In this document: positions 1 through 64,000 of the stretch, piece after piece
How the letters are laid out: the number at the start of each line of letters is the position of its first letter
Position numbering within the stretch: position 1 is the stretch's first letter
Assembly (NCBI RefSeq): GCF_050920415.1
Contig: NZ_CP169309.1
Reading direction: 5' to 3' (one strand)
DNA length: 64,000 nt
From: Escherichia coli
GTDB lineage: Bacteria; Pseudomonadota; Gammaproteobacteria; Enterobacterales; Enterobacteriaceae
The notes under the pieces: generated by a model
What the model saw: the letters and a program-made list of their open reading frames with translations, nothing else
The model's database searches: none
Told to the model about the DNA's origin: nothing
Translations under genes and position numbers: made by a program

Positions 1-1
1 G

Positions 2-1339
2 GGGGCACTGAAAGCCGCAGGTGGACTGTGGTTTGGCTGGAGTGGCGAAACAGGAAATGAGGATCAGCCACTAAAAAAGGTGAAAAAGGGTAACATTACG
101 TGGGCCTCTTTTAACCTCAGCGAACAGGATCTTGACGAATACTACAACCAATTCTCCAATGCCGTTCTCTGGCCTGCTTTTCATTATCGGCTCGATCTGG
201 TGCAATTTCAGCGTCCTGCCTGGGATGGCTACCTACGCGTAAATGCAATGCTGGCAGATAAATTATTGCCGCTCCTGCAAGACGATGACATTATCTGGAT
301 CCACGATTATCACCTGTTGCCCTTTGCGCATGAATTACGCAAAAGAGGGGTGAATAATCGCATTGGTTTCTTTTTGCATATTCCATTCCCGACGCCGGAA
401 ATCTTCAACGCGCTGCCGACATATGACACCTTGCTTGAACAGCTTTGTGATTATGATTTGCTGGGTTTCCAGACAGAAAACGATCGTCTGGCGTTCCTGG
501 ATTGCCTTTCTAACCTGACCCGTGTCACGACGCGTAGCGCAAAAAGCCATACGGCCTGCGGCAAAGCGTTTCGAACAGAAGTTTACCCGATCGGCATTGA
601 ACCGAAAGAAATAGCGAAACAGGCTGCCGGACCACTGCCGCCAAAACTGGCGCAACTCAAAGCGGAACTGAAAAACGTACAGAACATCTTTTCTGTTGAA
701 CGACTGGATTATTCCAAAGGTCTGCCGGAGCGTTTTCTCGCCTATGAAGCGTTACTGGAAAAATATCCGCAACATCACGGTAAAATTCGTTATACCCAGA
801 TCGCGCCAACGTCGCGTGGTGATGTGCAAGCCTATCAGGATATTCGTCATCAGCTCGAAAATGAAGCCGGACGAATTAATGGTAAATATGGGCAATTAGG
901 CTGGACGCCGCTTTATTATTTGAATCAGCATTTTGACCGTAAATTACTGATGAAAATATTCCGCTACTCTGACGTGGGCTTAGTGACGCCACTGCGTGAC
1001 GGGATGAACCTGGTGGCAAAAGAGTATGTTGCCGCTCAGGATCCGGCCAACCCGGGCGTACTTGTTCTTTCGCAATTTGCGGGAGCGGCAAACGAGTTAA
1101 CGTCGGCGTTAATTGTTAATCCCTACGATCGTGACGAAGTTGCAGCTGCGCTGGATCGTGCATTGACTATGTCGCTGGCGGAACGTATTTCCCGTCATGC
1201 AGAAATGCTGGACGTTATCGTGAAAAACGATATTAACCACTGGCAGGAGTGCTTCATTAGCGACCTAAAGCAGATAGTTCCGCGAAGCGCGGAAAGCCAG
1301 CAGCGCGATAAAGTTGCTACCTTTCCTAAGCTTGCGTAA
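2..1339 (+). CDS. otsA: Trehalose-6-phosphate synthase OtsA, 5' end lies outside the window
   Basis: Open frame from window start; translation matches the E. coli OtsA C-terminal ~445 aa (GGLWFGWSGETGNEDQPLKKVKKGNITWASFNL...); stop at 1337-1339. Confidence 0.93.
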   Translation, partial: GALKAAGGLWFGWSGETGNEDQPLKKVKKGNITWASFNLSEQDLDEYYNQFSNAVLWPAFHYRLDLVQFQRPAWDGYLRVNAMLADKLLPLLQDDDIIWIHDYHLLPFAHELRKRGVNNRIGFFLHIPFPTPEIFNALPTYDTLLEQLCDYDLLGFQTENDRLAFLDCLSNLTRVTTRSAKSHTACGKAFRTEVYPIGIEPKEIAKQAAGPLPPKLAQLKAELKNVQNIFSVERLDYSKGLPERFLAYEALLEKYPQHHGKIRYTQIAPTSRGDVQAYQDIRHQLENEAGRINGKYGQLGWTPLYYLNQHFDRKLLMKIFRYSDVGLVTPLRDGMNLVAKEYVAAQDPANPGVLVLSQFAGAANELTSALIVNPYDRDEVAAALDRALTMSLAERISRHAEMLDVIVKNDINHWQECFISDLKQIVPRSAESQQRDKVATFPKLA

Positions 1340-1345
1340 GTGCGG

Positions 1346-1774
1346 TTAATCTCCCGTAAGTGGAACTAACAGCACATCGACCTCACTTGAGGCAATCACT
1401 CTTTTCGCCGAGCAGGATGCTCGCGAAAAGAAACTGTGATTGTGATTACCGCAAATCACCAAATCGAAATGATGTTTGCGACAAACCTCCAGAATATGTT
1501 CGCTTAACTCACCGTAGGCAATAAACGTCTCGTCAACGGGATACCCCGCATCCTGAATTAACTTATCAAGAAAGCTTTGCGTTTCTTCCTGCATCACGCT
1601 GCGTAAATCTTCAAGCATCGGCGCGGCTAATTGATTGTACATTTCCGGGTCGGAAGCGAGAGTAATTAAACTGATGTGTCCCTTTACTGGCCTGGTGATA
1701 GATACCGCTTTTGCTAGCAGTTGCTGACTTTCCGGTGTAACCGCAACGGCGACAAGAATATTGCTATAGCTCAT
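1346..1774 (-). CDS. uspC: Universal stress protein C
   Basis: 142-aa ORF, MSYSNILVAVAVTPESQQLLAKAV..., Usp fold; position between otsA and flhDC as in E. coli. Confidence 0.9.
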   Translation of the reverse strand: MSYSNILVAVAVTPESQQLLAKAVSITRPVKGHISLITLASDPEMYNQLAAPMLEDLRSVMQEETQSFLDKLIQDAGYPVDETFIAYGELSEHILEVCRKHHFDLVICGNHNHSFFSRASCSAKRVIASSEVDVLLVPLTGD

Positions 1775-2555
1775 AACCTGTTCCTTATTCTGTGAACTTC
1801 AGGTGACATTAAAGCTTTACTCCTAATGGAGAATCGACGCAATCCCAACTCAGTCAAACAGGTAAATATTAGTGTGATTATTAGTAAATACAATTAATCA
1901 ATGACGCCCAGCAATCATATAATTTCAATTGTTATTATAAGGAAAAAATGTACTAATTCCCCTTATTAAACAAATGGGTAATATATATAAAACATTTTGT
2001 TAACATTAAGTGGGTTGTTGCCTGTCTTTGCCTTAAATCAGTTTATTGTGTTGTAAGTGCCTGTTTGTAAATAGATTAACTGATTTTGCATTTGACCAAT
2101 TATTTATAGCAGATGATTATTTACGGTGAGTTATTTTAACTGTGCGAAACATCTCATTTCGATTATTACGGTTTCACTTTTGCTTACCATCGGTGTGAAA
2201 AACTTTTTAACAGATTGAAATACACCCAAAACAAAAGTATGACTTATACATTTATGTTAAGTAATTGAGTATTTTATGTGATCTGCATCACACATTATTG
2301 AAAATCGCAGTACCCCTCCGTTGTATGTGCGTGTAGTGACGAGTACAGTTGCGTCGATTTAGGAAAAATCTTAGATAAGTGTAAAGTACCCCCTCTATTT
2401 GTAAGGACCTATTAAACCCAATAAGGTGGGGCTGTTTTATTGCAGCTTATCGCAACTATTCTAATGCTAATTACTTTTTACCGGGGCTTCCCGGCGACAT
2501 CACGGGGTGCGGTGATACCGCATAAAAATAAAGTTGGTTATTCTGGGTGGGAATA
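1775..2555. promoter_or_regulatory. Long AT-rich flhDC class I promoter / leader region
   Basis: About 780 bp non-coding AT-rich sequence directly upstream of flhD; known heavily regulated region in E. coli; no IS-like ORF present. Confidence 0.7.
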
Positions 2556-2906
2556 ATGCATACCTCCGAGTTGCTGAAACACATTTATGACATCAACTTG
2601 TCATATTTACTACTTGCACAGCGTCTGATTGTTCAGGACAAAGCGTCCGCAATGTTTCGTCTCGGCATAAATGAAGAAATGGCGACAACGTTAGCGGCAC
2701 TGACTCTTCCGCAAATGGTTAAGCTGGCAGAAACCAATCAACTGGTTTGTCACTTTCGTTTTGACAGCCACCAGACGATTACTCAGTTGACGCAAGATTC
2801 CCGCGTTGACGATCTCCAGCAAATTCATACCGGCATCATGCTCTCAACACGCTTGCTGAATGATGTTAATCAGCCTGAAGAAGCGCTGCGCAAGAAAAGG
2901 GCGTGA
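2556..2906 (+). CDS. flhD: Flagellar master regulator FlhD
   Basis: Translation [24 protein letters not shown]... (116 aa from this ATG); the ORF track start at 2547 is 3 codons upstream. Confidence 0.93.
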
Positions 2907-2908
2907 TC

Positions 2909-3487
2909 ATGAGTGAAAAAAGCATTGTTCAGGAAGCGCGGGATATTCAGCTGGCAATGGAATTGATCACACTGGGCGCTCGTTTGCAGATGCTGGAAAG
3001 CGAAACACAGTTAAGTCGCGGACGCCTGATAAAACTCTATAAAGAACTGCGCGGAAGCCCACCGCCGAAAGGCATGCTGCCATTCTCAACCGACTGGTTT
3101 ATGACCTGGGAACAAAACGTTCATGCTTCGATGTTCTGTAACGCATGGCAGTTTTTACTGAAAACCGGCTTGTGTAATGGCGTCGATGCGGTAATCAAAG
3201 CCTACCGTTTATACCTTGAACAGTGCCCGCAAGCAGAAGAAGGACCGCTACTGGCATTAACCCGTGCCTGGACATTGGTACGGTTTGTTGAAAGTGGATT
3301 ACTGCAACTTTCCAGCTGCAACTGCTGCAGCGGCAATTTTATTACCCACGCTCACCAGCCTGTTGGCAGCTTTGCCTGCAGCTTATGTCAGCCGCCATCC
3401 CGGGCAGTAAAAAGACGTAAACTTTCCCAGAATCCTGCCGATATTATCCCACAACTGCTGGATGAACAGAGAGTACAGGCTGTTTAA
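2909..3487 (+). CDS. flhC: Flagellar master regulator FlhC
   Basis: [27 protein letters not shown]..., 192 aa, Cys-rich zinc site; overlaps flhD stop. Confidence 0.93.
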
Positions 3488-3512
3488 CTGATACGGTGTG
3501 GCGAAACATTCC

Positions 3513-3550
3513 AGCAGCGGTAACGACGTACCGCTGCTTTTTTTGCCTCA
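3513..3550 (+). terminator. Rho-independent terminator after flhC
   Basis: Inverted repeat AGCAGCGGTA...TACCGCTGCT followed by a T7 run. Confidence 0.6.
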
Positions 3551-3612
3551 ATCGCGCGTTAACGTCTGACGACTGAACATCCTGTCATGGTCAACAGTGG
3601 AAGGATGATGTC

Positions 3613-4496
3613 GTGCTTATCTTATTAGGTTACCTGGTTGTTCTCGGTACAGTTTTCGGCGGTTATCTGATGACCGGTGGAAGCCTTGGAGCACTCTATC
3701 AACCCGCTGAACTGGTGATTATTGCCGGTGCAGGGATTGGGTCGTTTATCGTCGGCAATAATGGCAAAGCGATTAAAGGCACGCTGAAGGCGCTGCCGTT
3801 ACTATTTCGTCGCTCCAAATATACCAAAGCAATGTATATGGATCTGCTGGCTCTGCTTTATCGGTTGATGGCGAAATCGCGGCAGATGGGGATGTTTTCG
3901 CTGGAACGCGATATTGAAAATCCCCGTGAGAGCGAGATCTTCGCCAGCTACCCACGCATCCTTGCGGATAGCGTCATGCTTGATTTTATCGTCGATTATC
4001 TGCGCCTGATTATCAGCGGTCACATGAATACCTTCGAAATTGAAGCCCTGATGGATGAAGAGATTGAGACGCACGAAAGCGAAGCAGAAGTCCCGGCGAA
4101 CAGTCTGGCATTGGTCGGGGACTCACTTCCGGCGTTTGGTATTGTCGCGGCTGTGATGGGGGTCGTTCACGCGTTAGGTTCAGCCGATCGTCCTGCCGCC
4201 GAGCTGGGGGCGCTTATCGCACATGCGATGGTGGGGACTTTCCTCGGTATTTTATTGGCTTACGGATTTATTTCCCCATTAGCGAGTGTTTTACGTCAGA
4301 AAAGCGCCGAAACCAGCAAAATGATGCAATGCGTCAAAGTCACACTGCTTTCTAATCTGAACGGTTACGCACCGCCTATCGCCGTTGAGTTTGGTCGCAA
4401 AACGCTCTATTCCAGCGAACGTCCGTCGTTTATTGAACTGGAAGAGCATGTGCGTGCGGTGAAAAATCCGCAACAACAGACGACAACCGAGGAAGC

Positions 4497-4500
<4 letters not shown>
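3613..4500 (+). CDS. motA: Flagellar motor stator protein MotA
   Basis: 295 aa, four TM segments, [20 protein letters not shown]... Confidence 0.95.
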
Positions 4501-7392
<2,892 letters not shown>

Positions 7393-7412
7393 ATGAGTAA
7401 AAAGGTAACAAT

Positions 7413-7916
7413 ATGACCGGTATGACGAATGTAACAAAGCTGGCCAGCGAGCCGTCAGGCCAGGAATTTCTGGTATTTACCCTTGGTGATGAAGAGTACG
7501 GTATTGATATTCTGAAAGTGCAGGAGATCCGTGGCTATGATCAGGTAACACGGATTGCGAACACGCCAGCGTTTATCAAAGGCGTCACGAATCTGCGCGG
7601 TGTTATTGTGCCGATTGTCGACTTACGAATTAAGTTCAGCCAGGTGGATGTGGACTATAACGACAACACGGTAGTTATCGTCCTGAATCTCGGACAGCGG
7701 GTGGTCGGCATCGTGGTTGACGGCGTCTCAGATGTGCTTTCATTGACGGCGGAGCAAATTCGTCCGGCACCGGAATTTGCCGTGACGCTTTCAACAGAAT
7801 ATCTCACTGGACTGGGCGCACTGGGTGACCGCATGTTGATTCTGGTGAACATCGAAAAACTGCTGAACAGTGAAGAGATGGCGCTGTTAGATAGCGCGGC
7901 GTCAGAAGTGGCGTAA
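7413..7916 (+). CDS. cheW: Chemotaxis coupling protein CheW
   Basis: 167 aa, [42 protein letters not shown]... Confidence 0.95.
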
Positions 7917-7948
7917 TTATCCCGATTTCCTCAATTGCAATGAACCCG

Positions 7949-7978
7949 ATGATCTGCGCATCGGGTTTTTTATGTCAA
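7949..7978 (+). terminator. Rho-independent terminator ending the motAB-cheAW operon
   Basis: AACCCGATG...ATCGGGTT hairpin followed by TTTTTTAT. Confidence 0.65.
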
Positions 7979-8060
7979 TTTTGCGGTGGATGGCATCATT
8001 AATAAAGTTTCCCTCCTTCTTGCCGATAACGAGATCAACTTGTTTTCAGGAAGGTGCCTT

Positions 8061-9722
8061 ATGATTAACCGTATCCGCGTAGTCACGCTGTTGGTAATGG
8101 TGCTGGGGGTATTCGCACTGTTACAACTTATTTCCGGCAGTCTGTTTTTTTCCTCCCTTCACCATAGCCAGAAGAGCTTTGTGGTTTCCAATCAATTACG
8201 GGAACAGCAGGGCGAGCTGACGTCAACCTGGGATTTAATGCTGCAAACGCGCATTAACCTGAGTCGATCAGCGGTGCGGATGATGATGGATTCCTCCAAT
8301 CAACAAAGTAACGCCAAAGTTGAATTGCTTGATAGCGCCAGGAAAACATTGGCCCAGGCCGCGACTCATTATAAAAAATTCAAAAGCATGGCACCGTTAC
8401 CTGAAATGGTCGCTACCAGTCGTAATATTGATGAAAAATATAAAAACTATCACACAGCGTTAACTGAACTGATTGATTATCTTGATTATGGCAATACTGG
8501 AGCTTATTTCGCTCAGCCAACCCAGGGAATGCAAAATGCAATGGGCGAAGCGTTTGCTCAGTACGCCCTCAGCAGTGAAAAACTGTATCGCGATATCGTC
8601 ACTGACAACGCAGATGATTATCGATTTGCCCAGTGGCAACTGGCGGTTATCGCGCTGGTGGTGGTAATGATTCTGCTGGTGGCGTGGTACGGCATTCGCC
8701 GTATGTTGCTTACACCCCTGGCAAAAATTATTGCTCATATTCGCGAAATCGCCGGTGGTAACCTGGCGAATACCCTGACCATTGATGGGCGCAGTGAAAT
8801 GGGCGATCTGGCGCAGAGCGTCTCACATATGCAACGCTCTTTGACTGACACCGTCACTCATGTGCGCGAAGGCTCTGATGCCATCTATGCTGGCACCCGT
8901 GAAATTGCGGCGGGCAATACCGATCTTTCTTCCCGTACTGAACAGCAAGCATCCGCGCTGGAAGAAACTGCCGCCAGCATGGAGCAACTCACCGCGACGG
9001 TGAAGCAAAATGCCGATAACGCCCGCCAGGCCTCGCAACTGGCGCAAAGTGCCTCCGACACCGCCCAGCATGGCGGCAAAGTAGTGGATGGCGTAGTGAA
9101 AACGATGCATGAGATCGCCGATAGTTCGAAGAAAATTGCCGACATTATCAGCGTTATCGACGGTATTGCCTTCCAGACTAATATCCTCGCGCTGAATGCC
9201 GCGGTTGAAGCCGCGCGAGCGGGTGAACAAGGCCGTGGTTTTGCCGTGGTGGCGGGCGAAGTGCGTAATCTTGCCAGTCGCAGCGCCCAGGCGGCAAAAG
9301 AGATCAAAGCCCTCATTGAAGACTCCGTCTCGCGCGTTGATACCGGTTCGGTGCTGGTCGAAAGCGCCGGGGAAACAATGAACAATATCGTCAATGCTGT
9401 CACTCGCGTGACTGACATTATGGGCGAGATTGCATCGGCATCGGATGAACAGAGCCGTGGCATCGATCAAGTCGCATTGGCGGTTTCGGAAATGGATCGC
9501 GTCACGCAACAGAACGCATCGCTGGTGCAGGAATCAGCTGCCGCCGCCGCTGCGCTGGAAGAACAGGCCAGTCGTTTAACGCAAGCGGTTTCCGCGTTCC
9601 GTCTGGCAGCCAGCCCACTCACCAATAAACCGCAAACACCATCCCGTCCTGCCAGTGAGCAACCACTGGCACAGCCACGACTGCGAATTGCAGAACAAGA
9701 TCCAAACTGGGAAACATTTTGA
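8061..9722 (+). CDS. tar: Methyl-accepting chemotaxis protein II (aspartate/maltose sensor) Tar
   Basis: [23 protein letters not shown]..., 553 aa; HAMP and MCP signalling domain; C-terminal NWETF pentapeptide. Confidence 0.92.
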
Positions 9723-9767
9723 CGAGTATTGACTAACGCGGTCATTGCCGCCTGATGGGGAGCGTTG

Positions 9768-11369
9768 ATGTTTAATCGTATTCGAATTTCGACCACGCTG
9801 TTTTTAATTTTGATTCTCTGCGGGATCTTGCAGATTGGCAGTAACGGCATGTCTTTTTGGGCATTTCGCGATGATTTGCAACGATTGAATCAGGTCGAGC
9901 AGAGCAATCAGCAACGTGCGGCATTAGCGCAAACTCGGGCGGTGATGTTACAGGCCAGCACCGCGCTGAATAAAGCGGGCACTCTGACGGCGCTTAGCTA
10001 TCCGGCAGAGGACATTAAAACGTTGATGACGACGGCGCGCGCCAGTCTGACGCAATCCTCTACGTTATTTAAAAGTTTTATGGCGATGACTGCGGGCAAC
10101 GAGCACGTCAGGGCGTTGCAAAAAGAGACGGAGAAAAGTTTTGCCCGTTGGCACAACGATCTCGAACATCAGGCGACCTGGCTTGAAAGTAATCAACTTT
10201 CGGATTTCCTCACTGCGCCGGTGCAGGAATCACAGAATGCGTTTGACGTTAACTTTGAGGCCTGGCAGCAGGAGATCAACCATGTGCTGGAAGCCGCCAG
10301 TGCGCAAAGCCAGCGTAACTATCAGATTTCGGCGCTAGTGTTTATCAGCATGATTATTGTTGCAGCGCTCTACATCAGCAGTGCGCTGTGGTGGACGCGC
10401 AAGATGATTGTTCAACCACTGGCCATTATCGGTAGCCATTTTGACAGCATTGCTGCGGGTAATCTGGCGCGTCCGATTGCGGTGTATGGTCGCAATGAGA
10501 TCACCGCCATTTTTGCCAGCCTGAAGACCATGCAGCAGGCTTTACGTGGGACGGTGAGTGATGTGCGTAAGGGAAGCCAGGAGATGCACATTGGTATCGC
10601 GGAGATTGTCGCAGGCAATAACGATCTCTCAAGTCGTACCGAACAGCAGGCGGCATCGCTGGCACAAACGGCCGCCAGTATGGAGCAATTAACCGCCACG
10701 GTAGGGCAAAACGCCGATAACGCACGACAGGCGTCGGAACTGGCAAAAAATGCCGCAACAACGGCGCAGTCGGGCGGTGTTCAGGTCAGTACCATGACTC
10801 ACACCATGCAGGAGATCGCCACCAGCTCGCAAAAAATTGGCGACATTATTAGCGTTATCGACGGCATTGCTTTCCAGACCAATATTCTGGCCCTGAATGC
10901 GGCAGTGGAAGCGGCTCGCGCCGGAGAGCAGGGGCGTGGTTTTGCGGTAGTGGCAGGTGAAGTGCGCAATCTTGCCAGCCGTAGCGCCCAGGCAGCAAAA
11001 GAGATCAAAGGGCTGATCGAAGAGTCAGTCAATCGTGTCCAGCAGGGTTCGAAACTGGTGAATAACGCCGCCGGGACCATGACCGATATTGTCAGTTCGG
11101 TGACCCGCGTGAACGACATTATGGGAGAAATTGCCTCGGCGTCGGAAGAACAACGGCGGGGAATTGAGCAGGTTGCACAGGCTGTCAGCCAGATGGATCA
11201 GGTGACTCAGCAGAACGCCTCCCTGGTAGAAGAAGCGGCGGTGGCAACGGAACAACTGGCGAACCAGGCTGACCATCTTTCGTCGCGTGTGGCGGTATTT
11301 ACCCTTGAAGAACATGAAGTAGCACGACATGAGTCGGCGCAGTTACAGATTGCGCCAGTGGTATCCTGA
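9768..11369 (+). CDS. tap: Methyl-accepting chemotaxis protein IV (dipeptide sensor) Tap
   Basis: MFNRIRISTTLFLILILCGILQIG..., 533 aa; paralog of Tar with the same MCP signalling core. Confidence 0.92.
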   Translation: MFNRIRISTTLFLILILCGILQIGSNGMSFWAFRDDLQRLNQVEQSNQQRAALAQTRAVMLQASTALNKAGTLTALSYPAEDIKTLMTTARASLTQSSTLFKSFMAMTAGNEHVRALQKETEKSFARWHNDLEHQATWLESNQLSDFLTAPVQESQNAFDVNFEAWQQEINHVLEAASAQSQRNYQISALVFISMIIVAALYISSALWWTRKMIVQPLAIIGSHFDSIAAGNLARPIAVYGRNEITAIFASLKTMQQALRGTVSDVRKGSQEMHIGIAEIVAGNNDLSSRTEQQAASLAQTAASMEQLTATVGQNADNARQASELAKNAATTAQSGGVQVSTMTHTMQEIATSSQKIGDIISVIDGIAFQTNILALNAAVEAARAGEQGRGFAVVAGEVRNLASRSAQAAKEIKGLIEESVNRVQQGSKLVNNAAGTMTDIVSSVTRVNDIMGEIASASEEQRRGIEQVAQAVSQMDQVTQQNASLVEEAAVATEQLANQADHLSSRVAVFTLEEHEVARHESAQLQIAPVVS

Positions 11370-11387
11370 AGTGATTGAGAAGGCGCT

Positions 11388-12248
11388 ATGACTTCATCTC
11401 TGCCCTGTGGGCAAACGTCTTTATTGTTACAGATGACCGAGCACCTGGCGCTTTCCGACGCGCATTTTCGGCGGATAAGTCAATTGATCTATCAACGAGC
11501 CGGGATCGTCCTGGCCGACCATAAACGCGACATGGTTTACAACCGACTGGTTCGTCGTTTGCGTTCGCTGGGACTGACGGATTTCGGCCATTACTTGAAC
11601 TTGCTGGAATCTAATCAGCACAGCGGTGAGTGGCAGGCATTTATCAATTCGCTGACCACGAATCTGACAGCATTTTTCCGTGAGGCACACCATTTTCCTC
11701 TGCTCGCGGATCATGCCCGGCGTCGTTCTGGCGAGTATCGTGTATGGAGCGCGGCGGCTTCGACCGGCGAAGAACCGTACAGCATTGCGATGACACTGGC
11801 TGACACATTGGGCACCGCGCCCGGACGCTGGAAAGTGTTTGCCAGCGACATTGACACCGAAGTGCTGGAAAAAGCCAGAAGCGGTATTTATCGCCATGAA
11901 GAGTTGAAAAACCTGACGCCGCAGCAACTGCAGCGGTACTTCATGCGGGGGACGGGACCGCATGAAGGATTGGTGCGTGTGCGTCAGGAGCTGGCGAACT
12001 ATGTTGATTTTGCCCCGCTGAATTTACTGGCGAAACAATACACCGTGCCGGGGCCGTTTGATGCAATCTTCTGTCGTAACGTCATGATCTACTTCGATCA
12101 AACTACCCAGCAGGAGATTTTGCGTCGCTTTGTTCCGCTCCTTAAACCCGACGGATTGCTGTTTGCGGGTCACTCTGAAAACTTTAGCCACCTTGAGCGC
12201 CGCTTCACGCTGCGTGGTCAGACGGTGTATGCGCTAAGTAAGGATTAA
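11388..12248 (+). CDS. cheR: Chemotaxis methyltransferase CheR
   Basis: 286 aa; SAM-dependent MTase motifs; [29 protein letters not shown]... Confidence 0.95.
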
Positions 12249-12250
12249 CG

Positions 12251-13704
<1,454 letters not shown>

Positions 13705-13714
13705 GGATGCGACT

Positions 13715-14359
13715 ATGATGCAACCATCAATCAAACCTGCTGACGAGCATTCAGCTGGCGATATCATTGCGCGCATCGGCAGCCTGACGCGTATGTTGCG
13801 CGACAGTTTGCGCGAGCTGGGGCTGGATCAGGCAATTGCCGAAGCGGCGGAAGCCATCCCCGATGCCCGCGATCGTTTGTACTATGTTGTGCAGATGACT
13901 GCCCAGGCTGCAGAGCGGGCGCTGAACAGTGTTGAAGCGTCACAACCACATCAGGATCAAATGGAGAAATCAGCAAAAGCATTAACCCAACGTTGGGATG
14001 ACTGGTTTGCCGATCCGATTGACCTTACCGATGCCCGTGAACTGGTGACAGATACGCGGCAATTTCTGGCAGATGTCCCCGCGCATACCAGCTTTACTAA
14101 CGCGCAACTACTGGAAATCATGATGGCGCAGGATTTTCAGGACCTCACTGGACAGGTCATTAAGCGGATGATGGATGTCATTCAGGAGATCGAACGTCAA
14201 TTGCTGATGGTGCTGTTGGAAAACATCCCGGAACAGGAGTCGCGTCCAAAACGTGAAAACCAGAGTTTGCTTAATGGACCTCAGGTTGATACCAGCAAAG
14301 CCGGTGTGGTAGCCAGTCAGGATCAGGTGGACGATTTGTTGGATAGTCTTGGATTTTGA
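13715..14359 (+). CDS. cheZ: CheY-P phosphatase CheZ
   Basis: [24 protein letters not shown]..., 214 aa from this ATG; the ORF track start is 10 codons upstream. Confidence 0.93.
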
Positions 14360-14367
14360 TTTGTATT

Positions 14368-14425
14368 GCCTGATGTGGCGTAACCGCGTCATATCAGGCG
14401 ATGACGCCGCATCCGACAAACGCAC
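14368..14425. repeat. REP-like imperfect palindromic element between cheZ and flhB
   Basis: GCCTGATGTGGCG...CGTCATATCAGGCGATGACGCCGCATCCGACA resembles E. coli REP/PU units. Confidence 0.5.
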
Positions 14426-14546
14426 ACCATGCTTGATGTGTGCAGCAAAAGCCCTAAATCCCCCCTGTTTTGCCCCTTACTCAGACCATTGAACGCTTTG
14501 CGCTCTGGCATCATTCACGCTTAATACTCTTTCCAGGATTGGCGAC

Positions 14547-15695
14547 GTGTCTGACGAGAGCGACGACAAAACAGAAGCCCCCACACCCCACCGACTTGAA
14601 AAAGCGCGGGAGGAGGGGCAGATCCCGCGTTCCCGTGAACTGACCTCACTGCTGATTTTGTTGGTGGGCGTCTGTGTTATCTGGTTTGGCGGTGTGTCGC
14701 TGGCCCGTCGATTGTCGGGCATGCTCTCCGCTGGGCTGCATTTTGATCACAGTATTATCAATGACCCGAATCTGATCCTCGGGCAGATTATTCTGCTGAT
14801 CAGAGAAGCCATGTTGGCGCTGCTGCCGCTGATTAGCGGCGTGGTGCTGGTGGCGCTCATTTCTCCGGTCATGCTGGGAGGGCTGGTATTTAGCGGAAAA
14901 TCCTTGCAGCCGAAGTTTTCCAAACTCAACCCGCTACCGGGGATTAAACGGATGTTCTCGGCACAGACTGGCGCGGAGTTGCTTAAAGCGATTTTGAAAA
15001 CCATCCTGGTTGGCAGCGTGACGGGGTTTTATCTCTGGCATCACTGGCCGCAGATGATGCGCTTAATGGCTGAGTCTCCGATTACCGCCATGGGTAATGC
15101 GATGGATCTGGTAGGGCTATGCGCGCTGCTGGTGGTACTTGGTGTTATTCCGATGGTGGGATTTGACGTCTTTTTCCAAATCTTCAGCCACCTGAAAAAG
15201 CTGCGAATGTCGCGGCAGGATATTCGTGATGAGTTCAAACAAAGCGAAGGCGATCCTCATGTTAAAGGGCGGATCCGTCAGATGCAGCGAGCTGCCGCGC
15301 GGCGTCGGATGATGGCCGATGTGCCGAAAGCGGATGTCATTGTCAATAACCCGACCCACTATTCGGTAGCGTTGCAGTATGACGAAAACAAAATGAGCGC
15401 ACCGAAAGTGGTCGCTAAAGGTGCAGGGCTGGTCGCACTGCGCATTCGTGAAATTGGCGCTGAAAATAACGTCCCGACGCTTGAAGCGCCGCCGCTGGCG
15501 CGAGCTCTGTATCGACATGCGGAGATCGGTCAACAAATCCCAGGCCAACTGTACGCCGCGGTGGCGGAGGTGCTGGCCTGGGTCTGGCAACTGAAACGCT
15601 GGCGTCTGGCTGGCGGACAGCGCCCTGTTCAACCTACTCATCTTCCGGTGCCGGAAGCCCTGGATTTTATTAACGAGAAACCGACCCATGAGTAA
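14547..15695 (+). CDS. flhB: Flagellar export apparatus protein FlhB
   Basis: GTG start; 382 aa; NPTH autocleavage motif present (VNNPTHYSVAL). Confidence 0.95.
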   Translation: MSDESDDKTEAPTPHRLEKAREEGQIPRSRELTSLLILLVGVCVIWFGGVSLARRLSGMLSAGLHFDHSIINDPNLILGQIILLIREAMLALLPLISGVVLVALISPVMLGGLVFSGKSLQPKFSKLNPLPGIKRMFSAQTGAELLKAILKTILVGSVTGFYLWHHWPQMMRLMAESPITAMGNAMDLVGLCALLVVLGVIPMVGFDVFFQIFSHLKKLRMSRQDIRDEFKQSEGDPHVKGRIRQMQRAAARRRMMADVPKADVIVNNPTHYSVALQYDENKMSAPKVVAKGAGLVALRIREIGAENNVPTLEAPPLARALYRHAEIGQQIPGQLYAAVAEVLAWVWQLKRWRLAGGQRPVQPTHLPVPEALDFINEKPTHE

Positions 15696-17766
15696 TCTGG
15701 CCGCGATGCTGCGCCTGCCCGCAAACCTGAAATCGACACAATGGCAGATCCTTGCCGGACCGATTTTGATCCTGTTGATCTTGTCGATGATGGTGCTGCC
15801 ACTGCCCGCATTCATACTCGACCTGCTGTTCACCTTCAATATTGCCTTGTCGATCATGGTGTTGCTGGTCGCGATGTTTACCCAGCGCACGCTCGAGTTT
15901 GCTGCGTTTCCGACCATTCTGTTGTTTACCACCCTGTTACGTCTGGCACTTAACGTGGCTTCAACCCGTATCATTTTGATGGAAGGGCATACTGGCGCGG
16001 CGGCGGCAGGGAAGGTGGTCGAAGCGTTCGGTCACTTCCTCGTTGGTGGCAATTTCGCTATCGGTATCGTGGTGTTCGTCATTCTCGTGATCATCAACTT
16101 TATGGTTATTACCAAAGGTGCCGGGCGTATCGCAGAAGTAGGCGCGCGCTTTGTTCTCGATGGTATGCCAGGAAAGCAGATGGCGATTGATGCCGACCTT
16201 AACGCCGGATTGATTGGTGAAGATGAGGCGAAAAAACGCCGCAGTGAAGTCACTCAGGAAGCCGATTTTTACGGCTCAATGGACGGGGCAAGTAAGTTTG
16301 TTCGCGGCGATGCCATCGCCGGGATCCTCATCATGGTCATTAACGTTGTCGGCGGATTGCTGGTCGGTGTGCTGCAACATGGCATGAGCATGGGACATGC
16401 GGCGGAAAGTTATACGCTATTGACCATTGGTGACGGTCTGGTAGCACAAATTCCGGCGCTGGTGATTTCTACCGCCGCGGGGGTTATCGTTACGCGCGTC
16501 AGCACTGATCAGGATGTTGGCGAACAGATGGTGAATCAGCTTTTCAGTAACCCGAGCGTTATGTTGTTAAGCGCCGCCGTGCTCGGTTTACTCGGCCTGG
16601 TGCCTGGAATGCCGAACCTGGTATTTTTGCTGTTCACTGCCGGATTGCTGGGGCTGGCCTGGTGGATCCGCGGACGCGAACAAAAAGCGCCTGCCGAACC
16701 AAAACCGGTAAAAATGGCAGAGAATAATGCCGTTGTCGAAGCAACGTGGAACGATGTTCAACTGGAAGATTCTCTGGGAATGGAAGTGGGTTATCGACTG
16801 ATCCCGATGGTCGATTTTCAGCAGGATGGTGAACTACTGGGTCGTATTCGCAGTATTCGCAAGAAATTTGCTCAGGAAATGGGCTTTCTGCCGCCGGTAG
16901 TACACATTCGCGACAATATGGATCTGCAACCTGCCCGCTACCGTATTTTGATGAAAGGCGTGGAGATAGGCAGTGGTGATGCATATCCGGGGCGCTGGTT
17001 GGCAATAAACCCAGGTACCGCAGCTGGAACGTTACCTGGAGAGGCGACCGTCGATCCGGCATTTGGTCTGAATGCTATCTGGATTGAAAGTGCGCTAAAA
17101 GAACAGGCGCAGATTCAAGGGTATACCGTGGTTGAGGCCAGCACGGTGGTGGCTACGCATCTTAACCACCTCATAAGCCAGCATGCCGCAGAGCTGTTTG
17201 GTCGTCAGGAGGCGCAACAGCTGCTGGATCGTGTCGCTCAGGAGATGCCAAAGCTGACGGAAGATCTCGTTCCTGGCGTCGTCACGCTCACCACACTGCA
17301 TAAAGTGCTGCAAAATCTCCTCGATGAAAAAGTCCCGATTCGCGATATGCGCACTATTCTCGAAACGCTGGCGGAACATGCGCCCATCCAAAGCGATCCA
17401 CATGAATTAACCGCCGTCGTGCGCGTGGCGTTAGGACGGGCTATAACCCAGCAGTGGTTTCCTGGCAAAGATGAAGTCCATGTTATTGGCCTCGATACAC
17501 CGCTGGAACGTTTGTTACTACAGGCCTTGCAGGGTGGGGGCGGACTGGAGCCTGGGCTGGCGGATCGTTTACTGGCACAAACTCAGGAAGCGCTATCCCG
17601 TCAGGAGATGCTGGGTGCGCCGCCAGTATTATTGGTGAACCACGCGCTGCGACCATTATTGTCTCGCTTCCTGCGTCGCAGCCTGCCGCAGTTAGTGGTG
17701 CTGTCGAATCTGGAACTATCAGATAACCGACATATCCGTATGACGGCGACGATTGGCGGCAAATAA
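15688..17766 (+). CDS. flhA: Flagellar export apparatus protein FlhA
   Basis: 692 aa, MSNLAAMLRLPANLKSTQWQILAGPILILLIL...; 8-nt overlap with flhB. Confidence 0.96.
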   Translation: MSNLAAMLRLPANLKSTQWQILAGPILILLILSMMVLPLPAFILDLLFTFNIALSIMVLLVAMFTQRTLEFAAFPTILLFTTLLRLALNVASTRIILMEGHTGAAAAGKVVEAFGHFLVGGNFAIGIVVFVILVIINFMVITKGAGRIAEVGARFVLDGMPGKQMAIDADLNAGLIGEDEAKKRRSEVTQEADFYGSMDGASKFVRGDAIAGILIMVINVVGGLLVGVLQHGMSMGHAAESYTLLTIGDGLVAQIPALVISTAAGVIVTRVSTDQDVGEQMVNQLFSNPSVMLLSAAVLGLLGLVPGMPNLVFLLFTAGLLGLAWWIRGREQKAPAEPKPVKMAENNAVVEATWNDVQLEDSLGMEVGYRLIPMVDFQQDGELLGRIRSIRKKFAQEMGFLPPVVHIRDNMDLQPARYRILMKGVEIGSGDAYPGRWLAINPGTAAGTLPGEATVDPAFGLNAIWIESALKEQAQIQGYTVVEASTVVATHLNHLISQHAAELFGRQEAQQLLDRVAQEMPKLTEDLVPGVVTLTTLHKVLQNLLDEKVPIRDMRTILETLAEHAPIQSDPHELTAVVRVALGRAITQQWFPGKDEVHVIGLDTPLERLLLQALQGGGGLEPGLADRLLAQTQEALSRQEMLGAPPVLLVNHALRPLLSRFLRRSLPQLVVLSNLELSDNRHIRMTATIGGK

Positions 17767-18158
17767 TGAGAGCCTTATTAGCAATATTATTGTTTCCGCT
17801 GCTGGCGCAAGCCGCCGGGGAGGGGATGTGGCAGGCGAGCAGTGTGGGCGTTACGTTGAATCACCGTGGTGAATCGATGTCGTCAGCGCCTCTTTCTTCG
17901 CGACAACCTGCATCAGGATTGATGACGCTGGTTGCGTGGCGTTATCAGCTTATCGGCCCAACTCCCGTAGGGCTGCGGGTTCGCTTGTGTTCACAATCTC
18001 GTTGTGTCGAATTAGAGGGGCAGAGCGGAACCACCGTGGCCTTTTCCGGTATACCGGCGGCAGAACCGTTGCGATTTATCTGGGAAGTGCCTGGCGGCGG
18101 GCGGTTAATTCCGCCGCTAAAAGTACAACGTAATGAAGTGATTGTGAATTATCGCTGA
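17766..18158 (+). CDS. flhE: Flagellar protein FlhE
   Basis: 130 aa with signal peptide MRALLAILLFPLLAQAAGEG. Confidence 0.93.
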   Translation: MRALLAILLFPLLAQAAGEGMWQASSVGVTLNHRGESMSSAPLSSRQPASGLMTLVAWRYQLIGPTPVGLRVRLCSQSRCVELEGQSGTTVAFSGIPAAEPLRFIWEVPGGGRLIPPLKVQRNEVIVNYR

Positions 18159-18278
18159 AGGACAAATAAAAATTACGCGCTCGCGGCATGTTTAATAACT
18201 CAGTGAAAAAGGCTCGATGTTTTATTGCAATTATTTATCAGGAATAGCTTGCAACAAAACATGCCAAAAATATGTGAA

Positions 18279-18788
18279 TTATCCTCTTGTCAAAGGGCTT
18301 GGATAAAAATCTTCAGAGTTACGGTATAACTGCAACTGGCGAGTTCGCGTATTGGTCTGTATGATCATACATGAGAGCCATTCTGATTCAGAATAAGGGT
18401 CACTTAAATCCTGAACGTCTTCATTTGAAAGGATTAATTCACATTCTTTGTCCCTAAAATCCAGCCAGGCTCGTTGTGATTTTTTAAGCAAGTTAAGTTG
18501 TTCGGTATCAGGTTTTTTGGCACCTGTGCGTGGTACTTGTTCTATATAACGATAAGCTTCACCATAAGCTTTATTTAATTGCGCATCGACGAGATTGTAT
18601 TCTTGTCGCAGGCATGATTTGATCACGTTAATGTCAGTATCATCATCTGAATTTTTTTGCCAACAATCTTTGATGGCTGAAATGTCATGGTCATTGACTA
18701 TAACCGTATCTTCTGCGTAAGCCTGGCAAGAGATAATGCCTAATGTTAATACAAGAAATTTAAACACTGCGGTATTCCTTAAATTCAA
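18279..18788 (-). CDS. yecT: Secreted DUF1311/LprI-like protein (YecT-like)
   Basis: 169 aa, signal peptide, KSQRAWLDFRDKECEL motif; position between flhE and argS as in E. coli K-12; the gene name is assigned from position and memory. Confidence 0.7.
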   Translation of the reverse strand: MNLRNTAVFKFLVLTLGIISCQAYAEDTVIVNDHDISAIKDCWQKNSDDDTDINVIKSCLRQEYNLVDAQLNKAYGEAYRYIEQVPRTGAKKPDTEQLNLLKKSQRAWLDFRDKECELILSNEDVQDLSDPYSESEWLSCMIIQTNTRTRQLQLYRNSEDFYPSPLTRG

Positions 18789-18888
18789 CCGTTATCGTTT
18801 CCCTGGGGCCGGATATTACGCTTCTGGCCTCTTATCCAACAGTGAGAAAACAGTGGCATGTCCATTTTCAGAATACATTTAGATGGCA

Positions 18889-18925
18889 ATAAAAAAGCCT
18901 GATCAGGTAACCCTGATCAGGCTTC
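18889..18925 (-). terminator. Rho-independent terminator downstream of argS
   Basis: GCCTGATCAGG-gtta-CCTGATCAGGC hairpin followed by a T-run on the minus strand. Confidence 0.7.
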
Positions 18926-18943
18926 ACTCTCACGAAAAATCGA

Positions 18944-20677
18944 TTACATACGCTCTACTGTCTCAATACCCAGCGTATCCAGGCCCAGCTTCAGCGTCTT
19001 CGCCGTCAGTTGTGCCAGTTTCAGACGACTGTTACGCACTTCTTCGTTTTCTGCGCTGAGGATCGGGCAGTGCTCGTAGAAGCCAGAGAACAGACCGGCC
19101 AGATCGTACAGGTAAGCACACATCACGTGCGGCGTGCCTTCACGGGCAACCACAGTGAGGGTTTCTTCAAACTGCAGCAGGCGAGCTGCCAGTTGCGCTT
19201 CACGATCTTCACGGATGATTACCGGAGCTGCAGCCAGTTGCTCTTCGTCAATTTCTGCTTTACGGAACACGGACAATACACGCGTGTAAGCATACTGCAT
19301 GTATGGCGCGGTATTACCCTCAAACGCCAGCATGTTGTCCCAGTCGAAGATGTAGTCAGTGGTACGGTTTTTGGAGAGATCTGCGTATTTAACCGCACCA
19401 ATACCAACCGCATTAGCCAGTTTTTCCAGCTCATCGGCTGGCATATCCGGGTTCTTCTCTGCCACCAGACGGCGTGCGCGTTCCAGGGCTTCATCCAGCA
19501 GATCGGCCAGTTTCACCGTACCGCCAGCACGCGTTTTGAACGGTTTGCCGTCTTTGCCCAGCATCATGCCGAACATATGGTGTTCCAGCGGTACGGATTC
19601 CGGCACATAGCCTGCTTTACGGACGATCGCCCACGCCTGCATCAGGTGTTGATGCTGACGGGAGTCGATGTAATACAGCACGCGATCGGCATGCAATGTT
19701 TCATAACGATATTTCGCACAGGCGATATCAGTGGTGGTGTAGAGATAGCCACCATCTTTCTTCTGAATGATCACGCCCATCGGTTCGCCTTCCTTGTTTT
19801 TGAACTCATCAAGGAATACGACGGTTGCGCCTTCGCTTTCTACAGCCAGACCTTTGGCTTTGAGATCAGCCACGATACCCGGCAGCATCGGGTTGTACAG
19901 GCTTTCGCCCATCACGTCATCACGAGTCAGCGTCACGTTCAGACGATCGTAGGTGATCTGGTTCTGCGTCATGGTGATGTCGACCAGTTTGCGCCACATC
20001 TCACGGAAGTATTCGTCACCGCTTTGCAGTTTTACCACGTAGTTACGTGCACGCTCAGCGAACGCTTCATCTTCATCGTAATGCTTTTTCGCATCGCGGT
20101 AGAAACCTTCAAGATCAGCCAGCTCCATTTCACCGGCATTTTCCTGCTGCTGCTTTTCCAGCCATGCAATCAGCATACCGAACTGAGTGCCCCAGTCGCC
20201 GACGTGGTTTGCGCGAATCACTTTGTGACCGAGGAACTCCAGAGTACGCACTGTTGCGTCGCCAATAATGGTAGAGCGCAGGTGACCGACGTGCATCTCT
20301 TTCGCCACGTTTGGCGCAGAGTAGTCAACTACAATGGTCTGTTTTTCTGGCGTAGCAACACCGAGACGATCGGACGCCAGCGCCTGCTGAACATGTTCAG
20401 CCAGGAATGCCGGATCAAGGAAAATGTTGATAAAGCCTGGTCCGGCGATCTCAACCTTGCTGGCGATACCGTTAAGATCCAGATGAGTCAGCACCTGCTC
20501 TGCTAATTGTCGCGGTGCCATACCCAGTTTTTTAGCAACTGCCATCATGCCGTTAGCCTGATAGTCGCCGAACTGAACTTTTGCTGACTGACGAACCTGC
20601 GGTTCGCAATCCGCAGGCGCGCCTGCCGCAATCATGGCCTGACGGACTTTTTCTGAGAGAAGAGCCTGAATATTCAC
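18944..20677 (-). CDS. argS: Arginyl-tRNA synthetase
   Basis: 577 aa, [43 protein letters not shown]...; class I HVGH motif. Confidence 0.97.
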
Positions 20678-20892
20678 CGGAATACCTTACATTGATGAAG
20701 CGAGCAAAAATTGCCCGCACCAGTTAAAGAAATTAGGGCGGGAGTATACTGCAAATGGCTGTTTTCGTCAGCAACGTGCGCGTGGCGTATTGCCGTTTTC
20801 ACCATTGCATCAGAAGCGGCGTGAAATCAGCGGTTGGTTGGCGCAGGGCAACAGGGTAAATTAACGCTTTTACTGAAAGACGAAGAGTGATT

Positions 20893-21459
20893 ATGGCGAA
20901 CTGGCAATCTATCGACGAGCTGCAGGATATTGCATTGGATTTACCGCGATTTACCCACGCATTAGATGAACTTTCTCGCCGTCTTGGGCTGGATATCACT
21001 CCGCTGACTGCCGATCACATTTCTTTGCGTTGCCATCAAAACGTTACCGCTGAACGCTGGCGTCATGGGTTTGAACAGTGCGGCGAGCTTTTGTCAGAAA
21101 ATATGATCAAGGGCAGGCCGATTTGTCTGTTTAAATTGCATGAACCGGTACAGGTGGCTCACTGGCAGTTTTCAATTGTAGAGCTACCGTGGCCTGGGGA
21201 AAAACGTTACCCGCACGAAGGTTGGGAACATATTGAAATCGTTCTGCCAGGTGATCCTGAAACGTTGAATGCCCGTGCGCTGGCATTGCTTTCTGATAAA
21301 GGACTCAGCCTTCCGGGGATCTCGGTTAAAACCAGTTCGCCAAAAGGTGAGCATGAGCGATTACCGAATCCGACGCTGGCGGTCACCGATGGCAAAACGA
21401 CCATTAAATTTCATCCGTGGTCCATTGAAGAGATCGTTGCCAGCGAGCAGTCGGCGTAA
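20893..21459 (+). CDS. yecM: YecM (VOC-fold protein of unknown function)
   Basis: MANWQSIDELQDIALDLPRFTHALDELSRRLGL..., 188 aa. Confidence 0.88.
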   Translation: MANWQSIDELQDIALDLPRFTHALDELSRRLGLDITPLTADHISLRCHQNVTAERWRHGFEQCGELLSENMIKGRPICLFKLHEPVQVAHWQFSIVELPWPGEKRYPHEGWEHIEIVLPGDPETLNARALALLSDKGLSLPGISVKTSSPKGEHERLPNPTLAVTDGKTTIKFHPWSIEEIVASEQSA

Positions 21460-21463
21460 TTAA

Positions 21464-22219
<756 letters not shown>

Positions 22220-22264
22220 TTTTTACCGTTGCATCATGTCGCCCAATATGATGCTTGCTCGTAC

Positions 22265-22298
22265 CAGGCCCCTGCAATTTCAACAGGGGCCTTTTTTT
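22265..22298 (+). terminator. Rho-independent terminator after cutC
   Basis: AGGCCCCTG...CAGGGGCCT hairpin followed by TTTTTTTAT. Confidence 0.7.
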
Positions 22299-22604
22299 AT
22301 CCCCGAAAAGTATAAAAAACGAACGATTTCTGTGATCAGTTGAGCGCGTGACAGTGCGCATAGCGTTGTGCTAAAAATTTTTATATATTCATATTAATTA
22401 TGTAATTTAAATTACTAAAACTGACAAATATATATTCTAAATAACAACTGGGTTATTCCTTAGCAATTAATGATTACATTGTAATAAATCATATTCTTTA
22501 TCGATTATTTCAGGCAGTGTTGTGCCGAATTATGCAAGCGGTCAATTCGTTGTATATTTAATTATACAATGTTTTCGGTGTTCTGGAATTAATTAGAGGA
22601 ATCT

Positions 22605-23705
22605 ATGCGAGGGAAAAAACGCATTGGGTTATTATTTTTGCTGATAACGGTTGTGGTTGGTGGCGGCGGGTTATTACTGGCGCAAAAAGCCTTACATAAA
22701 ACGTCGGATACCGCATTTTGCCTTTCCTGCCACTCGATGAGTAAACCTTTTGAGGAATATCAGGGAACTGTCCACTTTTCTAACCAGAAAGGGATACGTG
22801 CGGAATGTGCCGATTGCCATATTCCAAAGTCAGGGGCGGATTATTTATTTGCTAAATTAAAAGCTTCTAAAGATATTTATCATGAATTTGTTAGTGGCAA
22901 AATAGACAGTGACGATAAGTTCGAAGCGCATCGTCAGGAAATGGCCGAAACAGTATGGAAAGAATTAAAAGCAACTGATTCTGCAACGTGTCGTAGTTGC
23001 CATTCTTTTGATGCCATGGATATTGCCTCGCAAAGTGAATCTGCGCAGAAAATGCATAACAAAGCGCAAAAGGACGGCGAAACCTGTATCGATTGTCATA
23101 AAGGCATTGCCCATTTTCCACCACAAATAAAAATGGATGACAACGCGGCGCATGAGCTGGAAAGTCAGGCCGCTACTTCAGTTACCAATGGCGCACATAT
23201 TTATCCTTTCAAAACTTCTCGCATAGGCGAGCTGGCTACCGTGAATCCTGGTACCGATCTCACCGTCGTTGATGCCAGTGGCAAACAGCCGATCGTTCTG
23301 TTGCAGGGTTATCAAATGCAGGGCAGTGAAAACACGCTCTACCTGGCGGCAGGTCAACGGCTGGCGCTAGCCACATTAAGTGAAGAAGGTATCAAGGCGT
23401 TAACGGTAAACGGGGAATGGCAGGCTGACGAATACGGCAATCAATGGCGTCAGGCGTCTTTACAGGGTGTGCTTACCGATCCCGCATTAGCGGACCGTAA
23501 ACCGCTATGGCAATACGCTGAAAAACTTGACGATACCTATTGCGCTGGTTGCCATGCCCCTATTGCCTCCGACCATTACACCGTCAATGCATGGCCGTCC
23601 ATTGCCAAAGGAATGGGTGCGCGAACCAGCATGAGCGAAAACGAACTGGACATTTTGACGCGGTACTTCCAGTACAACGCCAAAGATATTACCGAGAAAC
23701 AGTGA
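22605..23705 (+). CDS. torY: Membrane-anchored multiheme c-type cytochrome TorY (NapC/NirT family)
   Basis: 366 aa; multiple CxxCH haem motifs (CLSCH, CADCH, CRSCH, CIDCH, CAGCH). Confidence 0.92.
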
Positions 23706-23729
23706 TCCTCGTTGATCAGGGAGGAAGTT

Positions 23730-26159
23730 ATGACATTAACAAGACGTGAATTTATTAAACACAGCGGTATTGCCGCTGGGGCGCTGGTGGTGACATCGGC
23801 TGCACCGTTACCTGCATGGGCAGAAGAGAAGGGCGGCAAAATCCTCACCGCAGGCCGTTGGGGAGCGATGAACGTAGAAGTGAAGGACGGCAAGATTGTT
23901 TCTTCGACAGGCGCGCTGGCGAAAACCATACCGAACTCCTTACAGTCTACGGCGGCTGATCAGGTACATACAACGGCGCGTATTCAGCATCCGATGGTGA
24001 GAAAAAGCTATCTCGATAATCCACTACAACCGGCGAAAGGTCGTGGCGAAGATACTTATGTACAGGTGAGCTGGGAACAAGCATTAAAACTTATTCATGA
24101 TCAACACGATCGCATTCGCAAAGCTAACGGACCATCGGCCATTTTTGCCGGATCTTACGGCTGGCGCTCTTCTGGCGTGTTACATAAAGCGCAAACCTTA
24201 CTGCAACGTTATATGAATCTTGCGGGCGGTTATTCAGGGCATAGCGGCGATTATTCAACCGGGGCGGCACAGGTGATCATGCCGCATGTGGTGGGTTCCG
24301 TGGAGGTGTATGAACAGCAGACCTCCTGGCCGCTGATTCTGGAAAACAGCCAGGTTGTGGTGCTGTGGGGGATGAACCCGCTGAATACCTTAAAAATTGC
24401 CTGGAGCAGTACCGATGAGCAAGGGCTGGAATACTTCCATCAGCTGAAAAAATCTGGCAAACCAGTGATTGCCATTGATCCTATCCGCTCCGAAACCATC
24501 GAATTCTTTGGCAATAATGCCACCTGGATCGCGCCGAATATGGGCACCGACGTGGCACTGATGTTAGGGATTGCACATACCCTGATGACACTAGGCAAAC
24601 ACGATAAAGTGTTCCTTGAAAAATACACCACCGGGTATCCGCAGTTTGAAGAGTATCTGACAGGTAAGAGCGATAAAACGCCGAAGAGCGCGGCCTGGGC
24701 GGCGGAAATTACTGGCGTAGCGGAAGCGCAGATAGTCAAACTCGCTGAACTGATGGCGGCAAATCGCACAATGCTGATGGCAGGCTGGGGAATTCAGCGC
24801 CAGCAATATGGTGAACAGAAACACTGGATGCTGGTGACGCTGGCGGCGATGTTAGGGCAGATTGGTACACCGGGCGGCGGGTTTGGTTTCTCTTATCATT
24901 ACTCAAACGGTGGCAACCCGACGCGTGTTGGCGGAGTGCTGCCGGAAATGTCTGCGGCGATTGCCGGACAGGCCAGCGAGGCCGCTGATGATGGCGGAAT
25001 GACGGCGATTCCTGTTGCCCGTATCGTCGATGCGCTGGAAAATCCTGGCGGCAAATATCAGCATAACGGTAAAGAACAAACGTATCCGAATATCAAAATG
25101 ATCTGGTGGGCGGGTGGCGGTAACTTTACCCATCACCAGGATACTAATCGTCTGATTAAAGCATGGCAGAAACCGGAGATGATCGTCGTTTCTGAATGCT
25201 ACTGGACCGCAGCTGCTAAACATGCAGATATCGTATTACCGATCACCACATCGTTTGAGCGCAATGACTTGACGATGACCGGTGATTACAGCAACCAGCA
25301 TATTGTACCGATGAAGCAGGCTGTCGCTGCGCAATTTGAAGCGCGTAACGATTTTGATGTGTTTGCCGATCTTGCTGAATTACTCAAACCTGGCGGAAAA
25401 GAGATCTATACCGAAGGTAGAGATGAAATGGCGTGGCTGAAATTTTTCTATGATGCCGCTCAGAAAGGTGCGCGTGCGCAACGCGTGACTATGCCGATGT
25501 TTAATGCTTTCTGGCAGCAAAATAAACTGATCGAAATGCGCCGCAGCGAGAAGAACGAACAGTACGTTCGTTATGCTGATTTCCGCGCCGATCCGGTGAA
25601 AAATGCGCTGGGTACGCCAAGCGGCAAAATTGAGATTTACTCCAAAACGCTGGAAAAATTTGGCTATAAGGATTGCCCGGCACACCCAACCTGGCTTGCG
25701 CCTGATGAGTGGAAAGGTTCCGCCGACGAGAAGCAGTTGCAGCTTCTGACCGCACATCCGGCACACCGTTTACACAGTCAGCTTAACTATGCGGAACTGC
25801 GTAAAAAATATGCGGTTGCCGATCGTGAACCGATCACTATTCACACCGAAGATGCTGCTCGCTTTGGTATTGCGAATGGCGATCTGGTGCGTGTCTGGAA
25901 CAAACGTGGTCAGATTCTGACAGGCGCGGTGGTGACTGACGGGATCAAAAAAGGCGTGGTATGCGTGCATGAAGGTGCATGGCCAGATCTGGAAAATGGC
26001 TTGTGTAAAAACGGCAGTGCGAACGTGTTAACGGCGGATATCCCCAGCTCTCAGCTGGCAAATGCCTGTGCCGGTAACTCTGCGCTGGTGTATATCGAAA
26101 AATATACGGGCAATGCACCGAAGTTAACGGCGTTTGATCAGCCAGCTGTTCAGGCATAA
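23730..26159 (+). CDS. torZ: TMAO/biotin-sulfoxide reductase catalytic subunit TorZ (molybdopterin oxidoreductase)
   Basis: Twin-arginine signal [31 protein letters not shown]; about 809 aa from this ATG. Confidence 0.92.
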
Positions 26160-26168
26160 GACGTGAAA

Positions 26169-26188
26169 AGCGCCCGGAAACGGGCGCT
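26169..26188 (+). terminator. Hairpin after torZ
   Basis: GCGCCCG-gaaa-CGGGCGC stem-loop immediately after the torZ stop; no strong T-run. Confidence 0.4.
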
Positions 26189-26210
26189 GAGGTTATGCAA
26201 ACGTAAAACT

Positions 26211-26312
26211 GCCTGATGCGCTATGCTTATCAGACCTACATAGTCCCTGCAACATATTGAATTAAAAAGGCTTTGTAGGCCGGATAAGGCGTTCACGCCG
26301 CATCCGGCAGTA
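26211..26312. repeat. REP (repetitive extragenic palindrome) elements
   Basis: Canonical REP units GCCTGATGCGCTATGCTTATCAGACC and GCCGGATAAGGCGTTCACGCCGCATCCGGCA. Confidence 0.8.
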
Positions 26313-26323
26313 ATACCAGACCT

Positions 26324-28471
<2,148 letters not shown>

Positions 28472-28523
28472 ACAAACTCCCTTTAAAATGGCCGATGGCA
28501 CCTGTCTATGATAGGTGGCAAAT

Positions 28524-29264
28524 TCAGAAAAGAGAAGATTGCTGTGGAATAGCCGGAACTGCTCCGATCTCTGGAAGTGTTTTACGTAAGCCTTCCCACA
28601 GGGTATGTACCAGTTCCGGTGCCTGGGCAATATCTGGCGTATGTAAAAAAAGATAAGGCGTAGTGGTCTGATGCCACTGCGCTAATTTTTGTAACCAAAC
28701 CTGAAACAACTCTCGGTTTTGCGTCATATCATCACTACCGATAAAACGGATCAGCGGATTTGTCGCCGTCAGCACAGCATGTACGGGAACTTTAGGTTTT
28801 TTCCGTTGAGCGTCGCGAATAGCTTCACTGTGTGGGCGTGCTGCATGAACCGGGCGGCTGTCTAAAATCACCCGATTAACGCCGCGCTGATGTAAACCGC
28901 GATTAAGTGTTTGTTCCTCTTCCCCTTTGGCGAAAAACTGTGGATGGCGGACTTCCACACCATAATTAAACTCGCCGGGAAGAGAGTCGAGAAAATGCCA
29001 AAGCGCAGGCAGATCCCGTGGGCCAAATGTGGCAGGCAGTTGCAGCCAGTATTGCCCAATGCGCGGCGCTAACGGTGACAAGCGAGTCAAAAATTCAGTT
29101 ACTAAATCATCGCAATGCCGTAATGCTGCCTGATGCGAAATGGTCGCCGGAAACTTAAAACAGAAGCGAAAATTATCTGTGGTCTGCTCACGCCAGCGCA
29201 GGACAACCTCGGATTTCGGCAGGGCGTAAAGCGTGGTGTTGCCCTCCACACAGTTAACATGACG
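28524..29264 (-). pseudogene. yecE: yecE (DUF72 family) lacking its 5' end, interrupted by the prophage insertion
   Basis: Frame matches E. coli YecE from ...RH-NCVEGNTTLYALPK to the C-terminus; the expected N-terminus (MIYIGLPQWSHPKW...) is absent and the upstream in-frame sequence has no start codon and runs into phage DNA. Confidence 0.7.
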
Positions 29265-29275
29265 GGTATTAAAGG

Positions 29276-30589
29276 CTAACTTACTGATTTTAATAGGCCT
29301 CTTGTGTCACTTTGGTGACTATGGGACATCATTGGGACATAATCTGCCAGCTTCTGATTCAGCATGGCGATCTGTTCTGCATTGCTGTCAGTCATCCATG
29401 CTCCGTATACATTGAACACCATCTGGGCACTTGCATGGCCCATCTGGCTGGCAATGAAGCTTGGATTTGCTCCGGCAGATAATGACCAGCACGCATAAGT
29501 GTGTCGTGACTGGTATGCCTTTCGATGCCTGATGCCTGCATGCTTAATGGCTGTTTCCCATGAGTCGCCAATGGAATCTACTTTGTAGATAAAACCTACC
29601 TGTTTGCTTTTTCTAACCACCTGGGGGTTAAATACGAAAGTACATTCATGATTCACTGAACGTCCATATTCACGTAGTTGAACCTTGATGTGGTGCTGCT
29701 TACCCAGTCTTGTCATTTCAGCCTGATTTTTCAGGACACTGATAGCGGGCTGGATAAGATGCACAACCCTGTTTGTACTTGCCTCAGTTTTAGGTAGAGT
29801 GAACTCGCCGAGTTTCGTATAATTACGCCTGATAGTAATTGTTCCTGCTTTCAGATCGATATCTTCCCATGCCAGGGAGACCAGTTCACCGTGACGCATT
29901 CCTGTGTACACAGCCAATGACCACAGGTTTTTCGTCTGCTGATGTCGGCAGGCATCTATCAGGCGAATAAATTCGTCACGAGTTAGCGGATCTGGTTCTG
30001 CCCTGGCTCTTTTAAGAGGCTTAATTCCCTCGAAGGGATTTGCTTCTAAGTAACCGTGATCTGCAGCAAACTGAAACATTCCAGCGATTGTCGTCATGTA
30101 ATAATTTACAGTAACGACGCTCCGTCCTTTTAGTGCTGCTTTGTTTTTCGTTGAATTCTGATACCCGGTCAGCAAATCTTTCCTGATATACAGCAATTCC
30201 TCTTTGGTTACCGATGACACCAGTCTGCTGCCTCCAATTTTCGGAACCATCGTTCTTGCAACGGATTCATAGCGATTGAATGCATTTGCAGAGATTTCCA
30301 TTCGTTTCAGATCCAGCCACTTTTCTTCAAGTTCTTTCACCGTAATTTCTTTTTTACTTACCCCAAAAGCCTGAAGGTTAGGGGAGTCAGGGAACTGTGC
30401 AGCATAATCAAAGCTTCCTGTGCGGATGGCAAAACATACCGATGTCCGCAGTTCCCCGGCGATCTTCCTGTTCTTGGCAGTGTCAGGGACACCAAGATTT
30501 TCCCTGACACGTTTACCTTTAAAATTAAACCAGATGCGTAATGTGCCGCCGTGGTTTTCGACGCCTGTTGGATATTTGACTTTATCCAT
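29276..30589 (-). CDS. int: Phage integrase (tyrosine recombinase)
   Basis: 437 aa; arm-binding N-terminus (GTLRIWFNFKGKRVRE) and C-terminal catalytic region; GGAGG RBS 6 nt upstream. Confidence 0.9.
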   Translation of the reverse strand: MDKVKYPTGVENHGGTLRIWFNFKGKRVRENLGVPDTAKNRKIAGELRTSVCFAIRTGSFDYAAQFPDSPNLQAFGVSKKEITVKELEEKWLDLKRMEISANAFNRYESVARTMVPKIGGSRLVSSVTKEELLYIRKDLLTGYQNSTKNKAALKGRSVVTVNYYMTTIAGMFQFAADHGYLEANPFEGIKPLKRARAEPDPLTRDEFIRLIDACRHQQTKNLWSLAVYTGMRHGELVSLAWEDIDLKAGTITIRRNYTKLGEFTLPKTEASTNRVVHLIQPAISVLKNQAEMTRLGKQHHIKVQLREYGRSVNHECTFVFNPQVVRKSKQVGFIYKVDSIGDSWETAIKHAGIRHRKAYQSRHTYACWSLSAGANPSFIASQMGHASAQMVFNVYGAWMTDSNAEQIAMLNQKLADYVPMMSHSHQSDTRGLLKSVS

Positions 30590-30644
30590 CGATACCTCCA
30601 GACGCCCAAGAGCGATACGAGCTTACATATTTCATGATATTAAA

Positions 30645-38517: not shown

Positions 38518-39412
38518 TCTTCTGCTCGATTTTGGACATCCGGTTGCTTATTACCCTGGGCTCGTTAAATACATGGGAAGTCCGCACGCTGTTATTTTCT
38601 TTGGTCAGATTTTTTACTGGCAGGATAAAGCACATGCAGCGGAAGGCGTACATAAAACGCGTGAAGAGATACAACACGAAACCGGACTTACATTTGAACA
38701 ACAGGCTGTAGCGCGTAAGCATCTTGTGTCCAGAGGCATTTTGGTTGAAACCAACAAGCGTCTTGAGCACAAAATGTTCTACCGTATAGATTGTGAGCGC
38801 CTTAATGAAATTATCAATGAAAACAATCAGTTTTCCCGAAATGGGGAAACCCGTTTTCGGGAAACTGTAAAACCCAATTTCGCGGAGGAGGGAAAGCCTT
38901 CACCGCGGACACGGGAAACCCCTCGCCGCGGAGAAGGGAAAACCAATTTCGATCTTACAGAGAATACAACAGAGATTACTTCAGAGAATACTACAGAGAG
39001 TAAAAACACTATTGGCGCATCCGCTGACGCGTCTGCACCAGCACGTTCTGCCCGACAGGAATATTCACCGGAATTTGAACAGGCCTGGCAGGAATATCCC
39101 AAACGTGCTGGTGGTAATTCCAAGTCAGCAGCCTTCAAAGCCTGGAAAGCCCGTATCAGGGAGGGAATAAAACCGGAGACCATGCTTGATGGTGTGAAGC
39201 GGTATGCCGCCTGGGTACGTGCTACAGGAAATACCGGCACACAGTTCGTGAAGCAGGCTGCGACGTTCTTTGGACCCGATCGTCACTTCGAAGATTACTG
39301 GCAACAGCCAGCCGCTCCCGGAGGTGGGCGACAGCGACAGGTCGATGTCCTGGCTGGCCTGGGAGCCATGTCTGACAAATTCGGTAAATCCAGTGACAAA
39401 CTGACATTCTGA
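38498..39412 (+). CDS. Putative replication initiation protein (O-like)
   Basis: 304 aa, directly upstream of the DnaC-like and DnaB-like genes; acidic and Gly/Arg-rich linker; called mainly by position. Confidence 0.5.
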   Translation: MAMRPSDLLLDFGHPVAYYPGLVKYMGSPHAVIFFGQIFYWQDKAHAAEGVHKTREEIQHETGLTFEQQAVARKHLVSRGILVETNKRLEHKMFYRIDCERLNEIINENNQFSRNGETRFRETVKPNFAEEGKPSPRTRETPRRGEGKTNFDLTENTTEITSENTTESKNTIGASADASAPARSARQEYSPEFEQAWQEYPKRAGGNSKSAAFKAWKARIREGIKPETMLDGVKRYAAWVRATGNTGTQFVKQAATFFGPDRHFEDYWQQPAAPGGGRQRQVDVLAGLGAMSDKFGKSSDKLTF

Positions 39413-39413
39413 G

Positions 39414-40301
39414 GTGACAGCGATGATGACGATTAACCAACGTGAGAAACAAACAAGACTACAGGCGCGAATGGATGAGTTACGGGCAGAGATTGCATTT
39501 GCTCAGAATGGCGAAAAGCCATGGCCTTACCGCGCCTGCCGGGAATCTGAAGGGGTTGGATGCTGCGAAAAACACGGTAAATATCGTACGCATATACTGG
39601 TGTGGGATGATCGGCAGGGGGGCGCTGTCTCAAAAATTTCCCGCTGTCCGGAGTGTCTGGTGGATGAAATGGATGTGACACATCGGACTCTGGTTGCAAT
39701 GAAAGCTGATGTGCTGATTGAGAATGCTGGTGTTGCCTGTAGGTTTCGCGACTGTGAGTTTGAAAACTATCAGGAGATTAACTCTGATGCAGCCAGAAAT
39801 CTTGCTGCCTGCCGCCGCTATGCAGAGAGCTGGGAGGATGTTCTGGCTAACGGTACCAGTCTTGTTCTGACAGGCAGTTGTGGTACCGGAAAAAATCATC
39901 TGGCTGTGGCTATGGCAAAACACATCATCCGTAACCATCTGGCCAGTGTGGAGATTACTGATGTGATGCGCCTTACCCGTGCTGTGAAAAACTGCTGGCG
40001 GAATGACAGCGAAAAAACAGCGGATGAAGTTATTGAGCATTATGCGTCATTGGATTTGCTGATCATCGACGAAGTCGGCGTTCAGTTTGGCAGCGCGGCT
40101 GAAATGGCTATTTTGCAGGAAATTATCAATGCCCGGTACGAAAGCATCCTGCCCACCATCCTGATCAGCAACCTTTCACCGGAAGAGTTGTGGGCGTTCA
40201 TCAGCCCCCGCATTGCCGACAGGATCACAGACGGGGGACGCAACTGGTTGTCGTTTAACTGGCCCAGCTATCGTGCGCATATTGGAGGTGTGGCTGCATG
40301 A
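39414..40301 (+). CDS. DnaC/IstB-like AAA+ helicase loader
   Basis: Walker A GSCGTGKNHLAVA and Walker B LLIIDEVG. Confidence 0.8.
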   Translation: MTAMMTINQREKQTRLQARMDELRAEIAFAQNGEKPWPYRACRESEGVGCCEKHGKYRTHILVWDDRQGGAVSKISRCPECLVDEMDVTHRTLVAMKADVLIENAGVACRFRDCEFENYQEINSDAARNLAACRRYAESWEDVLANGTSLVLTGSCGTGKNHLAVAMAKHIIRNHLASVEITDVMRLTRAVKNCWRNDSEKTADEVIEHYASLDLLIIDEVGVQFGSAAEMAILQEIINARYESILPTILISNLSPEELWAFISPRIADRITDGGRNWLSFNWPSYRAHIGGVAA

Positions 40302-41689
40302 CCACTCCAGTATGGCGTAACGATGATCTGGAAGGCGCTGTCATTGGCGCGTTTTTTCTGCGTGGGGCAGATCATGAAGTGATGGATATTCTGGCCACAC
40401 TGCCAGCGGACGTTTTTTCTGTACGAGCGTATAGGGATATCTACACAGGCATCTGCCGACAGGCTCGTGTTTCAGGTGTGATTGATCCTGTGCTGCTGTG
40501 TAATGAAATGCCGGAACTTGCTCCGGTGATTACTGATACCGGGCGTAAAACCTGGGTGAAGTCTTCACTGGAGCACTATGTTGCAGCGTTGCGGCGCAAT
40601 GCTGCATTGCGTGATGCAGAAAAAACACTGAATGAGGCGCTGCAGAAATTACGTGATGCGCATACCTGTGAAGCAGCTGAAGATGTCCTGAAGGATGCGC
40701 AGAACATGATGGCTTCATTGTCGACGGAAAAGGGCATTATTCAGCCGATACATATTGATGATGTGCTTCCGGAGGTGGTTGAGCGTGTTGAATGCCGGAA
40801 TCAGGGACTGGAGAAATCCAGAACGTTGATGACCGGTATTGAGGAGCTGGACGCAAAGACAGGTGGCATGGAGCCCGGCGACCTGGTGTTCATTGCGGCT
40901 CGTCCGTCAATGGGCAAAACCGAACTGGCGCTGGATATCATCGACAAGGTGACTGAGCAGGGGCATGGTGTTCTTCTGTTCACAATGGAAATGGCGAACA
41001 TCCAGATTGGTGAACGCATGGTATCTGCGGCTGGAGGAATGCCGGTATCACGCCTGAAATCTGTCACTCACTTTGAAGATGAAGACTGGGCGCGTTTCTC
41101 ACAAGGGGTGGGACGGATGACCGGTCGCAATATCTGGATGGTGGACCAGGCGAATCTGACCATTGATGAGATATGCGCAACAACGAAACACCACCTGATT
41201 AAACATCCGGAAACGGCGCTGGTGGTGGTTGATTATCTCGGGCTGATAAAAACCCGGAGCACGGGGCGTCATGACCTTGCCGTGGGTGAAATCTCAAAGG
41301 GGCTTAAAGGCCTGGCAAAATCCGGTGGTTTTCCGTTGATTGCGCTGAGCCAGCTCTCCCGCGGTGTGGAGTCCAGGCCCAATAAACGCCCCATGAACTC
41401 AGACCTGAAAAATTCCGGAGAAATAGAGGCGGATGCAGACATCATTCTGATGCTTTACAGGGATGAAGTGTACAACCCGGATACGCAGGCCAGGGGCATC
41501 GCAGAAATCAATATCACGAAACAACGTAACGGTTCTCTGGGGACAATTTACCGGCGTTTTTATAACGGACATTTTCTGCCTGTAGACCAGGAAAGCGCAC
41601 AGGTTCTTTCCACCCCAATGCAGCCGCCTCAGCCGCGCAGATACAGCAATAAACGAACCGACAGTAGTAAGATGGAGCGTTTCTTTTGA
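40298..41689 (+). CDS. DnaB-family replicative helicase
   Basis: 463 aa; Walker A ARPSMGKTELALD; DnaB C-terminal RecA-like domain (LIALSQLSRGVESR). Confidence 0.85.
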   Translation: MTTPVWRNDDLEGAVIGAFFLRGADHEVMDILATLPADVFSVRAYRDIYTGICRQARVSGVIDPVLLCNEMPELAPVITDTGRKTWVKSSLEHYVAALRRNAALRDAEKTLNEALQKLRDAHTCEAAEDVLKDAQNMMASLSTEKGIIQPIHIDDVLPEVVERVECRNQGLEKSRTLMTGIEELDAKTGGMEPGDLVFIAARPSMGKTELALDIIDKVTEQGHGVLLFTMEMANIQIGERMVSAAGGMPVSRLKSVTHFEDEDWARFSQGVGRMTGRNIWMVDQANLTIDEICATTKHHLIKHPETALVVVDYLGLIKTRSTGRHDLAVGEISKGLKGLAKSGGFPLIALSQLSRGVESRPNKRPMNSDLKNSGEIEADADIILMLYRDEVYNPDTQARGIAEINITKQRNGSLGTIYRRFYNGHFLPVDQESAQVLSTPMQPPQPRRYSNKRTDSSKMERFF

Positions 41690-41943
41690 ACAACCAGACA
41701 ATGACTTTTACCCCTGAACAATTACGCAAACAGGCGCAGGAAATGCTGCGACAGGCGGAACAACTGGAAAAATCAGGCGTAACAAAAGATGCCATTCGTC
41801 GGGATATGGTACCCGCGCTCAGAGAACTGATGCAGGCAAAACACCGCGCACAAAAAGCGGTGGATGAGCTGGTGGATTGTGTGGCAGAGCTGGAAACAAA
41901 AGTTGGAAAATTTGAAAAACTGGTGCAGGAGGTACTGCGCTGA
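41686..41943 (+). CDS. Hypothetical coiled-coil protein (85 aa)
   Basis: ORF between the helicase and Q genes, overlapping both ends. Confidence 0.5.
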
Positions 41944-42308
41944 TGCGTGATATTCAGATGGTTCTTGAGCGTTGGGGGGCGTGGGTGGCAAATAACCACG
42001 AAGATGTTACCTGGTCGTCGATTGCTGCGGGATTCAAAGGACTGATTCCGTCAAAGGTTAAGTCACGTCCGCAATGTTGTGACGATGACGCGATGATCAT
42101 TTGTGGTTGCATGGCTCGTCTGAAAAAGAACAACCGTGACTTGCATGATCTGCTCGTGGATTATTACGTTGGGGGAATGACTTTTATGGCGCTTGCAAGG
42201 AAACATGGACGTTCAGATTGCTGGGTTGGTCGTTTGTTGCAAAAAGCAGAGGGGATCGTGGCTGGTATGTTAATGATGTTGGATGTCAAACTAGAGATGG
42301 AATATTAA
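41943..42308 (+). CDS. Late-gene antiterminator Q (QuuD/phage-82-like family)
   Basis: 121 aa, [34 protein letters not shown]...[16 protein letters not shown]; resembles E. coli DLP12 QuuD as recalled. Confidence 0.75.
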
Positions 42309-42475
42309 TTTAATTCTCATAGAATTCTTTTCTTTATGAGGGGCGAATAATGCCCCTAAACTAGAATATTATAGCTGCCTCATTATCTGGGCAGCATTAG
42401 GTTGTTGAGTGGTTTTCGCTATTAAAGCAATCATTCAAAAGGTATAAAATATGAAGCTGGGTTCTATATTAACGC

Positions 42476-43663
42476 TTACTCCATGCTAAGTGAATCCTGA
42501 TAGCGCTTAAATGCCTCCGCGAAAGCTAGAGCAGCATCAGCATTTGATACCATGTATTCTTCTGTAATGCCTGTTTGGGACTGGAAATATAACTTTCCAT
42601 AAATGCAAATTGGGATTTGATAGTTATCTTTAAATCGTCGGTCTGGTGAGCCATCTTTATTTGTTTTTGCCCATGTATGCCCAGCTATGCTGGCATCACT
42701 CGGAACACCATCCTCTTCATGGAACCCTTGATGCTGCGCATTAATTTGTAATTCCCGTAAGTCAATCAGAGCAAATGCCCCATCGGGGCGAGGAATTACA
42801 GCAATACCCGGATAAAGCAATATATCGTCGCCATTGACATTTTCAAATCGCATTGCTCTTCCAGTAAAACGAATTAGATCTGTTGAAGCGAAATCAAATA
42901 CGACTGGATGACGATCAACTGCTCGTGTAGCTAACGTCCTTTCTGCAAACTGATCTATAGCTTTATCTGCGGTAATATCCCATTTTTTGATACTTGATTT
43001 TAAAATATCGAAAGCACGAATCATTGCTGCATAAGCCCGCTGTGAGGAATCGCTGGTTTCGAAATTAATGACGATTTTAGTGTTATCTTCCCAGGATACA
43101 AGACGAGATACTTCTGCTTGTATTTGTGGTAGCGTTGCTTCAAGTTCTGCAATGCGACGTTTATAAAACCATCGAAACAGGCTTGATTTACGTCGAGCCA
43201 ATTCACTCTTTTGTCTTGATTCTTCTGCAAGAGCCTCTTGTAAGTCAGATGCTATTTCCGCTCTTTGTTCTCGTGCTTTAACGATCAAGTCTCGTAAAGG
43301 TAAAAGAGATGTACTTGTCAAGGCCTCTACTGAGGCACTGGAGATTTCATTCATGCCTGTTTGTGGCATGTACATTTTTGCGTTTGATGGGGTGTTGTCT
43401 GAAATTAACTCGGGTGCATCAATATGAGATTCTACAGACGACGGATTTAGCTGAATGGTTGTGGATGGTTTGTCTTTGTATGGTAAACGAGGGGATGTAT
43501 ACGATAAACCAGATCCTGGTAACCCTAGAGTTGCTTTAATTCCTTTTTGGTTAACATTAACTGTGGCTCCGGGGACACCAAAACTTGCGCTTACCCCATG
43601 TTTACCGATGTTAAGGCGTACTCCGGGGAAAATGGTAAAAGTTTGTCTGAAGCGAAGAGACAT
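42476..43663 (-). CDS. Reverse-strand moron: 395-aa protein with DUF4236-like N-terminus, central coiled coil and unknown C-terminal domain
   Basis: N-terminus MSLRFRQTFTIFPGVRLNIGKHGVSASFGVPGATVNVNQKGIKATLGLPGSGLSYT matches the DUF4236 pattern; AGGGA RBS; oriented against late transcription; AT-rich flanks. Confidence 0.75.
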   Translation of the reverse strand: MSLRFRQTFTIFPGVRLNIGKHGVSASFGVPGATVNVNQKGIKATLGLPGSGLSYTSPRLPYKDKPSTTIQLNPSSVESHIDAPELISDNTPSNAKMYMPQTGMNEISSASVEALTSTSLLPLRDLIVKAREQRAEIASDLQEALAEESRQKSELARRKSSLFRWFYKRRIAELEATLPQIQAEVSRLVSWEDNTKIVINFETSDSSQRAYAAMIRAFDILKSSIKKWDITADKAIDQFAERTLATRAVDRHPVVFDFASTDLIRFTGRAMRFENVNGDDILLYPGIAVIPRPDGAFALIDLRELQINAQHQGFHEEDGVPSDASIAGHTWAKTNKDGSPDRRFKDNYQIPICIYGKLYFQSQTGITEEYMVSNADAALAFAEAFKRYQDSLSME

Positions 43664-43696
43664 AAGATAATCCCTGTGTAGTAATGTCTAAAGTTA

Positions 43697-43717
43697 CATT
43701 CCATACTGGAATGTAAT
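43697..43717. promoter_or_regulatory. Perfect 9-3-9 palindrome upstream of the moron gene (candidate operator)
   Basis: TACATTCCA-tac-TGGAATGTA located 34 nt upstream of the start codon at 43663. Confidence 0.45.
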
Positions 43718-43855
43718 ACTGCGATGAGACACGAGGCTCATTAAGGATTTTGGCATTTTGCTGACATAAATTCTATAAAAATTATGGTGATAAACGTTTT
43801 ACAATCGTAAAAAAACAAATATGCTGTTAAGAGTGGTACTACGCCACACAGCTTA

Positions 43856-43881
43856 AACCCGCCGATGAGCGGGTTTTTTTG
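43856..43881 (+). terminator. Rho-independent terminator
   Basis: ACCCGC-cgatga-GCGGGT followed by TTTTTTT. Confidence 0.65.
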
Positions 43882-44037
43882 TGCACAGAAAACCCCCAGC
43901 TAGGCTGGGGGTTCCGGAAAGCTTTCAGCTTTGAGCCAGTTATTAAAACCCCTTTTGATTTGTTAAAACACCTTGCGGTCTGGCAACTTCTTAACTCACT
44001 TATTGTTTCCACCCATGTTTTTGGATACCTGCTGTAG

Positions 44038-44074
44038 CTGTCAGATTAGCGCGATAATCTGACAGCTTTTTTTT
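44038..44074 (+). terminator. Strong rho-independent terminator
   Basis: 11-bp stem CTGTCAGATTA...TAATCTGACAG followed by T8. Confidence 0.75.
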
Positions 44075-44363
44075 ACAACGAATCCTTCTGATCTGCTTTT
44101 GCGGGGCTTTTTTGTATCCGCTCCATGCCCGGCGTATAAGCGGAGGTTGGTCAGTTTTCTAAAAATTGAAATACCTCACAATTCAGCCAGTTAATGGTTG
44201 TTTGTCTGGCGAAGAGTTTGTAAATAAAAAAACGCATGGTGAATCCCCCTAAGCGGCGGGGCGAATCAGCAGTCAGTTCTGGGATAATCGCGGGTTCGTA
44301 TGCTGATGCCGGACTCACCGGGAGGCACCCGGCACCATGCATCATGGTCATCCCCTTGTATGA

Positions 44364-44389
44364 TACCCCTCTCCGGAGGGGTATTTTTT
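44364..44389 (+). terminator. Rho-independent terminator
   Basis: TACCCCTC-tccg-GAGGGGTA followed by TTTTTT. Confidence 0.7.
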
Positions 44390-44822
44390 GGATAAAAAAG
44401 CCCGCGCTGGGAGGCACGGGCGGCAAGGAATAAAACGTGAAGAAATTTTCACAGGCGCATAATAATCCGATGTTGCCAGATTTTGCAACTGCATCATCTG
44501 GTTATTATGTGAGCTGGAAAATCAGATTCTGTATGGACTGAAGCCATGCTGTTATTCAGGGCCAAAGAACGGACTTTTTCTTCCGCCTTTCAGGTAACGA
44601 TTAATGAGAAAAAGACTGAAATGCCCCCTCGGGGAGGAGGATAGTAGAAAAAAGAACCCGCCAGCAAAAATATTGGGGGGATGAACAGCTTTCGCTACTC
44701 TGGTTGCTGGCGGGTATAGCTCCTCATGAATAAGAATGTCGCGGTATTTTTTAATGGAAATGAGAATCATTGTCAACTGATTGCGTGTGTTGTCTTCATA
44801 CATGACTGGTAAAGGTGATTCA

Positions 44823-44853
44823 GGCCATCAGAGTTTTGCTGATGGCCTTTTTT
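44823..44853 (+). terminator. Terminator immediately upstream of the holin start (candidate tR'-like late terminator)
   Basis: GGCCATCAG-agttttg-CTGATGGCC followed by TTTTTT; lies inside the extended holin ORF of the ORF track. Confidence 0.6.
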
Positions 44854-44886
44854 CTTTCCGGTAGCACAGGTCTGTCGGGGCGGGAT

Positions 44887-45102
44887 ATGTATCAGATGGA
44901 AAAAATATCAACAGGCATTGCCTACGGCACCTCCGCAGGCAGTGCTGGCTACTGGTTTTTACAGTGGCTTGATCAGGTCAGCCCGTCACAGTGGGCTGCG
45001 ATTGGTGTACTGGGAAGTCTGGTTCTGGGCTTTCTGACTTATCTGACGAATCTGTACTTCAAAATCAGAGAAGACAGAAGAAAGGCTGCGAGAGGAGAGT
45101 AA
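44887..45102 (+). CDS. Holin (EssD/phage-21 S-like, class II)
   Basis: [71 protein letters not shown], 71 aa, closely resembles DLP12 EssD as recalled. Confidence 0.85.
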
Positions 45103-45106
45103 TATA

Positions 45107-45457
45107 ATGGTCCAAAACTATGAAATGATTGTGAAAGGGATCCGCAATTTTGAGAATAAAGTTACGGTAACTTTAGCATTACAGGACAAAGAACGCTTTG
45201 ACGGTGAAATTTTTGACCTGGACATCTCGCTGGACCGTGTTGAAGGTGCCGCGCTGGAGTTTTATGAGGCAGTAGCCAGAAGGAGCATCAGACAGGTCTT
45301 CCTGGATGTTGCTGCCGGGTTATGTGAAGGGGATGAGCAGTCGCCGGAAAAGCGCCCCGTAATTTTAGAGGCGCAGAATGTGTGGATAACCTACAAAGGA
45401 AAGCTACCAGGAAGAATTACTGGTTCTCTGAAGACTCCTCCGGAATCACAACCTTAA
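45107..45457 (+). CDS. Hypothetical protein (116 aa) inserted between holin and endolysin
   Basis: ORF MVQNYEMIVKGIRNFENKVTV... with no TM segment or signal peptide. Confidence 0.5.
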   Translation: MVQNYEMIVKGIRNFENKVTVTLALQDKERFDGEIFDLDISLDRVEGAALEFYEAVARRSIRQVFLDVAAGLCEGDEQSPEKRPVILEAQNVWITYKGKLPGRITGSLKTPPESQP

Positions 45458-45520
45458 GTCACTGACCGGAACAGATAAACCTGTCCGTGGGCAGAAACCG
45501 ATAAATCCTGATAAATATCC

Positions 45521-46054
45521 ATGAACGCAAAAATCAGATACGGCCTGTCGGCTGCCGTTCTGGCACTGATTGCCGTCGGTGCTCCCGCGCCTGATATTCT
45601 CGACCAGTTTCTGGATGAAAAAGAAGGTAACCACACAACGGCATACCGCGATGGTTCCGGCATCTGGACCATCTGTCGGGGTGCCACGATGGTGGATGGA
45701 AAACCCGTTTTTCCCGGTATGAAACTGTCGAAGGAAAAATGCGACCAGGTTAACGCCATTGAACGTGATAAGGCGCTGGCATGGGTGGAGCGCAATATTA
45801 AAGTACCACTGACCGAACCACAGAAAGCGGGTATAGCGTCATTTTGTCCCTATAACATTGGCCCCGGTAAGTGTTTCCCGTCGACGTTTTATAAGCGGCT
45901 GAATGCCGGTGATCGTAAGGGTGCATGCGAGGCGATTCGCTGGTGGATAAAAGATGGTGGGCGCGATTGCCGCATACGTTCAAATAACTGCTATGGACAG
46001 GTTATTCGTCGTGACCAGGAAAGCGCATTAGCCTGTTGGGGGATAGATCAGTGA
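45521..46054 (+). CDS. SAR-endolysin (lysozyme with N-terminal signal-anchor-release domain)
   Basis: 177 aa; hydrophobic N-terminus [18 protein letters not shown] followed by a lysozyme-like domain. Confidence 0.8.
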
Positions 46055-46515
46055 GCAGAGTCGCCGCGATTATTTATGCTCTGGTTATCTGCATCATCGT
46101 CTGCCTGTCGTGGGCGGTCAATCATTACCGTGATAACGCCATCGCCTACAAAGAACAGCGTGATAAAAAAGTCAGTGAGCTGAAGCAGGCGATCGCCACC
46201 ATCGCTGACATGCAGCAGCGTCAGCGTGATGTTGCTGCGCTCGATGCAAAGTACTCGAGAGAATTAGCCAATGCGAAAGCTGAAAATGAAACTCTGCGCG
46301 CTGATGTTGCCGCTGGTCGTCGTCGGTTGCACATCAAAGCAGTCTGTCAGTCAGTGCGTGAAGCCACCACCGCCTCCGGCGTGGATAATGCAACCAGCCC
46401 CCGACTGGCAGACACCGCTGAACGGGATTATTTCACCCTCAGAGAGCGGCTGATGACGATGCAGATGCAACTGGAAGGGGCACAGGAGTATATCCGCACT
46501 CAGTGCATTAAGTAG
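46051..46515 (+). CDS. Spanin inner-membrane subunit Rz (i-spanin)
   Basis: GTG start overlapping the endolysin stop; N-terminal TM then coiled coil. Confidence 0.75.
46271..46453 (+). CDS. Spanin outer-membrane lipoprotein Rz1 (o-spanin), embedded in the +1 frame of Rz
   Basis: Lipobox LVVVGC followed by a proline-rich segment PPPPPAW; entirely nested in Rz. Confidence 0.75.
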
Positions 46516-46557
46516 CCTTTTTATCGTGGTAAACATTTCGCAGGGTATGAGGTATTT

Positions 46558-46908
46558 ATGCCATCACGAATCCCACGCGCCTGCCGTAAGCGTGGATGTG
46601 CAGGTACAACCACAGACAGTTCTGGTTACTGCGATAAACATCGTGGCGAAGGATGGGTACAGCATCAACGCGGACTGAGCCGCCACCAGCGTGGCTATGG
46701 CTCGAAATGGGATGCCATACGTGCGCGCATACTGAAGCGTGATAATCATCTGTGTCAGAACTGCCTGCGCAATGGGAGAGCCGTTGAAGCCAGAACTGTG
46801 GACCACATCATTCCGAAAGCTCATGGTGGCACGGATGCAGACAGTAACCTGCAGAGTCTGTGCTGGCCCTGTCATAAAGCAAAAACAGCGCGCGAACGCA
46901 TCAATTGA
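46558..46908 (+). CDS. HNH endonuclease (terminase-associated)
   Basis: 116 aa; Cys-rich; HNH motif DHIIPKAHGGTDADSNLQSLCWPCH. Confidence 0.8.
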   Translation: MPSRIPRACRKRGCAGTTTDSSGYCDKHRGEGWVQHQRGLSRHQRGYGSKWDAIRARILKRDNHLCQNCLRNGRAVEARTVDHIIPKAHGGTDADSNLQSLCWPCHKAKTARERIN

Positions 46909-47056
46909 TAACAGTTCCCATCTGTAGGGGAGGGGCGGGTCAAATCTCTGCAACCCTGGCTGCTCAGTACCGCCGCCTGACCCTTCCTCACATCGCCGCA
47001 GGTTCGAAAACTTTTTTTTGGAAATGTGAACAAACGATTGATAGGTAAGACCGATT

Positions 47057-47539
47057 ATGTCAGGACCTCCGAAAACCCCGCCACGCCTGCATTTGATACG
47101 AGGCAACCCCTCAAAGCGTCCCGTTAAAGACCACAAAAAAACCGCTAAAAAGGATGAAAAAGGTCTTCCTAAAATTCCGCAGCATTTAGGGGCTCAGGGG
47201 AAGTACTGGTTCAGGCGAATGGCGGAAGAGCTGAATGCGGAAGGGATCATTTCTCAGCTTGATGCACGTGCGCTCGAGTTGCTGGTGGAAGCCTACACCG
47301 AATATCGGCATCACTGCGAAACACTCGATGTTGAGGGGTATACTTACCGCACGGAAACGCAGAGCGGTGATGTACTGATTAAGGCGCACCCCGCGGCGGC
47401 AATGAAAGCGGATGCCTGGAAGCGGATCCGGGCAATGCTTGCAGAGTTTGGTATGTCACCGGCAAGCCGGGCTAAAGTAAATATCGCCGGACCGGATGAT
47501 GTTGATCCGCTGGCGGAGCTTTTAAAAGCGAGAGACTGA
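47057..47539 (+). CDS. Terminase small subunit
   Basis: 160 aa, directly upstream of and overlapping the large terminase; basic N-terminus. Confidence 0.75.
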   Translation: MSGPPKTPPRLHLIRGNPSKRPVKDHKKTAKKDEKGLPKIPQHLGAQGKYWFRRMAEELNAEGIISQLDARALELLVEAYTEYRHHCETLDVEGYTYRTETQSGDVLIKAHPAAAMKADAWKRIRAMLAEFGMSPASRAKVNIAGPDDVDPLAELLKARD

Positions 47540-49296
47540 TGGCAAAAGTGGCTGACGGGATCCGCTACGCCGAACGTGTTGTTGCAGGAGAAATTGTTGC
47601 TGGCGAATTTGTCCGCCTGGCCTGCCAGCGTTTTCTTGATGATCTGAAGTACGGCGAAGAGCGGGGGATTTATTTCAGTGAACCCCGTGCGCAGCACATC
47701 CTGAATTTCTACAAATTTGTGCCTCATGTAAAAGGGGCGCTGGCAGGCCAGCCCATTGAGTTGATGGACTGGCATGTATTTATCCTCATTAATATTTTTG
47801 GTTTTGTCATTCCGCTGGTCAATGAAGAGACCGGGGAAGTTGTCATGCGCAGCGATGGCAGCGGACGTCCGGTGATGGTGCGCCGGTTCCGGACGGCGTA
47901 CAACGAAGTCGCCCGTAAAAACGCAAAATCAACTCTGTCATCGGGTATCGGCCTGTATATGACGGGGGCAGATGGTGAAGGCGGAGCTGAGGTGTATTCA
48001 GCCGCAACCACGCGTGACCAGGCCAGAATCGTGTTTGAAGACGCCAAAAATATGGTCAGAAAAGCCCGGTCGACACTCGGGCGGTTGTTTGATTTCAACA
48101 AGCTGGCGATTTACCAGGAGCAGAGCGCATCAAAATTTGAACCGCTTTCTTCGGATGCAAACAACCTGGATGGTCTGAACATTCACTGCGCCATTATTGA
48201 TGAGCTGCATGCACATAAAACCCGTGACGTGTGGGACGTTCTGGAAACGGCAACCGGTGCTCGTCTGCAGTCCCTTTTATTTGGTATCACCACGGCAGGG
48301 TTTAACAAGGAAGGGATTTGTTACGAGCAGCGTGATTACGCCATCAAGGTATTGCGTGGCTATAACAGCGACGTGGAGGGCGCGGTAAAAGACGACTCCT
48401 ACTTTGCGATTATTTACACCCTCGATGAGGGAGATGATCCGTTTGATGAAACGGTCTGGCAGAAAGCGAATCCCGGCCTGGGCATCTGTAAACGCTGGGA
48501 TGATCTGCGTCGCTTGGCGAAAAAAGCGAAAGAACAGGTCTCTGCTCGGGTGAATTTTTTTACCAAACACATGAATGTGTGGGTAACAGCAGAGTCTGCC
48601 TGGATGGACATGATTAAGTGGGAGAAGTGCGAATACATTGCCCCACGACATGAGCTGAAAACGTATCCCATGTGGGTCGGCGTTGACCTTGCTCATAAGA
48701 TTGATATCTGTGCGGCGGCAAAACTCTGGCGAACGGATAACGGGCATGTTCATGCCGATTTTAAATTCTGGCTTCCGGAAGGACGGCTGGAACGATGCTC
48801 GCGGCAGCAGGCAGAACTTTACCGGAAGTGGGCGGAGATGGATAAGCTGATTCTGACGGATGGTGATGTTATCGATCATGCTCAGATAAAAAGTGACTTA
48901 CTGGAATGGATTGGTGGTGAAAACCTCAGGGAACTGGGATTTGACCCGTGGAGCGCGATGCAGTTCAGCCTGGCACTGGCTGAAGAAGGGATACCGCTGG
49001 TGGAGGTTCCGCAGACGGTTCGCAATCTGTCAGAGGCCATGAAGGAAACGGAATCACTGGTCTATGCCGGGCGTTTCCATCACAGCAATCATCCGGTCAT
49101 GAACTGGATGATGTCTAACGTTACGGTAAAACCGGACAAAAACGACAATATCTTCCCGAATAAATCCACGCTGGAAGCCAAAATCGACGGTCCTGTTGCG
49201 ATGTTTACAGCAATGAGCCGGATGCTGGTCAATGGCGGTGAACCGGAGCCGGATCTGTCTGAGCATCTGGTCAGCGTTGGTATCCGCTCGCTTTAA
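47539..49296 (+). CDS. Terminase large subunit
   Basis: 585 aa; ATPase N-terminus and nuclease C-terminus arrangement. Confidence 0.85.
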
Positions 49297-49307
49297 CCGA
49301 GGTCATT

Positions 49308-49490
49308 ATGTTTCTGATAATTCTCACGCCACTGGTGGGCGTGCTGGGGGCGCTTTTGCTGTCGTATGGCACATGGCTGATTTATCCCCCGGCAGGTTTT
49401 GTTGTTGCCGGGGGGCTGTGCCTGTGCTGGTCGTGGCTGGTTGCGCGTTATCTCGATCGTGGTCACCGGGTCGCCTCCGGAGGTGAGTAA
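49308..49490 (+). CDS. Small hydrophobic protein (60 aa)
   Basis: Two predicted TM helices; tightly packed between the terminase and portal genes. Confidence 0.35.
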
Positions 49491-50731
49491 TGTTTTTCCA
49501 GGGGCTTTTTCAACGTAAAAATAATACCCCCGTCACAACGCCCGGGATGCTTGCGGAAGAACTTGGGTTGTCATACGACACCTATACCGGAAAGCGGATC
49601 AGCAGTCAGCGGGCCATGCGGCTGACGGCGGTGTATTCCTGCGTCAGGGTGCTGGCGGAGTCTGTTGGTATGCTGCCCTGCAGCCTCTACAAAATCACCG
49701 GCACTCTTAAAACACGGGCAGTGGATGAACGACTGCATAAGCTGATTTCGGCAAAACCCAATGGCTACATGACACCGCAGGAATTCTGGGAGCTGGTTAT
49801 CGTCTGCCTGTGTCTGCGGGGTAATTTTTACGCTTACAAGGTGAAGGCGCTGGGAGAAGTGGTGGAGCTTCTTCCTATAGATCCGGGATGTGTGGAGCCG
49901 AAGCTGAACTGTCAGTGGCAGCCGGTTTATCAGGTGACATTTCCGGATGGTTCTGTGGATGTGCTGACTCAGGATGAAATCTGGCATGTGCGTACTCTGA
50001 CGCTGGACGGACTGGTCGGGCTGAATCCCATTGCGTATGCGCGTGAGGCCATTTCACTGGCAGCGGCAACCGAGGAGCACGGTGCCAGGTTGTTTGGCAA
50101 CGGTGCAGTGACATCCGGTGTGTTGCGTACGGATCAACAACTTTCTGATCAGGCTTATGCGCGTATCAAAAAGGATTTTGAGGAACGGCATGTCGGGCTG
50201 GGAAATTCTCATCGTCCGATGATTCTGGAAATGGGGCTGGACTGGAAAACGGTGGCACTGAATGCCGAGGACAGCCAGTTCCTGGAAACCCGCAAGTTTC
50301 AGCTGGAAGAAATCTGTCGCCTGTTCCGCGTGCCGCTGCATATGGTGCAGAACACCGATCGCGCCACCTTCAACAATATTGAAGAGCTGGGGCTTGGTTT
50401 CATTAACTATTCCCTTGTGCCGTATCTGACCCGTATTGAGCAACGGATCAATACAGGGCTGGTCAGGGAGAGCAAGCAGGGGAAGTTTTACGCCAAATTT
50501 AATGCCGGAGCATTGTTGCGTGGCGACATGAAATCCCGCTTTGAAGCGTATGCCACGGGGATCAACTGGGGGATTTATTCCCCTAATGACTGCCGTGATC
50601 TGGAAGATATGAATCCCAGACCGGGTGGTGATGTGTATCTGACACCGATGAACATGACCACCAGTCCCTCTGCTGGCGATGACAACGGTAAGAAAAAGGA
50701 GAGTGGAGATGCAGACAAAACAGCGTCTTGA
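49490..50731 (+). CDS. Portal protein (HK97-family)
   Basis: 413 aa; position after the terminase. Confidence 0.8.
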   Translation: MFFQGLFQRKNNTPVTTPGMLAEELGLSYDTYTGKRISSQRAMRLTAVYSCVRVLAESVGMLPCSLYKITGTLKTRAVDERLHKLISAKPNGYMTPQEFWELVIVCLCLRGNFYAYKVKALGEVVELLPIDPGCVEPKLNCQWQPVYQVTFPDGSVDVLTQDEIWHVRTLTLDGLVGLNPIAYAREAISLAAATEEHGARLFGNGAVTSGVLRTDQQLSDQAYARIKKDFEERHVGLGNSHRPMILEMGLDWKTVALNAEDSQFLETRKFQLEEICRLFRVPLHMVQNTDRATFNNIEELGLGFINYSLVPYLTRIEQRINTGLVRESKQGKFYAKFNAGALLRGDMKSRFEAYATGINWGIYSPNDCRDLEDMNPRPGGDVYLTPMNMTTSPSAGDDNGKKKESGDADKTAS

Positions 50732-51359
50732 TATACCGCTGAACCTGAAATCCGTCAGTGATTCCGGGGAATTTGAAGGTTACGGTTCTGTTTTTGGTGT
50801 TAAGGACAGCCACGATGATGTGGTGGTCCCCGGTGCCTTTACCACAACACTCCAGAAATGGAGCGAAAAAAAGGCGCTGCCTGCGTTGCTCTGGCAGCAC
50901 CGCATGGATGAGCCCATCGGTGTGTACACCGAAATGAAAGAAGATGATGTCGGGCTTTATGTCAGGGGGCGATTACTCGTTGATGATGATCCCCTGGCAA
51001 AACGTGCACATGCCCATATGAAGGCCGGTTCTTTAACCGGCCTTTCTATTGGCTACATCCTGAAAGACTGGGAGTACGACCGTGAAAAAGGGGTATTCCT
51101 GCTGAAAGAGATCGACTTGTGGGAGGTCAGTCTGGTGACGTTTCCTTCCAATGATGAGGCACGCATCAGCGATGTGAAAAATGCGCTGGCGCGTGGGGAG
51201 ATCCCTGATCAGAAAATTATTGAGCGAGTCCTGCGCGATGTTGGACTCTCGCGAACCCAGGCCAAAGCATTCATGGCCGGGGGATATGGCGCTTTATCCC
51301 TGCGTGATGCTGAGGATGTGGATGCCGCACTGAATGCACTGAAAAATCTTAAATTTTAA
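50709..51359 (+). CDS. Prohead maturation protease (HK97-family)
   Basis: MQTKQRLDIPLNLKSVSDSGEFEGYGSVFGVKDSHDDVVVPGAF...; AGGAG RBS; overlaps the portal 3' end. Confidence 0.8.
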   Translation: MQTKQRLDIPLNLKSVSDSGEFEGYGSVFGVKDSHDDVVVPGAFTTTLQKWSEKKALPALLWQHRMDEPIGVYTEMKEDDVGLYVRGRLLVDDDPLAKRAHAHMKAGSLTGLSIGYILKDWEYDREKGVFLLKEIDLWEVSLVTFPSNDEARISDVKNALARGEIPDQKIIERVLRDVGLSRTQAKAFMAGGYGALSLRDAEDVDAALNALKNLKF

Positions 51360-51373
51360 CCAGGAGAAAAATA

Positions 51374-52597
51374 ATGGCTGACATTAAAGATGTGGAGCAG
51401 GTCGCGCAGGAGCTGCAGCAGAAGTTTGACGATTTTAAGGCAAAAAACGACAAGCGCATTGACGCGATCGAACAGGAAAAAGGCAAGCTGGCCGAACAGG
51501 TGGAAAGCCTGAACGGGCAAATCAGCGAGCTGGAGAACCTGAAAAGCGACCTGGAAAAAGAGCTGGCAGACATCAAGCGTCCGGCAGGCGGCACGCAAAA
51601 TAAAGTTGCCAGTGAACACAAAGAAGCGTTTATCGGATTTATGCGCAAGGGGCGTGAAGACGGCCTGCGTGAGCTGGAGCGTAAGGCGCTGCAGGTGGGC
51701 AATGATGAAGATGGCGGTTATGCCATTCCGGAAGAACTGGATCGCACCATTCTGACGCTACTGAAAGATGAGGTGGTGATGCGCCAGGAAGCCACTGTGA
51801 TCACCCTCGGGGGCTCGGATTATAAAAAACTGGTGAATCTGGGCGGCACAACGTCCGGATGGGTGGGGGAAACGGATGCACGTCCGGAAACCGCCACCTC
51901 AAAACTGGGGCTGATTGAACCCTTTATGGGGGAAATCTACGGCAACCCGCAGGCCACCCAGAAAATGCTCGATGACGCTTTCTTCAATGTGGAAGACTGG
52001 ATCAACAGTGAGCTGGCGCTGGAATTTGCCGAACAGGAAGAAATTGCCTTTACCAGTGGCGACGGCAGCAAAAAACCAAAAGGTTTTCTGGCTTATGAGT
52101 CCACCGATGAAGATGACAAGACCCGTGCGTTTGGCAAACTTCAGCACATCGCTTCCGGTGCGGCTTCTGGCGTGACTGCCGATGCGATCATTAAACTGAT
52201 TTACACCCTGCGCAAGGCGCATCGCAGCGGCGCGAAGTTCATGATGAATAACAGCAGCCTGTTTGCCATTCGCCTGCTGAAGGATAACGACGGAAATTAT
52301 CTGTGGCGTCCGGGCATTGAGCTGGGTCAGCCTTCTTCACTGGCGGGGTATGGCATCGTTGAGAATGAGCAGATGCCGGATATTGCTGCCGATGCAAAAG
52401 CTATTGCGTTTGGTAACTTCAAACGCGGCTATACCATCGTTGATCGTATCGGCACCCGCATCCTGCGCGATCCTTACACCAACAAACCGTTTGTGGGCTT
52501 TTATACAACCAAACGAACCGGCGGTATGCTGGTGGATTCTCAGGCGATTAAGCTGATGAAGATCGGTGCTGCAACCCGCCAGAAAGCCGCTGCGTAA
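51374..52597 (+). CDS. Major capsid protein (HK97-fold)
   Basis: 407 aa; N-terminal coiled-coil scaffold-like delta domain followed by the capsid domain. Confidence 0.8.
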   Translation: MADIKDVEQVAQELQQKFDDFKAKNDKRIDAIEQEKGKLAEQVESLNGQISELENLKSDLEKELADIKRPAGGTQNKVASEHKEAFIGFMRKGREDGLRELERKALQVGNDEDGGYAIPEELDRTILTLLKDEVVMRQEATVITLGGSDYKKLVNLGGTTSGWVGETDARPETATSKLGLIEPFMGEIYGNPQATQKMLDDAFFNVEDWINSELALEFAEQEEIAFTSGDGSKKPKGFLAYESTDEDDKTRAFGKLQHIASGAASGVTADAIIKLIYTLRKAHRSGAKFMMNNSSLFAIRLLKDNDGNYLWRPGIELGQPSSLAGYGIVENEQMPDIAADAKAIAFGNFKRGYTIVDRIGTRILRDPYTNKPFVGFYTTKRTGGMLVDSQAIKLMKIGAATRQKAAA

Positions 52598-52641
52598 TGC
52601 AGTTTTTTATGCCCGCACAGTGTTGCGGGCAGGAGTTTCTG

Positions 52642-52959
52642 ATGGCAGCAATAGTGGAAAAACTCAGGGCGCAGTGCCGTATTGATACAGATGATGCAAC
52701 TGATGATGAGTTACTGATGCTGTATTTCCGGGCTGCCTGCCGCAAGGCAGAAAATTTTATCAACCGTAAGCTTTATGAGGAGATGGTGCCGGAAGGTGAT
52801 CCTGAAGGGGTGCTTATAGCTGATGATGTTTTGTTGGCGCTCATGTTGCTGGTCGGACACTGGTACGAAAACCGGGAAAATTCCTCAGATGTCAGCAAGG
52901 CACCAGTCCCGTTTGGTTTTTCTTCTCTGCTGGAGCCTTATCGTTTTATTCCTTTGTAG
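52642..52959 (+). CDS. Head-tail connector / DNA-packaging protein (gp6-like)
   Basis: MAAIVEKLRAQCRIDTDDATDDELLMLYFRAA...; CAGGAG RBS. Confidence 0.6.
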   Translation: MAAIVEKLRAQCRIDTDDATDDELLMLYFRAACRKAENFINRKLYEEMVPEGDPEGVLIADDVLLALMLLVGHWYENRENSSDVSKAPVPFGFSSLLEPYRFIPL

Positions 52960-52967
52960 GAGGAACC

Positions 52968-53306
52968 ATGCAGGCGGGCAGATTACGTGATCGCGTAACT
53001 ATTCTGAATGTCACCACCGCCCGCTCTCCGTCAGGGCATCCGGTGGAGACGGTGACGGAGGGAGCTACCGTATGGGCAGAAGTTAAGGGTATCAGCGGGA
53101 GGGAGAGAATATCAGGAGGTGCAGAAACCGCTCAGGCTACGGTCAGAGTCTGGATGAGATTCCGACGCGATGTGACGGCAGCTTCACGTCTGAAAGTGCT
53201 GACCGGTGCATTCAAAGGAGCCATTCTTGGTATAGAAGGGCCACCAATACCGGATGCACGCACCACCCGGCTTGAAATACTCTGCAGCCTGAAGGGGAAT
53301 GTGTGA
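52968..53306 (+). CDS. Head closure / head-tail adaptor protein
   Basis: 112 aa ORF in the conserved head-tail joining position. Confidence 0.55.
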   Translation: MQAGRLRDRVTILNVTTARSPSGHPVETVTEGATVWAEVKGISGRERISGGAETAQATVRVWMRFRRDVTAASRLKVLTGAFKGAILGIEGPPIPDARTTRLEILCSLKGNV

Positions 53307-53752
53307 TGGATTTCAGTCTTGATTTTTCCGGCCTGGCGGATATTGCACGGGATCTGGAGACGCTCAGCAGGGCAGAAAACAATAAGGTTCTGCGCGATGC
53401 CACCCGTGCCGGTGCTGAAATTATGCGGGATGCAGTTGTTGAACGTGCGCCGGAGCGAACCGGGAAACTGAAGAAAAATGTGGTTGTTCTCACGCAGCGT
53501 TCAAAGCGTCGGGGGGAAATTATCTCGGGTGTCCACATTCGCGGACGGAACCTGCGAACCGGAAACAGTGATAACAGCATGAAAGCCAGCGATCCCCGAA
53601 ATGCGTTTTACTGGCGCTTTGTGGAGCTGGGAACGATAAACATGCCCGCGCATCCATTCATTCGCCCGGCTTTCGATACGACAGAGGAGCTGGTGGCGCA
53701 GGTTGCCATACAGCGAATGAATCAGGCTATTGATGAGGTCTTAAGTAAATGA
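53303..53752 (+). CDS. Tail component (HK97 gp10-like)
   Basis: 149 aa; overlapping gene in the conserved position. Confidence 0.55.
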   Translation: MMDFSLDFSGLADIARDLETLSRAENNKVLRDATRAGAEIMRDAVVERAPERTGKLKKNVVVLTQRSKRRGEIISGVHIRGRNLRTGNSDNSMKASDPRNAFYWRFVELGTINMPAHPFIRPAFDTTEELVAQVAIQRMNQAIDEVLSK

Positions 53753-54093
53753 GGGAAGCCACACTGTATTCCCTGCTGTCTCAGTTGGCCGGAGGACAGG
53801 TTTATCCTTATGTGGTCCCGCTGACGGAGGGAAAGCCTGCGGTATCTCCGCCGTGGCTGGTGTTTTCTGTGGTGTCTGACACGGCGTCTGATGTGCTTGA
53901 TGGTCAGGCTGAATCCAGAATTACCGTGCAGATCGATGTCTGGGCAACAGTACCTGATGACGCAGATGATATCCGTGAGCAGGCGCTTGATGCGGTAAGG
54001 CAACTTGCACCCTCCGTTATTTCTAAAACTCAGGGTTATGATCCTGATTCCCGTCTGAGCAGAGCCACGCTTGAATTTCAGGTAATAGCCTGA
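53749..54093 (+). CDS. Tail completion protein
   Basis: 114 aa; conserved position before the major tail protein. Confidence 0.5.
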   Translation: MREATLYSLLSQLAGGQVYPYVVPLTEGKPAVSPPWLVFSVVSDTASDVLDGQAESRITVQIDVWATVPDDADDIREQALDAVRQLAPSVISKTQGYDPDSRLSRATLEFQVIA

Positions 54094-54111
54094 GGTCGTT
54101 AATGATTTTAC

Positions 54112-54140
54112 CCACCCGCCGCTGGCGGGTTTTTTTATTT
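54112..54140 (+). terminator. Terminator/attenuator upstream of the major tail protein gene
   Basis: ACCCGCC-gctg-GCGGGT followed by TTTTTTTATTTT. Confidence 0.6.
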
Positions 54141-54153
54141 TCAGGAGACGAGT

Positions 54154-54858
54154 ATGTCCTCTAATTTTGAGCGTTCGCAACTGACGAAAATTATGATTTC
54201 GTCTGCACCGGTAACAGCAGAAACCCTGGATTCTGCCAGCTATCTTGGCCTGAGCTGTACAATCAAAGAGGTGCAGTTTACCGCAGGACAAAAGCAGGAT
54301 ATTGATGTCACCACGCTGTGTTCTGTTGAGCAGGAAAATATTAACGGTCTTGGTGCCGCGTCAGAGATTTCCATGTCAGGCAACTTTTACCTCAATGCTG
54401 CCCAGAACGCGTTGCGCAGTGCCTATGACAATGACACCACGTATGGCTTTAAAGTTATTTTTCCGTCAGGAAACGGATTTACCTTTATGGCAGAGGTGCG
54501 TCAGCATACCTGGTCTGCAGGAACCAATGGTGTTGTGGCTGCAACGTTTTCCCTGCGCCTGAAAGGTAAACCTGTGCTGACGACAGAGCCGCTGAAAGTG
54601 AAGGTCGATTTAAACAGCACGCTGCAGGTTTCTGCCGGAGCGAAACTCGAAATGGTGGTTGAGGCTGCCGGTGGTGTGCCGCCTTATTCTTATGTCTGGA
54701 AGAAAGGTAGTTCTCCTGTTTCCGGACAGACGGCGGCAACGTTCAGTAAGGCATTGGCAGTATCCGGTGATGCGGGCGCATATACCTGCGAGATTTCTGA
54801 TTCAGCAAGCCCGGTTAACAAAGTGACCTCCACTTCCTGCACTGTAACCGTCAGTTAA
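54154..54858 (+). CDS. Major tail protein with C-terminal Ig-like domain
   Basis: 234 aa; C-terminal Ig-like segment (VSAGAKLEMVVEAAGGVPPYSYVWKKGSSPVSGQTAATFSK). Confidence 0.75.
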   Translation: MSSNFERSQLTKIMISSAPVTAETLDSASYLGLSCTIKEVQFTAGQKQDIDVTTLCSVEQENINGLGAASEISMSGNFYLNAAQNALRSAYDNDTTYGFKVIFPSGNGFTFMAEVRQHTWSAGTNGVVAATFSLRLKGKPVLTTEPLKVKVDLNSTLQVSAGAKLEMVVEAAGGVPPYSYVWKKGSSPVSGQTAATFSKALAVSGDAGAYTCEISDSASPVNKVTSTSCTVTVS

Positions 54859-55244
54859 TGAGGATGGGTGTGATGACTAAAAATATCCGTAATCTGGCTC
54901 TGGCAACGATGTCGGGGTTTCGCCATAAAACTGTTGATGTGCCTGAATGGGAAGGGGCAACGGTTGTATTACGGGAACCTTCTGCAGAAGCCTGGTTGCG
55001 CTGGCAGGAGATCGTTAAAGCAAAAGATGATGAGACACCGTTATCCGTTGCGGAGCGCGCCCGCCGAAATCTGGAGGCAGATGTTGAACTGTTCATTGAT
55101 GTTCTGTGTGATACCGGACTGCAACCTGTATTTTCAGAGGATGATCGTGAACAGGTGATTGCCGTGTATGGCCCGGTGCATGCGCGGCTTCTTCGGCAGT
55201 CTCTGGAACTGATCAGTGATGCCGGCGAGGTTAAAAAAAAGTAG
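54858..55244 (+). CDS. Tail assembly chaperone (G-like)
   Basis: 128 aa immediately upstream of the tape measure region; ends at a slippery A-run. Confidence 0.75.
   Translation: MRMGVMTKNIRNLALATMSGFRHKTVDVPEWEGATVVLREPSAEAWLRWQEIVKAKDDETPLSVAERARRNLEADVELFIDVLCDTGLQPVFSEDDREQVIAVYGPVHARLLRQSLELISDAGEVKKK
55235..55241 (+). other. Programmed -1 ribosomal frameshift slippery site
   Basis: A AAA AAG heptamer within an 8-A run 1 codon before the G stop; downstream ORF is in the -1 frame. Confidence 0.7.
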
Positions 55245-55255
55245 CGCTTCCGGGG

Positions 55256-55546
55256 ATGCGTTTTCTGATGATGCTGGCACTCAGGATGGGGCGCACATTG
55301 TCAGAGTTACGCCGGGAAATGTCCGCATCAGAAATCATGATGTGGGCAGAATTTGACAGGTTCAGCCCGCTGGGGGACGAACGGGCTGATATCCGGGCTG
55401 CCCAGATTGTTTCAGCTGTTTACGGTGCGCAGGGTGTCAAAGTACCACTGAATGATGCGCTTCTTCAGTGGGAGCATGAATCAGAAGAAAATAAATGCGA
55501 TGATCCATTTATTGGATTAGAGGTTGCTCTAATGTCTTCACTATAA
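55256..55546 (+). CDS. T-domain of the frameshifted tail assembly chaperone (GT-like extension)
   Basis: ORF in the -1 frame relative to G, no independent RBS. Confidence 0.65.
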   Translation: MRFLMMLALRMGRTLSELRREMSASEIMMWAEFDRFSPLGDERADIRAAQIVSAVYGAQGVKVPLNDALLQWEHESEENKCDDPFIGLEVALMSSL

Positions 55547-55604
55547 GATAATTTTTTAATCGTTTTGAAATTGAATGCTTTACTCAAAGTCAGGAGGATT
55601 AATC

Positions 55605-55946
55605 ATGAGAAAATCAGTGGTGACATTAGCTTGTTTGTTTTTTATTAGTGCATGTAAGCCATCAGATAATTATGTTATTTCTTTAGGGGAAAACTTAGTT
55701 AAAGATAAGCTTATTGATCCTGATAGTGCAAAATTTAATTCTTTTTTTCATAAGTCAGGTGATTTATATGGTTATGTTTGTGGTGATGTTAATTCAAAAA
55801 ACACGTTTGGTGGATATACAGGGAAAAAGCCATATTTTGTTTATTTGGAAGTTGTGGATGGAAAAGTTAAGAGTCATGGGACTGTAACAATTGTTAATGA
55901 TCATGATCCAAGCAGTATGGAAAAATATAAGTTGTTTTGCCAATAA
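55605..55946 (+). CDS. Low-GC lipoprotein moron (113 aa)
   Basis: GGAGG RBS; signal peptide with lipobox MRKSVVTLACLFFISAC; strong AT bias relative to flanking tail genes. Confidence 0.7.
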   Translation: MRKSVVTLACLFFISACKPSDNYVISLGENLVKDKLIDPDSAKFNSFFHKSGDLYGYVCGDVNSKNTFGGYTGKKPYFVYLEVVDGKVKSHGTVTIVNDHDPSSMEKYKLFCQ

Positions 55947-55955
55947 TTATCATCT

Positions 55956-55983
55956 TAAAAAACCGCAGAAGCGGTTTTTTTAT
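55956..55983 (+). terminator. Rho-independent terminator after the lipoprotein moron
   Basis: AACCGC-agaa-GCGGTT followed by TTTTTTT. Confidence 0.7.
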
Positions 55984-55995
55984 GGGGTAAAGTAA

Positions 55996-58900
55996 ATGGC
56001 GACATTACGTGAGCTGATTATTAAAATCTCGGCAAATTCCCGGTCATTCCAGTCAGAGATCTCCCGGGCTTCGCGTATGGGGCAGGATTACTACCGTACC
56101 ATGCAGAACGGAGGCCGGCAGTCCGCTGCTGCATCCCGTGAAATGCGGCGTGCACTGGCAGAAGTGACGGATCAGATAAATACAGCTAAATCTTCGGCAC
56201 TGAATATGGCGGGGGCATTTGCCGGGGCTTTTGCTACCGGTCATCTTATTTCTCTCGCCGATGAGTGGAATTCAGTAAATGCCCGTCTGAAGCAGGCCTC
56301 ACAGTCCACTGATGATTTTCAGGTATCACAACGTGAATTAATGGCAATCAGCCAGAGAACGGGAACGGCGTTTTCTGATAACGCCAGCCTTTTTGCCCGC
56401 TCTGCAGCTTCCATGCGGGAGTATGGCTACAGTTCTGAGGAGGTACTGAAAGTCACCGAGGCTATCTCCACGGGCCTGAAATTATCCGGTGCCAGTGCAG
56501 CAGAAGCCAGTTCGGTGATCACGCAGTTCAGTCAGGCACTGGCGCAGGGAGTGCTGCGCGGTGAAGAATTTAACTCTGTGAATGAGAACGGCGATCGTGT
56601 TATTCGTGCGCTGGCTGCGGGAATGGGTGTTGCCCGTAAGGATCTGAAGGCCATGGCGGATAACGGAAAGTTGACCGCCGATAAGGTTGTTCCTGCACTG
56701 ATTAGTCAGCTTGGGGCGTTGCGTGATGAATATGCAGCAATGCCTGATACGGTTTCATCCTCTGCAACCAAAGTTGAAAACGCCTTTATGGCCTGGGTTG
56801 GTGGTGCGAACGAAGCAAGCGGAGTGACGAAGACGCTCTCCGGTGTGCTGAATGGTATTGCAGGCAATATTGACACTGTGGCAACCGCTGCCGGTGCTCT
56901 GGTTGCCGTCGGGGTAGCCCGATATTTTGGCAATATGGCATCTTCTGCTGGATCTGCAACTGCCGGATTAATTACTGCAGCCAGAAACGAAGTAGCTCTT
57001 GCGGAAGCGCAGCTCCGGGGGACGCAGATAGCAACCGCCAGGGCGCGTGCGGCGGTTTATCGTGCGCAACAGGCGGTCGCGGCTACCCGTGGTACTGAAA
57101 GACAGGCAGCCGCAGAAGCGAAACTGGCTGCTGCCCAGGCATCACTTACCCGTAATATTGCGGCCAGAACAGCAGCACAGACAACGCTGAATACTGTCAC
57201 GTCAGTGGGGAGTCGTTTATTAAGTGGTGCGCTGGGGCTGGTTGGTGGTGTGCCGGGACTCGTCATGCTGGGGGCGACGGCCTGGTACACGATGTATCAG
57301 AATCAGGAGCAGGCCAGAGAATCTGCACGCCAGTATGCCGCAACAATCGACGAAATTCGCCAGAAAACGTCGGCAATGTCGCTTCCTGAAGCGTCAGATA
57401 ATGAGGAAAAGACGCGGCAGGCACTGGAGGAACAAAATCGCCTGATTAACGAACAGGAAGGAAAAATTCGCGGACTGAAAAATCAAATTGCTGATTATCA
57501 ACGTTGGCTTGATGAAAGTTCGCAGAGTGGTTCTGGTGCTGAAATCATCCTTAAAGGGCTTGCAGAAGCAACAAATCAACTGGCAGTTGAACAGTCCCGT
57601 CTCACACAAATGCAGGGCAAAGCGCAATCCATTCAGGATGTGCTTGCCGGGCTGGAGGAGCGACGAGTGGCGTTGATCCGTCAACAGGCAGCGGAACAAA
57701 ACAAAGCGTATCAGTCCCTGTTGATCATGAATGGGAAGCATACCGAGTTTAATCGCCTTCTCGGGCTTGGTAATGAATTACTTCAGCAGCGACAGGGGCT
57801 GGTGAATGTACCGTTACGGCTACCACAGGCAACTCTGGATGATAAACAGCAGACCGCACTGAATAACAGCAAGCGCGAACTGGCTCTGTCCCGCCTTAAG
57901 GGGGAAGCGCGTGAGCGTGCCCGACTGGGCTATGCTGCGGATGATCTCGGCTTTGTGGGAGAGGCGTATCGGACAGCCAGACAGAATTATATCAATAACT
58001 CACTGGATGCCTGGCGAAATAACCAGGCAAATAAACCCAAAGCGCATAAAAAGACCGAAGCGGAAAAAACAGAAGATATTTATAAACGGCTGATTAAACA
58101 GCAAAAAGAACAGATAGCACTGGCAGGGCAGAATACTGAACTGGCTAAGATGAAATATCAGGTCAGTCAGGGCGAATTATCAACCCTGTCAGAAGCGCAG
58201 AAAAAAACGCTTTTGCAGAATGCAGCACTCATCGACCAGAAAAAGATTCGTGAGCAGCTTGCCGCGTATGAAAGCAGTCTGGCGGACAGTAATGCCAGTG
58301 CCCGGGCATCTGACGACGCGCAGTTGCTGGGATATGGTGAAGGCTCACGGATGCGTGAACGACTCCAGGAAATGTGGAGTATCCGGCATGAGTTTGAGCA
58401 GAAAAATAACGAGCTGCTGAGACAGTATCAGGCCGGAGAAATTGAAGAAGCCCTGTGGAAACAGGAGAAAGAACTGAATAAAAAATATCTGGAAGAGCGT
58501 CTCAGCGATCAGCAGGATTATTATGCAAAGGCCGATGCTTTACGTAATAACTGGAATGCCGGACTCCAGGAGGGACTGACCAACTGGGCAGACAGTGCCA
58601 CCGATTATGCTTCACAGGCGGCAGATGCTGTTGTTTCCACGATGGACGGGCTGGTATCAAATATTTCCGATGCACTGGCCGGGAATGTTGTGGAGTGGAG
58701 GAACTGGGGGAGTTCAGTTCTCCGGGAAGTTTCAAAAATTCTGATGAATGCGGCCATTGTTAACGGACTGAAGTCACTCTCCGGTGCCGGAGGGTGGCTT
58801 GGTACGGTCGGCGGATGGATTTCGGGGGCGGTGGCAAACGCAAAAGGTGGTGTTTACACATCGGCAAATCTGAGTGCTTACAGTAACACTATTGTGGATA

Positions 58901-59196
58901 CACCGACGTATTTTGCTTTTGCGAAAGGTGCCGGGCTGATGGGCGAGGCCGGGCCTGAAGCTATCATGCCACTGACACGGGCAGCGGACGGCTCTCTTGG
59001 GGTCAGGGCCATTGGCAATGTGAATGGTGGCGGTGGATTTGTTTATTCTCCCGTGTATCACATTAGCATTCAGAATCAAGGGAGCAATGGCGAGATAGAT
59101 ACGCGCTCAGCCAGGGGACTGGTGGATCTGATCGACAGCAGGGTTGTGTCAATTATGCAGTCATCGCGTCGGGATGGAGGATTATACAGTGCCTGA
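55996..59196 (+). CDS. Tail tape measure protein
   Basis: 1066 aa, alpha-helical, Ala/Gln-rich repeats; conserved position. Confidence 0.9.
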   Translation: MATLRELIIKISANSRSFQSEISRASRMGQDYYRTMQNGGRQSAAASREMRRALAEVTDQINTAKSSALNMAGAFAGAFATGHLISLADEWNSVNARLKQASQSTDDFQVSQRELMAISQRTGTAFSDNASLFARSAASMREYGYSSEEVLKVTEAISTGLKLSGASAAEASSVITQFSQALAQGVLRGEEFNSVNENGDRVIRALAAGMGVARKDLKAMADNGKLTADKVVPALISQLGALRDEYAAMPDTVSSSATKVENAFMAWVGGANEASGVTKTLSGVLNGIAGNIDTVATAAGALVAVGVARYFGNMASSAGSATAGLITAARNEVALAEAQLRGTQIATARARAAVYRAQQAVAATRGTERQAAAEAKLAAAQASLTRNIAARTAAQTTLNTVTSVGSRLLSGALGLVGGVPGLVMLGATAWYTMYQNQEQARESARQYAATIDEIRQKTSAMSLPEASDNEEKTRQALEEQNRLINEQEGKIRGLKNQIADYQRWLDESSQSGSGAEIILKGLAEATNQLAVEQSRLTQMQGKAQSIQDVLAGLEERRVALIRQQAAEQNKAYQSLLIMNGKHTEFNRLLGLGNELLQQRQGLVNVPLRLPQATLDDKQQTALNNSKRELALSRLKGEARERARLGYAADDLGFVGEAYRTARQNYINNSLDAWRNNQANKPKAHKKTEAEKTEDIYKRLIKQQKEQIALAGQNTELAKMKYQVSQGELSTLSEAQKKTLLQNAALIDQKKIREQLAAYESSLADSNASARASDDAQLLGYGEGSRMRERLQEMWSIRHEFEQKNNELLRQYQAGEIEEALWKQEKELNKKYLEERLSDQQDYYAKADALRNNWNAGLQEGLTNWADSATDYASQAADAVVSTMDGLVSNISDALAGNVVEWRNWGSSVLREVSKILMNAAIVNGLKSLSGAGGWLGTVGGWISGAVANAKGGVYTSANLSAYSNTIVDTPTYFAFAKGAGLMGEAGPEAIMPLTRAADGSLGVRAIGNVNGGGGFVYSPVYHISIQNQGSNGEIDTRSARGLVDLIDSRVVSIMQSSRRDGGLYSA

Positions 59197-59530
59197 GCCT
59201 GAAGTTTTTAACTGGATCCCCCGTGAGGGGATGGAGACGACACGAAAGCCATCAGTTATTACGGTAAAGTTTGGTGACGGATATGAACAGCGACGGGCTG
59301 GTGGGCTGAATGCGGATCTGAAAACGTTTAAACCGGTATTTCGTGTCACAGATGAATACTCCCGTGCCGCGCTGGACAGTTTTTTATCCCGTCATGCCGG
59401 GATTCGTGCTTTTTTGTGGCGCCCGCCAAAACACAACAGGACTGTCCGGGTTGTCTGCAGGGAGTGGAGCATTTCGGATAATGCCATGTATACCGATTTT
59501 AACTGTACCTTTGAAGAGGTCACTCACTGA
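59174..59530 (+). CDS. Minor tail protein M (lambda gpM-like)
   Basis: ...ITVKFGDGYEQRRAGGLNADLKTF...FLWRPP... similar to lambda M; alternative GTG start at 59189. Confidence 0.8.
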   Translation: MEDYTVPEPEVFNWIPREGMETTRKPSVITVKFGDGYEQRRAGGLNADLKTFKPVFRVTDEYSRAALDSFLSRHAGIRAFLWRPPKHNRTVRVVCREWSISDNAMYTDFNCTFEEVTH

Positions 59531-60228
59531 TGCAGGATATACAGCAGGAAACACTCAATGAGTGCACTAAAACGGAGCAATCCGCGCTGGTCGTGCTCTG
59601 GGAAATTGATCTGACAGAGGTCGGCGGAGATCGTTACTTTTTCTGCAATGAGCAGAACGAAAAAGGTGAACCAGTCACCTGGCAGGGGCGGCAGTATCAG
59701 GCCTATCCCATTCAGGGAAGTGGATTTGAGATGAACGGCAAAGGAGCCAGTGCAAGGCCAACGCTGAAAGTCTCTAATCTGCACGGCATGGTCACCGGGA
59801 TGGCGGAAGACCTGCAGAGTCTGGTCGGCGGAACGGTGGTCCGGCGTAAGGTTTACGCCCGTTTTCTGGATGCGGTGAACTTCGTCAACGGAAACAGTGA
59901 CGCCGATCCGGAGCAGGAGGTGATCAGCCGCTGGCGCATCGAGCAGTGCAGCGAACTGAGCGCGGTGAGTGCCTCCTTTGTACTGTCCACGCCGACGGAA
60001 ACGGATGGCGCTGTTTTTCCGGGACGTATCATGCTGGCCAACACCTGCACCTGGACCTATCGCGGTGATGAGTGCGGTTATCACGGTCCGGCAGTCGCGG
60101 ATGAATATGACCAGCTGACGTCCGATACCACGAAAGATAAATGCAGCAAATGCCTGAGTGGCTGTAAGTTTCGCAATAACGTCGGCAACTTTGGCGGCTT
60201 CCTTTCCATTAACAAACTTTCGCAGTAA
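59530..60228 (+). CDS. Minor tail protein L (lambda gpL-like)
   Basis: 232 aa, MQDIQQETLNECT...CSKCLSGCKFRNNVGNFGGFLSINKLSQ, near-identical to lambda L as recalled. Confidence 0.9.
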   Translation: MQDIQQETLNECTKTEQSALVVLWEIDLTEVGGDRYFFCNEQNEKGEPVTWQGRQYQAYPIQGSGFEMNGKGASARPTLKVSNLHGMVTGMAEDLQSLVGGTVVRRKVYARFLDAVNFVNGNSDADPEQEVISRWRIEQCSELSAVSASFVLSTPTETDGAVFPGRIMLANTCTWTYRGDECGYHGPAVADEYDQLTSDTTKDKCSKCLSGCKFRNNVGNFGGFLSINKLSQ

Positions 60229-60232
60229 ACCC

Positions 60233-60976
60233 ATGACAGAAACAGAATCAGCGATTCTGGCGCACGCCCGGCGATGTGCGCCAGCGGAGTCGTGCGGCTT
60301 CGTGGTGAGAGCGCCGGAGGGGGAAAGATATTTTCCCTGCATGAATATTTCCGGTGAGCCGGAGGGTTATTTCCGGATGTCGCCGGAAGACTGGCTGCAG
60401 GCAGAGATGCAGGGTGAGATTGTGGCGCTGGTCCACAGCCACCCCGGTGGTCTGCCCTGGCTGAGTGAGGCCGACCGGCGGCTGCAGGTGCAGAGTGATT
60501 TGCCGTGGTGGCTGGTCTGCCTGGGCGTGATTCACAAGTTCCGCTGTGTGCCGTATCTCACCGGGCGGCGCTTTGAGCACGGAGTGACGGACTGTTACAC
60601 GCTGTTCCGGGACGCTTACCATCTGGCGGGAATTGAGATGCCGGATTTTCATCGCGAGGATGACTGGTGGCGTCACGGTCAGAATCTCTATCTTGACAAT
60701 ATGGAGGCAACGGGTTTTTACCGTGTCGCACTGACAGAGGCGCAGCCGGGCGACGTGCTGCTGTGCAGCTTTGGTTCATCGGTGCCGAATCATGCTGCCA
60801 TTTACTGTGGCGACGGCGAGCTGCTGCACCATATTCCTGAACAACTGAGTAAACGAGAGAGGTACACCGACAAATGGCAGCGACGCACACACTCCCTCTG
60901 GCGTCACCGGGCATGGCACGCATCTGCCTTTACGGGGATTTGCAACGATTTGGCCGCCGCATCGACCTTCGTGTGA
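60233..60976 (+). CDS. Tail protein K (lambda gpK-like; JAB/MPN plus NlpC/P60 domains)
   Basis: MTETESAILAHARRCAPAESCGFVV...HSHPGG...; near-identical to lambda K as recalled. Confidence 0.9.
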   Translation: MTETESAILAHARRCAPAESCGFVVRAPEGERYFPCMNISGEPEGYFRMSPEDWLQAEMQGEIVALVHSHPGGLPWLSEADRRLQVQSDLPWWLVCLGVIHKFRCVPYLTGRRFEHGVTDCYTLFRDAYHLAGIEMPDFHREDDWWRHGQNLYLDNMEATGFYRVALTEAQPGDVLLCSFGSSVPNHAAIYCGDGELLHHIPEQLSKRERYTDKWQRRTHSLWRHRAWHASAFTGICNDLAAASTFV

Positions 60977-61521
60977 AAACGGGGGCTGAAGCCATCCGGG
61001 CGCTGGCCACACAGCTCCCGGCGTTTCGTCAGAAACTGAGCGATGGCTGGTATCAGATACGGATTGCCGGGCGTGATACAGGTGAAAACGAATTATCAGC
61101 CCGTCTGAATGAGCCGCTGGAAAATGGTGCCGTGATCCACATCGTACCGCGTCTGGCGGGTGCTAAAAGTGGCGGTATTTTTCAGGCAGTGCTGGGGGCG
61201 GCGTTGATTGCGGTTGCATGGTGGAACCCTGTGGGCTGGCTGGGGGCCGCGGCTGTATCGGGTATGTATGCGGCAGGGGCCAGTATGATCCTGGGCGGTG
61301 TTGCACAGATGCTGGCCCCCAAACCCAGAACCCCCCGAACACAGACAACGGATAACGGTAAGCAGAACACCTATTTCTCCTCACTGGATAACATGGTTGC
61401 CCAGGGCAATGTTCTGCCTGTTCTGTACGGTGAAATGCGCGTGGGGTCACGCGTGGTTTCTCAGGAGATCAGCACGGCAGACGAAGGGGACGGTGGTCAG
61501 GTTGTGGTGATTGGTCGCTGA
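60874..61521 (+). CDS. Tail assembly protein I (lambda gpI-like)
   Basis: MAATHTLPLASPGMARICLYGDLQRFGRRIDLRVKTGAEAIRALATQ...; overlaps the K 3' end as in lambda. Confidence 0.9.
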   Translation: MAATHTLPLASPGMARICLYGDLQRFGRRIDLRVKTGAEAIRALATQLPAFRQKLSDGWYQIRIAGRDTGENELSARLNEPLENGAVIHIVPRLAGAKSGGIFQAVLGAALIAVAWWNPVGWLGAAAVSGMYAAGASMILGGVAQMLAPKPRTPRTQTTDNGKQNTYFSSLDNMVAQGNVLPVLYGEMRVGSRVVSQEISTADEGDGGQVVVIGR

Positions 61522-61578
61522 TGCAAAATGTTTTATGTGAAACCGCCTGCGGGCGGTTTTATCGTTTATGGAGCGTGA

Positions 61579-64000
<2,422 letters not shown>

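Follow-up and report, generated by a model that had tools for sequence, protein, structure and literature searches.

Introduction

Insertion sequences (IS) that land upstream of flhDC, the operon encoding the flagellar master regulator, are a well-described route to higher motility in Escherichia coli K-12, with activating insertions reported at -96/-99, -166, -303, -315, and as far as -476 from the transcription start (PMC5100188) and an IS5 copy reported 516 bp upstream of the start codon (PMC11237407). The latter study also found lower motility but better survival of acid shock in IS-free strains. K-12 likewise becomes fully motile when a thyA cassette occupies the IS positions (PMC4183435), and because such a neutral cassette has this effect, the upstream DNA itself is repressive in cis. 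Two further bodies of work bear on this region. Conserved genes may flank intergenic alleles that have been exchanged wholesale, a process termed intergenic region switching or horizontal regulatory transfer (Oren et al. 2014, as summarized in the Piggy paper, PMC5890482), and single-nucleotide polymorphisms (SNPs) and an IS30 insertion between uspC and flhDC have been used as markers for host and source tracking (PMC5007776, PMC11267920).

Here we describe the same locus in a 64-kb stretch of E. coli DNA (contig NZ_CP169309.1; hereafter, the window). It carries an intact, IS-free uspC/flhDC control region, about 600 bp of which is a rare allele that was very likely imported by recombination from an Escherichia lineage outside the sampled E. 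coli.

Organization of the uspC-flhD locus

The uspC start codon, on the complementary strand, ends at position 1774 and the flhD ATG begins at 2556, so that the intergenic gap spans exactly 1775-2555. The genes motA, motB, and cheA come after flhC, and this order is that of the RefSeq annotation of the near-identical strain N96. The features of the locus are as follows; positions relative to transcription refer to the flhD start placed below.

ends at 1339, + strand: otsA, 5'-truncated, the first gene of the window
1346-1774, - strand: uspC, 142 aa, transcribed away from flhD (open reading frame [ORF] and N96 RefSeq annotation)
1775-2555: uspC-flhD intergenic region, 781 bp, AT-rich and IS-free (ORFs and alignment to IS-less K-12)
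1775-1902: conserved uspC-proximal part, presumed to hold the uspC promoter and leader (promoter placement inferred)
1903-2516: divergent tract, very likely replaced by recombination (minimum bounds; the maximum is 1697-2756)
1903-2196: dense core of the divergent tract, at about -453 to -160 relative to the start of flhD transcription
2249-2260: empty IS hotspot, comprising 2249-2256 and 2257-2260
2257-2260: TTAA target of IS5, -99 to -96 (positions from PMC5100188)
2277-2292: CRP-type palindrome TGTGATCTGCATCACA, centered at -71.5 as computed from the K-12 annotation
2320-2386, + strand: flhDC core promoter, start site, and the leader's first 30 nt; identical to K-12 over 67 nt
2356-2555, + strand: 5' untranslated leader of flhDC, some 200 nt long (8 Escherichia leaders aligned and folded to a consensus)
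2356-2577, - strand: position homologous to the K-12 antisense RNA AsflhD (b4839; K-12 1978176-1978395 mapped by alignment)
2360-2375: RcsAB-box-like sequence TTAGGAAAAATCTTAG, within the 67-nt block
2556-2906, + strand: flhD, flagellar master regulator gene (ORF and N96 RefSeq annotation)
2909-3487, + strand: flhC, flagellar master regulator gene (ORF and N96 RefSeq annotation)
29276-30589: prophage integrase
47539-49296: prophage large terminase
55996-59196: prophage tape measure

The wider neighborhood is itself variable. Upstream, otsA (80-1339) is patchy relative to K-12, with blocks of 93-94% identity beside blocks of 100% and a dS of 0.18, and because other strains are patchy in otsA too, the otsA-flhDC neighborhood looks recombination rich. 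Downstream, colinearity with K-12 stops inside yecE (K-12 1951480), and positions 29258-64000 of the window are a lambdoid prophage integrated there. At the yecE site, the sister strains N96 and MFDS1022581 carry other prophages, which are mosaic; both include IS66, that of N96 an IS21-like element as well, and the window has neither.

The intergenic region contains no IS or IS remnant

The initial annotation described the gap as continuous, AT-rich, noncoding DNA devoid of a transposase ORF or terminal inverted repeats, and each part of that description holds for the 781 bp. GC content is 29-34% over 1801-2400, compared with 45-55% in the flanking genes, and the longest ORFs touching the region amount to 30-40 aa. 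Only two inverted-repeat pairs with 12-nt arms occur in 1300-3000. The arms of one lie 605 nt apart, and the other, the sole short-range pair, is an 11-of-12 match between AAATCAGTTTAT (2035-2046) and ATTAACTGATTT (2075-2086) that was created by five window-specific substitutions and is missing from the mainstream alleles. We considered the latter as a binding site or as the end of a miniature transposable element (MITE) and dismissed it as a chance occurrence, because 17% of dinucleotide-preserving shuffles contain such a repeat.

Alignment to reference flhDC upstream sequences, the check that the initial annotation had proposed, uncovered no IS-derived sequence anywhere in 1775-2555. In K-12 MG1655 the gap contains IS1H (NC_000913.3 1978503-1979270, insA5/insB5), in agreement with the earlier statement that laboratory K-12 carries an IS here. 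Removing IS1H and one copy of its target duplication gives an IS-less K-12 comparison sequence of 779 bp, with which the window gap is colinear from end to end, the sole indels being two single bases that both lie in the 5' untranslated region. The intergenic length in other genomes is 777-782 bp. The IS1H insertion point of K-12 corresponds to 2249-2256 of the window, where the sequence CATTTATG is present once; in K-12 it stands on both sides of IS1H, and the window thus shows no target-site duplication. BLAST searches with IS1H, IS66, IS21-like, and IS5-family elements (the IS66 and IS21-like queries taken from the sister-strain prophages and the IS5-family query from the E. fergusonii locus described below) returned no match anywhere in the 64-kb window, and an Rfam scan of 1300-3700 at E values of up to 1 returned no match either.

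The distribution of the region also differs from that of mobile DNA. It is single copy in E. coli genomes, with a median of 1 place per genome and a maximum of 2, and it matched 13 of 72,556 plasmid records. Among the 10 plasmid matches listed, seven are E. coli records, 393 kb to 4.9 Mb in size and filed as plasmids, that contain the full-length colinear locus, two are weak Salmonella matches to the promoter-proximal part, and none shows an IS-type pattern. Because IS-derived DNA would be multicopy and would match very many plasmids, we conclude that the region is not IS derived. One plasmid record, that of Bacillus thuringiensis CT-43 (HM037272.1; match H133), is 87.8% identical to the region over 490 bp (1-490), most likely because the record is contaminated or chimerically assembled.

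Such DNA could nonetheless hide a remnant of an IS, the scar of an excision, or a MITE, and the inverted repeat at 2035-2046/2075-2086, being peculiar to the window-type allele, is the one feature that speaks for this. A repeat of equal quality is, however, common among shuffled sequences, the region is colinear base for base with IS-less alleles and contains no added DNA, it is single copy with no wide plasmid spread, and neither the four IS elements nor Rfam yielded a match. We therefore regard a hidden remnant as extremely improbable.

The IS-free state is the usual one in E. coli

A single place covering at least 80% of the region was found in 5,271 of the 5,421 matching complete genomes. 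Places exceed records by 118, consistent with about 118 genomes in which the region is split in two; the search merged IS1-sized insertions into one place (for example, match H56), so that these numbers do not give an exact IS-bearing fraction. IS-bearing genomes are nevertheless a small minority, with K-12 stocks among them, and an IS-free flhDC control region is the usual wild state. The observation that the window lacks an IS is thus correct but ordinary, and already known.

That the flhDC upstream region is a hotspot at which IS insertions raise motility, a further claim of the initial annotation, is well supported, in that the published insertion sites map onto the window gap. The IS5 site of PMC11237407 falls at about 2038-2040 of the window, and we take it to be the same as the -315/-318 site. 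The hotspot is also used in nature, as indicated by E. fergusonii CP057210.1 (L056), in which an IS5-family transposase (326 aa, DDE_Tnp_1 and DUF772 domains) lies between uspC and flhD and only the promoter-proximal part of the region is retained. The window differs from this locus in lacking any such element.

The core promoter and leader are conserved

We placed the flhD transcription start at about 2356, that is, 198 nt upstream of the ATG, by taking the end of asflhD in the K-12 annotation as the flhD start. The mapping is confirmed by the TTAA at 2257-2260, which sits exactly at the published -99 to -96 target of IS5. Around the start, 2337-2374 is invariant across the aligned Escherichia alleles save for one base in ST2747. 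The palindrome TGTGATCTGCATCACA upstream of the core promoter we take, as established knowledge, to be the CRP site (Soutourina et al. 1999). Its last position, 2292, is G in K-12 alone and A in the window and every other aligned Escherichia allele, so that the right half-site reads TCACG in K-12 and has the consensus TCACA in the window.

Within the leader, the middle (2387-2437) is variable. The 3' half holds the ribosome-binding site and two GC hairpins (2481-2494 and 2509-2521), and hardly any of its positions vary, even when E. marmotae and E. albertii are included. The window-private changes in the leader fall in an unconserved spacer and in a hairpin loop (2516), and the comparison of 8 Escherichia leaders brought out no convincing compensatory changes between the window and mainstream leaders. 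AsflhD and MotR are placed here by homology with the K-12 annotation only, because Rfam gave no match. A scan for consensus promoters returned 2 sites, compared with 4.0 expected, and thus carries no information on promoter placement. Outside Escherichia (Citrobacter, Salmonella, and others), the region can be aligned only from about 2215 onward.

The window and K-12 (MG1655 with IS1H, and IS-less stocks such as J53) therefore share the locus and its gene order, a transcription start located 198-200 nt before flhD, a CRP palindrome centered at -71.5, the 67-nt core, the conserved 3' part of the leader, and the TTAA target of IS5 at -99. They differ in that the window has no IS1, that its leader is longer by two bases, and that the distal segment is strongly diverged, as detailed below. 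Judged by sequence and position, the class 1 promoter features of the K-12 type (the start and the CRP site at -71.5) are conserved in the window.

The initial annotation had gone on to state that the native regulatory architecture appears intact, and this calls for qualification. The core promoter, the CRP site, and the leader hairpins are kept in sequence, but about 600 bp of the region is a rare divergent allele rather than the usual E. coli sequence, and the IS5 targets CTAG at -169 and TTAG at -318 are gone. Intactness is accordingly read from the conservation of the proximal elements.

A sharply bounded divergent tract upstream of the promoter

The divergence of the window allele is confined to a small part of the locus. 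The uspC gene is 97.4-98.4% identical to its counterparts in K-12, B2, and ST2747, and flhDC is 98.4-98.9% identical; the FlhD protein of the window is identical to the commonest E. coli FlhD. The first part of the gap, 1775-1884, shows 0-3 differences between the window and the mainstream alleles. In 1885-2200, identity to K-12, B2, and ST2747 drops to 81-85%. Of all 300-bp stretches in the 29 kb colinear with K-12, this one diverges by far the most, with 82% identity to K-12; the next lowest has 90.7% and the median is 97%. Relative to 14 mainstream sequences, the window has 97 private sites in 5,170 bp, of which 44 fall in the 294 bp of 1903-2196 (15% of positions, against a background of 0.9%; binomial P = 7e-29) and 12 fall in 2271-2516. 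The dense core at 1903-2196 belongs to the distal zone in which flhDC of K-12 is activated by IS insertions.

Two of the genomes used for comparison have features of their own. RMDEC465 (L091, NZ_CM177019.1) is a near-isogenic natural comparator over positions 1-29000 of the window that carries a mainstream intergenic allele; an integrase lies beside its yecE, and its annotation lists flhE, which contains an internal stop, as a pseudogene. L017 (NZ_JAATUR010000018.1, "E. coli SCPM-O-B-8794") is a GTDB species representative labeled E. coli, but its otsA, flhDC, and motAB are only about 92% identical to those of E. coli (dS 0.2-0.5), and it probably belongs to a cryptic Escherichia clade. The UspC and FlhD variants of L017 are found in 21-25 public contigs, all labeled E. 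coli.

RMDEC465 and the window differ at 74 of the 614 positions of 1903-2516 (12%), compared with 2 differences in 1046-1902 and 12 in 2517-5338 (0.4%; 14 in about 3.7 kb). These differences imply an exchanged tract of between 614 bp and about 1.06 kb that is essentially intergenic DNA. The carriers of related alleles show breakpoints of their own: 2013C-4282 and WL297 are mosaic, being mainstream-like in 1903-1987 and window-like from 1999, and 2017-02-2CC has an L017-like patch at 1832-1877.

Distances and trees agree with this picture. Jukes-Cantor (JC) distances between the window and the mainstream alleles in 1885-2200 are 0.17-0.22, whereas flanking dS is 0.01-0.09 in uspC, flhD, flhC, and motA and higher in motB (up to 0.13) and otsA (up to 0.18; otsA itself is mosaic). 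Among themselves, the mainstream alleles differ by 0.03-0.08 in the distal segment, about equal to their flanking dS, and for this reason the segment does not appear to be intrinsically fast evolving. Neighbor-joining bootstrap support for E. coli monophyly is 100% for flhDC and 85% for uspC but 0-3% for the distal segment, and in the proximal part of the tract the window groups with L017 at 88% bootstrap support. For L017, the distal-segment distance is 0.21 to the window and 0.14-0.17 to K-12. Within the tract, the window allele therefore branches outside mainstream E. coli, about as deeply as a separate Escherichia species.

The window allele is rare and its carriers are not clonal with the window

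Five of 5,426 complete E. coli genomes match the full-length 781-bp region at 97% identity or more:

N96: 100% identity
MFDS1022581: 99.9% identity
2017-02-2CC: 98.1% identity
2013C-4282: 97.3% identity
WL297: 97.2% identity

Every other full-length match has at most 91.3% identity, and 5,414 genomes fall between 80 and 95%; by comparison, 4,652 genomes match the K-12 allele at 95% identity or more. The mainstream allele is the one present in all 10 of 10 contigs that encode the same FlhD and in 25 of 25 metagenome contigs recovered with a degenerate pattern matching all alleles, and a metagenome scan with a window-specific 21-mer gave 0 matches. The exact UspC of the window is indexed in 177 assembly-collection blocks, as opposed to 104,560 for its FlhD, and the identical divergent region was present at 3 of the 3 exact-UspC places shown, which stand for 24 contigs. 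The five carriers are nonclonal with the window, with patchy identity of 98.5-98.7% over 29 kb; the assembly GCA_000190955.1 also counts among the carriers. A description of the window-type uspC-flhD allele was not found in the literature searched.

Origin of the divergent tract

None of the candidate donors that we compared is closer to the window than to K-12, and this holds for E. marmotae, E. albertii, E. fergusonii, and the L017 species as well as for three contigs with UspC variants (L058, L059, and L061). In the distal segment, E. marmotae and E. albertii reach 66-69% identity with the window allele and with the K-12 allele alike, and L017 reaches 81% with the window and 84% with K-12. 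The donor was not found among the Escherichia species reached via UspC homologues, GTDB representatives, and metagenomes, a sample that excludes E. ruysiae, E. whittamii, and other clades. The scan of GTDB species representatives, made with a degenerate pattern at the flhD start, returned 30 loci, including one near-coli Escherichia (L017), and missed most Escherichia species, among them E. coli itself, E. albertii, and E. fergusonii. Under import, the donor would belong to a lineage outside the sample that is about as deep as the split between E. coli and L017. We infer the direction of the exchange solely from the rarity of the allele in E. coli.

Import has to be weighed against two other histories. 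The tract may be an old polymorphism retained within E. coli, by deep coalescence or by balancing selection on motility regulation, in keeping with the facts that the flanking genes of all carriers found are those of E. coli and that no donor species was found; the host-associated SNP patterns reported for the uspC-flhDC region (PMC5007776, PMC11267920) would also fit selection. Yet an allele frequency of about 0.1-0.2% is unlike what balancing selection usually maintains, the divergence equals or exceeds that of a different Escherichia species at this locus, and the breakpoints against RMDEC465 are sharp. We judge this history to be unlikely, and because either one needs recombination to produce the mosaic, it differs from import mainly in where the allele was kept.

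Divergence in place, through raised mutation, relaxed constraint in AT-rich noncoding DNA, or a burst of positive selection, would suit a segment that is noncoding, has a GC content of 29%, and has no homologue detected outside Escherichia, and a three-point estimate with L017 as the outgroup makes the window branch about twice as long as the K-12 branch. The local rate is not raised among the mainstream alleles, however, where distal divergence about equals flanking dS, and the step from 0.4% in the flanks to 12% in the tract between the window and RMDEC465, the sharp edges, and the second breakpoint in 2013C-4282 all speak against this reading. The substitutions themselves, with transitions and transversions numbering 30 and 26, are an even mix over 300 bp and show no motif clustering. 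Divergence in place is accordingly very improbable, and recombinational import from outside the sampled E. coli is the reading that we adopt in what follows.

Potential consequences for flhDC regulation

By homology with K-12, a sigma-70 promoter would start transcription at about 2356 with activation from the CRP site at -71.5, and the leader of about 200 nt would carry the known posttranscriptional control. The AT-rich DNA farther upstream would hold the operon at weak expression. The class 1 promoter as defined in K-12 also comprises distal upstream sites for repressors (H-NS, LrhA, OmpR, QseB, and others). In K-12, an IS or any other cassette placed between the upstream DNA and the promoter raises flhDC expression and motility. 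From the absence of an insertion in the gap, we predict that the strain is wild and tightly regulated in motility.

At 18% divergence, the distal DNA has a GC content of 29.4% in the window and 30.4% in K-12 and the numbers of A/T tracts are similar, suggesting that the generic AT-rich, nucleoid-protein-binding character is probably kept, and nothing in the allele suggests a loss of function. The supply of IS5-type YTAR targets is also similar in the window and K-12 (11 versus 12). Two of the four mapped K-12 IS5 targets are lost, CTAG at -169 having become CCAT and TTAG at -318 having become TCAG, and those at -99 and -475 are kept in the window allele. It is conceivable, though doubtful, that replacement of the distal silencer alters the repression of flhDC (and perhaps of uspC) and, via the two lost IS5 targets, the IS-capture switch to hypermotility. 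If so, recombination would tune not only the level of a phenotype but also its evolvability.

The lack of an IS is useful mainly for sanity-checking the annotation and for predicting that the strain does not belong to the hypermotile variants of the laboratory type. The window lineage and RMDEC465 form a natural pair that differs almost only in about 600 bp upstream of flhDC, and this pair could show what share the distal DNA has in flhDC repression and in IS capture. The tract is one more clear case of recombination replacing regulatory DNA between conserved genes. Its overall importance is low and would rise modestly only if the allele changes motility regulation or IS capture.

Comparison with intergenic marker regions and switched intergenic regions

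The studies that use uspC-flhDC intergenic variants as host- and source-tracking markers recognize this region as one that varies between natural isolates and can serve as a guide to lineage or niche. Those markers are SNP combinations within mainstream alleles and, in wastewater strains, IS30; the window lacks IS30, and its allele falls well beyond the range of mainstream variation.

A further parallel is with switched intergenic regions as presented in the Piggy paper (PMC5890482). As in that class, conserved genes flank a highly divergent intergenic allele, with 97.4-98.9% identity in the flanks of the window versus 81-85% in 1885-2200, the tree of the allele conflicts with those of the genes, and the exchange has sharp breakpoints. 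Against the 90% cutoff given there, the whole region stands just above the line for most genomes and just below it for 1,292. The window departs from switched regions in that its replacement is homologous to and colinear with the usual allele rather than an unrelated sequence, and in that no donor was identified among the lineages compared. On the evidence of sequence, the window allele fits a switched intergenic region arising by horizontal regulatory transfer, in a homologous and colinear form that leaves the core promoter and leader of flhDC in place.

Follow-up and report, generated by a model that had tools for sequence, protein, structure and literature searches.

The left attachment junction of a phiP27-type lambdoid prophage within yecE of Escherichia coli

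The window analysed here is a stretch of 64,000 nucleotides from Escherichia coli (contig NZ_CP169309.1), in which a lambdoid prophage adjoins an incomplete copy of the gene yecE. This locus raises the questions of where exactly the host chromosome ends, by which reaction the phage DNA became joined to it, and what has become of the interrupted gene. Positions 1–29257 of the window are E. coli chromosome, including torYZ, cmoB, cmoA, yecN and yecE, the last four of which all lie on the minus strand, and prophage DNA extends from 29258 to the window end. A sequence-only reading had placed the junction at 29240–29290, within the 5' coding region of yecE and about 12 bp from the integrase stop codon, and had recommended an alignment with an uninterrupted yecE locus. 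When this alignment was run with two such loci, those of KGu016 and 98192, all 78 of 78 bases were identical up to 29257, 8 of the 12 bases at 29258–29269 were identical, and no similarity to either locus was seen beyond 29269. With the partially homologous end included, the attL junction occupies 29251–29269, which is narrower than the range first given and lies inside it, and the same alignment puts the junction inside yecE and defines the att core. Between the last base of full host identity and the integrase stop codon (TAG, 29276–29278) there are 18 bp, and between the end of the partial homology and the same codon 6 bp, which makes the earlier figure a fair one. Window 28900–29700 was also used as a BLAST query against 5,426 complete E. 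coli genomes. Among the matches across 5,418 genomes, the host match ends in most genomes at query positions 358–370, equivalent to window 29257–29269, and it runs on into the integrase in 504 genomes, where int of the phiP27-type family abuts yecE. The junction finding is correct and already known, being a textbook intragenic attL with a known integrase family at a known site. The genes on either side of it are the following.

28524–29257, minus strand: 3' portion of yecE, codons 30–272 and stop; host DNA, identical to the intact loci up to 29257, without native start or promoter.
29276–30589, minus strand: tyrosine integrase of phiP27 type, 437 aa; 423 of 436 residues identical (97%) to phiP27 Int, without gaps and of the same length.
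30645–30881, minus strand: excisionase, 78 aa; 77 of 77 residues identical to phiP27 Xis, annotated as excisionase in a matching RefSeq genome.

The integrase carries an Arm-DNA-bind_2 domain at residues 7–70 (E 2e-23) and a Phage_integrase domain at residues 202–395 (E 1e-17) in Pfam, and xis lies immediately upstream of int, 55 bp from its start. The closest known relatives of this module are found in the Stx2e-converting phage phiP27, for which the 2002 paper of Recktenwald and Schmidt is said to be the reference, and in PhiR49_2; from the junction through xis (1.6 kb) the window has 96.3% nucleotide identity to the former and 97.1% to the latter. The GenBank record of phiP27 (NC_003356 / AJ298298), from which we took the att annotation, is deposited from attL to attR and gives for both one and the same 11-mer, CACGCAGTTAA, within which the 7-bp core described below lies. 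The window junction reads CACACAGTTAA|CATGACGGGTATTAAAG and the left end of phiP27 reads CACGCAGTTAA|CATGACGGGTATTAAAG. Like the window, phiP27 has the same yecE position, the same att core and a near-identical P' arm, with positions 1–2409 of phiP27 matching at 96.6% nucleotide identity. Judged by these matches, the integration module is a phiP27-type yecE-integrating int/xis/att unit. Around the int stop codon there is also a weak imperfect inverted repeat (29257–29273 / 29289–29305, 76% complementary).

That yecE is a known integration site of lambdoid phages, including Stx-converting ones, had been stated from the outset, and it is borne out by the 97% and 100% identity of Int and Xis to those of phiP27 as well as by the literature. 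A review lists yecE among the Stx-phage insertion sites, citing the phiP27 paper (PMC8065619); Stx1a, Stx2a, Stx2d and non-Stx phages were found at yecE in O145:H28 with a 21-bp att (PMC8112680), and Stx2e prophages were also found at yecE (PMC8705337).

The core was defined by a three-way alignment of the window attL, the intact attB of KGu016 and the far prophage junction of strain MFDS1022581, which is described further below. The 7-bp segment CAGTTAA at window 29251–29257 is the sole segment common to all three.

attL (window): CCCTCCACA-CAGTTAA-CATGACGGGTAT
attB: CCCTCCACA-CAGTTAA-AGTGGCGGGCAT
attR (MFDS1022581): AGTCCTGTCATG-CAGTTAA-AGTGGCGGGCAT
29251–29257, unstranded: common core or overlap region CAGTTAA, the inferred strand-exchange site; contained in the annotated 11-bp att CACGCAGTTAA of phiP27.
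29258–29269, unstranded: phage core-type arm C', CATGACGGGTAT, of which 8 of 12 bases equal the host B' side AGTGGCGGGCAT.
29322–29343, plus strand: arm-type repeat pair TGGGACATCAT / TGGGACATAAT with 11-bp spacing; P' arm, inside the 3' coding region of int.

Of the seven bases of the core, two are the last of the F29 codon, three make up N30 and two are the first of C31, so that it sits in codons 29–31 of yecE, in agreement with the proposed integration into the 5' coding region. The similarity at 29258–29269 is the resemblance between C' and B', and because of it the phage encodes T-R-H-V where YecE has A-R-H-F. The minus-strand frame, first read as matching YecE from about residue 28 onward, is host-coded from N30, and the phage-coded R-H-V before it mimics R27-H28-F29. 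The deduced attP, GTCATG-CAGTTAA-CATGAC, is a perfect inverted repeat around the 7-bp spacer, and attB is CCACA-CAGTTAA-AGTGG, in which the inverted repeat CCACA/AGTGG is weaker than that of attP. By its sequence this layout is that of classic core-type integrase sites around an overlap region. A contiguous attP of this kind exists in the free phage CharmingMan, whose sequenced virion genome carries the homologous GTCACG-CAGTTGA-AATGAC directly after the int stop codon and whose int region is 79.7% identical to that of the window.

The P' arm contains two TGGGACA repeats, 11 bp apart, at 29322–29339, and the same paired motif is found at the equivalent place in phiP27 and CharmingMan. Two to three TGGGRCA pairs are present in the P arm of three phages, namely the MFDS1022581 prophage, phiP27 and CharmingMan. 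The pairs lie 65–82 bp from the core in P' and 120–185 bp from it in P and are kept in four phages, against a background of 0.2 motifs per kb across the window. It is likely that these paired repeats are the sites of the N-terminal arm-binding domain of Int. Taken with the domains and the inverted core-type sites, the arm repeats mark Int as a heterobivalent tyrosine recombinase of the lambda type. As in lambda, a 7-bp overlap is flanked by inverted core-type sites, both arms carry arm-type repeats, Int has distinct domains for arm binding and for catalysis, xis lies directly upstream of int, and in the prophage int adjoins attL. Unlike the intergenic attB of lambda (gal-bio), the site used here is intragenic, its core and arm sequences are unrelated to those of lambda, and the Int of the window is longer than that of lambda (437 aa) and has a different arm-binding family (Arm-DNA-bind_2).

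The reciprocal junction had been expected beyond the window, and indeed no second att copy was found within the 64 kb when a 23-mer across attL, the 5' fragment of yecE and the conserved sequence of the P arm were each used as a query with as many as 3 mismatches allowed. A counterpart is provided by MFDS1022581 (NZ_CP169399.1), which matches window 8900–37432 at 99.94%, a stretch that takes in the flanking host DNA and 8 kb at the left end of the prophage, and whose prophage differs from that of the window from about 37.4 kb onward. Its other prophage end lies about 46 kb away, adjoins yecD and bears CAGTTAA, and there the first yecE codons are fused to five phage codons, giving MIYIGLPQWSHPKWVRLGITSLEEYARHFNC-MTGLF and a stop (MIYIGL...ARHFNC-MTGLF). 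The reciprocal junction is thus known from this one strain, which is nearly identical to the window in its flank and at the left end of its prophage. The identity shared by attL and attR differs between lysogens, amounting to 11 bp in that of phiP27 and 7 bp in MFDS1022581.

We are highly confident that 29251–29269 is the attL of a lambdoid prophage that entered by Int-mediated site-specific recombination between attP and an attB within yecE. In this reaction the inverted core-type sites on either side of the 7-bp overlap would be the substrate of the catalytic and core-binding domains of Int, and the paired TGGGRCA repeats in both arms, P and P', would be bound by its N-terminal domain. The exchange of strands inside CAGTTAA divided yecE between codons 29 and 31; the 243-codon 3' part stays beside int, and the promoter-proximal 31 codons, together with yecD, would have been moved about 46 kb away to an attR past the window. 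The strain's own attR would be expected to show P-arm TGGGRCA pairs, then GTCAYG-CAGTTAA-AGTGGCGGGCATACTC, and next to it yecE from codon 29 back to codon 1, with yecD after it. Excision by Int and Xis would restore yecE exactly.

The visible part of the remaining prophage is composed as follows.

29258–64000, plus strand: prophage body in the window, with early region, replication, Q, lysis genes, P27-like terminase/portal/capsid and a lambda-like tail up to J; continues past the window end.
41943–42308: Q.
44815–46515: holin, an ORF of unknown function, endolysin and Rz.

Its segments from int to the early region, of replication and of portal and capsid resemble phiP27 at 93–97%. The best match of the late region, at 99.2–99.3%, sits at mlrA behind a different integrase in other strains; with the mlrA prophage of strain E21845/O/A, 46554–63997 is 99.2% identical in one continuous alignment. 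By these alignments the prophage is a mosaic. The element might alternatively be a fixed defective remnant, with the junction as a permanent disruption of yecE. The prophage behind the near-identical junction of MFDS1022581 has decayed, showing an IS66 insertion and frameshifts in several late genes, and only part of the present prophage is seen in the window. Against this, neither int nor xis is truncated and both match phiP27, the ORFs of Q, holin, endolysin and Rz are intact, and the late region is 99.2% identical to that of the mlrA prophage, in which the matching genes are annotated as intact. PhiR49_2 (PV340570.1, from ECOR13), which has the same integrase type, has moreover been deposited as a phage genome. 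We therefore regard a fixed remnant as unlikely, and the preferred reading is still that of an attL formed by integration of an element that may be competent for excision.

The prophage is also distinguished by what it carries. It had been claimed that no stx genes are present between Q and the lysis genes, and this was upheld: tblastn of Stx2e A/B against the window gave best E-values of 1.2 and 0.04 on short unrelated stretches, and no ORF of a size suitable for stx, Stx1 included, was found in the slot between Q and holin. The element thus lacks the stxA and stxB between Q and lysis genes by which a Shiga-toxin-converting phage is recognised. Instead, the interval contains an unrelated ORF of 395 aa and unknown function on the minus strand, along with matches to the sRNA families STnc490 and STnc100; PADLOC gave no match for the cargo ORFs of the slot, and no tRNA genes were found in the window. 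In these respects it differs from phiP27, which carries stxA/B and the ileZ/argO tRNAs and has a different lysis cassette; the tail of phiP27 is Mu-like and contractile, whereas that of the window is lambda-like and non-contractile (gpJ). PhiR49_2 is a lambdoid phage without stx that shares with the window its integrase and excisionase and the left end TCCACACAGTTAACATGACGGG, as well as heads that are HK97-like and a tail like that of lambda. It differs from the window in its early and Q-to-lysis cargo and in having three tRNAs downstream of Q, where the window has none.

What the integration means for yecE depends on the segment that was lost and on the reading frame that was left behind. The window lacks the first 29 codons and holds no full 272-codon frame beginning MIYIGLPQW..., such as an intact YecE would have. 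In 22 enterobacterial orthologues of 75–83% identity, all of about 272 aa, 16 of residues 1–29 are invariant (G5, L6, P7, Q8, W9, H11, W14, R16, L17, G18, I19, L22, Y25, A26, R27 and F29). An AlphaFold2 model (mean pLDDT 75, pTM 0.74) shows a barrel of eight beta-strands, with beta-1 at residues 3–7, helices at 12–16 and 22–26 and beta-2 at 31–34. On intact YecE the DUF72 domain of Pfam matches residues 21–249, and the solved DUF72 protein EF0366 (PDB 1vpy) aligns from YecE residue 1. Integration removes residues 1–29, which according to the model form the first beta-alpha unit of the predicted barrel. Because the phage arm offers no start codon and beta-1 and the first helices are lost, the resident prophage very probably keeps yecE inactive, as structure and conservation suggest. 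To our knowledge, no phenotype or activity of YecE has been described. Its homologue Tm1631 was proposed in a computational study to be an endonuclease-IV-like DNA-lesion nuclease (PMC3828134).

On the phage side of the junction the frame of yecE runs on as follows.

29247–29309, minus strand: yecE frame extended into phage DNA, with 19 phage codons up to TGA at 29307–29309.

It had been stated that this frame enters phage DNA without a start codon. The statement holds for the 19 phage-derived codons, in which there is no ATG, GTG or TTG, and fails for the frame as a whole, as the Val32 codon (GTG, 29247–29249) is an internal canonical start, the first in the frame, from which 241 aa would be made up to the stop at 28524, and RefSeq uses an ATT. 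In MFDS1022581, RefSeq annotates the remnant as a 256-aa non-pseudogene DUF72 CDS that overlaps the int 3' end and starts at an ATT equivalent to window 29292–29294. The further claim that the N-terminus was not restored stands for the subtype of the window, with its first 29 codons missing and no canonical start in the int-side arm, and does not extend to every yecE phage. A second integrase subtype occupies the same yecE position in strain PI12 and also in the Klebsiella phages RothC/D and Mulock; it is putatively the 21-bp-att yecE subtype of Nakamura et al. 2021 (PMC8112680). As in the window, its int (82% nucleotide identity) lies directly against the remnant of yecE and there are paired arm repeats (TGGGGCA), but it shares 21 bp with attB (CACGCAGTTAAAGTGGCGGGC) against 7–11 bp, and its Int has 419 aa. 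In addition it has an in-frame ATG overlapping the int stop codon (ATGA), which gives a product of 259 aa, MRMIKISKLVHH-ARHFNC..., an ATG that the window lacks; at the place where the PI12 subtype has ATG ATA, the codons of the window are CCT ATT.

These observations bear on the possibility that yecE was remodelled, a chimeric YecE being made from the ATT at 29292–29294 or from the Val32 GTG by read-through transcription from int and keeping some function. The RefSeq call of a non-pseudogene CDS in a near-identical strain and the true in-frame ATG of the PI12 subtype at the same site both point in this direction. Int and the remnant also lie too close together for a terminator to fit between them, and none was found; a simple promoter and terminator scan of 27900–31000 gave nothing above the shuffled expectation and so has no bearing on whether the remnant is expressed. 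The retained part is, by sequence comparison, without decay, its 243 YecE residues having 2 differences from an intact allele, yet this is just as much to be expected if the integration is recent. The CCT ATT of the window subtype provides no canonical start, and ATT starts are very rare in E. coli. The IKISKL similarity between the two subtypes is accounted for by the overlapping conserved int 3' end in another frame. In a MAFFT alignment the phage-coded leader aligns with YecE residues 17–28 and not with beta-1, so that either chimera would still lack beta-1, and both products are without beta-1 and the first helix, including the invariant G5, L6, P7, Q8, W9, H11, W14 and R16. A functional chimera in the window is thus very unlikely in our view. 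We would give slightly less weight still to the more general idea, drawn by analogy with PI12, that this phage end is built to replace the 5' end of yecE and that the window subtype is a decayed or ATT-initiated version of the PI12 arrangement, in which the ATG overlapping the int stop codon would lead, by translational coupling, to a chimeric YecE with 12 phage-encoded residues at its N-terminus. If it were true, and the chimeras were active or dominant-negative against a putative DNA-lesion nuclease, yecE would be rewired under the int promoter and not inactivated.

A break of yecE by deletion or recombination with a neighbouring prophage, as may be imagined from genomes in which yecE is truncated elsewhere beside phage genes (for example, a match ending at query 313 next to bet in H30), has next to no credibility here, given that the break falls, to the base, on the att core of the phiP27 annotation and on the junctions of 292 other genomes and that the reciprocal junction of MFDS1022581 bears the same 7-bp core.

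Integration into yecE by Int is not confined to this strain. A 160-bp probe spanning attB found the site intact in 4903 of the 5426 complete E. coli genomes, leaving about 9.6% interrupted, and an attL of the window type was detected in 292 genomes (5.4%) with a 161-bp probe at least 80% covered. Occupancy of yecE by phages of the phiP27-type integrase family is commonplace. For the window itself the left prophage boundary is now fixed to the base, a result whose main use is correct annotation. The disruption is hidden by the automatic pipeline, which treats what is left of yecE as an intact DUF72 protein whose N-terminus comes from the phage. The element is an stx-negative relative of Stx-converting phages at a site that is used by Stx1a, Stx2a, Stx2d and Stx2e phages. 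Its occupancy of yecE bears on the typing of STEC by insertion site, and on whether a yecE-targeting Stx phage can lysogenise the strain at its preferred site.

The disruption of yecE is hidden, because RefSeq/PGAP calls as intact a CDS that starts at a non-canonical codon and overlaps the integrase gene. This CDS was found on the phage-truncated yecE of the near-identical strain MFDS1022581 (L003, 19625-20395), where it encodes a DUF72 protein of 256 aa (WP_100733831.1), begins with ATT and shares sequence with the 3' end of int. Its counterpart is listed here with other features of the window.

29247-29309, minus strand, yecE frame extended into phage DNA, counterpart of the L003 CDS
36785-37731, plus strand, tandem duplication with a period of 653 bp, early-right region
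42476-43663, minus strand (opposite strand), ORF of 395 aa matching phrog_17982, unknown function (E 3e-172)
43891-44005 and 44205-44393, plus strand, Rfam matches to the sRNA families STnc490 and STnc100

A second integrase/att subtype occupies the same yecE position in strain PI12 (NZ_CP074005.1, 640-760), in which 21 bp are common to its att and attB, and its integrase type is also that of Klebsiella phages RothC/D and Mulock. The phage arm of PI12 provides an ATG that is in frame with yecE and overlaps the int stop (ATGA), and from this codon a chimeric YecE of 259 aa, MRMIKISKLVHH-ARHFNC..., is predicted. In the host flank of the window, MicL sRNA gives a full-length match (21991-22298, plus strand, 365 bits) in the cutC region, its expected chromosomal position.

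Within the prophage, each copy of the tandem duplication matches both isrK and C4 antisense RNA (36828-37016 and 37481-37669), which suggests a duplicated P1/P7-like antirepressor-control module adjoining the ash/Rha-type genes. The 395-aa ORF occupies the interval between Q and the lysis genes, the place of stx in Stx phages, and a PADLOC search of this ORF gave no defence-system match. The STnc490 and STnc100 matches fall in an ORF-poor gap of ~1.1 kb that separates this cargo ORF of the Q region from the holin gene, and they are probably the late-operon leader region.

The whole prophage as in the window was absent from every complete E. coli genome of the collection searched; for window 39001-64000 the best matches among these genomes cover 82%, and the segment not common to the closest relatives is the Q-to-lysis part (within 37432-46550). 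The late region encoding packaging, head and tail (46554-63997) shares 99.2% identity with a prophage of ETEC strain E21845/O/A (NZ_CP076272.1), which is integrated at mlrA (yehV) and has a different integrase. These two otherwise near-identical phages are a clear case of integration-module swapping.

Follow-up and report, generated by a model that had tools for sequence, protein, structure and literature searches.

A reverse-oriented cargo gene between Q and PR' of an Escherichia coli prophage, a candidate phage-defence gene from a large protein family

The cargo gene and the Q-to-PR' interval

The window analysed here, a stretch of 64,000 nucleotides from an Escherichia coli contig (NZ_CP169309.1, RefSeq assembly GCF_050920415.1), contains prophage DNA in which a cargo gene of 395 codons with an ATG start occupies the minus strand at 42476..43663. 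Its product combines a DUF4236 domain, a linker, a helical hairpin and a PH-like domain. The limits, strand and length of this ORF had been proposed in a sequence-only reading of the same DNA and were recovered unchanged, with the N-terminus exactly as quoted there. Intact homologues of 395–402 aa and 62–93% identity were found from Escherichia to the Rhodobacterales, copies from Gamma- and Alphaproteobacteria being 62–64% identical, and comparison of homologues with the window copy gave dN/dS values of 0.06–0.20. The stretch from 42476 to 43663 is thus a real, intact gene under purifying selection. The protein also matches phrog_17982 over its full length (E = 3.4e-172, residues 1–393 on profile positions 1–382 of 390); this PHROGs entry carries no annotation, so that membership is silent on function.

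To the left lies the gene for the late antiterminator Q (41943..42308, plus strand, 121 aa), which had been called Q-like and shows 85–94% identity in tblastn to annotated phage "antitermination protein Q" sequences. RefSeq names it "antiterminator Q family protein", and PF06530 was identified in its Edwardsiella homologue. Q and the cargo gene converge, and in the gap between their 3' ends two stem-loops (42339–42357 and 42374–42395) were read from the sequence; they have no canonical T-runs and were not called by the terminator scan. The copy in E. coli O158:H23 keeps both, apart from one change in a loop and another in a stem that G-U pairing tolerates, and together they may act as a bidirectional transcription stop. 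Across 42200–44900, 12 terminator-like sites were counted against 2.3 expected, which bears out the earlier mention of terminators.

The right-hand boundary of the interval is formed by a block at 43798..43882 on the plus strand, identified by consensus scan and homology as the predicted late promoter PR' (−35 TTTACA at 43798–43803, −10 TATGCT at 43820–43825), qut (at about 43838–43846) and tR' (hairpin and T-run at 43855–43882). It is 80% identical to the corresponding block of VT1-Sakai (AP000400.1), whose depositors labelled the parts as a putative late promoter, a Q-utilization site and a rho-independent terminator of the pR' transcript. E. coli, Edwardsiella and PhiR40_1 all retain the block but differ in the DNA upstream of it. 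Beyond it, the predicted late-operon leader (43883..44886, plus strand) contains matches to Rfam STnc490 (43891–44005) and STnc100 (44205–44393) and more terminator-like hairpins; neither a tRNA (cf. Stx phages) nor a toxin gene was found in it. The lysis cassette opens with a class II holin gene (44887..45102, plus strand; assigned from the ORF and the RefSeq annotation of homologous DNA), with the start previously proposed for it, inside an ORF of 44815–45102. On this layout, the cargo gene lies between Q and the predicted PR', diverges from PR' and falls outside the predicted late transcript. Lying upstream of PR' and in the opposite orientation, it would be insulated from Q-dependent late transcription.

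The region upstream of the cargo gene (43664..43797, read on the minus strand) holds a Shine-Dalgarno-like site, AGGGAT, at 43670–43675 and a perfect 10-bp palindrome at 43694–43716, TTACATTCCA-tac-TGGAATGTAA, which is broken in the O158:H23 copy. A candidate promoter, TTACGA-18-CATAAT (43810–43781), reaches partly past 43797 and stands back-to-back with PR'; it was found in a relaxed scan and matches the consensus weakly. Neither a LexA box nor a strong sigma-70 promoter was found upstream of the gene, so that its putative transcription signals in the window consist of weak sigma-70-like candidates and the non-canonical stem-loops. Whatever the context, about the last 27 nt ahead of the ATG are conserved, and the remaining upstream DNA differs. 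In copies at prophage ends, a conserved upstream terminator is followed by a promoter candidate, TTCACC-16-TATCAT.

As the earlier mention of AT-rich flanks suggested, G+C content is 0.37–0.43 across 42300–43950, compared with 0.50–0.55 in the phage genes on either side. The gene also varies among related prophages: a sister prophage at the same yecE site has neither the cargo gene nor Q and uses another module, and PhiR40_1 carries an unrelated gene in its Q-to-PR' slot beside a Q that is 94% identical. Foreign composition and presence/absence among related prophages, the marks of a moron, are therefore both found, and the description of the gene as foreign, reverse-oriented prophage cargo next to Q is supported.

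Protein architecture and the family

The N-terminal DUF4236 assignment was upheld by Pfam (PF14020, E = 3.6e-19, model positions 1–55 of 55), which places the domain at residues 3–56 (43496..43657, minus strand). The module is predicted to be a Gly-rich beta-hairpin meander with a basic N-terminus (AF2 strands within residues 7–56, pLDDT about 60–67), and it also occurs at the N-terminus of other proteins, including one encoded in ter clusters. A disordered linker leads to residues 118–194 (43082..43312, minus strand). This part had been described as a central charged coiled coil; it is predicted to be helical, in the form of an antiparallel hairpin (AF2 helices 118–160 and 164–194, pLDDT about 83–93). 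The tip of the hairpin carries a basic-aromatic motif, RRKSSLFRWFYKRR, with F163 and F166 invariant; as a membrane-binding element this tip is only suggestive.

The C-terminal domain, residues 195–395 (42479..43081, minus strand), had been left as an unassigned domain of about 200 aa. It still has no family assignment, but its fold is now predicted, with a pLDDT of 95.5, as a PH-like beta-sandwich with a C-terminal helix that follows the long helical hairpin. The features of the PH-domain superfold, a seven-stranded beta-sandwich capped by a C-terminal helix, are both present in the predicted structure. Likeness to PH-like domains, including the bacterial bPH families, is at the level of fold only (0–14% identity), and the domain differs from them in an extra N-terminal helix and strand and in unusually many invariant polar residues. 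The invariant positions are W228, D229, R242, E316, D323, W331, N335, D341, R343, N347, P351, Y355, G365 and E368. No Pfam family, bPH included, was matched at E ≤ 0.001 by any of 49 diverse C-terminal domains of the family.

The view that the protein has no assignable function stood up to these searches. DUF4236 is its sole significant Pfam family, no recognisable enzyme or effector domain was found in its 395 residues, PDB sequence and profile searches returned nothing below E = 0.1, and none of the 5,027 defence-protein HMMs of PADLOC-DB v2.0.0 matched at E ≤ 1. The sole NCBIfam match, ArsN2 (E = 0.083), was far below its cut-off and was rejected, as were two weak Pfam matches, BBP1_C and RPW8 (E > 0.05), which reflect coiled-coil composition.

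The family defined by the hairpin and PH-like core comprises no fewer than 3,464 clusters when grouped at 50% identity (E ≤ 1e-3) and is spread over Proteobacteria, Bacteroidota, Verrucomicrobia, Spirochaetes and other phyla; it has no Pfam, PADLOC or PDB assignment. A literature search on DUF4236/PF14020 and the cargo family returned an incidental mention and unrelated Plasmodium gene identifiers, and no paper on the family was found. Presence is patchy, with the gene in 134 of 5,426 E. coli genomes (2.5%) and 325 matches in 100,044 species genomes. Full-length relatives appear in 2 of 50,697 records of sequenced phage isolates, and lytic phages of Klebsiella, Acinetobacter and Brevundimonas encode proteins that consist of DUF4236 only.

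About a third of distant relatives (44 of 149) have a TM-like segment after the core, placed 30–49 aa past it in 44 of 63 long-tailed members; SH3b domains (30 of 57 long members) and PG_binding_1 (2 long members) are found within the C-terminal tail. Of the 149 relatives, 10 have a hydrophobic 19-mer on the N-terminal side of the C-terminal domain, and none was found in the 395-aa query (Kyte-Doolittle maximum 1.18). The positive-inside rule was uninformative for the TM helices of the long relatives (1.6 versus 1.5 K+R per flank) and did not settle their topology. From these features we infer that the family sits at the inner membrane, a placement that for the query protein is extrapolated from its relatives.

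Genomic contexts of relatives

Relatives of the cargo gene were found in several kinds of location. Two prophage backbones of E. coli have the gene adjacent to Q, and so does Edwardsiella, where the protein is 73% identical. Other copies stand at prophage ends beside ssrA or tRNA-Pro, on an ICE and on a plasmid, and 48 IMG/VR contigs carry the gene, which is terminal in at least 11 of them. In four chromosomal islands (L034, L094, L071 and L077), members lie beside defence systems, with no phage or plasmid genes among the neighbours tested, whereas the copies in Paracoccus (L004) and Phaeobacter (L018) have ordinary chromosomal genes around them and no visible island. Relatives thus move independently among prophage ends, the Q-to-PR' slot, ICEs, plasmids and chromosomal islands.

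Defence systems adjoining family members include Gabija, Lamassu, Zorya, Hachiman, Dpd, PifA and type IIG restriction. GajA and GajB of two different subtypes adjoin relatives in two Serratia mobile elements, and LmuA/C/B, ZorC with ZorD, and HamA with HamB were also seen next to members, all of these counting as complete systems. Several PADLOC matches are full-length, and E-values are as low as 1.7e-293 (ZorD), 3.7e-245 (HamB), 2.4e-188 (type IIG RM), 1.4e-145 (PDC-S37), 2e-113 (DpdF) and 1.2e-70 (PifA). In total, PADLOC matched 14 of the 40 large neighbours tested; these fell in 12 of the 33 species loci, and the other 21 loci had no PADLOC-positive large neighbour. As these are raw counts that cover large neighbours only, enrichment is semi-quantitative. 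A PDC-S37-like helicase is a recurrent neighbour. Among 431 neighbours, the recurrent Pfam families were helicases, nSTAND3, ThsB_TIR, HEPN, Mrr, PLD, Fic, integrase and resolvase. A two-gene system with a conserved partner was rejected family-wide, the best neighbour cluster being present in only 5 of 76 species loci.

The comparison of homologue neighbourhoods that the sequence-only reading had suggested was thereby carried out, and it ties the relatives strongly to mobile elements and defence islands. Known defence systems nearby and variable neighbourhoods, the basis of guilt by association, are both found for the family, at this semi-quantitative level.

Possible function and comparison with known systems

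Since relatives occur on mobile elements and in defence islands, a lysogen-expressed defence or exclusion function is the best reading. We give about an even chance to the proposal that the cargo gene is a self-contained moron protecting the lysogen from other phages and a member of a large, stand-alone, uncharacterised family. Judged from genomic context, it is a candidate for a new, non-enzymatic, membrane-proximal defence gene. The earlier suggestion of a lysogen-expressed defence gene gains from the mobile and defence contexts of relatives, and loses from the failure to match a known defence family and from the weak consensus match of the promoter.

Under the defence reading, the 395-aa protein would work at the cytoplasmic face of the inner membrane, where the conserved PH-like domain would bind a conserved ligand or partner, such as a lipid, a component of the envelope or a factor associated with entry. 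Membrane contact or oligomerisation might be provided by the hairpin through its basic-aromatic tip, and the DUF4236 module might act as an assembly or output element. Incoming phage genomes would then be blocked at entry, or else an abortive response directed at the membrane would follow. There is a precedent in SNIPE, a membrane-bound defence protein: for it and its homologues, PH-like domains have been proposed as membrane-targeting modules (bioRxiv 10.1101/2025.11.03.685801). Several observations count against defence. Conservation is unusually high for a phage sensor (62–64% identity between Gamma- and Alphaproteobacteria, dN/dS 0.06–0.2); PADLOC v2 gave 0 matches, no effector or enzyme domain is seen, the promoter is weak and the query has no hydrophobic segment; and some copies lie among ordinary chromosomal genes, with 21 of 33 loci having no PADLOC-positive large neighbour.

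The same conservation would fit a conserved host target, and it is one of the points in favour of an envelope or stress-tolerance accessory factor, acting in inner-membrane or cell-wall physiology in a ter-like manner and carried for general host fitness. The TM helix with SH3b or PG_binding_1 in long relatives, the copies among housekeeping genes and the DUF4236 module at the head of a 402-aa protein in ter clusters on ~2,700 plasmids also agree with it. The ter gene clusters are associated with tellurite, with colicins and with inhibition of phages. However, the ter-cluster protein shares residues 1–71 only, neighbourhoods are dominated by nucleic-acid-targeting defence systems and not by envelope genes, and presence is very patchy (2.5% of E. 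coli genomes), so that we consider this explanation unlikely. A factor serving the mobile element itself in counter-defence or inter-element competition, for example by neutralising host immunity or excluding a rival element, is less probable again. Variable hotspots of mobile elements hold both defence and anti-defence genes, and the copies on prophages, an ICE and plasmids, together with the DUF4236-only proteins of lytic Klebsiella, Acinetobacter and Brevundimonas phages, would suit such a role; yet many members sit in chromosomal islands beside complete defence systems, with no phage or plasmid genes among the tested neighbours (L034, L094, L071 and L077), 395 aa exceeds the size of most known anti-defence proteins, and full-length relatives are nearly absent from phage isolates (2 of 50,697 records).

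The recurrent adjacency to Q (E. coli on two backbones and Edwardsiella, at 73% protein identity) and the abutment of the cargo upstream region on PR' could instead point to a phage life-cycle function tied to Q, in late transcription, lysis timing or the lysogeny decision. Near-identical members occur without any Q at prophage ends, on the ICE and plasmid and in chromosomal islands, though; the yecE-site sister prophage, lacking both Q and the cargo gene, uses another module; and PhiR40_1 has an unrelated gene in the slot next to a 94% identical Q. Hitch-hiking between Q and its cognate qut is a simpler account of the linkage, and a role in the phage life cycle appears very improbable. Slightly further down the scale, we give hardly any credence to a selfish or neutral passenger or latent toxin of no benefit to host or phage: the absence of an enzymatic domain and of PADLOC matches would be compatible with it, but strong purifying selection, reading frames intact across phyla and the very large family with invariant polar residues all speak against it.

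Returning to defence, a broader version can be offered only tentatively, in which the gene is a founding example of widespread non-enzymatic, single-protein immune modules at the inner membrane. The PH-like domain, highly conserved, would sense a conserved signal of phage entry or of disturbance to the envelope, and DUF4236 would be an unrecognised output or assembly element shared with the phage-inhibition cluster of ter. Joined to this broader version, and offered just as tentatively, is the idea that the Q-to-PR' interval itself serves as a site for cargo, whose occupants travel along with the pair of Q and qut that sets specificity; recombination that keeps Q and its cognate qut together brings along a cargo gene lying inside the interval. 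The position of the gene between Q and PR', and not in the stx slot, allows lambdoid cargo sites to be read more finely, with Q-to-PR' cargo insulated from late transcription and inherited with the antitermination specificity module. If the gene is protective, a large and taxonomically broad family missed by current defence catalogues would be added to bacterial immunity. As the family has no recognisable enzyme, its mechanism would be other than the usual nuclease, NADase and nucleotide-signalling schemes. DUF4236, present on thousands of plasmids in ter clusters and in many phages, would gain its first function.

The sequence-only reading had placed the gene in the slot used by stx and nmpC. 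Phages with stx1 or stx2, and DLP12 with nmpC, likewise carry foreign cargo of lower G+C between an antiterminator gene and the lysis cassette, and Q and the PR'/qut/tR' block of Stx1 phages are homologous to those of the window prophage. The slot itself differs from that of stx. In VT1-Sakai, stx1AB follows PR' and tR' on the late strand, where stx is read together with late genes, whereas the cargo gene sits on the upstream side of PR', within the Q-to-PR' interval and on the opposite strand, and is not late-operon cargo of the stx type. VT1-Sakai and H-19B-type phages have no spacer at all in this interval, unlike the window prophage.

The ter-cluster DUF4236 protein of IncHI2 and Klebsiella IncFIB/HI1B plasmids, at 402 aa, is similar in length to the cargo protein, and the N-terminal modules are 51% identical over 55 residues (hhalign probability 98.6%, residues 1–71). 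Full-length homology was rejected, the remaining ~330 residues being unrelated by sequence and profile, and the ter-cluster gene is embedded in a multi-gene operon whereas the cargo gene stands alone. With BstA, SieA/SieB, RexAB and SNIPE, the cargo protein has no sequence relationship (0 PADLOC matches), and it has no nuclease or effector domain. In organisation, it resembles BstA, SieA/SieB, RexAB-type exclusion and SNIPE/PD-lambda-1 in being a single gene on a prophage, and it shares with the single-gene exclusion class an orientation opposed to the adjoining phage operon, relatives in defence islands and signs of membrane association within the family.

The cargo gene and its predicted protein

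The open reading frame proposed in the sequence-only reading, on the minus strand at 42476..43663, was confirmed as a 395-aa gene with an ATG start, and its DUF4236-like N terminus corresponds to a Pfam DUF4236 match at residues 3-56 (E=3.6e-19), the sole family assigned by a Pfam scan of the protein. Intact homologues of 394-405 aa with 62-93% identity were found in Escherichia, Klebsiella, Serratia, Edwardsiella, Paracoccus, and Phaeobacter, and their comparison with the window copy gave dN/dS values of 0.06-0.20; the gene is therefore not a chance reading frame. The surroundings described in the same reading also held. Annotated phage antiterminator Q proteins share 85-94% identity with the product of 41943-42308, a class II holin gene starts at 44887, the cargo region has a G+C content of 0.37-0.43 against 0.50-0.55 in the adjoining phage genes, and 42200-44900 contains 12 terminator-like sites where 2.3 are expected. 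For the cargo gene, there is a weak promoter candidate.

The full-length AlphaFold2 model (pLDDT 74.5) has four parts: a DUF4236 domain folded as a beta-hairpin meander (residues 7-56), a disordered, Pro/Ser-rich linker (residues 63-109), a long helical hairpin whose antiparallel helices are H118-160 and H164-194 (pLDDT ~83-93), and a C-terminal alpha/beta domain. The predicted likeness of this last domain to PH-like domains is at the level of fold only. No Pfam family matched any of 49 diverse C-terminal domains scanned, and a search of the PDB gave no sequence relative. The C-terminal domain contains the invariant residues W228 D229, R242, E316, D323, W331, N335, D341, R343, N347, Y355, and E368, a polar and aromatic pattern that suggests a specific, conserved ligand or partner. 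The hairpin tip of the window protein carries a conserved basic-aromatic motif, RRKSSLFRWFYKRR.

Position between Q and the late promoter

The window prophage is integrated at yecE. Other E. coli share a 1.58-kb block that starts at the end of Q, includes the cargo gene, and stops at a terminator hairpin: 11 complete genomes match it at 99.7% identity, and a twelfth, whose prophage backbone is different, at 93.7%. In Edwardsiella tarda, the gene for a 73% identical protein lies directly after a PF06530-type Q gene, convergent with it and ahead of the holins. When the DNA upstream of the cargo gene was aligned across three genomes (the two E. coli backbones and E. tarda), the sole conserved segment was TGTTAAGAGTGG(T)TAC..CG.CACACAGCTTAA, with a GC-rich hairpin and a T-run after it. 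Stx1 phages have a block 80% identical to this segment (window 43798-43882). In VT1-Sakai (AP000400.1) the block overlaps Q at its end and lies ahead of stx1AB, and the depositors of that sequence labelled it 'putative late promoter', 'putative Q-utilization', and 'rho-independent terminator for pR' transcript'. An independent consensus scan placed a PR' -35 element (TTTACA) at 43798, a -10 element (TATGCT) at 43820-43825, and the tR' hairpin at 43855-43876. PR'/qut/tR' thus lies downstream of the cargo gene, and the gene is between Q and PR', divergent from PR'. The proposal that it occupies the stx slot did not stand, as the gene is not located after tR', where Q-modified polymerase reads stx; PR'/qut/tR' is 1.5 kb downstream of Q in the window, whereas the VT1-Sakai block abuts Q.

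Two further comparisons show that the Q-to-PR' interval is an exchangeable cargo slot. In phage PhiR40_1 (PV340560.1), which has a 94% identical Q, it holds an unrelated 147-aa reverse-strand gene (positions 1997-2443 of locus L105), for which PADLOC gave no match. In the yecE prophage of E. coli MFDS1022581 (NZ_CP169399.1), genes for RusA and a DUF1133 protein stand in place of the Q and DUF4236 module; this prophage has a left arm 100% identical over window 20000-32000, replication-gene products in common with the window prophage, and an IS66 insertion, and it is a clean case of module swapping. The simplest explanation for the lasting linkage of the cargo gene to Q is hitch-hiking, because Q must stay with its cognate qut and the contents of the slot are thereby co-inherited.

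Between tR' and the holin gene, the late-operon leader contains matches to Rfam STnc490 (43891-44005) and STnc100 (44205-44393), each followed by a terminator-like hairpin, and no tRNA or toxin genes. It differs from the downstream late leader (L001 11554-12737) of the E. coli 08-00022 prophage with the identical cargo gene, a leader that carries three tRNA genes, a TerB-family gene, a DUF3927 gene, and the anti-adaptor gene iraM. In the early region, an isrK-like sRNA with a C4 antisense RNA after it occurs twice in tandem (36828-37016 and 37481-37669; Rfam gathering score), which suggests duplication of a P1/P7-type module for antisense immunity or antirepressor control.

Relatives, mobility, and genomic company

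A profile of residues 96-395, covering the hairpin and PH-like domain, was run against 1.84 billion cluster representatives and matched 3,464 proteins at E<=1e-3, of which 604 reached E<=1e-30. Most members begin with DUF4236 (43-47 of 57 long members by Pfam scan). Of the 149 top representatives that matched the core, 63 extend C-terminally by at least 100 aa, and 44 of these contain a TM-like segment whose distance from the core is fixed at 30-49 aa; in 10 of the 149, a hydrophobic stretch instead precedes the C-terminal domain. Bacterial SH3 domains were found in 30 of the 57 longest members and PG_binding_1 in 2. From these segments and tails, the family core is most likely cytoplasmic and membrane-proximal, with an optional tail into the periplasm. 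The window protein itself lacks a hydrophobic segment (maximum Kyte-Doolittle 1.18), and its association with the membrane would follow that of its relatives. A Foldseek search of AFDB led back to the same family, with 265 matches at E<=1e-3, and a few members have annotations as fusions with an AAA+ ATPase or FtsK-gamma domain. PHROGs assigned the window protein to phrog_17982 ('unknown function'), NCBIfam had no model for it, and a full-text literature search found no study of the family.

Outside the Q-linked slot, a variant with ~76% DNA identity is the last prophage gene at tRNA-Pro/yejM in 122 further complete E. coli genomes, in the order DinI, family gene, hypothetical gene, tail-fibre assembly. 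In Klebsiella and Raoultella the family gene lies between smpB/ssrA and tail-fibre genes, and 48 viral contigs in IMG/VR carry it, in at least 11 as the terminal gene. About 130 bp of upstream DNA is common to the prophage-end copies and a copy in a Serratia ICE, indicating that the gene moves with its own leader. A complete Gabija system adjoins the family gene, convergently, both in a Serratia ICE hotspot (L005 11414-15012) and on a Serratia MPF_I conjugative plasmid (L155 9800-12605), the two systems being of different GajA/GajB subtypes, and an SH3b-bearing long member adjoins LmuA/LmuC/LmuB in an integrase island. Some copies are in ordinary chromosomal surroundings. Unannotated copies of residues 124-393 (80% identity) on Klebsiella plasmid p90CM2-172k (L154 3001-3810) and five similar plasmids are N-terminally truncated, without DUF4236 and linker, and are probably gene remnants.

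A scan of 100,044 species-representative genomes with one peptide pattern found at least 325 relatives, and neighbourhoods were compared in the 76 of 80 listed loci where the family gene was callable. No conserved neighbour family was found in these 76 loci, the best cluster occurring in 5; the gene thus stands alone in surroundings that vary even within Chryseobacterium. Among 431 genes within three positions, recurrent Pfam families included AAA_11, AAA_12, AAA_19, AAA_30, and UvrD helicases; nSTAND3, ThsB_TIR, Fic, and the HEPN family pEK499_p136; Mrr_cat, EH_Signature, SNF2, ResIII, PLDc_2, HSDR_N, MTES_1575, and DUF2726; and integrase and resolvase. PADLOC gave matches for 14 of 40 large neighbours, in 12 of 33 loci, an enrichment that is striking but qualitative, as large neighbours were selected without a random-locus control. 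Several matches were near full length: ZorD (E=1.7e-293), HamB (E=3.7e-245), a Type IIG RM protein (E=2.4e-188), PDC-S37 (E=1.4e-145), DpdF (E=2e-113), and PifA (E=1.2e-70), with the partner genes ZorC and HamA confirmed separately beside ZorD and HamB. The neighbourhood comparison called for by the sequence-only reading found relatives on prophages, an ICE, and a plasmid, and Gabija, Lmu, Zor, and Ham genes beside family members.

Large PDC-S37-like helicases (also Hhe and MkoA) lie within two genes of a family member in ~10 of the 76 loci, often on the same strand (L041, L043, L044, L045, L067, L071, L077, L092, L094, and L061); six were scored by PADLOC or clustered by BLAST with a scored one, and L092 and other Azospirillum loci were called from neighbour clusters. 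Their proximity may reflect a functional pairing in certain lineages or plain island co-occurrence. In neighbour set A10 (loci L051-L076), 2 of 145 scanned genes encode DUF4236-domain proteins, so some islands carry two DUF4236 genes side by side.

Candidate function

With the gene, its fold and family, its mobility, its defence-island company, its relatives' membrane features, and its place outside the late operon established here, the best-supported reading is that of an autonomous gene giving the lysogen phage resistance, as had been proposed. The gene would be expressed in the lysogen, and its product would work at the inner membrane by means other than a conventional enzymatic effector: the PH-like domain may bind or sense, the helical hairpin may contact the membrane or oligomerise, and DUF4236 may serve assembly or output, with entry block or abortive infection as the outcome. 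Counting against a defence role are the lack of a recognisable effector domain and of any match in PADLOC v2, a conservation unusually strong for a phage sensor, the copies in ordinary chromosomal surroundings, and the weak promoter candidate.

A general envelope or stress factor would fit the SH3b and PG-binding tails of relatives and the DUF4236 module in common with a 402-aa ter-cluster protein found on ~2,700 plasmids, but homology of the latter to the window protein ends at residue 71. In the ter (tellurite resistance) clusters of IncHI2 (L102 5001-6209) and Klebsiella IncFIB/HI1B plasmids (L103 5001-6224), a DUF4236 protein of 402-407 aa is encoded between an HpcH-type aldolase gene and terW. 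A phage life-cycle function tied to Q is contradicted by the many Q-free contexts, and a neutral passenger by purifying selection; a factor in counter-defence or inter-element competition is a further alternative to phage resistance.

For the resistance reading, homologues of SNIPE, a membrane-bound defence nuclease, have PH-like domains for which a membrane-targeting role has been proposed (bioRxiv 10.1101/2025.11.03.685801), which is a precedent for the logic of such targeting and not evidence of relatedness. Reverse-oriented prophage cargo with a candidate defence role is of a well-known kind; the protein family, the domain combination, and the Q-to-PR' slot have no description in the catalogues or papers searched, and among many such candidates the cargo gene is a strong and directly testable one.

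Follow-up and report, generated by a model that had tools for sequence, protein, structure and literature searches.

Predicted late-operon leader of a lambdoid Escherichia coli prophage with its late promoter at a distance from Q

In an Escherichia coli prophage, about 1 kb of DNA with hairpins and no evident gene separates a reverse-strand cargo gene (moron) from the holin gene, which raises the questions of where late transcription starts and what this stretch contains. Within the window, that is, the whole stretch of 64,000 nucleotides analyzed (contig NZ_CP169309.1), a first-pass annotation had listed four strong plus-strand rho-independent terminators here, and a consensus scan recovered 4/4 of them at the same positions. 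The terminator enrichment was directly observed: nine terminator-like sites were found in 43780–44880 versus 1.2 ± 1.0 in dinucleotide shuffles, an approximately 7-fold excess. Beyond the four, the scan returned a strong minus-strand terminator (44421..44400), the hairpin of an IS200 left end (43891–43913), and a further terminator on the minus strand, whose loop is large (arms 44715..44704 and 44667..44656, followed by a U-run). The earlier statement that the stretch lacks a convincing ORF also agreed with our results, as no credible coding sequence was found in it. Its ORFs of 50–91 aa matched nothing or only PHROGs of "unknown function", the PHROG-matching ones being ORF calls over the IS200 end or antisense to the STnc100 gene described below, and indels that are not multiples of three break the frames in the alignments of relatives; a coding role was rejected. 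ARAGORN found no tRNA genes, and the tRNA cluster that Stx phages carry between pR' and cargo is absent. Collectively, the stretch can be regarded with good confidence as the 5' leader of the late operon, with its lysis and morphogenesis functions, in a lambdoid E. coli prophage, and by its sequence matches it is a mosaic of mostly known elements, almost all parts being known from other E. coli phages.

Position of the late promoter relative to Q

The upstream part of the locus comprises the following features.
41943..42308, plus strand: Q antiterminator gene (121 aa; PF06530; QuuD/H-19B/933W type, Q21 family)
42476..43663, minus strand: moron of 395 aa with a DUF4236 N-terminus, between Q and pR' (from the ORF list)
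43798..43825, plus strand: predicted late promoter pR' (-35 TTTACA, 16-bp spacer, -10 TATGCT; promoter scan and alignment)
43839..43846, plus strand: qut equivalent, candidate sigma-dependent pause and Q-loading region (aligned to the 8-bp qut of 933W)
43855..43880, plus strand: terminator 1, promoter-proximal tR'-type hairpin (stem 43855–43876, 8 bp, T-run to 43880)

The Q protein matched Pfam Phage_antitermQ (PF06530) over model positions 1–118 of 118 (E = 2e-51) and the solved Q21 structures 6P18 and 6JNX (phmmer E = 3.5e-9); a designation as "phage-82-like" was rejected, since Pfam and the PDB put this Q with Q21. A late-promoter module fitting this type of Q was found at 43798–43880, 1.49 kb past the Q stop codon. 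The window contains the module only once, and this copy departs from the consensus pattern at no position (0 mismatches). Its promoter agrees with the sigma-70 consensus at 9/12 positions, with a predicted transcription start at ~43832, and the bases aligned to it are annotated as pR' in 933W. Indeed, the 933W annotations of pR', qut, and terminator matched 43798–43880 column by column, and the alignment of the module with 933W, H-19B, and PhiR40_1 gave 82% mean column identity, in which the blocks of the -35/spacer (core TTTAC-ATCGTAAAAA) and of the initial transcribed region are invariant. An invariant TAAGAGTGGT motif (43828–43837) lies just upstream of the qut equivalent, which shares 5/8 bases with the 933W qut and may, judging from this alignment, serve as the pause and Q-loading region. 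Terminator 1, at ~+24 to +49 of the predicted pR' transcript, is homologous to the 933W terminator (annotated 20726–20748) and to hairpins of H-19B, PhiR40_1, and K-12 DLP12, and the predicted pR' leader RNA folds with z = -3.1. These identities and conserved positions are observed directly, whereas promoter activity, pausing, Q loading, and termination efficiencies are predicted from the homology.

Thus, pR', a promoter-proximal qut element, and a terminator are found ahead of the late genes by homology to the 933W annotations, and Q is not immediately beside pR', with the reverse-strand moron between them. The first-pass annotation had placed the late promoter and Q-utilization site inside the terminator-rich stretch and away from Q; the distance from Q was borne out, but pR' lies 25–50 bp upstream of the coordinate (43850) at which that stretch had been made to begin. 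The textbook layout, in which pR' follows immediately on Q at ~42.3 kb and late transcripts cross the moron in antisense, has on its side 933W and H-19B, where Q abuts or overlaps pR', and the way in which the cassette is usually drawn. The 167 bp past the Q stop codon, however, showed no similarity to any pR' module and no promoter-like site in the promoter scan, and they are occupied by two hairpins whose orientation is that of minus-strand terminators for the moron. Similarity to other Q genes or loci at the DNA level ends at 42301, and all Q proteins compared diverge directly after "LEM(D/E)". Moreover, pR' is displaced likewise in relatives whose Q proteins are short: the pR' module of ev243 lies ~1.7 kb downstream of Q, and PhiR40_1 has the same order of Q, reverse-strand moron, pR', and holin. 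Since pR' is displaced also in DLP12, PhiR40_1, and ev243, its adjacency to Q is typical rather than obligatory, and we consider a promoter at ~42.3 kb highly improbable.

The module at 43798–43880 resembles the pR'-qut-terminator cassette of 933W and H-19B in belonging to the same Q family (PF06530) and in the homology of its -35, spacer, -10, initial transcribed region, and first hairpin (78–80% identity over 93 bp). It differs in that the cassette of those phages overlaps the 3' end of the Q gene, whereas here it is 1.49 kb off; in that the 3' part of the 258-nt StxS leader and the second terminator are absent, an IS200 remnant standing in their place; and in that no tRNA or stx genes follow downstream. 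The lysogenic by-product of the 933W/H-19B cassette is the StxS sRNA. In Stx phages, the pR' transcript is reported to extend for 258 nt up to a second terminator (PMC7547250), so that their counterpart of terminator 1 does not stop all polymerase, and whether terminator 1 is called tR' is a matter of definition. K-12 DLP12 (quuD, nmpC on the reverse strand, essD) likewise has a short Q, a reverse-strand moron, a pR' module (84% identity; 4696–4777 of the DLP12 sequence compared), and a class II holin. There, however, the module is ~120 nt from essD without sRNA genes or extra terminators between, and the moron is a porin, whereas the one here is a DUF4236 protein (PF14020 at residues 3–56, phrog_17982 over the full length), for which PADLOC gave no match.

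Elements between terminator 1 and the holin-proximal element

The following features come next.
43881..43988, plus strand: IS200 left-end remnant (nt 1–108; Rfam STnc490, RF01405)
44036..44075, plus strand: terminator 2, an orphan hairpin (stem 44036–44067, 13 bp, T8 run to 44075)
44205..44393, plus strand: predicted STnc100/PasD-family sRNA gene (Rfam RF02076)
44362–44392, plus strand: terminator 3, that of the STnc100 gene itself (stem 44362–44385, 10 bp)
44394..44488, minus strand: predicted sRNA gene of the EcOnc42 / "E2348C_1409.E2348C_1408.IGR" type (promoter, terminator, and homology)

The density of structure had earlier been taken as a possible sign of a small structured RNA, and an Rfam search had been suggested. 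This was borne out by STnc100, above its gathering score (114.5 bits vs 47; E = 1e-25), to which the minus-strand sRNA gene of the EcOnc42 type is added by homology. STnc490 also exceeded its gathering score (72.3 bits vs 56); matches to Trp_leader and anti-hemB (E 0.3–0.8) were taken as chance.

The STnc490 match, in which the last ~25 model positions align poorly, is the left end of an IS200 element, 100% identical to that of IS200C in E2348/69 and 99% identical to the one that phage ev058 carries. The junction GTGCACAG right behind the terminator T-run occurs in three independent copies. Nucleotides 1–108 are identical to the IS200 left end, including its hairpin (nt 12–34), which is a published bidirectional terminator (PMC4513863, from which the IS200 anatomy was also taken). 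The homology ends at element nt 108 (window 43988), whereas the tnpA start is expected near nt 145; unlike a complete left end, the piece carries no transposase gene (tnpA), no complete 5'UTR stem-loop (nt 69–138), and neither the promoter nor the 5' half of art200. Being truncated in this way, it is a relic rather than an sRNA gene, and the hairpin density of the stretch is in part due to this cut-off end. The IS200 insertion and an adjoining deletion removed the original sequence after terminator 1; control of the late operon could have suffered from this, and the prophage may be defective. Terminator 2 (fold z = -5.0) is found in relatives ~240 nt 3' of a DNA-methyltransferase moron.

The STnc100 match covers model positions 1–206 of 206, and homology thus predicts an expressed sRNA gene of the STnc100/PasD family at 44205..44393, although the promoter search found no sigma-70 promoter for it. 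The gene occupies the prophage location of STnc100 (PMC12370729), between Q or toxin cargo and the lysis genes; in 933W (207.7 bits), H-19B (178.6 bits), and a stx1d prophage (64 bits), the family stands directly 3' of stx. STnc100 is related to PasD, and the gene shares with EPEC PasD1/PasD2 the full-length covariance match, a terminator of its own, and a location that Stx phages and E2348/69 also show, between Q and the lysis genes (bioRxiv 10.64898/2026.05.13.724894). It differs from the STnc100 of 933W in its lower score, and from STnc100/PasD in a 15-nt deletion in one internal arm; the seed UGUGAG of PasD is absent, and no toxin gene lies upstream.

Converging on the STnc100 terminator from the minus strand, the EcOnc42-type gene has a promoter found by scan (TTGCAA-18-TATTAT, 44488..44459) and a predicted RNA of ~44452..44395 with a terminator at 44421..44400, folding into a 5' hairpin, a single-stranded seed (UUCCUUGCC), and the terminator (z = -5.0). 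It was aligned with 933W, H-19B, E2348/69, and R1. Compared with the EPEC sRNA detected by RIL-seq, whose target motif is GGCA(A/G)GG (PMC8550237 supplement), the locus showed 77% identity over 218 nt with the seed CCUUGCC and the terminator kept, the 3' ~60 nt including the seed being closely matched; the annotated EPEC interval (E2348C_1409.E2348C_1408.IGR) is, however, 182 nt in length versus the predicted ~58-nt RNA here. The position, the convergent orientation, and the similar promoter layout and terminator are those of AsxR, of EHEC EcOnc42/EcOnc21/EcOnc08, and of the EPEC sRNA. In 933W, it is AsxR that abuts STnc100, scoring 88.1 bits with RF02703, whereas no AsxR covariance match was found in the window at E<=1, and the body and seed of AsxR are unlike those here. 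The gene may therefore be described as a homologue of the EPEC/EHEC EcOnc42-type Hfq sRNA in the AsxR position, with its function, like the expression and targets of the sRNAs here in general, predicted from homology.

Holin-proximal element and terminator 4

The remaining part, 44490–44857, precedes the holin gene.
44647..44776, minus strand: candidate sRNA gene (layout like PasA/PasC)
44796..44857, plus strand: terminator 4 with its invariant 26-nt 5' flank (stem 44822–44848, 10 bp, followed by a T-run)
44887..45102, plus strand: class II holin gene, the first late gene (sequence and ORF list; dual-start motif M-Y-Q-M)

The holin, annotated as class II in relatives, starts 1,055 nt downstream of the pR' start. 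Terminator 4 had been described as sitting immediately before it and as the tR'-like terminator; it does lie upstream of the holin, but the ATG is at 44887, ~32 nt past its T-run, and not at 44860, and the tR' position is held by the first of the four terminators (43855–43880). A reading in which terminator 4 (44822–44853) is the tR' equivalent, with pR' and qut shortly upstream inside 43.85–44.8 kb, would account for its being the nearest terminator to the holin and for the invariance of its flank (44796–44821) among relatives. Against this, no sigma-70-like plus-strand promoter was found in 43830–44860 even with relaxed rules, and the sole module copy matched to this Q type is that at 43798–43880. 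Moreover, the block containing terminator 4 (43987–44900) is found again, with 95% identity, behind an unrelated Q of 250 aa; it occurs together with the holin behind unrelated Q types and also directly behind toxin genes, and hence cannot carry a Q-specific qut. Such a role for terminator 4 thus seems very doubtful, and pR' at 43798–43825 is retained. In 933W and in prophages PP4 and PP6 of E2348/69, a homologous terminator stands 30–60 nt ahead of the holin, and E2348/69 PP2 has a terminator in the same position; by these comparisons, terminator 4 is assigned as the holin-proximal terminator belonging to the class II holin module.

The holin-proximal element is the only unannotated part of the stretch. 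It occurs in 1430/5426 complete E. coli genomes (about a quarter), with 643 places on plasmids, and it is found on ColV-type plasmids beside iss, annotated nowhere. No exact match of its core was found in one-genome-per-species GTDB contigs or in the phage GenBank collection, and IMG/VR contained only 18 loci with little added diversity. On its minus strand, the promoter scan found TTGACA-17-TAAAAA (44776..44748), from which an RNA of ~95 nt (~44741..44647) would end in a 12-bp terminator stem followed by a U-run (fold z = -3.9); promoter and stem are conserved in five variants from E. coli, as well as in the unit that 933W carries 3' of L0105. The best match in the whole window of an nhmmer profile built without the window was this candidate, but at E = 0.05. 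With PasA/PasC of EPEC and the Esr41-like units between an esterase cargo gene and the holin, it shares the orientation, a location directly ahead of the holin, a -35 that is a perfect TTGACA in similar surroundings, and the terminator stem GCCAGC...GCTGGC; BLAST found no similarity of the candidate to PasA or PasC, and Rfam no Esr41 match in the window. The unit probably contains a second minus-strand sRNA gene. More broadly, that the element encodes undescribed regulatory RNAs is put forward tentatively, at somewhat less than even confidence: either the ~95-nt minus-strand relative of PasA/PasC/Esr41 or, alternatively, a plus-strand RNA in which the 26 nt before terminator 4 would form a single-stranded seed, for which no sigma-70 promoter was found.

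Several known RNAs were rejected as identities for this region. For 44634–44856, SgrS (RF00534) scored 29.4 bits against a gathering score of 37 and Qrr 26.7 bits against 50; neither match was reproduced in three variants of the element (L014, L011, and L015), and both are driven by terminator resemblance. PapR, an sRNA of UPEC, was dismissed on the finding of no near-perfect 22-nt complementarity to papI codons 25–32, with only 8–9-mers shared. In ST131, the element is close to papI.

Proposed course of late transcription and its meaning

Whether the leader still works may be asked on the view that it is recombination debris, its terminators and sRNA-like pieces being relics of lost cargo in an inactive late operon. 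The IS200 remnant is certainly defunct, terminator 2 is an orphan, the exact arrangement of the stretch occurs in 0/5,426 complete E. coli genomes, and copies of the holin-proximal element on plasmids and in ST131 have decayed into relics from which the holin is gone. On the other hand, the Q ORF is intact and of full length versus Pfam, pR' has no mismatch to the conserved pattern, STnc100 matches its full model, the minus-strand EcOnc42-type sRNA keeps promoter, seed, and terminator, and the downstream lysis genes are intact. Debris is thus an unlikely, though the least unlikely, of the alternatives weighed against a late-operon leader.

As a late-operon leader, the stretch would be transcribed from pR' (43798–43825, +1 near 43832), a module matching the PF06530 Q of the prophage, which the reverse-strand moron would have pushed 1.5 kb from the Q gene. 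Without Q, polymerase would halt at terminator 1; those molecules that escape would meet the hairpin of the IS200 left end and then terminators 2, 3, and 4, whereby the holin would stay silent in the lysogen. After induction, Q would load at pR'/qut, and the polymerase would resist all five hairpins over 1,055 nt before the holin ATG. The leader so read would contain, in order, the dead IS200 end right behind terminator 1, terminator 2 as the presumable leftover of a lost moron, the STnc100/PasD-family gene closed by terminator 3, the EcOnc42-type Hfq sRNA gene converging from the minus strand, and the holin-adjacent unit closed by terminator 4. The density of terminators is accounted for by small autonomous units that accumulated between pR' and the holin, and the terminators of the sRNA genes probably double as fail-safes that keep the holin silent in lysogens.

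The result is mainly a correction for annotation and nothing new in principle. Where a prophage has a short Q of the PF06530 family, its late promoter can sit kilobases from Q behind a reverse-strand cargo gene, so predicting pR' "right after Q" fails. The "empty" space ahead of the lysis genes is where mobile Hfq-type sRNA genes collect, namely those of the STnc100/PasD, AsxR/EcOnc42, and PasA/PasC-like types. The practical gain is a base-level map of one leader and a pointer to a widespread unannotated element beside holin and iss; if this element does encode regulatory RNAs, lambdoid prophages would have, directly ahead of the holin gene, a general docking site for sRNA genes that can be exchanged.

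Displacement of the predicted late promoter

The left part of the window was confirmed as E. coli chromosome by matches to two core-genome sRNAs, MicL inside cutC (21991-22298, plus strand, 365.8 bits) and C0465 (7936-8013, minus strand, 77.6 bits), and the torY-cutC-yecM-argS segment agrees with a sequenced E. coli strain at 100% identity. A lambdoid prophage is also present, whose early region (36828-37669, plus strand) contains isrK (RF01394; 58.8 and 61.9 bits) and C4 antisense RNA (RF01695; 83.3 and 80.1 bits) in two tandem pairs, an arrangement suggestive of a P1/P7-type c4/ant immunity module that has been duplicated. Between a 395-aa moron ORF and the class II holin lies a stretch of about 1.2 kb that lacks any credible coding sequence. 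The holin is followed by a YdfR-family gene (45107-45457, plus strand) and then the lysozyme, an order also seen in the related prophages L001, L013, and L014.

Features of the leader and its flanks
41943-42308, Q antiterminator gene (ORF list)
42476-43663, minus strand, 395-aa moron ORF (ORF list)
43855-76, plus strand, stem of terminator 1 (consensus scan)
44036-67, plus strand, stem of terminator 2 (consensus scan)
44362-85, plus strand, stem of terminator 3 (consensus scan)
44421..44400, minus strand, strong terminator (consensus scan)
44776..44748, minus strand, strong candidate sRNA promoter, TTGACA-17-TAAAAA (promoter scan)
44822-48, plus strand, stem of terminator 4 (consensus scan)
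44887, ATG of the class II holin (ORF list)

All four plus-strand terminators claimed by the first-pass annotation were recovered in the consensus scan. Within 43780-44880, to which the scan was limited, nine terminator-like sites were found versus 1.2±1.0 in shuffles; together with the recovered stems, this count shows that the observation is real and rules out a chance effect. Exactly two promoter-like sites were found in the same range, at 43798-43825 (plus strand) and 44488..44459 (minus strand).

The sequence at 43798-43890 aligns with that after or overlapping the end of Q in phages 933W and H-19B, and, in phage PhiR40_1, with sequence located downstream of a reverse-strand gene (mean column identity, 82%). 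The invariant blocks of this module are TTTAC-ATCGTAAAAA (-35 and spacer), TAT..TG.TAAGAGTGG (-10 and initial transcribed region), and a hairpin, AACCCGCCG...GCGG, with a T-run behind it; on the aligned bases, the GenBank entry of 933W carries the labels pR' (20666-20693), qut (20707-20714), and rho-independent terminator (20726-20748). The pR' pattern occurs once in the 64-kb window, with 0 mismatches. This alignment to annotated elements and the single occurrence indicate that terminator 1 is the pR' promoter-proximal terminator, and that the first-pass annotation was mistaken in taking terminator 4 for the tR' equivalent. Its central guess, of a promoter displaced from Q, was correct, with the predicted late promoter 1.49 kb away. 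The 167 bp after the Q stop codon bear no resemblance to any late promoter and contain two hairpins in the orientation of minus-strand terminators serving the moron (42342-42394, adjoining the stop codon). The moron itself has a DUF4236 N-terminus and a full-length match to phrog_17982 (unknown function), and a PADLOC search gave no match for it.

The Q protein is a full-length member of Pfam PF06530, related to the solved Q21 protein, to which this family is assigned in PMC9388147. The DNA similarity of its gene to the Q genes of PhiR40_1, several lambda-like phages, H-19B, and the Stx phages stops at 42301, seven bases before the stop codon, and the Q proteins share LEM(D/E), all diverging directly past it. 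Among the PF06530 proteins compared (window 42299-42308 and relative loci L007, L008, L009, L010, L013, and L016), collinearity up to this motif gives way to unrelated tails of 1-24 residues. Recombination or insertion of cargo between Q and pR' seems to have occurred repeatedly at the codon after LEM(D/E).

The Q/pR' split is not peculiar to this prophage. In DLP12 of K-12, quuD is followed by a reverse-strand gene (nmpC) and then the homologous module (84% identity), ~120 nt before essD; PhiR40_1 has the same split, and in phage ev243 the module is likewise displaced, ~1.7 kb downstream of Q. In Stx phages of strain Sakai, the pR' transcript is reported to measure 258 nt, to end at a second terminator, and to be processed to the StxS sRNA (PMC7547250), so that the first hairpin there is an incomplete stop.

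The IS200 remnant and the predicted small RNAs

Directly 3' of the terminator 1 T-run, 43881-43988 corresponds to IS200 nt 1-108, with 100% identity to the IS200C left end of the EPEC strain E2348/69, 99% to the copy in phage ev058, and 72.3 bits against Rfam STnc490. PMC4513863 describes nt 12-34 of IS200 as a bidirectional terminator against incoming transcription. Since the window copy ends at nt 108, it adds one hairpin (43891-43913) and can provide neither art200 nor transposase. The junction in three independent IS200 copies is GTGCACAG right behind the T-run of an intrinsic terminator (window 43874-43888; relative loci L009, ~495-510, and L004, ~2066-2085), which points to terminator T-runs as a preferred IS200 target.

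At 43988, the sequence passes into a block (43987-44900) shared at 95% identity with many E. coli prophages, in which it lies behind cargo (a DNA methyltransferase or a toxin) and an antitermination protein of another kind, 250 aa long. Terminator 2 opens this block, ~240 nt past the methyltransferase stop codon in relatives, and is without a transcript of its own in the window. In the E. coli R1 prophage (L013, 1702-2876), the interval from this pR' type to this EcOnc42-type/holin-proximal block is occupied by genes for a subtilase-family AB5 toxin B subunit and a scabin-related ADP-ribosyltransferase, marking the slot as a toxin cargo site.

Within the block, 44205-44393 matches the full Rfam STnc100 model with 114.5 bits (gathering score, 47), and terminator 3 is the predicted terminator of this RNA. 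The family lies directly 3' of stx2B in 933W (75 nt past the stop codon, 207.7 bits), of stx1B in H-19B, and of stx1d in another prophage; its location by toxin genes was also noted in PMC12370729, and a 2026 preprint places STnc100 with the EPEC sRNAs PasD1 and PasD2 (bioRxiv 10.64898/2026.05.13.724894). Convergent on STnc100 is a predicted EcOnc42-type sRNA on the minus strand, with a promoter (TTGCAA-18-TATTAT) followed by a ~58-nt predicted RNA whose fold (z=-5.0) has a hairpin at the 5' end, leaves UUCCUUGCC single-stranded, and ends in a terminator. Over the 3'-terminal 60 nt it matches the EPEC RIL-seq sRNA "E2348C_1409.E2348C_1408.IGR", which the RIL-seq authors equate with EHEC EcOnc08/21/42 and whose targets have the motif GGCA(A/G)GG in common (PMC8550237). 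AsxR holds this position in 933W, where promoter and terminator align but the body differs.

The holin-proximal element

The sole part still unannotated is the element at 44490-44857, present in 1430 of 5426 complete E. coli genomes; 643 of its places are on large plasmids, beside Rz/Rz1 remnants and iss. It was not found in the GenBank phage set or the one-genome-per-species contigs. On a ColV-type plasmid (L011, 4001-4487) and an ST131 chromosome (L012, 4001-4467), it is kept at ~82% identity beside Rz/Rz1 remnants and iss/bor, unannotated by PGAP; no holin or lysozyme genes remain there, and the next feature is an IS200-like left end (STnc490, 90.8 bits, in L011).

Terminator 4 and the preceding 26 nt are nearly invariant, even in an stx1d prophage with unrelated upstream sequence. 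In 933W and in prophages PP4 and PP6 of E2348/69, the holin is preceded at 30-60 nt by homologous terminators, and PP2 has a terminator in the same pre-holin position.

The candidate minus-strand sRNA, ~95 nt long (fold z=-3.9), contains a 12-bp hairpin followed by a U-run. Both the promoter and the stem are found again in 933W, immediately 3' of the L0105 esterase gene. The layout is shared with PasA and PasC of E2348/69, both of which are encoded on the strand that opposes late transcription. When a profile was made from the other units alone, its window-wide best match fell exactly at the candidate, at only E=0.05, which leaves membership tentative. Within the candidate, a 10-codon mini-ORF (MRSYTRQQPE*; 44724..44692, minus strand) keeps its frame and stop in four sequence variants; given the lack of a Shine-Dalgarno sequence and the overlap with the terminator stem, its conservation is probably structural.

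Proposed working of the leader

By homology, the leader most likely works as follows. In the lysogen, polymerase started at pR' would be halted at terminator 1 and then at four back-up hairpins, while the sRNA genes would be transcribed from their own promoters to their own terminators, leaving the holin insulated from all sRNA transcription. Upon induction, Q would load at pR'/qut, and the modified polymerase would pass every hairpin up to the lysis genes, terminator resistance being an established property of Q proteins. Collectively, the observation is a genuine one of an ordinary kind, a late-operon leader built from modules already known.

What the first reader, a model, noticed from the sequence alone, without database searches (positions are those of the whole stretch)
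45107..45457. Extra 116-aa gene between holin and SAR-endolysin
Lambdoid lysis cassettes usually run holin, endolysin, Rz/Rz1 contiguously. Here a soluble 116-aa ORF of unknown function is inserted between the holin (44887-45102) and the endolysin (45521-46054). It might modulate lysis timing or be an unrelated moron carried in the late transcript.
Basis: seen in the sequence. Interest (0 to 1): 0.45.

Follow-up and report, generated by a model that had tools for sequence, protein, structure and literature searches.

The report
Common YdfR-family gene in lysis cassette
The "extra" gene between the holin and the endolysin is an ordinary member of the YdfR (DUF1327) family, which is already annotated, occurs in about 80% of complete E. 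coli genomes, and still has no known function.

Summary
The ORF is real: 45107-45457, + strand, 116 aa, soluble. It starts 4 nt after the holin stop and has an AGGAG Shine-Dalgarno 9 nt upstream. It is not an unusual insertion. It matches Pfam DUF1327 at E=3e-42, and the exact protein is already in NCBI as "YdfR family protein [E. coli]". The order holin-ydfR-lysozyme-Rz/Rz1 is that of the K-12 Qin prophage (essQ-ydfR-rrrQ-rzpQ) and of Stx and mEp460-like phages. Homologous DNA occurs in 4348 of 5426 complete E. coli genomes.

Residues 1-74 form a conserved, acidic domain of three strands and a helix, under purifying selection (dN/dS about 0.3). Residues 75-116 are a swappable tail that was modelled with low confidence. 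No structural or profile search linked it to any characterised family.

Distant members sit elsewhere in late operons: after Rz in Cronobacter, and between tail genes I and J in Yersinia-like prophages. This argues against a dedicated holin/endolysin role.

The only functional data come from a 2026 paper. It shows that residues 1-72 of K-12 YdfR (80% identical here) bind the catalytic half of RNase E and that the protein co-purifies with RNA.

Best reading: a late-expressed cytoplasmic accessory protein, possibly acting on RNase E or RNA. The gene is already known; interest is low to moderate.

The parts
44887..45102 (+). Class II, phage-21 S-like holin of 71 aa, with Met1/Met4 dual start (MYQMEK...). 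It is the upstream gene of the cassette.
   Evidence: ORF. Matches phrog_9876 and phrog_20 'holin' at E=3e-35 and 7e-33. RefSeq relatives are named 'class II holin family protein'.
45093..45097 (+). AGGAG Shine-Dalgarno for the ydfR-like ORF. It lies inside the last holin codons, 9 nt upstream of the ATG. The holin stop (TAA, 45100-45102) is 4 nt before the ATG.
   Evidence: Sequence. The junction ...GAGAGGAGAGTAAT..AATG is conserved in Qin and L003. The same 4-nt spacing is seen in Stx2-86, mEp460 and Evi, and 3 nt in PhiR12_2.
45107..45457 (+). YdfR-family (DUF1327) gene, 116 aa plus stop. This is the finding.
   Evidence: The exact protein is in NCBI/UniRef as 'YdfR family protein [Escherichia coli]'.
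45107..45328 (+). Codons 1-74: the conserved DUF1327 core domain. It is predicted as three antiparallel strands plus one long helix and is acidic (net charge -5, pI 4.6).
   Evidence: AF2 pLDDT is 70-89 for residues 1-70, with E5-14, E18-27, E34-43 and H50-74. It is 80% identical to K-12 YdfR residues 1-74. dN/dS is about 0.3.
45329..45454 (+). Codons 75-116: the variable C-terminal tail ('B module', ...EKRPVILEAQNVWITYKGKLPGRITGSLKTPP, then ESQP). It is shared with the 114-, 176-, 183- and 268-aa variants and absent from K-12 YdfR.
   Evidence: Alignment A3. AF2 pLDDT is below 50. The homology breakpoint after ...TPP is shown against L003.
45458..45520 (+). 63-nt untranslated spacer before the lysozyme. 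The last ~23 nt (AAATCCTGATAAATATCC) are shared with relatives. No canonical Shine-Dalgarno and no significant RNA structure.
   Evidence: The RNA fold z-score is -0.06. There is no significant similarity to the Qin ydfR tail.
45521..46054 (+). RrrQ-type lysozyme of 177 aa. Its N-terminal segment is weakly hydrophobic and rich in Ala and Gly (consistent with a SAR domain, but not tested).
   Evidence: Matches phrog_7 'endolysin' at E=2e-63. The hydropathy peak is 1.87 at residues 9-27. It is close to K-12 rrrQ.
46051..46515 (+). Rz-like inner-membrane spanin. The GTG start overlaps the lysozyme stop; the mechanical ORF list starts it at a TTG at 46036.
   Evidence: Matches phrog_13 at E=8e-77. 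Sequence.
46271..46453 (+). Rz1-like outer-membrane lipoprotein spanin, embedded in Rz in the +1 frame.
   Evidence: Matches phrog_3198 at E=3e-30.

Best explanation
The ORF is a YdfR-family (DUF1327) gene. It is a standard accessory gene of the late operon in lambdoid prophages of E. coli that carry an S21-like holin and an RrrQ-type lysozyme. It is co-transcribed with the lysis genes and translationally coupled to them.

Its product is a soluble, acidic cytoplasmic protein. It has a ~74-residue N-terminal domain of three strands and one helix, followed by a recombinationally swappable C-terminal tail.

The most likely mechanism is inferred, not shown here. The N-domain would act in the cytoplasm late in infection by binding the catalytic half of host RNase E and/or RNA. 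It would then affect RNA processing or decay, not the holin, the endolysin or the spanins. Its position in the holin-endolysin gap would reflect a recombination and cargo junction, not a lysis function.

Confidence by tier:
- Family identity: about 0.97.
- Not a core lysis component: about 0.65.
- Mechanism through RNase E or RNA: about 0.3.
For: Identity:
- Pfam DUF1327 at E=3e-42.
- phrog_406.
- PGAP name 'YdfR family protein' at syntenic loci.
- The exact sequence is in NCBI.
- Same gene order as K-12 Qin.

Real protein-coding gene:
- dN/dS is about 0.3, against about 0.07 for the holin and lysozyme.
- The Shine-Dalgarno and the spacing from the holin stop are conserved.

Cytoplasmic and soluble:
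- No hydrophobic segment.

Not tied to the holin or endolysin:
- An identical YdfR is paired with three divergent holin alleles in L003, L004 and L005.
- In Cronobacter the 72-aa homologue follows Rz in a cassette with unrelated holins (Phage_holin_8 and holin_3_7).
- In Yersinia-like prophages it lies between tail genes I and J on four contigs.
- DLP12 has an S21-like holin abutting its lysozyme with no ydfR.

Mechanism (literature, PMC13232886):
- Residues 1-72 of K-12 YdfR were recovered three times in a two-hybrid screen.
- Full-length YdfR gives a two-hybrid signal with Rne 1-597.
- Rne 1-598 co-purifies with Strep-YdfR.
- The YdfR eluate carries abundant DNase-resistant nucleic acid.
- The window protein is 80% identical to K-12 YdfR over exactly that region.
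Against: - The RNase E interaction was shown only for the K-12 protein.
- That co-purification was not repeated with nuclease treatment for YdfR, so it may be bridged by RNA.
- Over-expression of ydfR changed few transcripts and did not affect growth.
- The two-hybrid signal appeared only with Rne 1-597, not with the shorter catalytic-domain constructs.
- The N-domain is acidic, which is unusual for a direct RNA binder.
- No fold or profile search linked the domain to any characterised family, so the mechanism rests on a single paper.
- Nothing here tests whether the protein affects lysis. The Keio ydfR mutant was listed as envelope-leaky in a CPRG screen, which could mean YdfR restrains lysis genes. 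A polar effect of the kan cassette on rrrQ is an equally good explanation (my inference).
Confidence: 0.4

Rival explanations
1. It is accessory cargo with some other role, and the RNase E binding is incidental. Possible roles include counter-defence, superinfection exclusion, a host-takeover function, or a benefit to the lysogen. The DUF1327 N-domain would be a generic protein-binding module, and the variable tails would carry the specificity.
For: - The family behaves like mobile late-operon cargo. It sits at module junctions in three different positions: S|R, after Rz, and I|J.
- C-termini are highly mosaic, with total lengths from 72 to 268 aa and modules that swap order, as in P0146.
- dN/dS is 4-5 times higher than for the neighbouring lysis genes, as expected for host-interaction genes.
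- The gene is nearly always followed by a small antisense ORF from a changing family, which suggests a cargo hotspot.
- Over-expression has little effect on the transcriptome.
Against: - No PADLOC match, although PADLOC holds defence proteins, not anti-defence proteins.
- No similarity to any characterised protein.
- No promoter or terminator of its own and no deviant GC content, so expression in the lysogen is unlikely. The 2026 paper found almost no ydfR reads in growing K-12.
Confidence: 0.35
2. It is a cytoplasmic regulator of lysis timing. It would be functionally analogous to the soluble antiholin T4 RIII or to P1 LydB and P2 LysA/LysB, acting on the cytoplasmic tail of the S21-like pinholin or on the membrane-tethered SAR endolysin.
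For: - Its position and translational coupling to the holin are invariant in E. coli phages: the ATG is 3-4 nt after the holin stop.
- It is almost co-extensive with the RrrQ-type lysozyme across E. coli genomes (4348 against 4428 genomes).
- The Keio ydfR mutant was scored as envelope-leaky.
- The holin's cytoplasmic C-tail (YFKI[RK]ED[RK]RKAARGE) is basic and conserved, and the YdfR N-domain is acidic.
Against: - No similarity to any PHROG family in the lysis category.
- No membrane segment.
- The same YdfR allele is found with holin alleles that differ at dS above 2.
- Homologues in Cronobacter and in Yersinia-like prophages sit outside the holin-endolysin gap and with other holin classes.
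- The paradigm cassettes (DLP12; phage 21 from my own knowledge) work without it.
- The CPRG phenotype can be explained by polar expression of rrrQ.
Confidence: 0.15
3. It is a decaying or functionless remnant, a truncated derivative of the longer 176-268-aa forms, carried along passively.
For: - Compared with L003, the window lacks about 480 nt after codon ~112 and ends in a private 'ESQP' tail.
- Many database entries are fragments or frame-shifted fusions.
- Residues 75-116 are modelled as disordered.
Against: - The 116-aa form itself is widespread. Its 90% cluster has 945 members, and close variants are on many complete chromosomes.
- The N-domain is under purifying selection.
- Functional phages (mEp460, Evi, Stx phages) keep the gene.
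- Stand-alone 72-76-aa N-domains are the norm in other genera, so the N-domain alone is probably sufficient.
Confidence: 0.05

Closest known systems
E. coli K-12 YdfR (b1555, P76160) of the Qin cryptic prophage; Pfam DUF1327 (PF07041); PHROG 406/2091/1085/2735
   Same: - Same family: Pfam E=3e-42.
- 80% identity over residues 1-74.
- Same gene order, holin-ydfR-RrrQ-type lysozyme-Rz/Rz1.
- Same coupling to the holin stop.
   Different: - The tail after residue 74 is unrelated: 42 residues of the 'B module' here against 29 different residues in K-12.
- K-12 ydfR overlaps the rrrQ start (ATGA), whereas here a 63-nt spacer follows.
Longer YdfR variants of Stx and related prophages (176/183 aa, e.g. 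P0026, P0039; 268 aa, Stx2-converting phage 86 gp05)
   Same: Same N-domain and the same B module up to ...SLKTPP, in the same position after the holin.
   Different: They continue into a coiled-coil-like module and, in gp05, a further ~150 residues (phrog_1085). A small antisense ORF follows before the lysozyme. The window version stops after the B module and has no antisense ORF.
Phage-encoded RNase E effectors: T4 Srd, T7 gp0.7 kinase, phiKZ Dip (gp37). Recalled from my own knowledge, not tested here.
   Same: All are small phage proteins that contact host RNase E. If the K-12 result carries over, this protein would work like them, as a phage factor acting on host RNA decay (PMC13232886).
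   Different: - No sequence relationship.
- Those three are proteins of virulent phages, whereas this one is expressed late, with the lysis genes, by temperate phages.
- Dip and gp0.7 target the C-terminal scaffold of RNase E, whereas YdfR was reported to bind the N-terminal half.
- No effect of YdfR on RNA decay has been shown.
Soluble or accessory lysis regulators: T4 RIII, P1 LydB, P2 LysA/LysB. Recalled from my own knowledge.
   Same: They are small, non-enzymatic proteins encoded in or next to lysis cassettes. RIII is cytoplasmic and binds a holin's cytoplasmic domain.
   Different: - No homology detected: no PHROG hit in the lysis category.
- Family members occur away from lysis genes.
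- No lysis phenotype is known.

Membership tests
YdfR family / DUF1327 (PF07041) | Significant full-length match to the family profile | tested here: met
   PF07041 at i-Evalue 3.1e-42, 143 bits, model positions 1-92 of 93. phrog_406 at E=2.4e-66 over positions 1-113 of 114.
YdfR family / DUF1327 (PF07041) | Close sequence relationship to the name-giving protein, K-12 YdfR | tested here: met
   BLASTP gives 59 of 74 identities (80%), E=7e-46, over residues 1-74. The tails are unrelated.
YdfR family / DUF1327 (PF07041) | Named as such by curated annotation pipelines | tested here: met
   The exact sequence is in NCBI/UniRef as 'YdfR family protein [Escherichia coli]'. Syntenic RefSeq loci carry the same name.
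YdfR family / DUF1327 (PF07041) | Prophage late-operon context, typically holin-ydfR-lysozyme in Escherichia | tested here: met
   Seen in the window, Qin, L003-L005, Stx2-86, mEp460, PhiR12_2 and Evi.
Antiholin / lysis-timing regulators | Homology to a known lysis regulator or holin-derived antiholin | tested here: not met
   All five PHROG hits are families of unknown function, and none is in the lysis category. There are no NCBIfam hits.
Antiholin / lysis-timing regulators | Membrane segment (for membrane antiholins) | tested here: not met
   The highest 19-residue hydropathy is 0.82.
Antiholin / lysis-timing regulators | Changes lysis timing when deleted or over-expressed; binds the holin | not testable with these tools
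   Needs genetics and biochemistry. Indirectly, there is no co-variation with holin alleles, and homologues exist outside lysis cassettes.
Phage RNase E effectors (functional class) | Physical interaction with RNase E | not testable with these tools
   Reported for K-12 YdfR by two-hybrid assay and co-purification with Rne 1-598 (PMC13232886). It was not tested for this allele, and RNA bridging was not excluded.
Phage RNase E effectors (functional class) | Alters RNase E activity or RNA stability | not testable with these tools
   In the literature, ydfR over-expression affected only a few transcripts. No in vitro assay has been reported.
Phage RNase E effectors (functional class) | Structural or sequence similarity to Srd, Dip or gp0.7 | tested here: inconclusive
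Moron (autonomous lysogenic-conversion cassette) | Own promoter and terminator, often antisense or compositionally distinct from its neighbours | tested here: not met
   The gene is on the sense strand and coupled to the holin. The only promoter-like site is a weak internal one at 45150-45179, and there is no flanking terminator. GC is 0.467, against 0.486 and 0.519 for the neighbours.
dsRNA-binding domain (dsRBD) | alpha-beta-beta-beta-alpha fold with a basic RNA-binding face | tested here: not met

The most novel reading that the evidence does not exclude
The DUF1327 N-domain is a module of temperate lambdoid phages that binds RNase E and/or RNA. It is made together with the lysis proteins, and its interchangeable C-terminal tails redirect or inhibit host RNA decay late in infection. 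This would be a previously unrecognised class of RNA-decay effector in temperate phages, present in about 80% of E. coli genomes.
Probability: 0.25. Interest if true: 0.6.

Novelty: already known. Interest (0 to 1): 0.22.

Why it matters
As a genome observation it adds nothing new. The gene, its family name and its position in the cassette are already in RefSeq for thousands of genomes.

It remains worth a note for three reasons. It is one of the most widespread uncharacterised prophage genes of E. coli (4348 of 5426 complete genomes, up to 10 copies per genome). It is embedded in one of the best-studied gene cassettes in phage biology. And in the searched literature nobody has tested whether it affects lysis.

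A single 2026 report links the K-12 protein to RNase E. If that holds for active phages, it would give lambdoid phages an RNA-decay effector, and it would explain why the gene is retained.

Tried and rejected
1. Spacer as a remnant of the Qin-type YdfR tail. The 63-nt spacer (45458-45520) has a +1 frame that stays open up to a TGA overlapping the lysozyme ATG. Local alignment with the Qin tail is no better than shuffles: 90 of 2000 shuffles reach the score, and the score comes only from the 9-nt ATAAATATC just before the lysozyme ATG. Rejected.

2. Regulatory RNA structure in the spacer. The fold z-score is -0.06. Rejected.

3. Remote homology to a characterised protein.
   - The PDB profile search found nothing below E=1.5.
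   - BFVD gave nothing at E<=0.001.
   - AFDB50 returned only DUF1327 members at E below about 0.02.
   - The search of 1.84 billion representative proteins returned only 64 clusters, essentially all from this family.

4. Weak repeated matches to two very long proteins. These are P0172 (3128 aa) and P0174 (818 aa, a repeat-rich lipoprotein-like sequence), at E about 1e-4 to 4e-5. I judged them to be compositional or chance matches and did not follow them up.

5. Defence-system membership. There are no PADLOC hits for the protein, its longer variants or the antisense neighbours.

6. Functional hints from fused domains in the long variants. All extra modules fall in PHROG families of unknown function and have no Pfam domain.

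7. AlphaFold docking to RNase E with a linker fusion. I considered this and did not run it, because the tool returns no inter-chain confidence and the result could not be interpreted.

8. Literature on a lysis role. No paper in the library contains holin, endolysin and ydfR together. The only functional paper on E. coli YdfR is PMC13232886.

Full report
**Observation.** The window holds an ATG-initiated ORF of 116 codons at 45107-45457 on the + strand.
- It lies between a 71-aa holin (44887-45102) and a 177-aa lysozyme (45521-46054). Rz and the embedded Rz1 follow (46051-46515 and 46271-46453).
- PHROG assigns the four neighbours to holin, endolysin and Rz-like spanin families. The ORF itself falls in families of unknown function (phrog_406, E=2.4e-66).
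- The holin stop (TAA, 45100-45102) is 4 nt before the ATG, and an AGGAG lies 9 nt upstream.
- The protein has no hydrophobic segment: its highest 19-residue hydropathy is 0.82, against 1.72 for the holin and 1.87 for the lysozyme N-terminus.

**Identity.** The ORF is a known, annotated family member.
- It matches Pfam DUF1327 (PF07041) at E=3.1e-42 over almost the whole model.
- RefSeq names the syntenic gene 'YdfR family protein'.
- The exact 116-aa sequence is already in NCBI and UniRef under that name, on 36 contigs.
- The name-giving gene is ydfR of the K-12 Qin cryptic prophage, whose order is essQ (holin)-ydfR-rrrQ (lysozyme)-rzpQ/rzoQ. That is the arrangement seen here.
- The window protein is 80% identical to K-12 YdfR over residues 1-74 and unrelated after that.

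**How common it is.**
- DNA homologous to the ORF occurs at 8614 places in 4348 of 5426 complete E. coli genomes, with up to 10 places per genome.
- The RrrQ-type lysozyme that follows it occurs at 11110 places in 4428 genomes.
- The whole 1.9-kb holin-ydfR-lysozyme-Rz segment is at least 80% covered in 1991 genomes.
- The gene is present in 101 phage records, including many Stx1 and Stx2 converting phages, mEp460 and Evi.
- In every E. coli phage or prophage I opened, it starts 3-4 nt after an S21-like holin and precedes the RrrQ-type lysozyme.
- DLP12 shows the alternative arrangement, in which an S21-like holin abuts its lysozyme directly.
- So the gene is the rule for this cassette type and not an unusual insertion.

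**Anatomy.**
- An AlphaFold2 model built on a 25-sequence family alignment gives a confident N-terminal domain: strands 5-14, 18-27 and 34-43 and helix 50-74, with pLDDT about 70-89. Residues 75-116 have pLDDT below 50.
- The N-domain is acidic, with net charge -5 and pI 4.6. Its conserved motif is ...EGxxLExYEA... at the junction of the last strand and the helix.
- The C-terminus is mosaic across the family. Total lengths are 72 aa (Evi), 103 (K-12), 104 (mEp460), 116 (here), 169-183 and 268 aa (Stx2-86).
- Breakpoints recur after about residue 74 and after ...SLKTPP. In one protein (P0146) the modules appear in a different order.
- Compared with the 176-aa form (L003), the window lacks about 480 nt after codon 112.
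- The long forms are followed by a small antisense ORF before the lysozyme. The window has only a 63-nt spacer, without significant structure.

**Selection.**
- Pairwise Nei-Gojobori estimates for codons 1-72 give dN/dS of about 0.25-0.45 at informative divergence (dS 0.4-2.0).
- The same phages give about 0.07 for the holin and the lysozyme.
- The gene is therefore protein-coding and constrained, but it evolves four to five times faster than its neighbours.
- The same YdfR allele occurs with three divergent holin alleles (L003-L005), so there is no sign of co-evolution with the holin.

**Family range and position elsewhere.**
- An exhaustive HMMER scan of 1.84 billion representative proteins found only 64 clusters.
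- Foldseek against AFDB50 returned only DUF1327 proteins. At 19-34% identity these extend to Yersinia, Salmonella, Hafnia, Providencia, Morganella and Rosenbergiella, mostly as stand-alone domains of 72-76 aa.
- In a Cronobacter malonaticus prophage the 72-aa homologue lies after Rz, in a cassette with unrelated holins (Phage_holin_8 and holin_3_7) and a 146-aa lysozyme.
- In four Yersinia-like prophage contigs the homologue lies between tail genes I and J.
- In all these places it is co-directional with the late genes and is followed by an antisense small ORF. That ORF belongs to a different family each time (phrog_2572, 1853, 25324, 6806, 18578).
- This is how late-operon cargo at module junctions behaves. 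It is not what a component functionally tied to a holin or endolysin would show.

**Function.** No search connected the domain to a characterised family.
- The PDB sequence-profile search gave no hit below E=1.5.
- BFVD gave nothing significant, NCBIfam nothing and PADLOC nothing.

**What the literature shows.** The only functional data I found are in PMC13232886 (RNA Biol 2026).
- Residues 1-72 of K-12 YdfR were recovered three times in a two-hybrid screen.
- Full-length YdfR gave a two-hybrid signal with RNase E 1-597.
- RNase E 1-598 co-purified with Strep-YdfR.
- The eluate contained abundant DNase-resistant nucleic acid.
- Over-expression changed few transcripts and did not affect growth.
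- Nuclease-resistance of the interaction was shown for YegJ, not for YdfR.
- That paper also cites a CPRG envelope screen. The Keio ydfR mutant is indeed listed in that screen's supplement.
- Because the kan cassette would sit directly upstream of the lysozyme gene, a polar effect is an obvious alternative explanation. This is my inference.

**Interpretation.**
- Family identity is near certain.
- I consider it likely (about 0.65) that the protein is not a core lysis component. Relatives occur outside the holin-endolysin gap and with other holin classes, there is no co-variation with the holin, and paradigm cassettes lack it.
- The most specific mechanism available is binding of RNase E and/or RNA in the cytoplasm late in infection. 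It rests on one paper about an 80%-identical domain, and I give it about 0.3.
- The rivals are another cargo function with incidental RNase E binding (0.35), a cytoplasmic lysis-timing regulator (0.15) and a functionless remnant (0.05).
- It is not a classic moron. It is on the sense strand, is translationally coupled, has no flanking promoter or terminator, and has ordinary GC content (0.467, against 0.486 and 0.519 for its neighbours).

**Verdict.**
- The gene is already known and annotated, so the novelty is nil.
- The remaining interest is that a gene this widespread, sitting inside a classic cassette, still has no tested role.

Noticed in passing
L003:4479-4745(-), L006:3317-3631(-), L008:2958-3218(-), L009:2744-3040(-), L010:3282-3506(-), L012:3769-4329(-), L013:3744-4025(-): In most relatives a small antisense ORF of 74-186 aa follows the DUF1327 gene directly. 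It belongs to a different unknown-function family in each lineage (phrog_2572/DUF1823, 1853, 25324, 6806, 18578). The site just downstream of DUF1327 looks like a hotspot for antisense cargo. The window has no such ORF.
   Followed up: partly
window 42476-43663 (-): A 395-aa ORF (phrog_17982, unknown function) lies antisense to the late operon, between the Q antiterminator homologue (41943-42308) and the holin. This is the position where Stx phages carry their toxin genes.
   Followed up: partly
window 43700-44880: About 1.2 kb without convincing ORFs lies upstream of the holin. It carries most of the ten terminator-like hairpins found in 43600-46700 (3.7 expected from shuffles), one of them at 44822-44848 just before the holin start. 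It probably contains the late promoter and terminator region read through by Q. No tRNA genes were found.
   Followed up: partly
window 46558-46908 (+), 47057-47539 (+), 47539-49296 (+): An HNH endonuclease gene sits directly after the spanins and before the small and large terminase subunits. This arrangement is typical of HK97-like packaging modules that depend on HNH.
   Followed up: partly
window 45500-45523: The lysozyme ATG has no recognisable Shine-Dalgarno. It is preceded instead by a conserved AAATCCTGATAAATATCC, which is shared with L003 and partly with Qin. In Qin the lysozyme start overlaps the ydfR stop (ATGA), so the endolysin may normally depend on translational coupling that this allele lacks.
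   Followed up: no
proteins P0008, P0025, P0047, P0083, P0091, P0119: Some database entries fuse the holin domain (PF04971) and DUF1327 in a single polypeptide of 139-187 aa. These are most likely frameshift or sequencing artefacts at the 4-nt holin-ydfR junction. They were not checked.
   Followed up: no
protein P0146: In this 112-aa protein a coiled-coil-like module comes first and the 'B module' (...EKRPIILEAQRVWITYKGKLPGRITGSLKTPP) comes last, with no DUF1327 N-domain. The tail modules therefore also circulate independently of the N-domain.
   Followed up: no

Follow-up and report, generated by a model that had tools for sequence, protein, structure and literature searches.

Lambda-like nested spanin genes in the predicted lysis cassette of a lambdoid Escherichia coli prophage

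The two-component spanins of the lambda family are the closest described relatives of the locus considered here, and their architecture, their motifs and the covariation of Rz E150 with Rz1 R59 have all been published, such that the feature itself is already known. In lambda (NC_001416), Rz is annotated at 45966–46427 and Rz1 at 46186–46368, with the same nesting of the second gene within the first as is reported below. The transmembrane domain (TMD) of lambda Rz comprises residues 1–24; Rz C99 and C152, together with Rz1 C29, are the cysteines of homotypic disulfides; Cys20 of Rz1 is the lipoylated residue; and the penta-proline of Rz1 is essential (PMC5295617). Among lambdoid relatives, compensating charge-to-polar changes occur at Rz position 150 and Rz1 position 59, and this covariation is likewise on record (PMC5295617). 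[quoted passage not shown]

This report assesses a pair of nested genes within a window of E. coli DNA, i.e. the whole 64,000-nucleotide stretch that was analysed (contig NZ_CP169309.1 of assembly GCF_050920415.1). Gene anatomy, motifs, homology and dual-frame conservation are documented for the pair, and the two genes almost certainly encode the Rz and Rz1 subunits of a lambda-type two-component spanin and are the last lysis-cassette genes of a lambdoid prophage. The value of the finding is one of annotation rather than of new biology, as it correctly locates where the lysis cassette of a lambdoid prophage ends and recovers an o-spanin gene of the kind that automatic pipelines usually miss; at the RefSeq locus of E. 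coli PMV-1, which is 98 % identical, only a 'lysis protein' is named.

The Rz and Rz1 genes and their predicted products

The first-pass annotation had placed the spanin genes at 46036–46515. An ORF does occupy that span, namely a TTG-initiated frame of 159 aa on the plus strand that contains Rz; however, the TTG at 46036 is most likely nothing but the earliest possible, mechanical start of the ORF, with Rz itself most likely beginning at the GTG at 46051. The latter start is favoured because it overlaps the stop codon of the upstream endolysin gene (GTGA), because its Shine-Dalgarno sequence, GGGGGA, is good (−8.4 kcal/mol vs −4.3 kcal/mol for the TTG), because lambda Rz has its Met1 at the aligned position, and because RefSeq starts an identical protein of 154 aa there in E. 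coli PMV-1. So delimited, the predicted i-spanin gene runs from GTG to TAG at 46051–46515 on the plus strand and encodes 154 aa. In addition to its homology with lambda Rz, the protein matches Pfam PF03245 (Phage_lysis) with 167.2 bits against a cutoff of 25.4 (E = 2.4e-49) and PHROG 13 ('Rz-like spanin') at 7.9e-77, and the exact protein is found on approximately 1000 contigs in public collections as 'lysis protein', under a name that derives from Shigella sonnei. NCBIfam returned no match for Rz, Rz1, the holin or the YdfR-family protein, and there is thus no curated equivalog name in that resource for any of them. Two antisense ORFs beneath Rz and Rz1 (46351–46536 and 46221–46337, both on the minus strand) are without a Pfam match and were set aside as mechanical ORFs.

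By analogy with its lambda counterpart, Rz would be a type II inner-membrane protein, consisting of an N-terminal transmembrane helix and a periplasmic two-helix domain with a flexible linker. The putative transmembrane segment, residues 4–22 (46060–46116, plus strand), has the highest 19-residue Kyte-Doolittle mean in the protein (2.73) and aligns with the lambda Rz TMD; a hydropathy scan revealed no second hydrophobic segment beyond it, and a single N-terminal TMD is therefore predicted. An AlphaFold2 model, built on an alignment of eight sequences, gives a helix at residues 2–97, an unstructured linker of low confidence at residues 98–118 and a second helix at residues 119–153, a layout that matches the lambda order of TMD, CC1, linker and CC2 (PMC5295617). 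At 0.28, the monomer model has a low pTM, as is usual with proteins of extended helical shape. When heptad periodicity was assessed with a crude, home-made test, the score of residues 119–146 was reached by only 2 of 2000 shuffles; for the first helix, the same crude test gave 881 of 2000, leaving coiled-coil periodicity unsupported there. Cysteines occur at positions 99 and 152, just as in lambda Rz, and the invariant residues D65 and Y147 are likewise present.

The gene for the predicted o-spanin lipoprotein precursor, Rz1, begins with an ATG and occupies 46271–46453 on the plus strand, encoding 60 aa. Its product matches Pfam PF06085 with 71.1 bits (cutoff 27.9; E = 6.4e-20) and PHROG 3198 at 3.2e-30, and public collections list the exact protein, on approximately 1000 contigs, under the name 'Rz1 family lipoprotein'. 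The embedded frame was searched for a lipoprotein signal, and one was found. After a basic N-terminus, with four Lys or Arg among the first seven residues, there is a hydrophobic core that leads to Cys at position 20, and residues 15–20 (46313–46330, plus strand) form the lipobox LVVVGC, which matches a PROSITE PS51257-style rule and is identical in lambda Rz1. Cys20 is thus predicted to be the lipidated first residue of a mature protein of 41 residues, nine of which are prolines. As in lambda Rz1, the mature N-terminus reads C-T-S, with Thr at +2 and Ser at +3; because there is no Asp at +2, the protein lacks the inner-membrane retention (Lol-avoidance) signal and is predicted to be sorted to the outer membrane. 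Further along the chain, Cys29 (46355–46357, plus strand), the equivalent of the disulfide residue of lambda Rz1, stands just upstream of five consecutive prolines, P32–P36 (46364–46378, plus strand), which lie inside a proline-rich region and correspond to the lambda P5 motif. The lipobox and the poly-Pro segment that had been noted at first pass were therefore both recovered, each at a defined position.

The region for initiation of Rz1 translation, at 46249–46270 on the plus strand, lies within Rz and carries a weakened Shine-Dalgarno sequence. Where lambda has AAGGAG and 933W has AGGGAG, the sequence here reads AGAGAA, and the energy of the corresponding anti-Shine-Dalgarno duplex is −3.0 kcal/mol, as opposed to −8.3 and −8.0 kcal/mol, respectively. 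Two substitutions, both of them synonymous in Rz, are responsible for the weakening, and E. coli PMV-1 and the phage record vB_EcoM-606R7 carry the identical variant. This may lower the synthesis of Rz1, or it may have no consequence. It is the sole trait of the locus that was not previously described, and a minor one.

The lysis cassette and its prophage

On the basis of sequence, Rz and Rz1 are placed at the end of a phage-21-type lysis cassette within a late operon. The first-pass annotation had called a lysis cassette at this location, and that call fits the succession of genes for a holin of the S21 family, a lysozyme and the two spanins downstream of a gene for a Q antiterminator (41943–42308; Pfam, 1.9e-51). 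The holin gene (44887–45102, plus strand) encodes a 71-aa class II protein that falls in the family of the phage 21 pinholin S, matching PF04971 ('Bacteriophage P21 holin S') at 2.6e-35; it has two candidate starts, Met1 and Met4, at the ATGs at 44887 and 44896, and its RefSeq homologue is a 216-bp gene for a 'class II holin family protein'. The interval between holin and endolysin is taken up by a YdfR-family (DUF1327) gene at 45107–45457 on the plus strand (Pfam, 2.7e-42), which has a strong Shine-Dalgarno sequence and has a 'YdfR family protein' as its counterpart at the same place in PMV-1 and in phage records. There follows, at 45521–46054 on the plus strand, the gene for a 177-aa endolysin of the T4-lysozyme type (PF00959, Phage_lysozyme, 1.4e-24). 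Among 5426 complete E. coli genomes, 765 contain matches to at least 80 % of the cassette.

The spanins had also been taken, at first pass, as confirmation that the endolysin is of the SAR type, and here the argument fails. The lambda endolysin is a soluble, non-SAR transglycosylase released by a canonical holin. Since lambda pairs spanins that are 84–90 % identical to those described here with that unrelated endolysin, the presence of Rz and Rz1 cannot confirm an SAR endolysin. Support for such an assignment must come from the holin and the endolysin themselves, and on those grounds it is plausible. The holin belongs to the P21 holin S family, and the endolysin matches the phage 21 lysozyme structures 3HDE (4e-16) and 3HDF (7e-16), as well as RrrD (4ZPU), and has no similarity to lambda R in a direct comparison. 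Additionally, the endolysin contains the triad E35-X8-D44-X5-T50, in agreement with the pattern E-X8-D/C-X5-T, and its N-terminal part, rich in Gly and Ala, is weakly hydrophobic; residues 8–21 form an Ala-, Gly- and Ser-rich stretch, and the most hydrophobic 19-residue segment has a Kyte-Doolittle value of 1.87, vs 2.73 for the Rz TMD. Its single A-x-A-like site is followed by Pro (VGA|P), and a Pro in that position disfavours cleavage by signal peptidase I. As a separate observation, the endolysin ATG at 45521 differs from the starts of the holin, YdfR, Rz and HNH genes in that no Shine-Dalgarno-like match precedes it (45499–45523; duplex energy +0.3 kcal/mol).

Downstream of Rz, a gene for an HNH endonuclease (46558–46908) directly precedes the gene for a P27-family small terminase (47057–47539), an order that is the usual HK97-like packaging arrangement. 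A consensus scan detected no terminator-like site between Rz and the HNH gene, and the lysis and packaging genes are thus apparently co-transcribed. The prophage is a mosaic. A search for an identical prophage in complete E. coli genomes found none that covers more than 77 % of positions 30000–54999 of the window, and a sibling prophage in E. coli UTAK-5 shares the modules for replication, terminase and head but has an entirely unlike lysis cassette at the corresponding position. That cassette (15863–16900 of the UTAK-5 record) comprises two holins and an M15 metallopeptidase, has no annotated spanin, and illustrates the swapping of modules.

Several other features of the surrounding DNA were observed. 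Between the Q antiterminator and the lysis genes there is a cargo slot, which is here filled by a 395-aa DUF4236 ORF (42476–43663, minus strand), in PMV-1 by an AB5-toxin pair (a subtilase-family B subunit and a scabin-related ADP-ribosyltransferase), and in UTAK-5 by an IS66 element and an AraC regulator. The leader between the antiterminator and the holin holds Rfam matches to STnc490 (43891–44005) and STnc100 (44205–44393), as well as several terminator-like hairpins, including those at 44036–44067 and 44362–44385; the STnc490/STnc100 region probably corresponds to the leader and terminators of the late promoter. Farther to the left are two tandem copies of a pair of isrK sRNA and C4 antisense RNA (36828–37016 and 37481–37669), all with Rfam scores above the gathering threshold. 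These adjoin ORFs for Rha/Ash-type regulators (36753–37433 and 37415–38287) and look like a duplicated antirepressor control module in the style of P1/P7. A full-length match to the MicL sRNA (366 bits) at 21991–22298 represents the host chromosome, in the cutC region, left of the prophage.

Given that this flank shows the element to be chromosomally integrated, one may ask whether the spanin genes, although intact, are relics, functionally silent or attenuated, in a prophage that has ceased to lyse its host, with the weak ribosome-binding site of Rz1 as an early sign of decay. Relic copies of this sort have an analogue in RzoD, RzoR and RzoQ, which reside in cryptic prophages of E. coli K-12. 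In keeping with that explanation, two Rz-synonymous changes have converted the AAGGAG or AGGGAG of Rz1 into AGAGAA, and the endolysin start is devoid of a Shine-Dalgarno-like match. However, all of the ORFs in the cassette are full length, as are the large ORFs around it that are of replication, terminase, portal, capsid and tail size, and the weak variant also exists in vB_EcoM-606R7, a sequence deposited as a phage genome. Furthermore, the exact proteins recur on approximately 1000 contigs, and the Rz1 frame is under constraint in the closer of the comparisons given below. A relic is thus improbable, and Rz and Rz1 are better viewed as the spanin subunits of a lambda-type lysis cassette.

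Coding in two frames

Relative to Rz, in frame 0, Rz1 is read in frame 1; i.e. it occupies the +1 frame over Rz codons 74–135 and lies wholly inside Rz. The full embedding of Rz1 in the +1 frame of Rz, which was the central claim of the first-pass annotation, is upheld by homology, by the anatomy of the two products and by comparison across loci, and the lambda Rz/Rz1 architecture shows the same nesting. How much an open alternative frame signifies on its own was gauged with 20,000 synonymous recodings of Rz, 42 % of which opened an alternative frame for 50 aa or more and only 1.75 % of which gave such an ORF with a lipobox. This control is a weak null because the protein sequence of Rz already bears the co-evolution with Rz1. 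By itself, therefore, the open +1 frame is uninformative; the rarity resides in the lipobox, and it is homology and conservation that are decisive.

As to conservation, an embedded +1-frame ORF of 60–65 codons with a lipobox is present at nine of nine homologous loci, i.e. the window itself, E. coli PMV-1, Perceval, lambda, 933W, ES18, mEp460, phi458 and a Hafnia phage. In the Hafnia phage, it has been kept although the Rz protein is only 35 % identical. The third codon positions of Rz, which in the overlap are the second positions of Rz1, are variable in 58 % of the columns of a codon alignment inside the Rz1 overlap, vs 91 % of those outside it, and this suppression of third-position variation is the pattern that dual coding predicts. 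Synonymous changes in Rz follow the same course, numbering 4 of 56 inside the overlap and 17 of 70 outside it when lambda is the comparator (p = 0.015) and 3 of 56 and 20 of 68, respectively, when it is Perceval (p = 0.0008). The contrast between inside and outside was not significant vs the distant ES18, mEp460, phi458 and Hafnia sequences.

The notion that the embedded ORF is no gene and simply a chance open frame in a real Rz, which could draw on the 42 % of recodings that open an alternative frame of at least 50 aa and on the ORF being unannotated in RefSeq and in most phage records, has next to no probability and is refuted by the homology and conservation data, given the Pfam Rz1 match at E = 6.4e-20, the 90 % identity with lambda Rz1, a lipobox in just 1.75 % of recodings, the retention of ORF and lipobox at all nine loci, down to an Rz of 35 % identity, the suppressed third-position variation in Rz, and the documented gaps in o-spanin annotation, which make absence from the records a weak argument (PMC6139136).

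Comparison with lambda and other spanins

Based on the mechanism described for the lambda family (PMC5295617, PMC6139136), Rz would be anchored in the inner membrane, and Rz1, produced from a separate +1-frame start within Rz, would be lipidated and sorted to the outer membrane. Each subunit would form a disulfide-linked homodimer, via C99 and C152 in the case of Rz and C29 in that of Rz1, and the C-termini of the two proteins would bind to one another across the periplasm. During lysis, the S21-type pinholin would depolarize the membrane and the endolysin would then degrade the murein; with the murein gone, the spanin complex would collapse and fuse the inner and outer membranes, thereby removing the final barrier to phage release. 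Export, lipidation, complex formation, disulfide linkage and membrane fusion are all ascribed to the present pair by analogy with the lambda proteins.

The likeness to lambda is extensive. Rz is 84 % identical to lambda Rz, and Rz1 is 90 % identical to lambda Rz1 (E = 2e-38). In both systems, the Rz1 start falls at Rz codon 74, the frame is +1, and the gene stops within Rz; the lengths are 154 aa here and 153 aa in lambda for Rz and 60 aa for Rz1; and the same landmarks recur, i.e. LVVVGC, Cys20, Cys29 and P5 in Rz1 and the TMD, Cys99 and Cys152 in Rz. There are, however, a number of differences. The start codon of Rz is GTG here and ATG in lambda, and Rz is one residue longer at its C-terminus, ending in QCIK rather than QCR. 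Within Rz1, A43 stands in the place of P43, giving nine rather than ten prolines in the mature part, and the Shine-Dalgarno sequence is weaker. The salt bridge between E150 and R59 of the lambda proteins is replaced by Rz T150 and Rz1 S59, in line with the published charge-to-polar covariation. Finally, the partners are not the same, being an S21-type pinholin and a lysozyme-type endolysin here and the S105 holin and the R transglycosylase in lambda.

A more far-reaching interpretation of these differences can be entertained, in which Rz1 is made at far below the lambda level, yielding an attenuated or Mg2+-conditional spanin, or else is translated, within the reading frame of Rz, independently of a Shine-Dalgarno sequence. 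Were this so, the polar T150/S59 interface combined with the weak Shine-Dalgarno sequence would make the locus a functionally distinct allele of the classical system, which is unlikely.

Among the other lambdoid phages and prophages with phage-21-type cassettes, the Stx phage 933W resembles the present locus in the order of holin, endolysin and Rz/Rz1 and in that Rz and an embedded Rz1 are both annotated. It differs in that ant separates R from Rz and bor follows the latter, whereas here the YdfR gene lies between S and R and a terminase module of the HNH/P27 type comes after Rz. The PMV-1 prophage and vB_EcoM-606R7 have the same order of holin, YdfR, endolysin and Rz/Rz1, with 98 % identity over the entire 2.1 kb of the cassette. 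In phi458 (1281–1748), the C-terminal Cys152 of Rz is replaced by Arg and Rz1 retains its periplasmic Cys, which agrees with the published finding that either disulfide suffices.

Beyond the lambdoid phages, the present pair can be set against the other known spanin arrangements. In contrast to P2 and T4, the o-spanin gene neither extends past the i-spanin gene nor sits outside of it, and, in contrast to T1 with its gp11, two proteins are encoded rather than one.

Follow-up and report, generated by a model that had tools for sequence, protein, structure and literature searches.

Within the 64,000 nucleotides of Escherichia coli DNA analyzed here (the window), the junction between two small phage tail genes is, with a probability of about 0.9, the G/GT programmed -1 ribosomal frameshift of an HK97-like (Hendrixvirinae-type) E. 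coli prophage. A preliminary description of the same DNA had recognized at this position the conserved G/GT frameshift of long-tailed phages, and the protein families, the gene order, the -1 frame, the colinearity with HK97, a comparison with twelve relatives and a homologous reporter cassette all agree with that assignment. Most ribosomes translating 54873-55244 would stop at the TAG at 55242 and release the 123-aa G protein, and a few percent would slip back by one base and continue into GT. The contribution of the frameshift would be a fixed low GT:G ratio. We infer that the slip occurs on the ribosome and at an efficiency of ~3-7%, and likewise the part that each of the two products plays in assembly.

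The tail module and the two halves of GT

Gene G (54873-55244; like the other tail genes and the elements of the slip site, on the + strand) encodes by standard decoding a tail assembly chaperone of 123 aa that is homologous to HK97 gp13. The protein matches Pfam family PF06222 (Phage_TAC_1) over its full length (positions 1-124 of 124; E 2.4e-58, 195.9 bits against a cut-off of 25), as well as the tail assembly chaperone profile phrog_344 and PDB entry 2ob9, 'Tail assembly chaperone', which is the HK97 gp13 structure (E 4.9e-49). Its start is most likely the ATG at 54873, which has the SD sequence GAGGA upstream (-9.0 kcal/mol) and is also the start given by PGAP, in preference to the ATG at 54858, which has no SD sequence. 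The T segment (55241-55546), beginning VALPGMRFLMMLALRMGRTL..., consists of 101 sense codons in the -1 frame followed by a TAA at 55544-55546. It matches PF06223 (Phage_tail_T, 'Minor tail protein T') with an E value of 3.9e-18 and 66.1 bits (cut-off 25.9), and phrog_337.

When the two parts are fused in silico by a -1 shift after the AAG at 55239-55241, that is, as join(54873..55241, 55241..55546), the result is a GT protein of 224 aa (54873-55546). In this fusion PF06222 and PF06223 both score above their Pfam gathering cut-offs, which served as the threshold for domain membership, and they follow each other in the order G then T. No model for GT was found in NCBIfam. The profile phrog_14766 (224 positions) is matched in its first half by G and in its second half by T, which indicates that it was built from already-joined GT proteins. 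Comparison of the in-silico fusion with known GT proteins had been put forward as a check on the frameshift, and its outcome is favorable: BLASTP aligned the fusion with HK97 GT, here a reconstruction of 224 aa, at 63.7% identity over 223 aa (E 1e-108), and the two are colinear across the junction, without a gap, where GEVKKK/VALPGMRFLMMLALRMGRTLSEL in the window faces DEAREK/VSTPGVKFLMSLALRMGRTLSEL in HK97.

The G/T pair is situated between the major tail and tape measure genes, with an HK97-like head module further upstream. The site had been taken to support the tail gene calls, and this support is justified: the site confirms the surrounding genes as an HK97-type tail module. Upstream of G, the major tail tube protein with a C-terminal Ig-like domain (54154-54858) matches the phrog_158 major tail protein (E 1e-107); Ig_2 reaches the Pfam cut-off in this protein, and the Ig_3 and tail tube Pfam matches stay below theirs. 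Downstream of T, the tape measure protein (55996-59196) matches PF06120 (Phage_HK97_TLTM; E 6e-83), TMP_3 and Tape_meas_lam_C. The 689-bp G/T segment was found in 900 of 5426 complete E. coli genomes, and 897 complete genomes carry most of it at 80-100% identity. Induced phages, among them phi467 and Evi, have it as well. Over its last ~70 bp, T differs from the closest induced phages.

Several other features of the module and of the wider window were noted. Just upstream of the major tail gene lies a strong, terminator-like hairpin (54114-54140, + strand; ACCCGCCGCTGGCGGGT and then TTTTTTATTT), a position at which HK97 and HK446 have an annotated rho-independent terminator ahead of the major tail gene. 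Between T and the tape measure gene is an AT-rich insert of ~0.45 kb (55547-55995), with a GC content of 28-33% against about 53% around it, which occupies the same slot as HK97 gp15, labelled 'moron product' in the HK97 record. The insert occurs in only 17 of the 5426 complete E. coli genomes, compared to 900 with this G/T pair, and the closest induced phages are without it. It contains an ORF of 113 aa (55605-55946, + strand) with a strong SD sequence and a lipoprotein-type signal (MRKSVVTLACLFFISAC, lipobox ISAC). This ORF matches phrog_2320, a family of unknown function, and gave no match in Pfam or NCBIfam; its product is a candidate lysogenic-conversion or superinfection-exclusion lipoprotein. 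Farther away, a match at Rfam gathering level identifies the MicL sRNA (21991-22298), which marks host E. coli chromosome. Rfam also places two tandem pairs of IsrK and C4 antisense RNA (36828-37016 and 37481-37669) in the prophage early region, and STnc490 and STnc100 (43891-44393) upstream of the lysis genes. The window yielded no tRNA genes.

The slip site and the proposed shift

In the frame of gene G, the local sequence reads ...GGC GAG GTT AAA AAA AAG TAG CGC TTC CGG GGA TGC GTT.... It contains a run of exactly eight A's (55233-55240), the sole A8 run within the window (T8 runs are found at 44067 and 47012), and this run contains the slippery heptamer A AAA AAG (55235-55241), which is in the X XXY YYZ phase with gene G. 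Both the run and the in-phase heptamer at the end of the G-like ORF had been reported in the preliminary description, and both were confirmed base for base. The TAG stop codon of G (55242-55244) adjoins the 3' end of the heptamer; G had been said to end one codon after the heptamer, of which the ending at the heptamer stands, but there is no sense codon between the heptamer and the TAG. Directly 5' of the heptamer, a TAA at 55232-55234 closes the -1 frame. As a consequence, the G and T frames overlap over the 7 nt of the heptamer only, so that the slippery sequence is present, in phase, as the whole of the overlap, and any productive shift is confined to it. From 55235 the -1 frame is open for 103 codons, across the stop codon of G, up to 55546, where it closes with the TAA that ends T; the ORF at 55256-55546 had correctly been placed in the -1 frame, which in fact opens further upstream. 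The site is a textbook A AAA AAG whose surroundings are unusually compact: the overlap is 7 nt long, and stop codons in both frames bracket it.

We propose a tandem -1 slip at this site, in which two tRNA-Lys, one on AAA 55236-38 in the P site and one on AAG 55239-41 in the A site, would both re-pair with AAA AAA at 55235-40. Reading would then resume at GTA GCG CTT... and yield a 224-aa protein, ...GEVKKK-VALPGMRFLMM..., that ends at 55546; the junction peptide expected of GT is ...GEVKKKVALPGMR.... If the proteins act as they do in lambda, the tape measure protein (55996-59196), as presumed partner of the G domain, would be coated by the G parts of both G and GT, and the rare GT would use its T part to recruit the presumed partner of the T domain, the major tail protein (54154-54858).

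Elements that could stimulate the slip were sought on both sides of the heptamer. No stimulatory hairpin was detected downstream, where the RNA, folded in four windows here and in three relatives, was no more stable than dinucleotide shuffles (z -0.85 to -0.19 and +0.5). A GC-rich hairpin ~33 nt downstream recurs in the HK97 and Stx relatives; it was rejected as a stimulator because it overlaps the conserved LALRxGR codons and is too far from the slip site. The stimulatory SD-like sequence of E. coli dnaX is located about 10 nt 5' of its heptamer. The only SD-like sequence upstream of the heptamer here, GAGG, ends 4 nt 5' of it, and this element was discarded as a dnaX-like stimulator on account of its 4-nt spacing and of the adjoining 5' Gly codon, which varies (GGC/GGT/GGA) among loci that encode an identical G. 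The combination of an SD-like sequence ~10 nt upstream and a stable 3' hairpin, by which stimulated frameshifting of the dnaX type is recognized, is therefore not seen at this site. A bare heptamer beside a stop codon is consistent with a low efficiency, and the missing stimulator gives no positive support to the frameshift.

We also considered how unusual such a motif is within the window. AAAAAAG is present in 26 copies on both strands, compared to 15.5 +/- 4.3 expected from shuffles, and a scan for a heptamer with a nearby stop codon and a long -1 ORF returned ten configurations, which lie mostly at ordinary overlaps between genes or on non-coding strands. The heptamer alone, or the heptamer combined with this ORF geometry, is thus too common to be evidence by itself. 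An in-phase A AAA AAG occurs five times in long open frames; the -1 extension is 103 codons at the site described here, against 6-23 codons at the other four. The prohead protease gene (50679-51359, ...SEKKALP...) holds another in-phase A AAA AAG at 50867-50873 on the + strand. The -1 frame is open there for only 14 codons, so that a slip would merely truncate the protease, and this heptamer is probably incidental.

Conservation among relatives and the origin of T

Relatives of the locus were found by tblastn of G against GenBank phages. Thirteen regions were fetched and twelve relatives were compared, which derive from Escherichia, Klebsiella, Serratia, Halomonas and Burkholderia phages and show a G identity of 28-69%. 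The T ORF of each of the twelve lies in the -1 frame and extends across the stop codon of G, and at the homologous lysine each has A-AAG or A-AAC as its motif (asparagine takes the place of lysine in the Halomonas phage). Fusions made at this homologous Lys codon (at the Asn codon AAC for the Halomonas phage) align from the first post-shift residue, upstream of any ATG; in an alignment of the T parts of nine relatives, the conserved residues after the shift are K/V..PG..FLM.LALR. The C-terminal Lys of G shows no variation across 17 diverse homologues.

The motif itself takes several forms. It is A AAA AAG in the window and in the Stx, Serratia and Burkholderia phages, G GGA AAG in HK542 and A AAA AAC in the Halomonas phage, and it is looser in HK97 (L095 1833-1844), HK446 and SaltyDalty, with CGG GAA AAG, and in the Klebsiella phages (L087/L094 1291-1305), with GCA AAG TAA. 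These last two forms are not strict X XXY YYZ sequences. The A run varies in length from 3 to 9 across the relatives, without conservation, and all that the family shares is A-AAG (A-AAC for the Halomonas phage), which suggests that single-tRNA-Lys or near-cognate slippage may operate in the members with the looser forms. A scan of IMG/VR with the 17-sequence G alignment, from which 80 loci were kept, adds loci that all encode an identical G and serve only to show that the arrangement is invariant: the A8 run, the adjacent TAG and the 103-codon -1 ORF are present in 83 of 83 loci encoding this G (IMG/VR and phage), and nearby synonymous sites vary.

These comparisons bear on the possibility that GT is made mainly by transcriptional slippage. 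RNA polymerase would then add an A to the run, which is about as long as the RNA:DNA hybrid, and the resulting A9 mRNA, GTT AAA AAA AAA GTA..., would encode an identical protein. Known examples of programmed transcriptional slippage include the A9 run of Thermus dnaX and the T9 run of Shigella mxiE. Poly-A runs of more than 7 have been cited as programmed transcriptional realignment sites, and the length of the poly-A run was correlated with the efficiency of frameshifting in magnesium chelatase cassettes (PMC3711429). However, a homopolymer of about nine or more that is conserved as a run, as would be expected for this mechanism, is not what we observe, with a run of 8 here and of 3-9 in the relatives. 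The -1 arrangement is kept with shorter runs, of 6 A's in the Stx and Burkholderia phages, 4 in HK97 and 3 in HK542 and the Klebsiella phages, which means that the in-phase A-AAG or heptamer is conserved rather than the homopolymer. Moreover, the Stx-phage cassette discussed below reaches its reported level of frameshifting with only A6, and in E. coli dnaX it is the ribosome that has been shown to slip at an in-phase A AAA AAG. The short runs in the relatives and the activity of the A6 cassette make transcriptional slippage a minor route at most, and we consider it very unlikely to be the main source of GT; the A8 run is a possible minor site of RNA polymerase slippage. That the run is more than a ribosomal slip site, either by providing a measurable share of GT via A9 or as an A7/A9 hot spot that switches tail production off in lysogens, is an improbable extension of the frameshift reading. 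Should the A8 run have such an extra role, the stop codons directly 5' (-1 frame) and 3' (0 frame) of the heptamer would restrict the outcomes to one junction.

Variants in the length of the A tract are found in public assemblies, mostly from Logan (proteins P0001, P0002, P0003, P0004 and P0108). In one class, ...GEVKKSSASGDAF..., a +1-frame read-through gives a protein of 160 aa (54 cluster members), and in another, ...GEVKKVALPGMRF..., G and T are fused. Such run-length variants (P0001, P0002, P0108) could be taken to mean that the split between G and T is accidental, caused by a frameshift mutation or a homopolymer sequencing error in a once-fused gene, or by decay of the prophage. An accident is difficult to reconcile with an A8 run in every one of the 83 loci that have this G, with the occurrence of the segment in 897 complete E. 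coli genomes, and with a split arrangement that is ancestral to the whole family, and we regard it as hardly credible. P0002 and P0108 show further frame errors of the kind typical of noisy reads, so that homopolymer read errors are the likely cause of the variants; real A7/A9 variants may exist.

A different view of the locus is that there is no recoding, and that G and T are separate genes, with T initiated at the ATG at 55268 (or those at 55271 or 55256), perhaps coupled to termination at the TAG at 55242. This is how T appears in RefSeq and in several phage records, as a separate CDS, and an ATG is present within the FLM motif in nearly all relatives. The preliminary description had considered the T ORF to lack its own RBS. 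This holds for the ATG at 55256, which has no SD sequence (anti-SD duplex of -1.0 kcal/mol), but only in part for the ATGs at 55268 and 55271, which have a weak SD-like GGGGA ~11-14 nt upstream (-5.7 kcal/mol; of all ATGs in the window, 9% are at -6.0 or better and 22% at -4.0 or better). The GGGG encodes the conserved Pro-Gly, however, and HK97 and the Klebsiella phages do not retain it at the nucleotide level. Amino-acid conservation begins at the slip site, upstream of every ATG, and the combination of -1 phase and slippery motif, which independent genes do not require, is found in 12/12 relatives. Curated records also list the joined product: the HK97 record (NC_002167) gives gp14 as a two-piece CDS over gp13, 'translated due to a -1 frameshift', and the records of HK446 and of Burkholderia phage Bcep176 ('lambda T equivalent') hold a joined CDS of the same kind. 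In lambda, T is reportedly made only as GT. Independent initiation of T is unlikely, with the weak GGGGA before 55268/55271 as the room that the sequence leaves for it, and a locus that does without recoding altogether is, in our estimation, highly unlikely.

Annotation and comparison with known systems

In the RefSeq annotation by PGAP, T is a free-standing CDS from the internal ATG at 55268 (55268-55546; L001 2911-3189), without a ribosomal_slippage join. PGAP-type names for T are 'phage tail assembly protein T' or 'DUF4035 domain-containing protein', and phage record ON470580 splits the region into three CDSs named 'tail assembly chaperone'. RefSeq/PGAP and most phage records of this common E. 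coli prophage segment thus list G and T as separate, with T starting from an arbitrary internal ATG. With the frameshift as the preferred reading, the correct annotation is a G CDS together with a GT CDS that is joined by ribosomal slippage at 55241. The comparisons support an assignment of the site to the HK97 gp13/gp14 branch of the known G/GT frameshift, a piece of biology that is already known and is unannotated in RefSeq here. They add nothing to recoding biology, and their value is practical, for annotation.

The heptamer A AAA AAG is the same as in the E. coli dnaX gene, which encodes tau and gamma, and it is decoded by the same tRNA-Lys. In contrast to the site described here, dnaX owes its frameshift efficiency of about 50% to an SD-like sequence upstream and a hairpin downstream, neither of which is detectable here. 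The products are also related differently, since the shifted product of dnaX is the shorter one and that of the window is the longer one.

With lambda G/GT, the locus shares its logic, its position in the tail operon and the family of the T domain, PF06223. Lambda differs in its slip site, G GGA AAG, and in a longer overlap between the frames. BLASTP of the window fusion against an in-silico lambda GT gave no significant similarity, and lambda G showed none to G of the window, so that the link with lambda is through the Pfam T domain only. We take lambda G to belong to a Pfam family other than PF06222. The programmed -1 frameshift of G/GT is said to be a feature of the long-tailed dsDNA phages. 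In lambda, tail assembly requires both G and GT, which are made at a ratio of about 30:1; their G parts bind to the tape measure protein, and the T part to the major tail protein (PMC5009743). Neither G nor GT is present in the lambda virion, and conservation of the frameshift extends widely among long-tailed phages (PMC5009743).

With a GST-MBP reporter in E. coli, Antonov et al. (2013; PMC3711429) measured the frameshifting of two members of their 'phage tail assembly chaperone' cluster, which comprises 41 genes and resembles HK97. The 'Phage_TAC' cassette from an Stx phage, with AAA AAG TAG, showed 7% -1 frameshifting, and a relative with G GGA AAG (HK542 type) showed 6% +/- 0.61 (PMC3711429 Suppl. 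Table S2). The string of the 7% cassette is the sequence of our Stx-phage relative (L085). This cassette resembles the window in a homologous G (68% aa identity) and in the A AAA AAG TAG at the same position; it differs in the flanking codons, with GCC AGA before and CCC GCC after, and in an A6 run where the window has A8.

HK97 gp13/gp14 has the same pair of domains, PF06222 and PF06223, in products of 123 and 224 aa, with the shift at the homologous Lys codon, and the genes are in the same order: major tail, G, T, (moron) and tape measure. The slip sequence sets the two apart. In HK97, CGG GAA AAG is followed by 5 more sense codons and is not a strict X XXY YYZ sequence, whereas the canonical A AAA AAG of the window is embedded in an A8 run, between a -1 stop codon just upstream and the directly adjacent stop codon of G.
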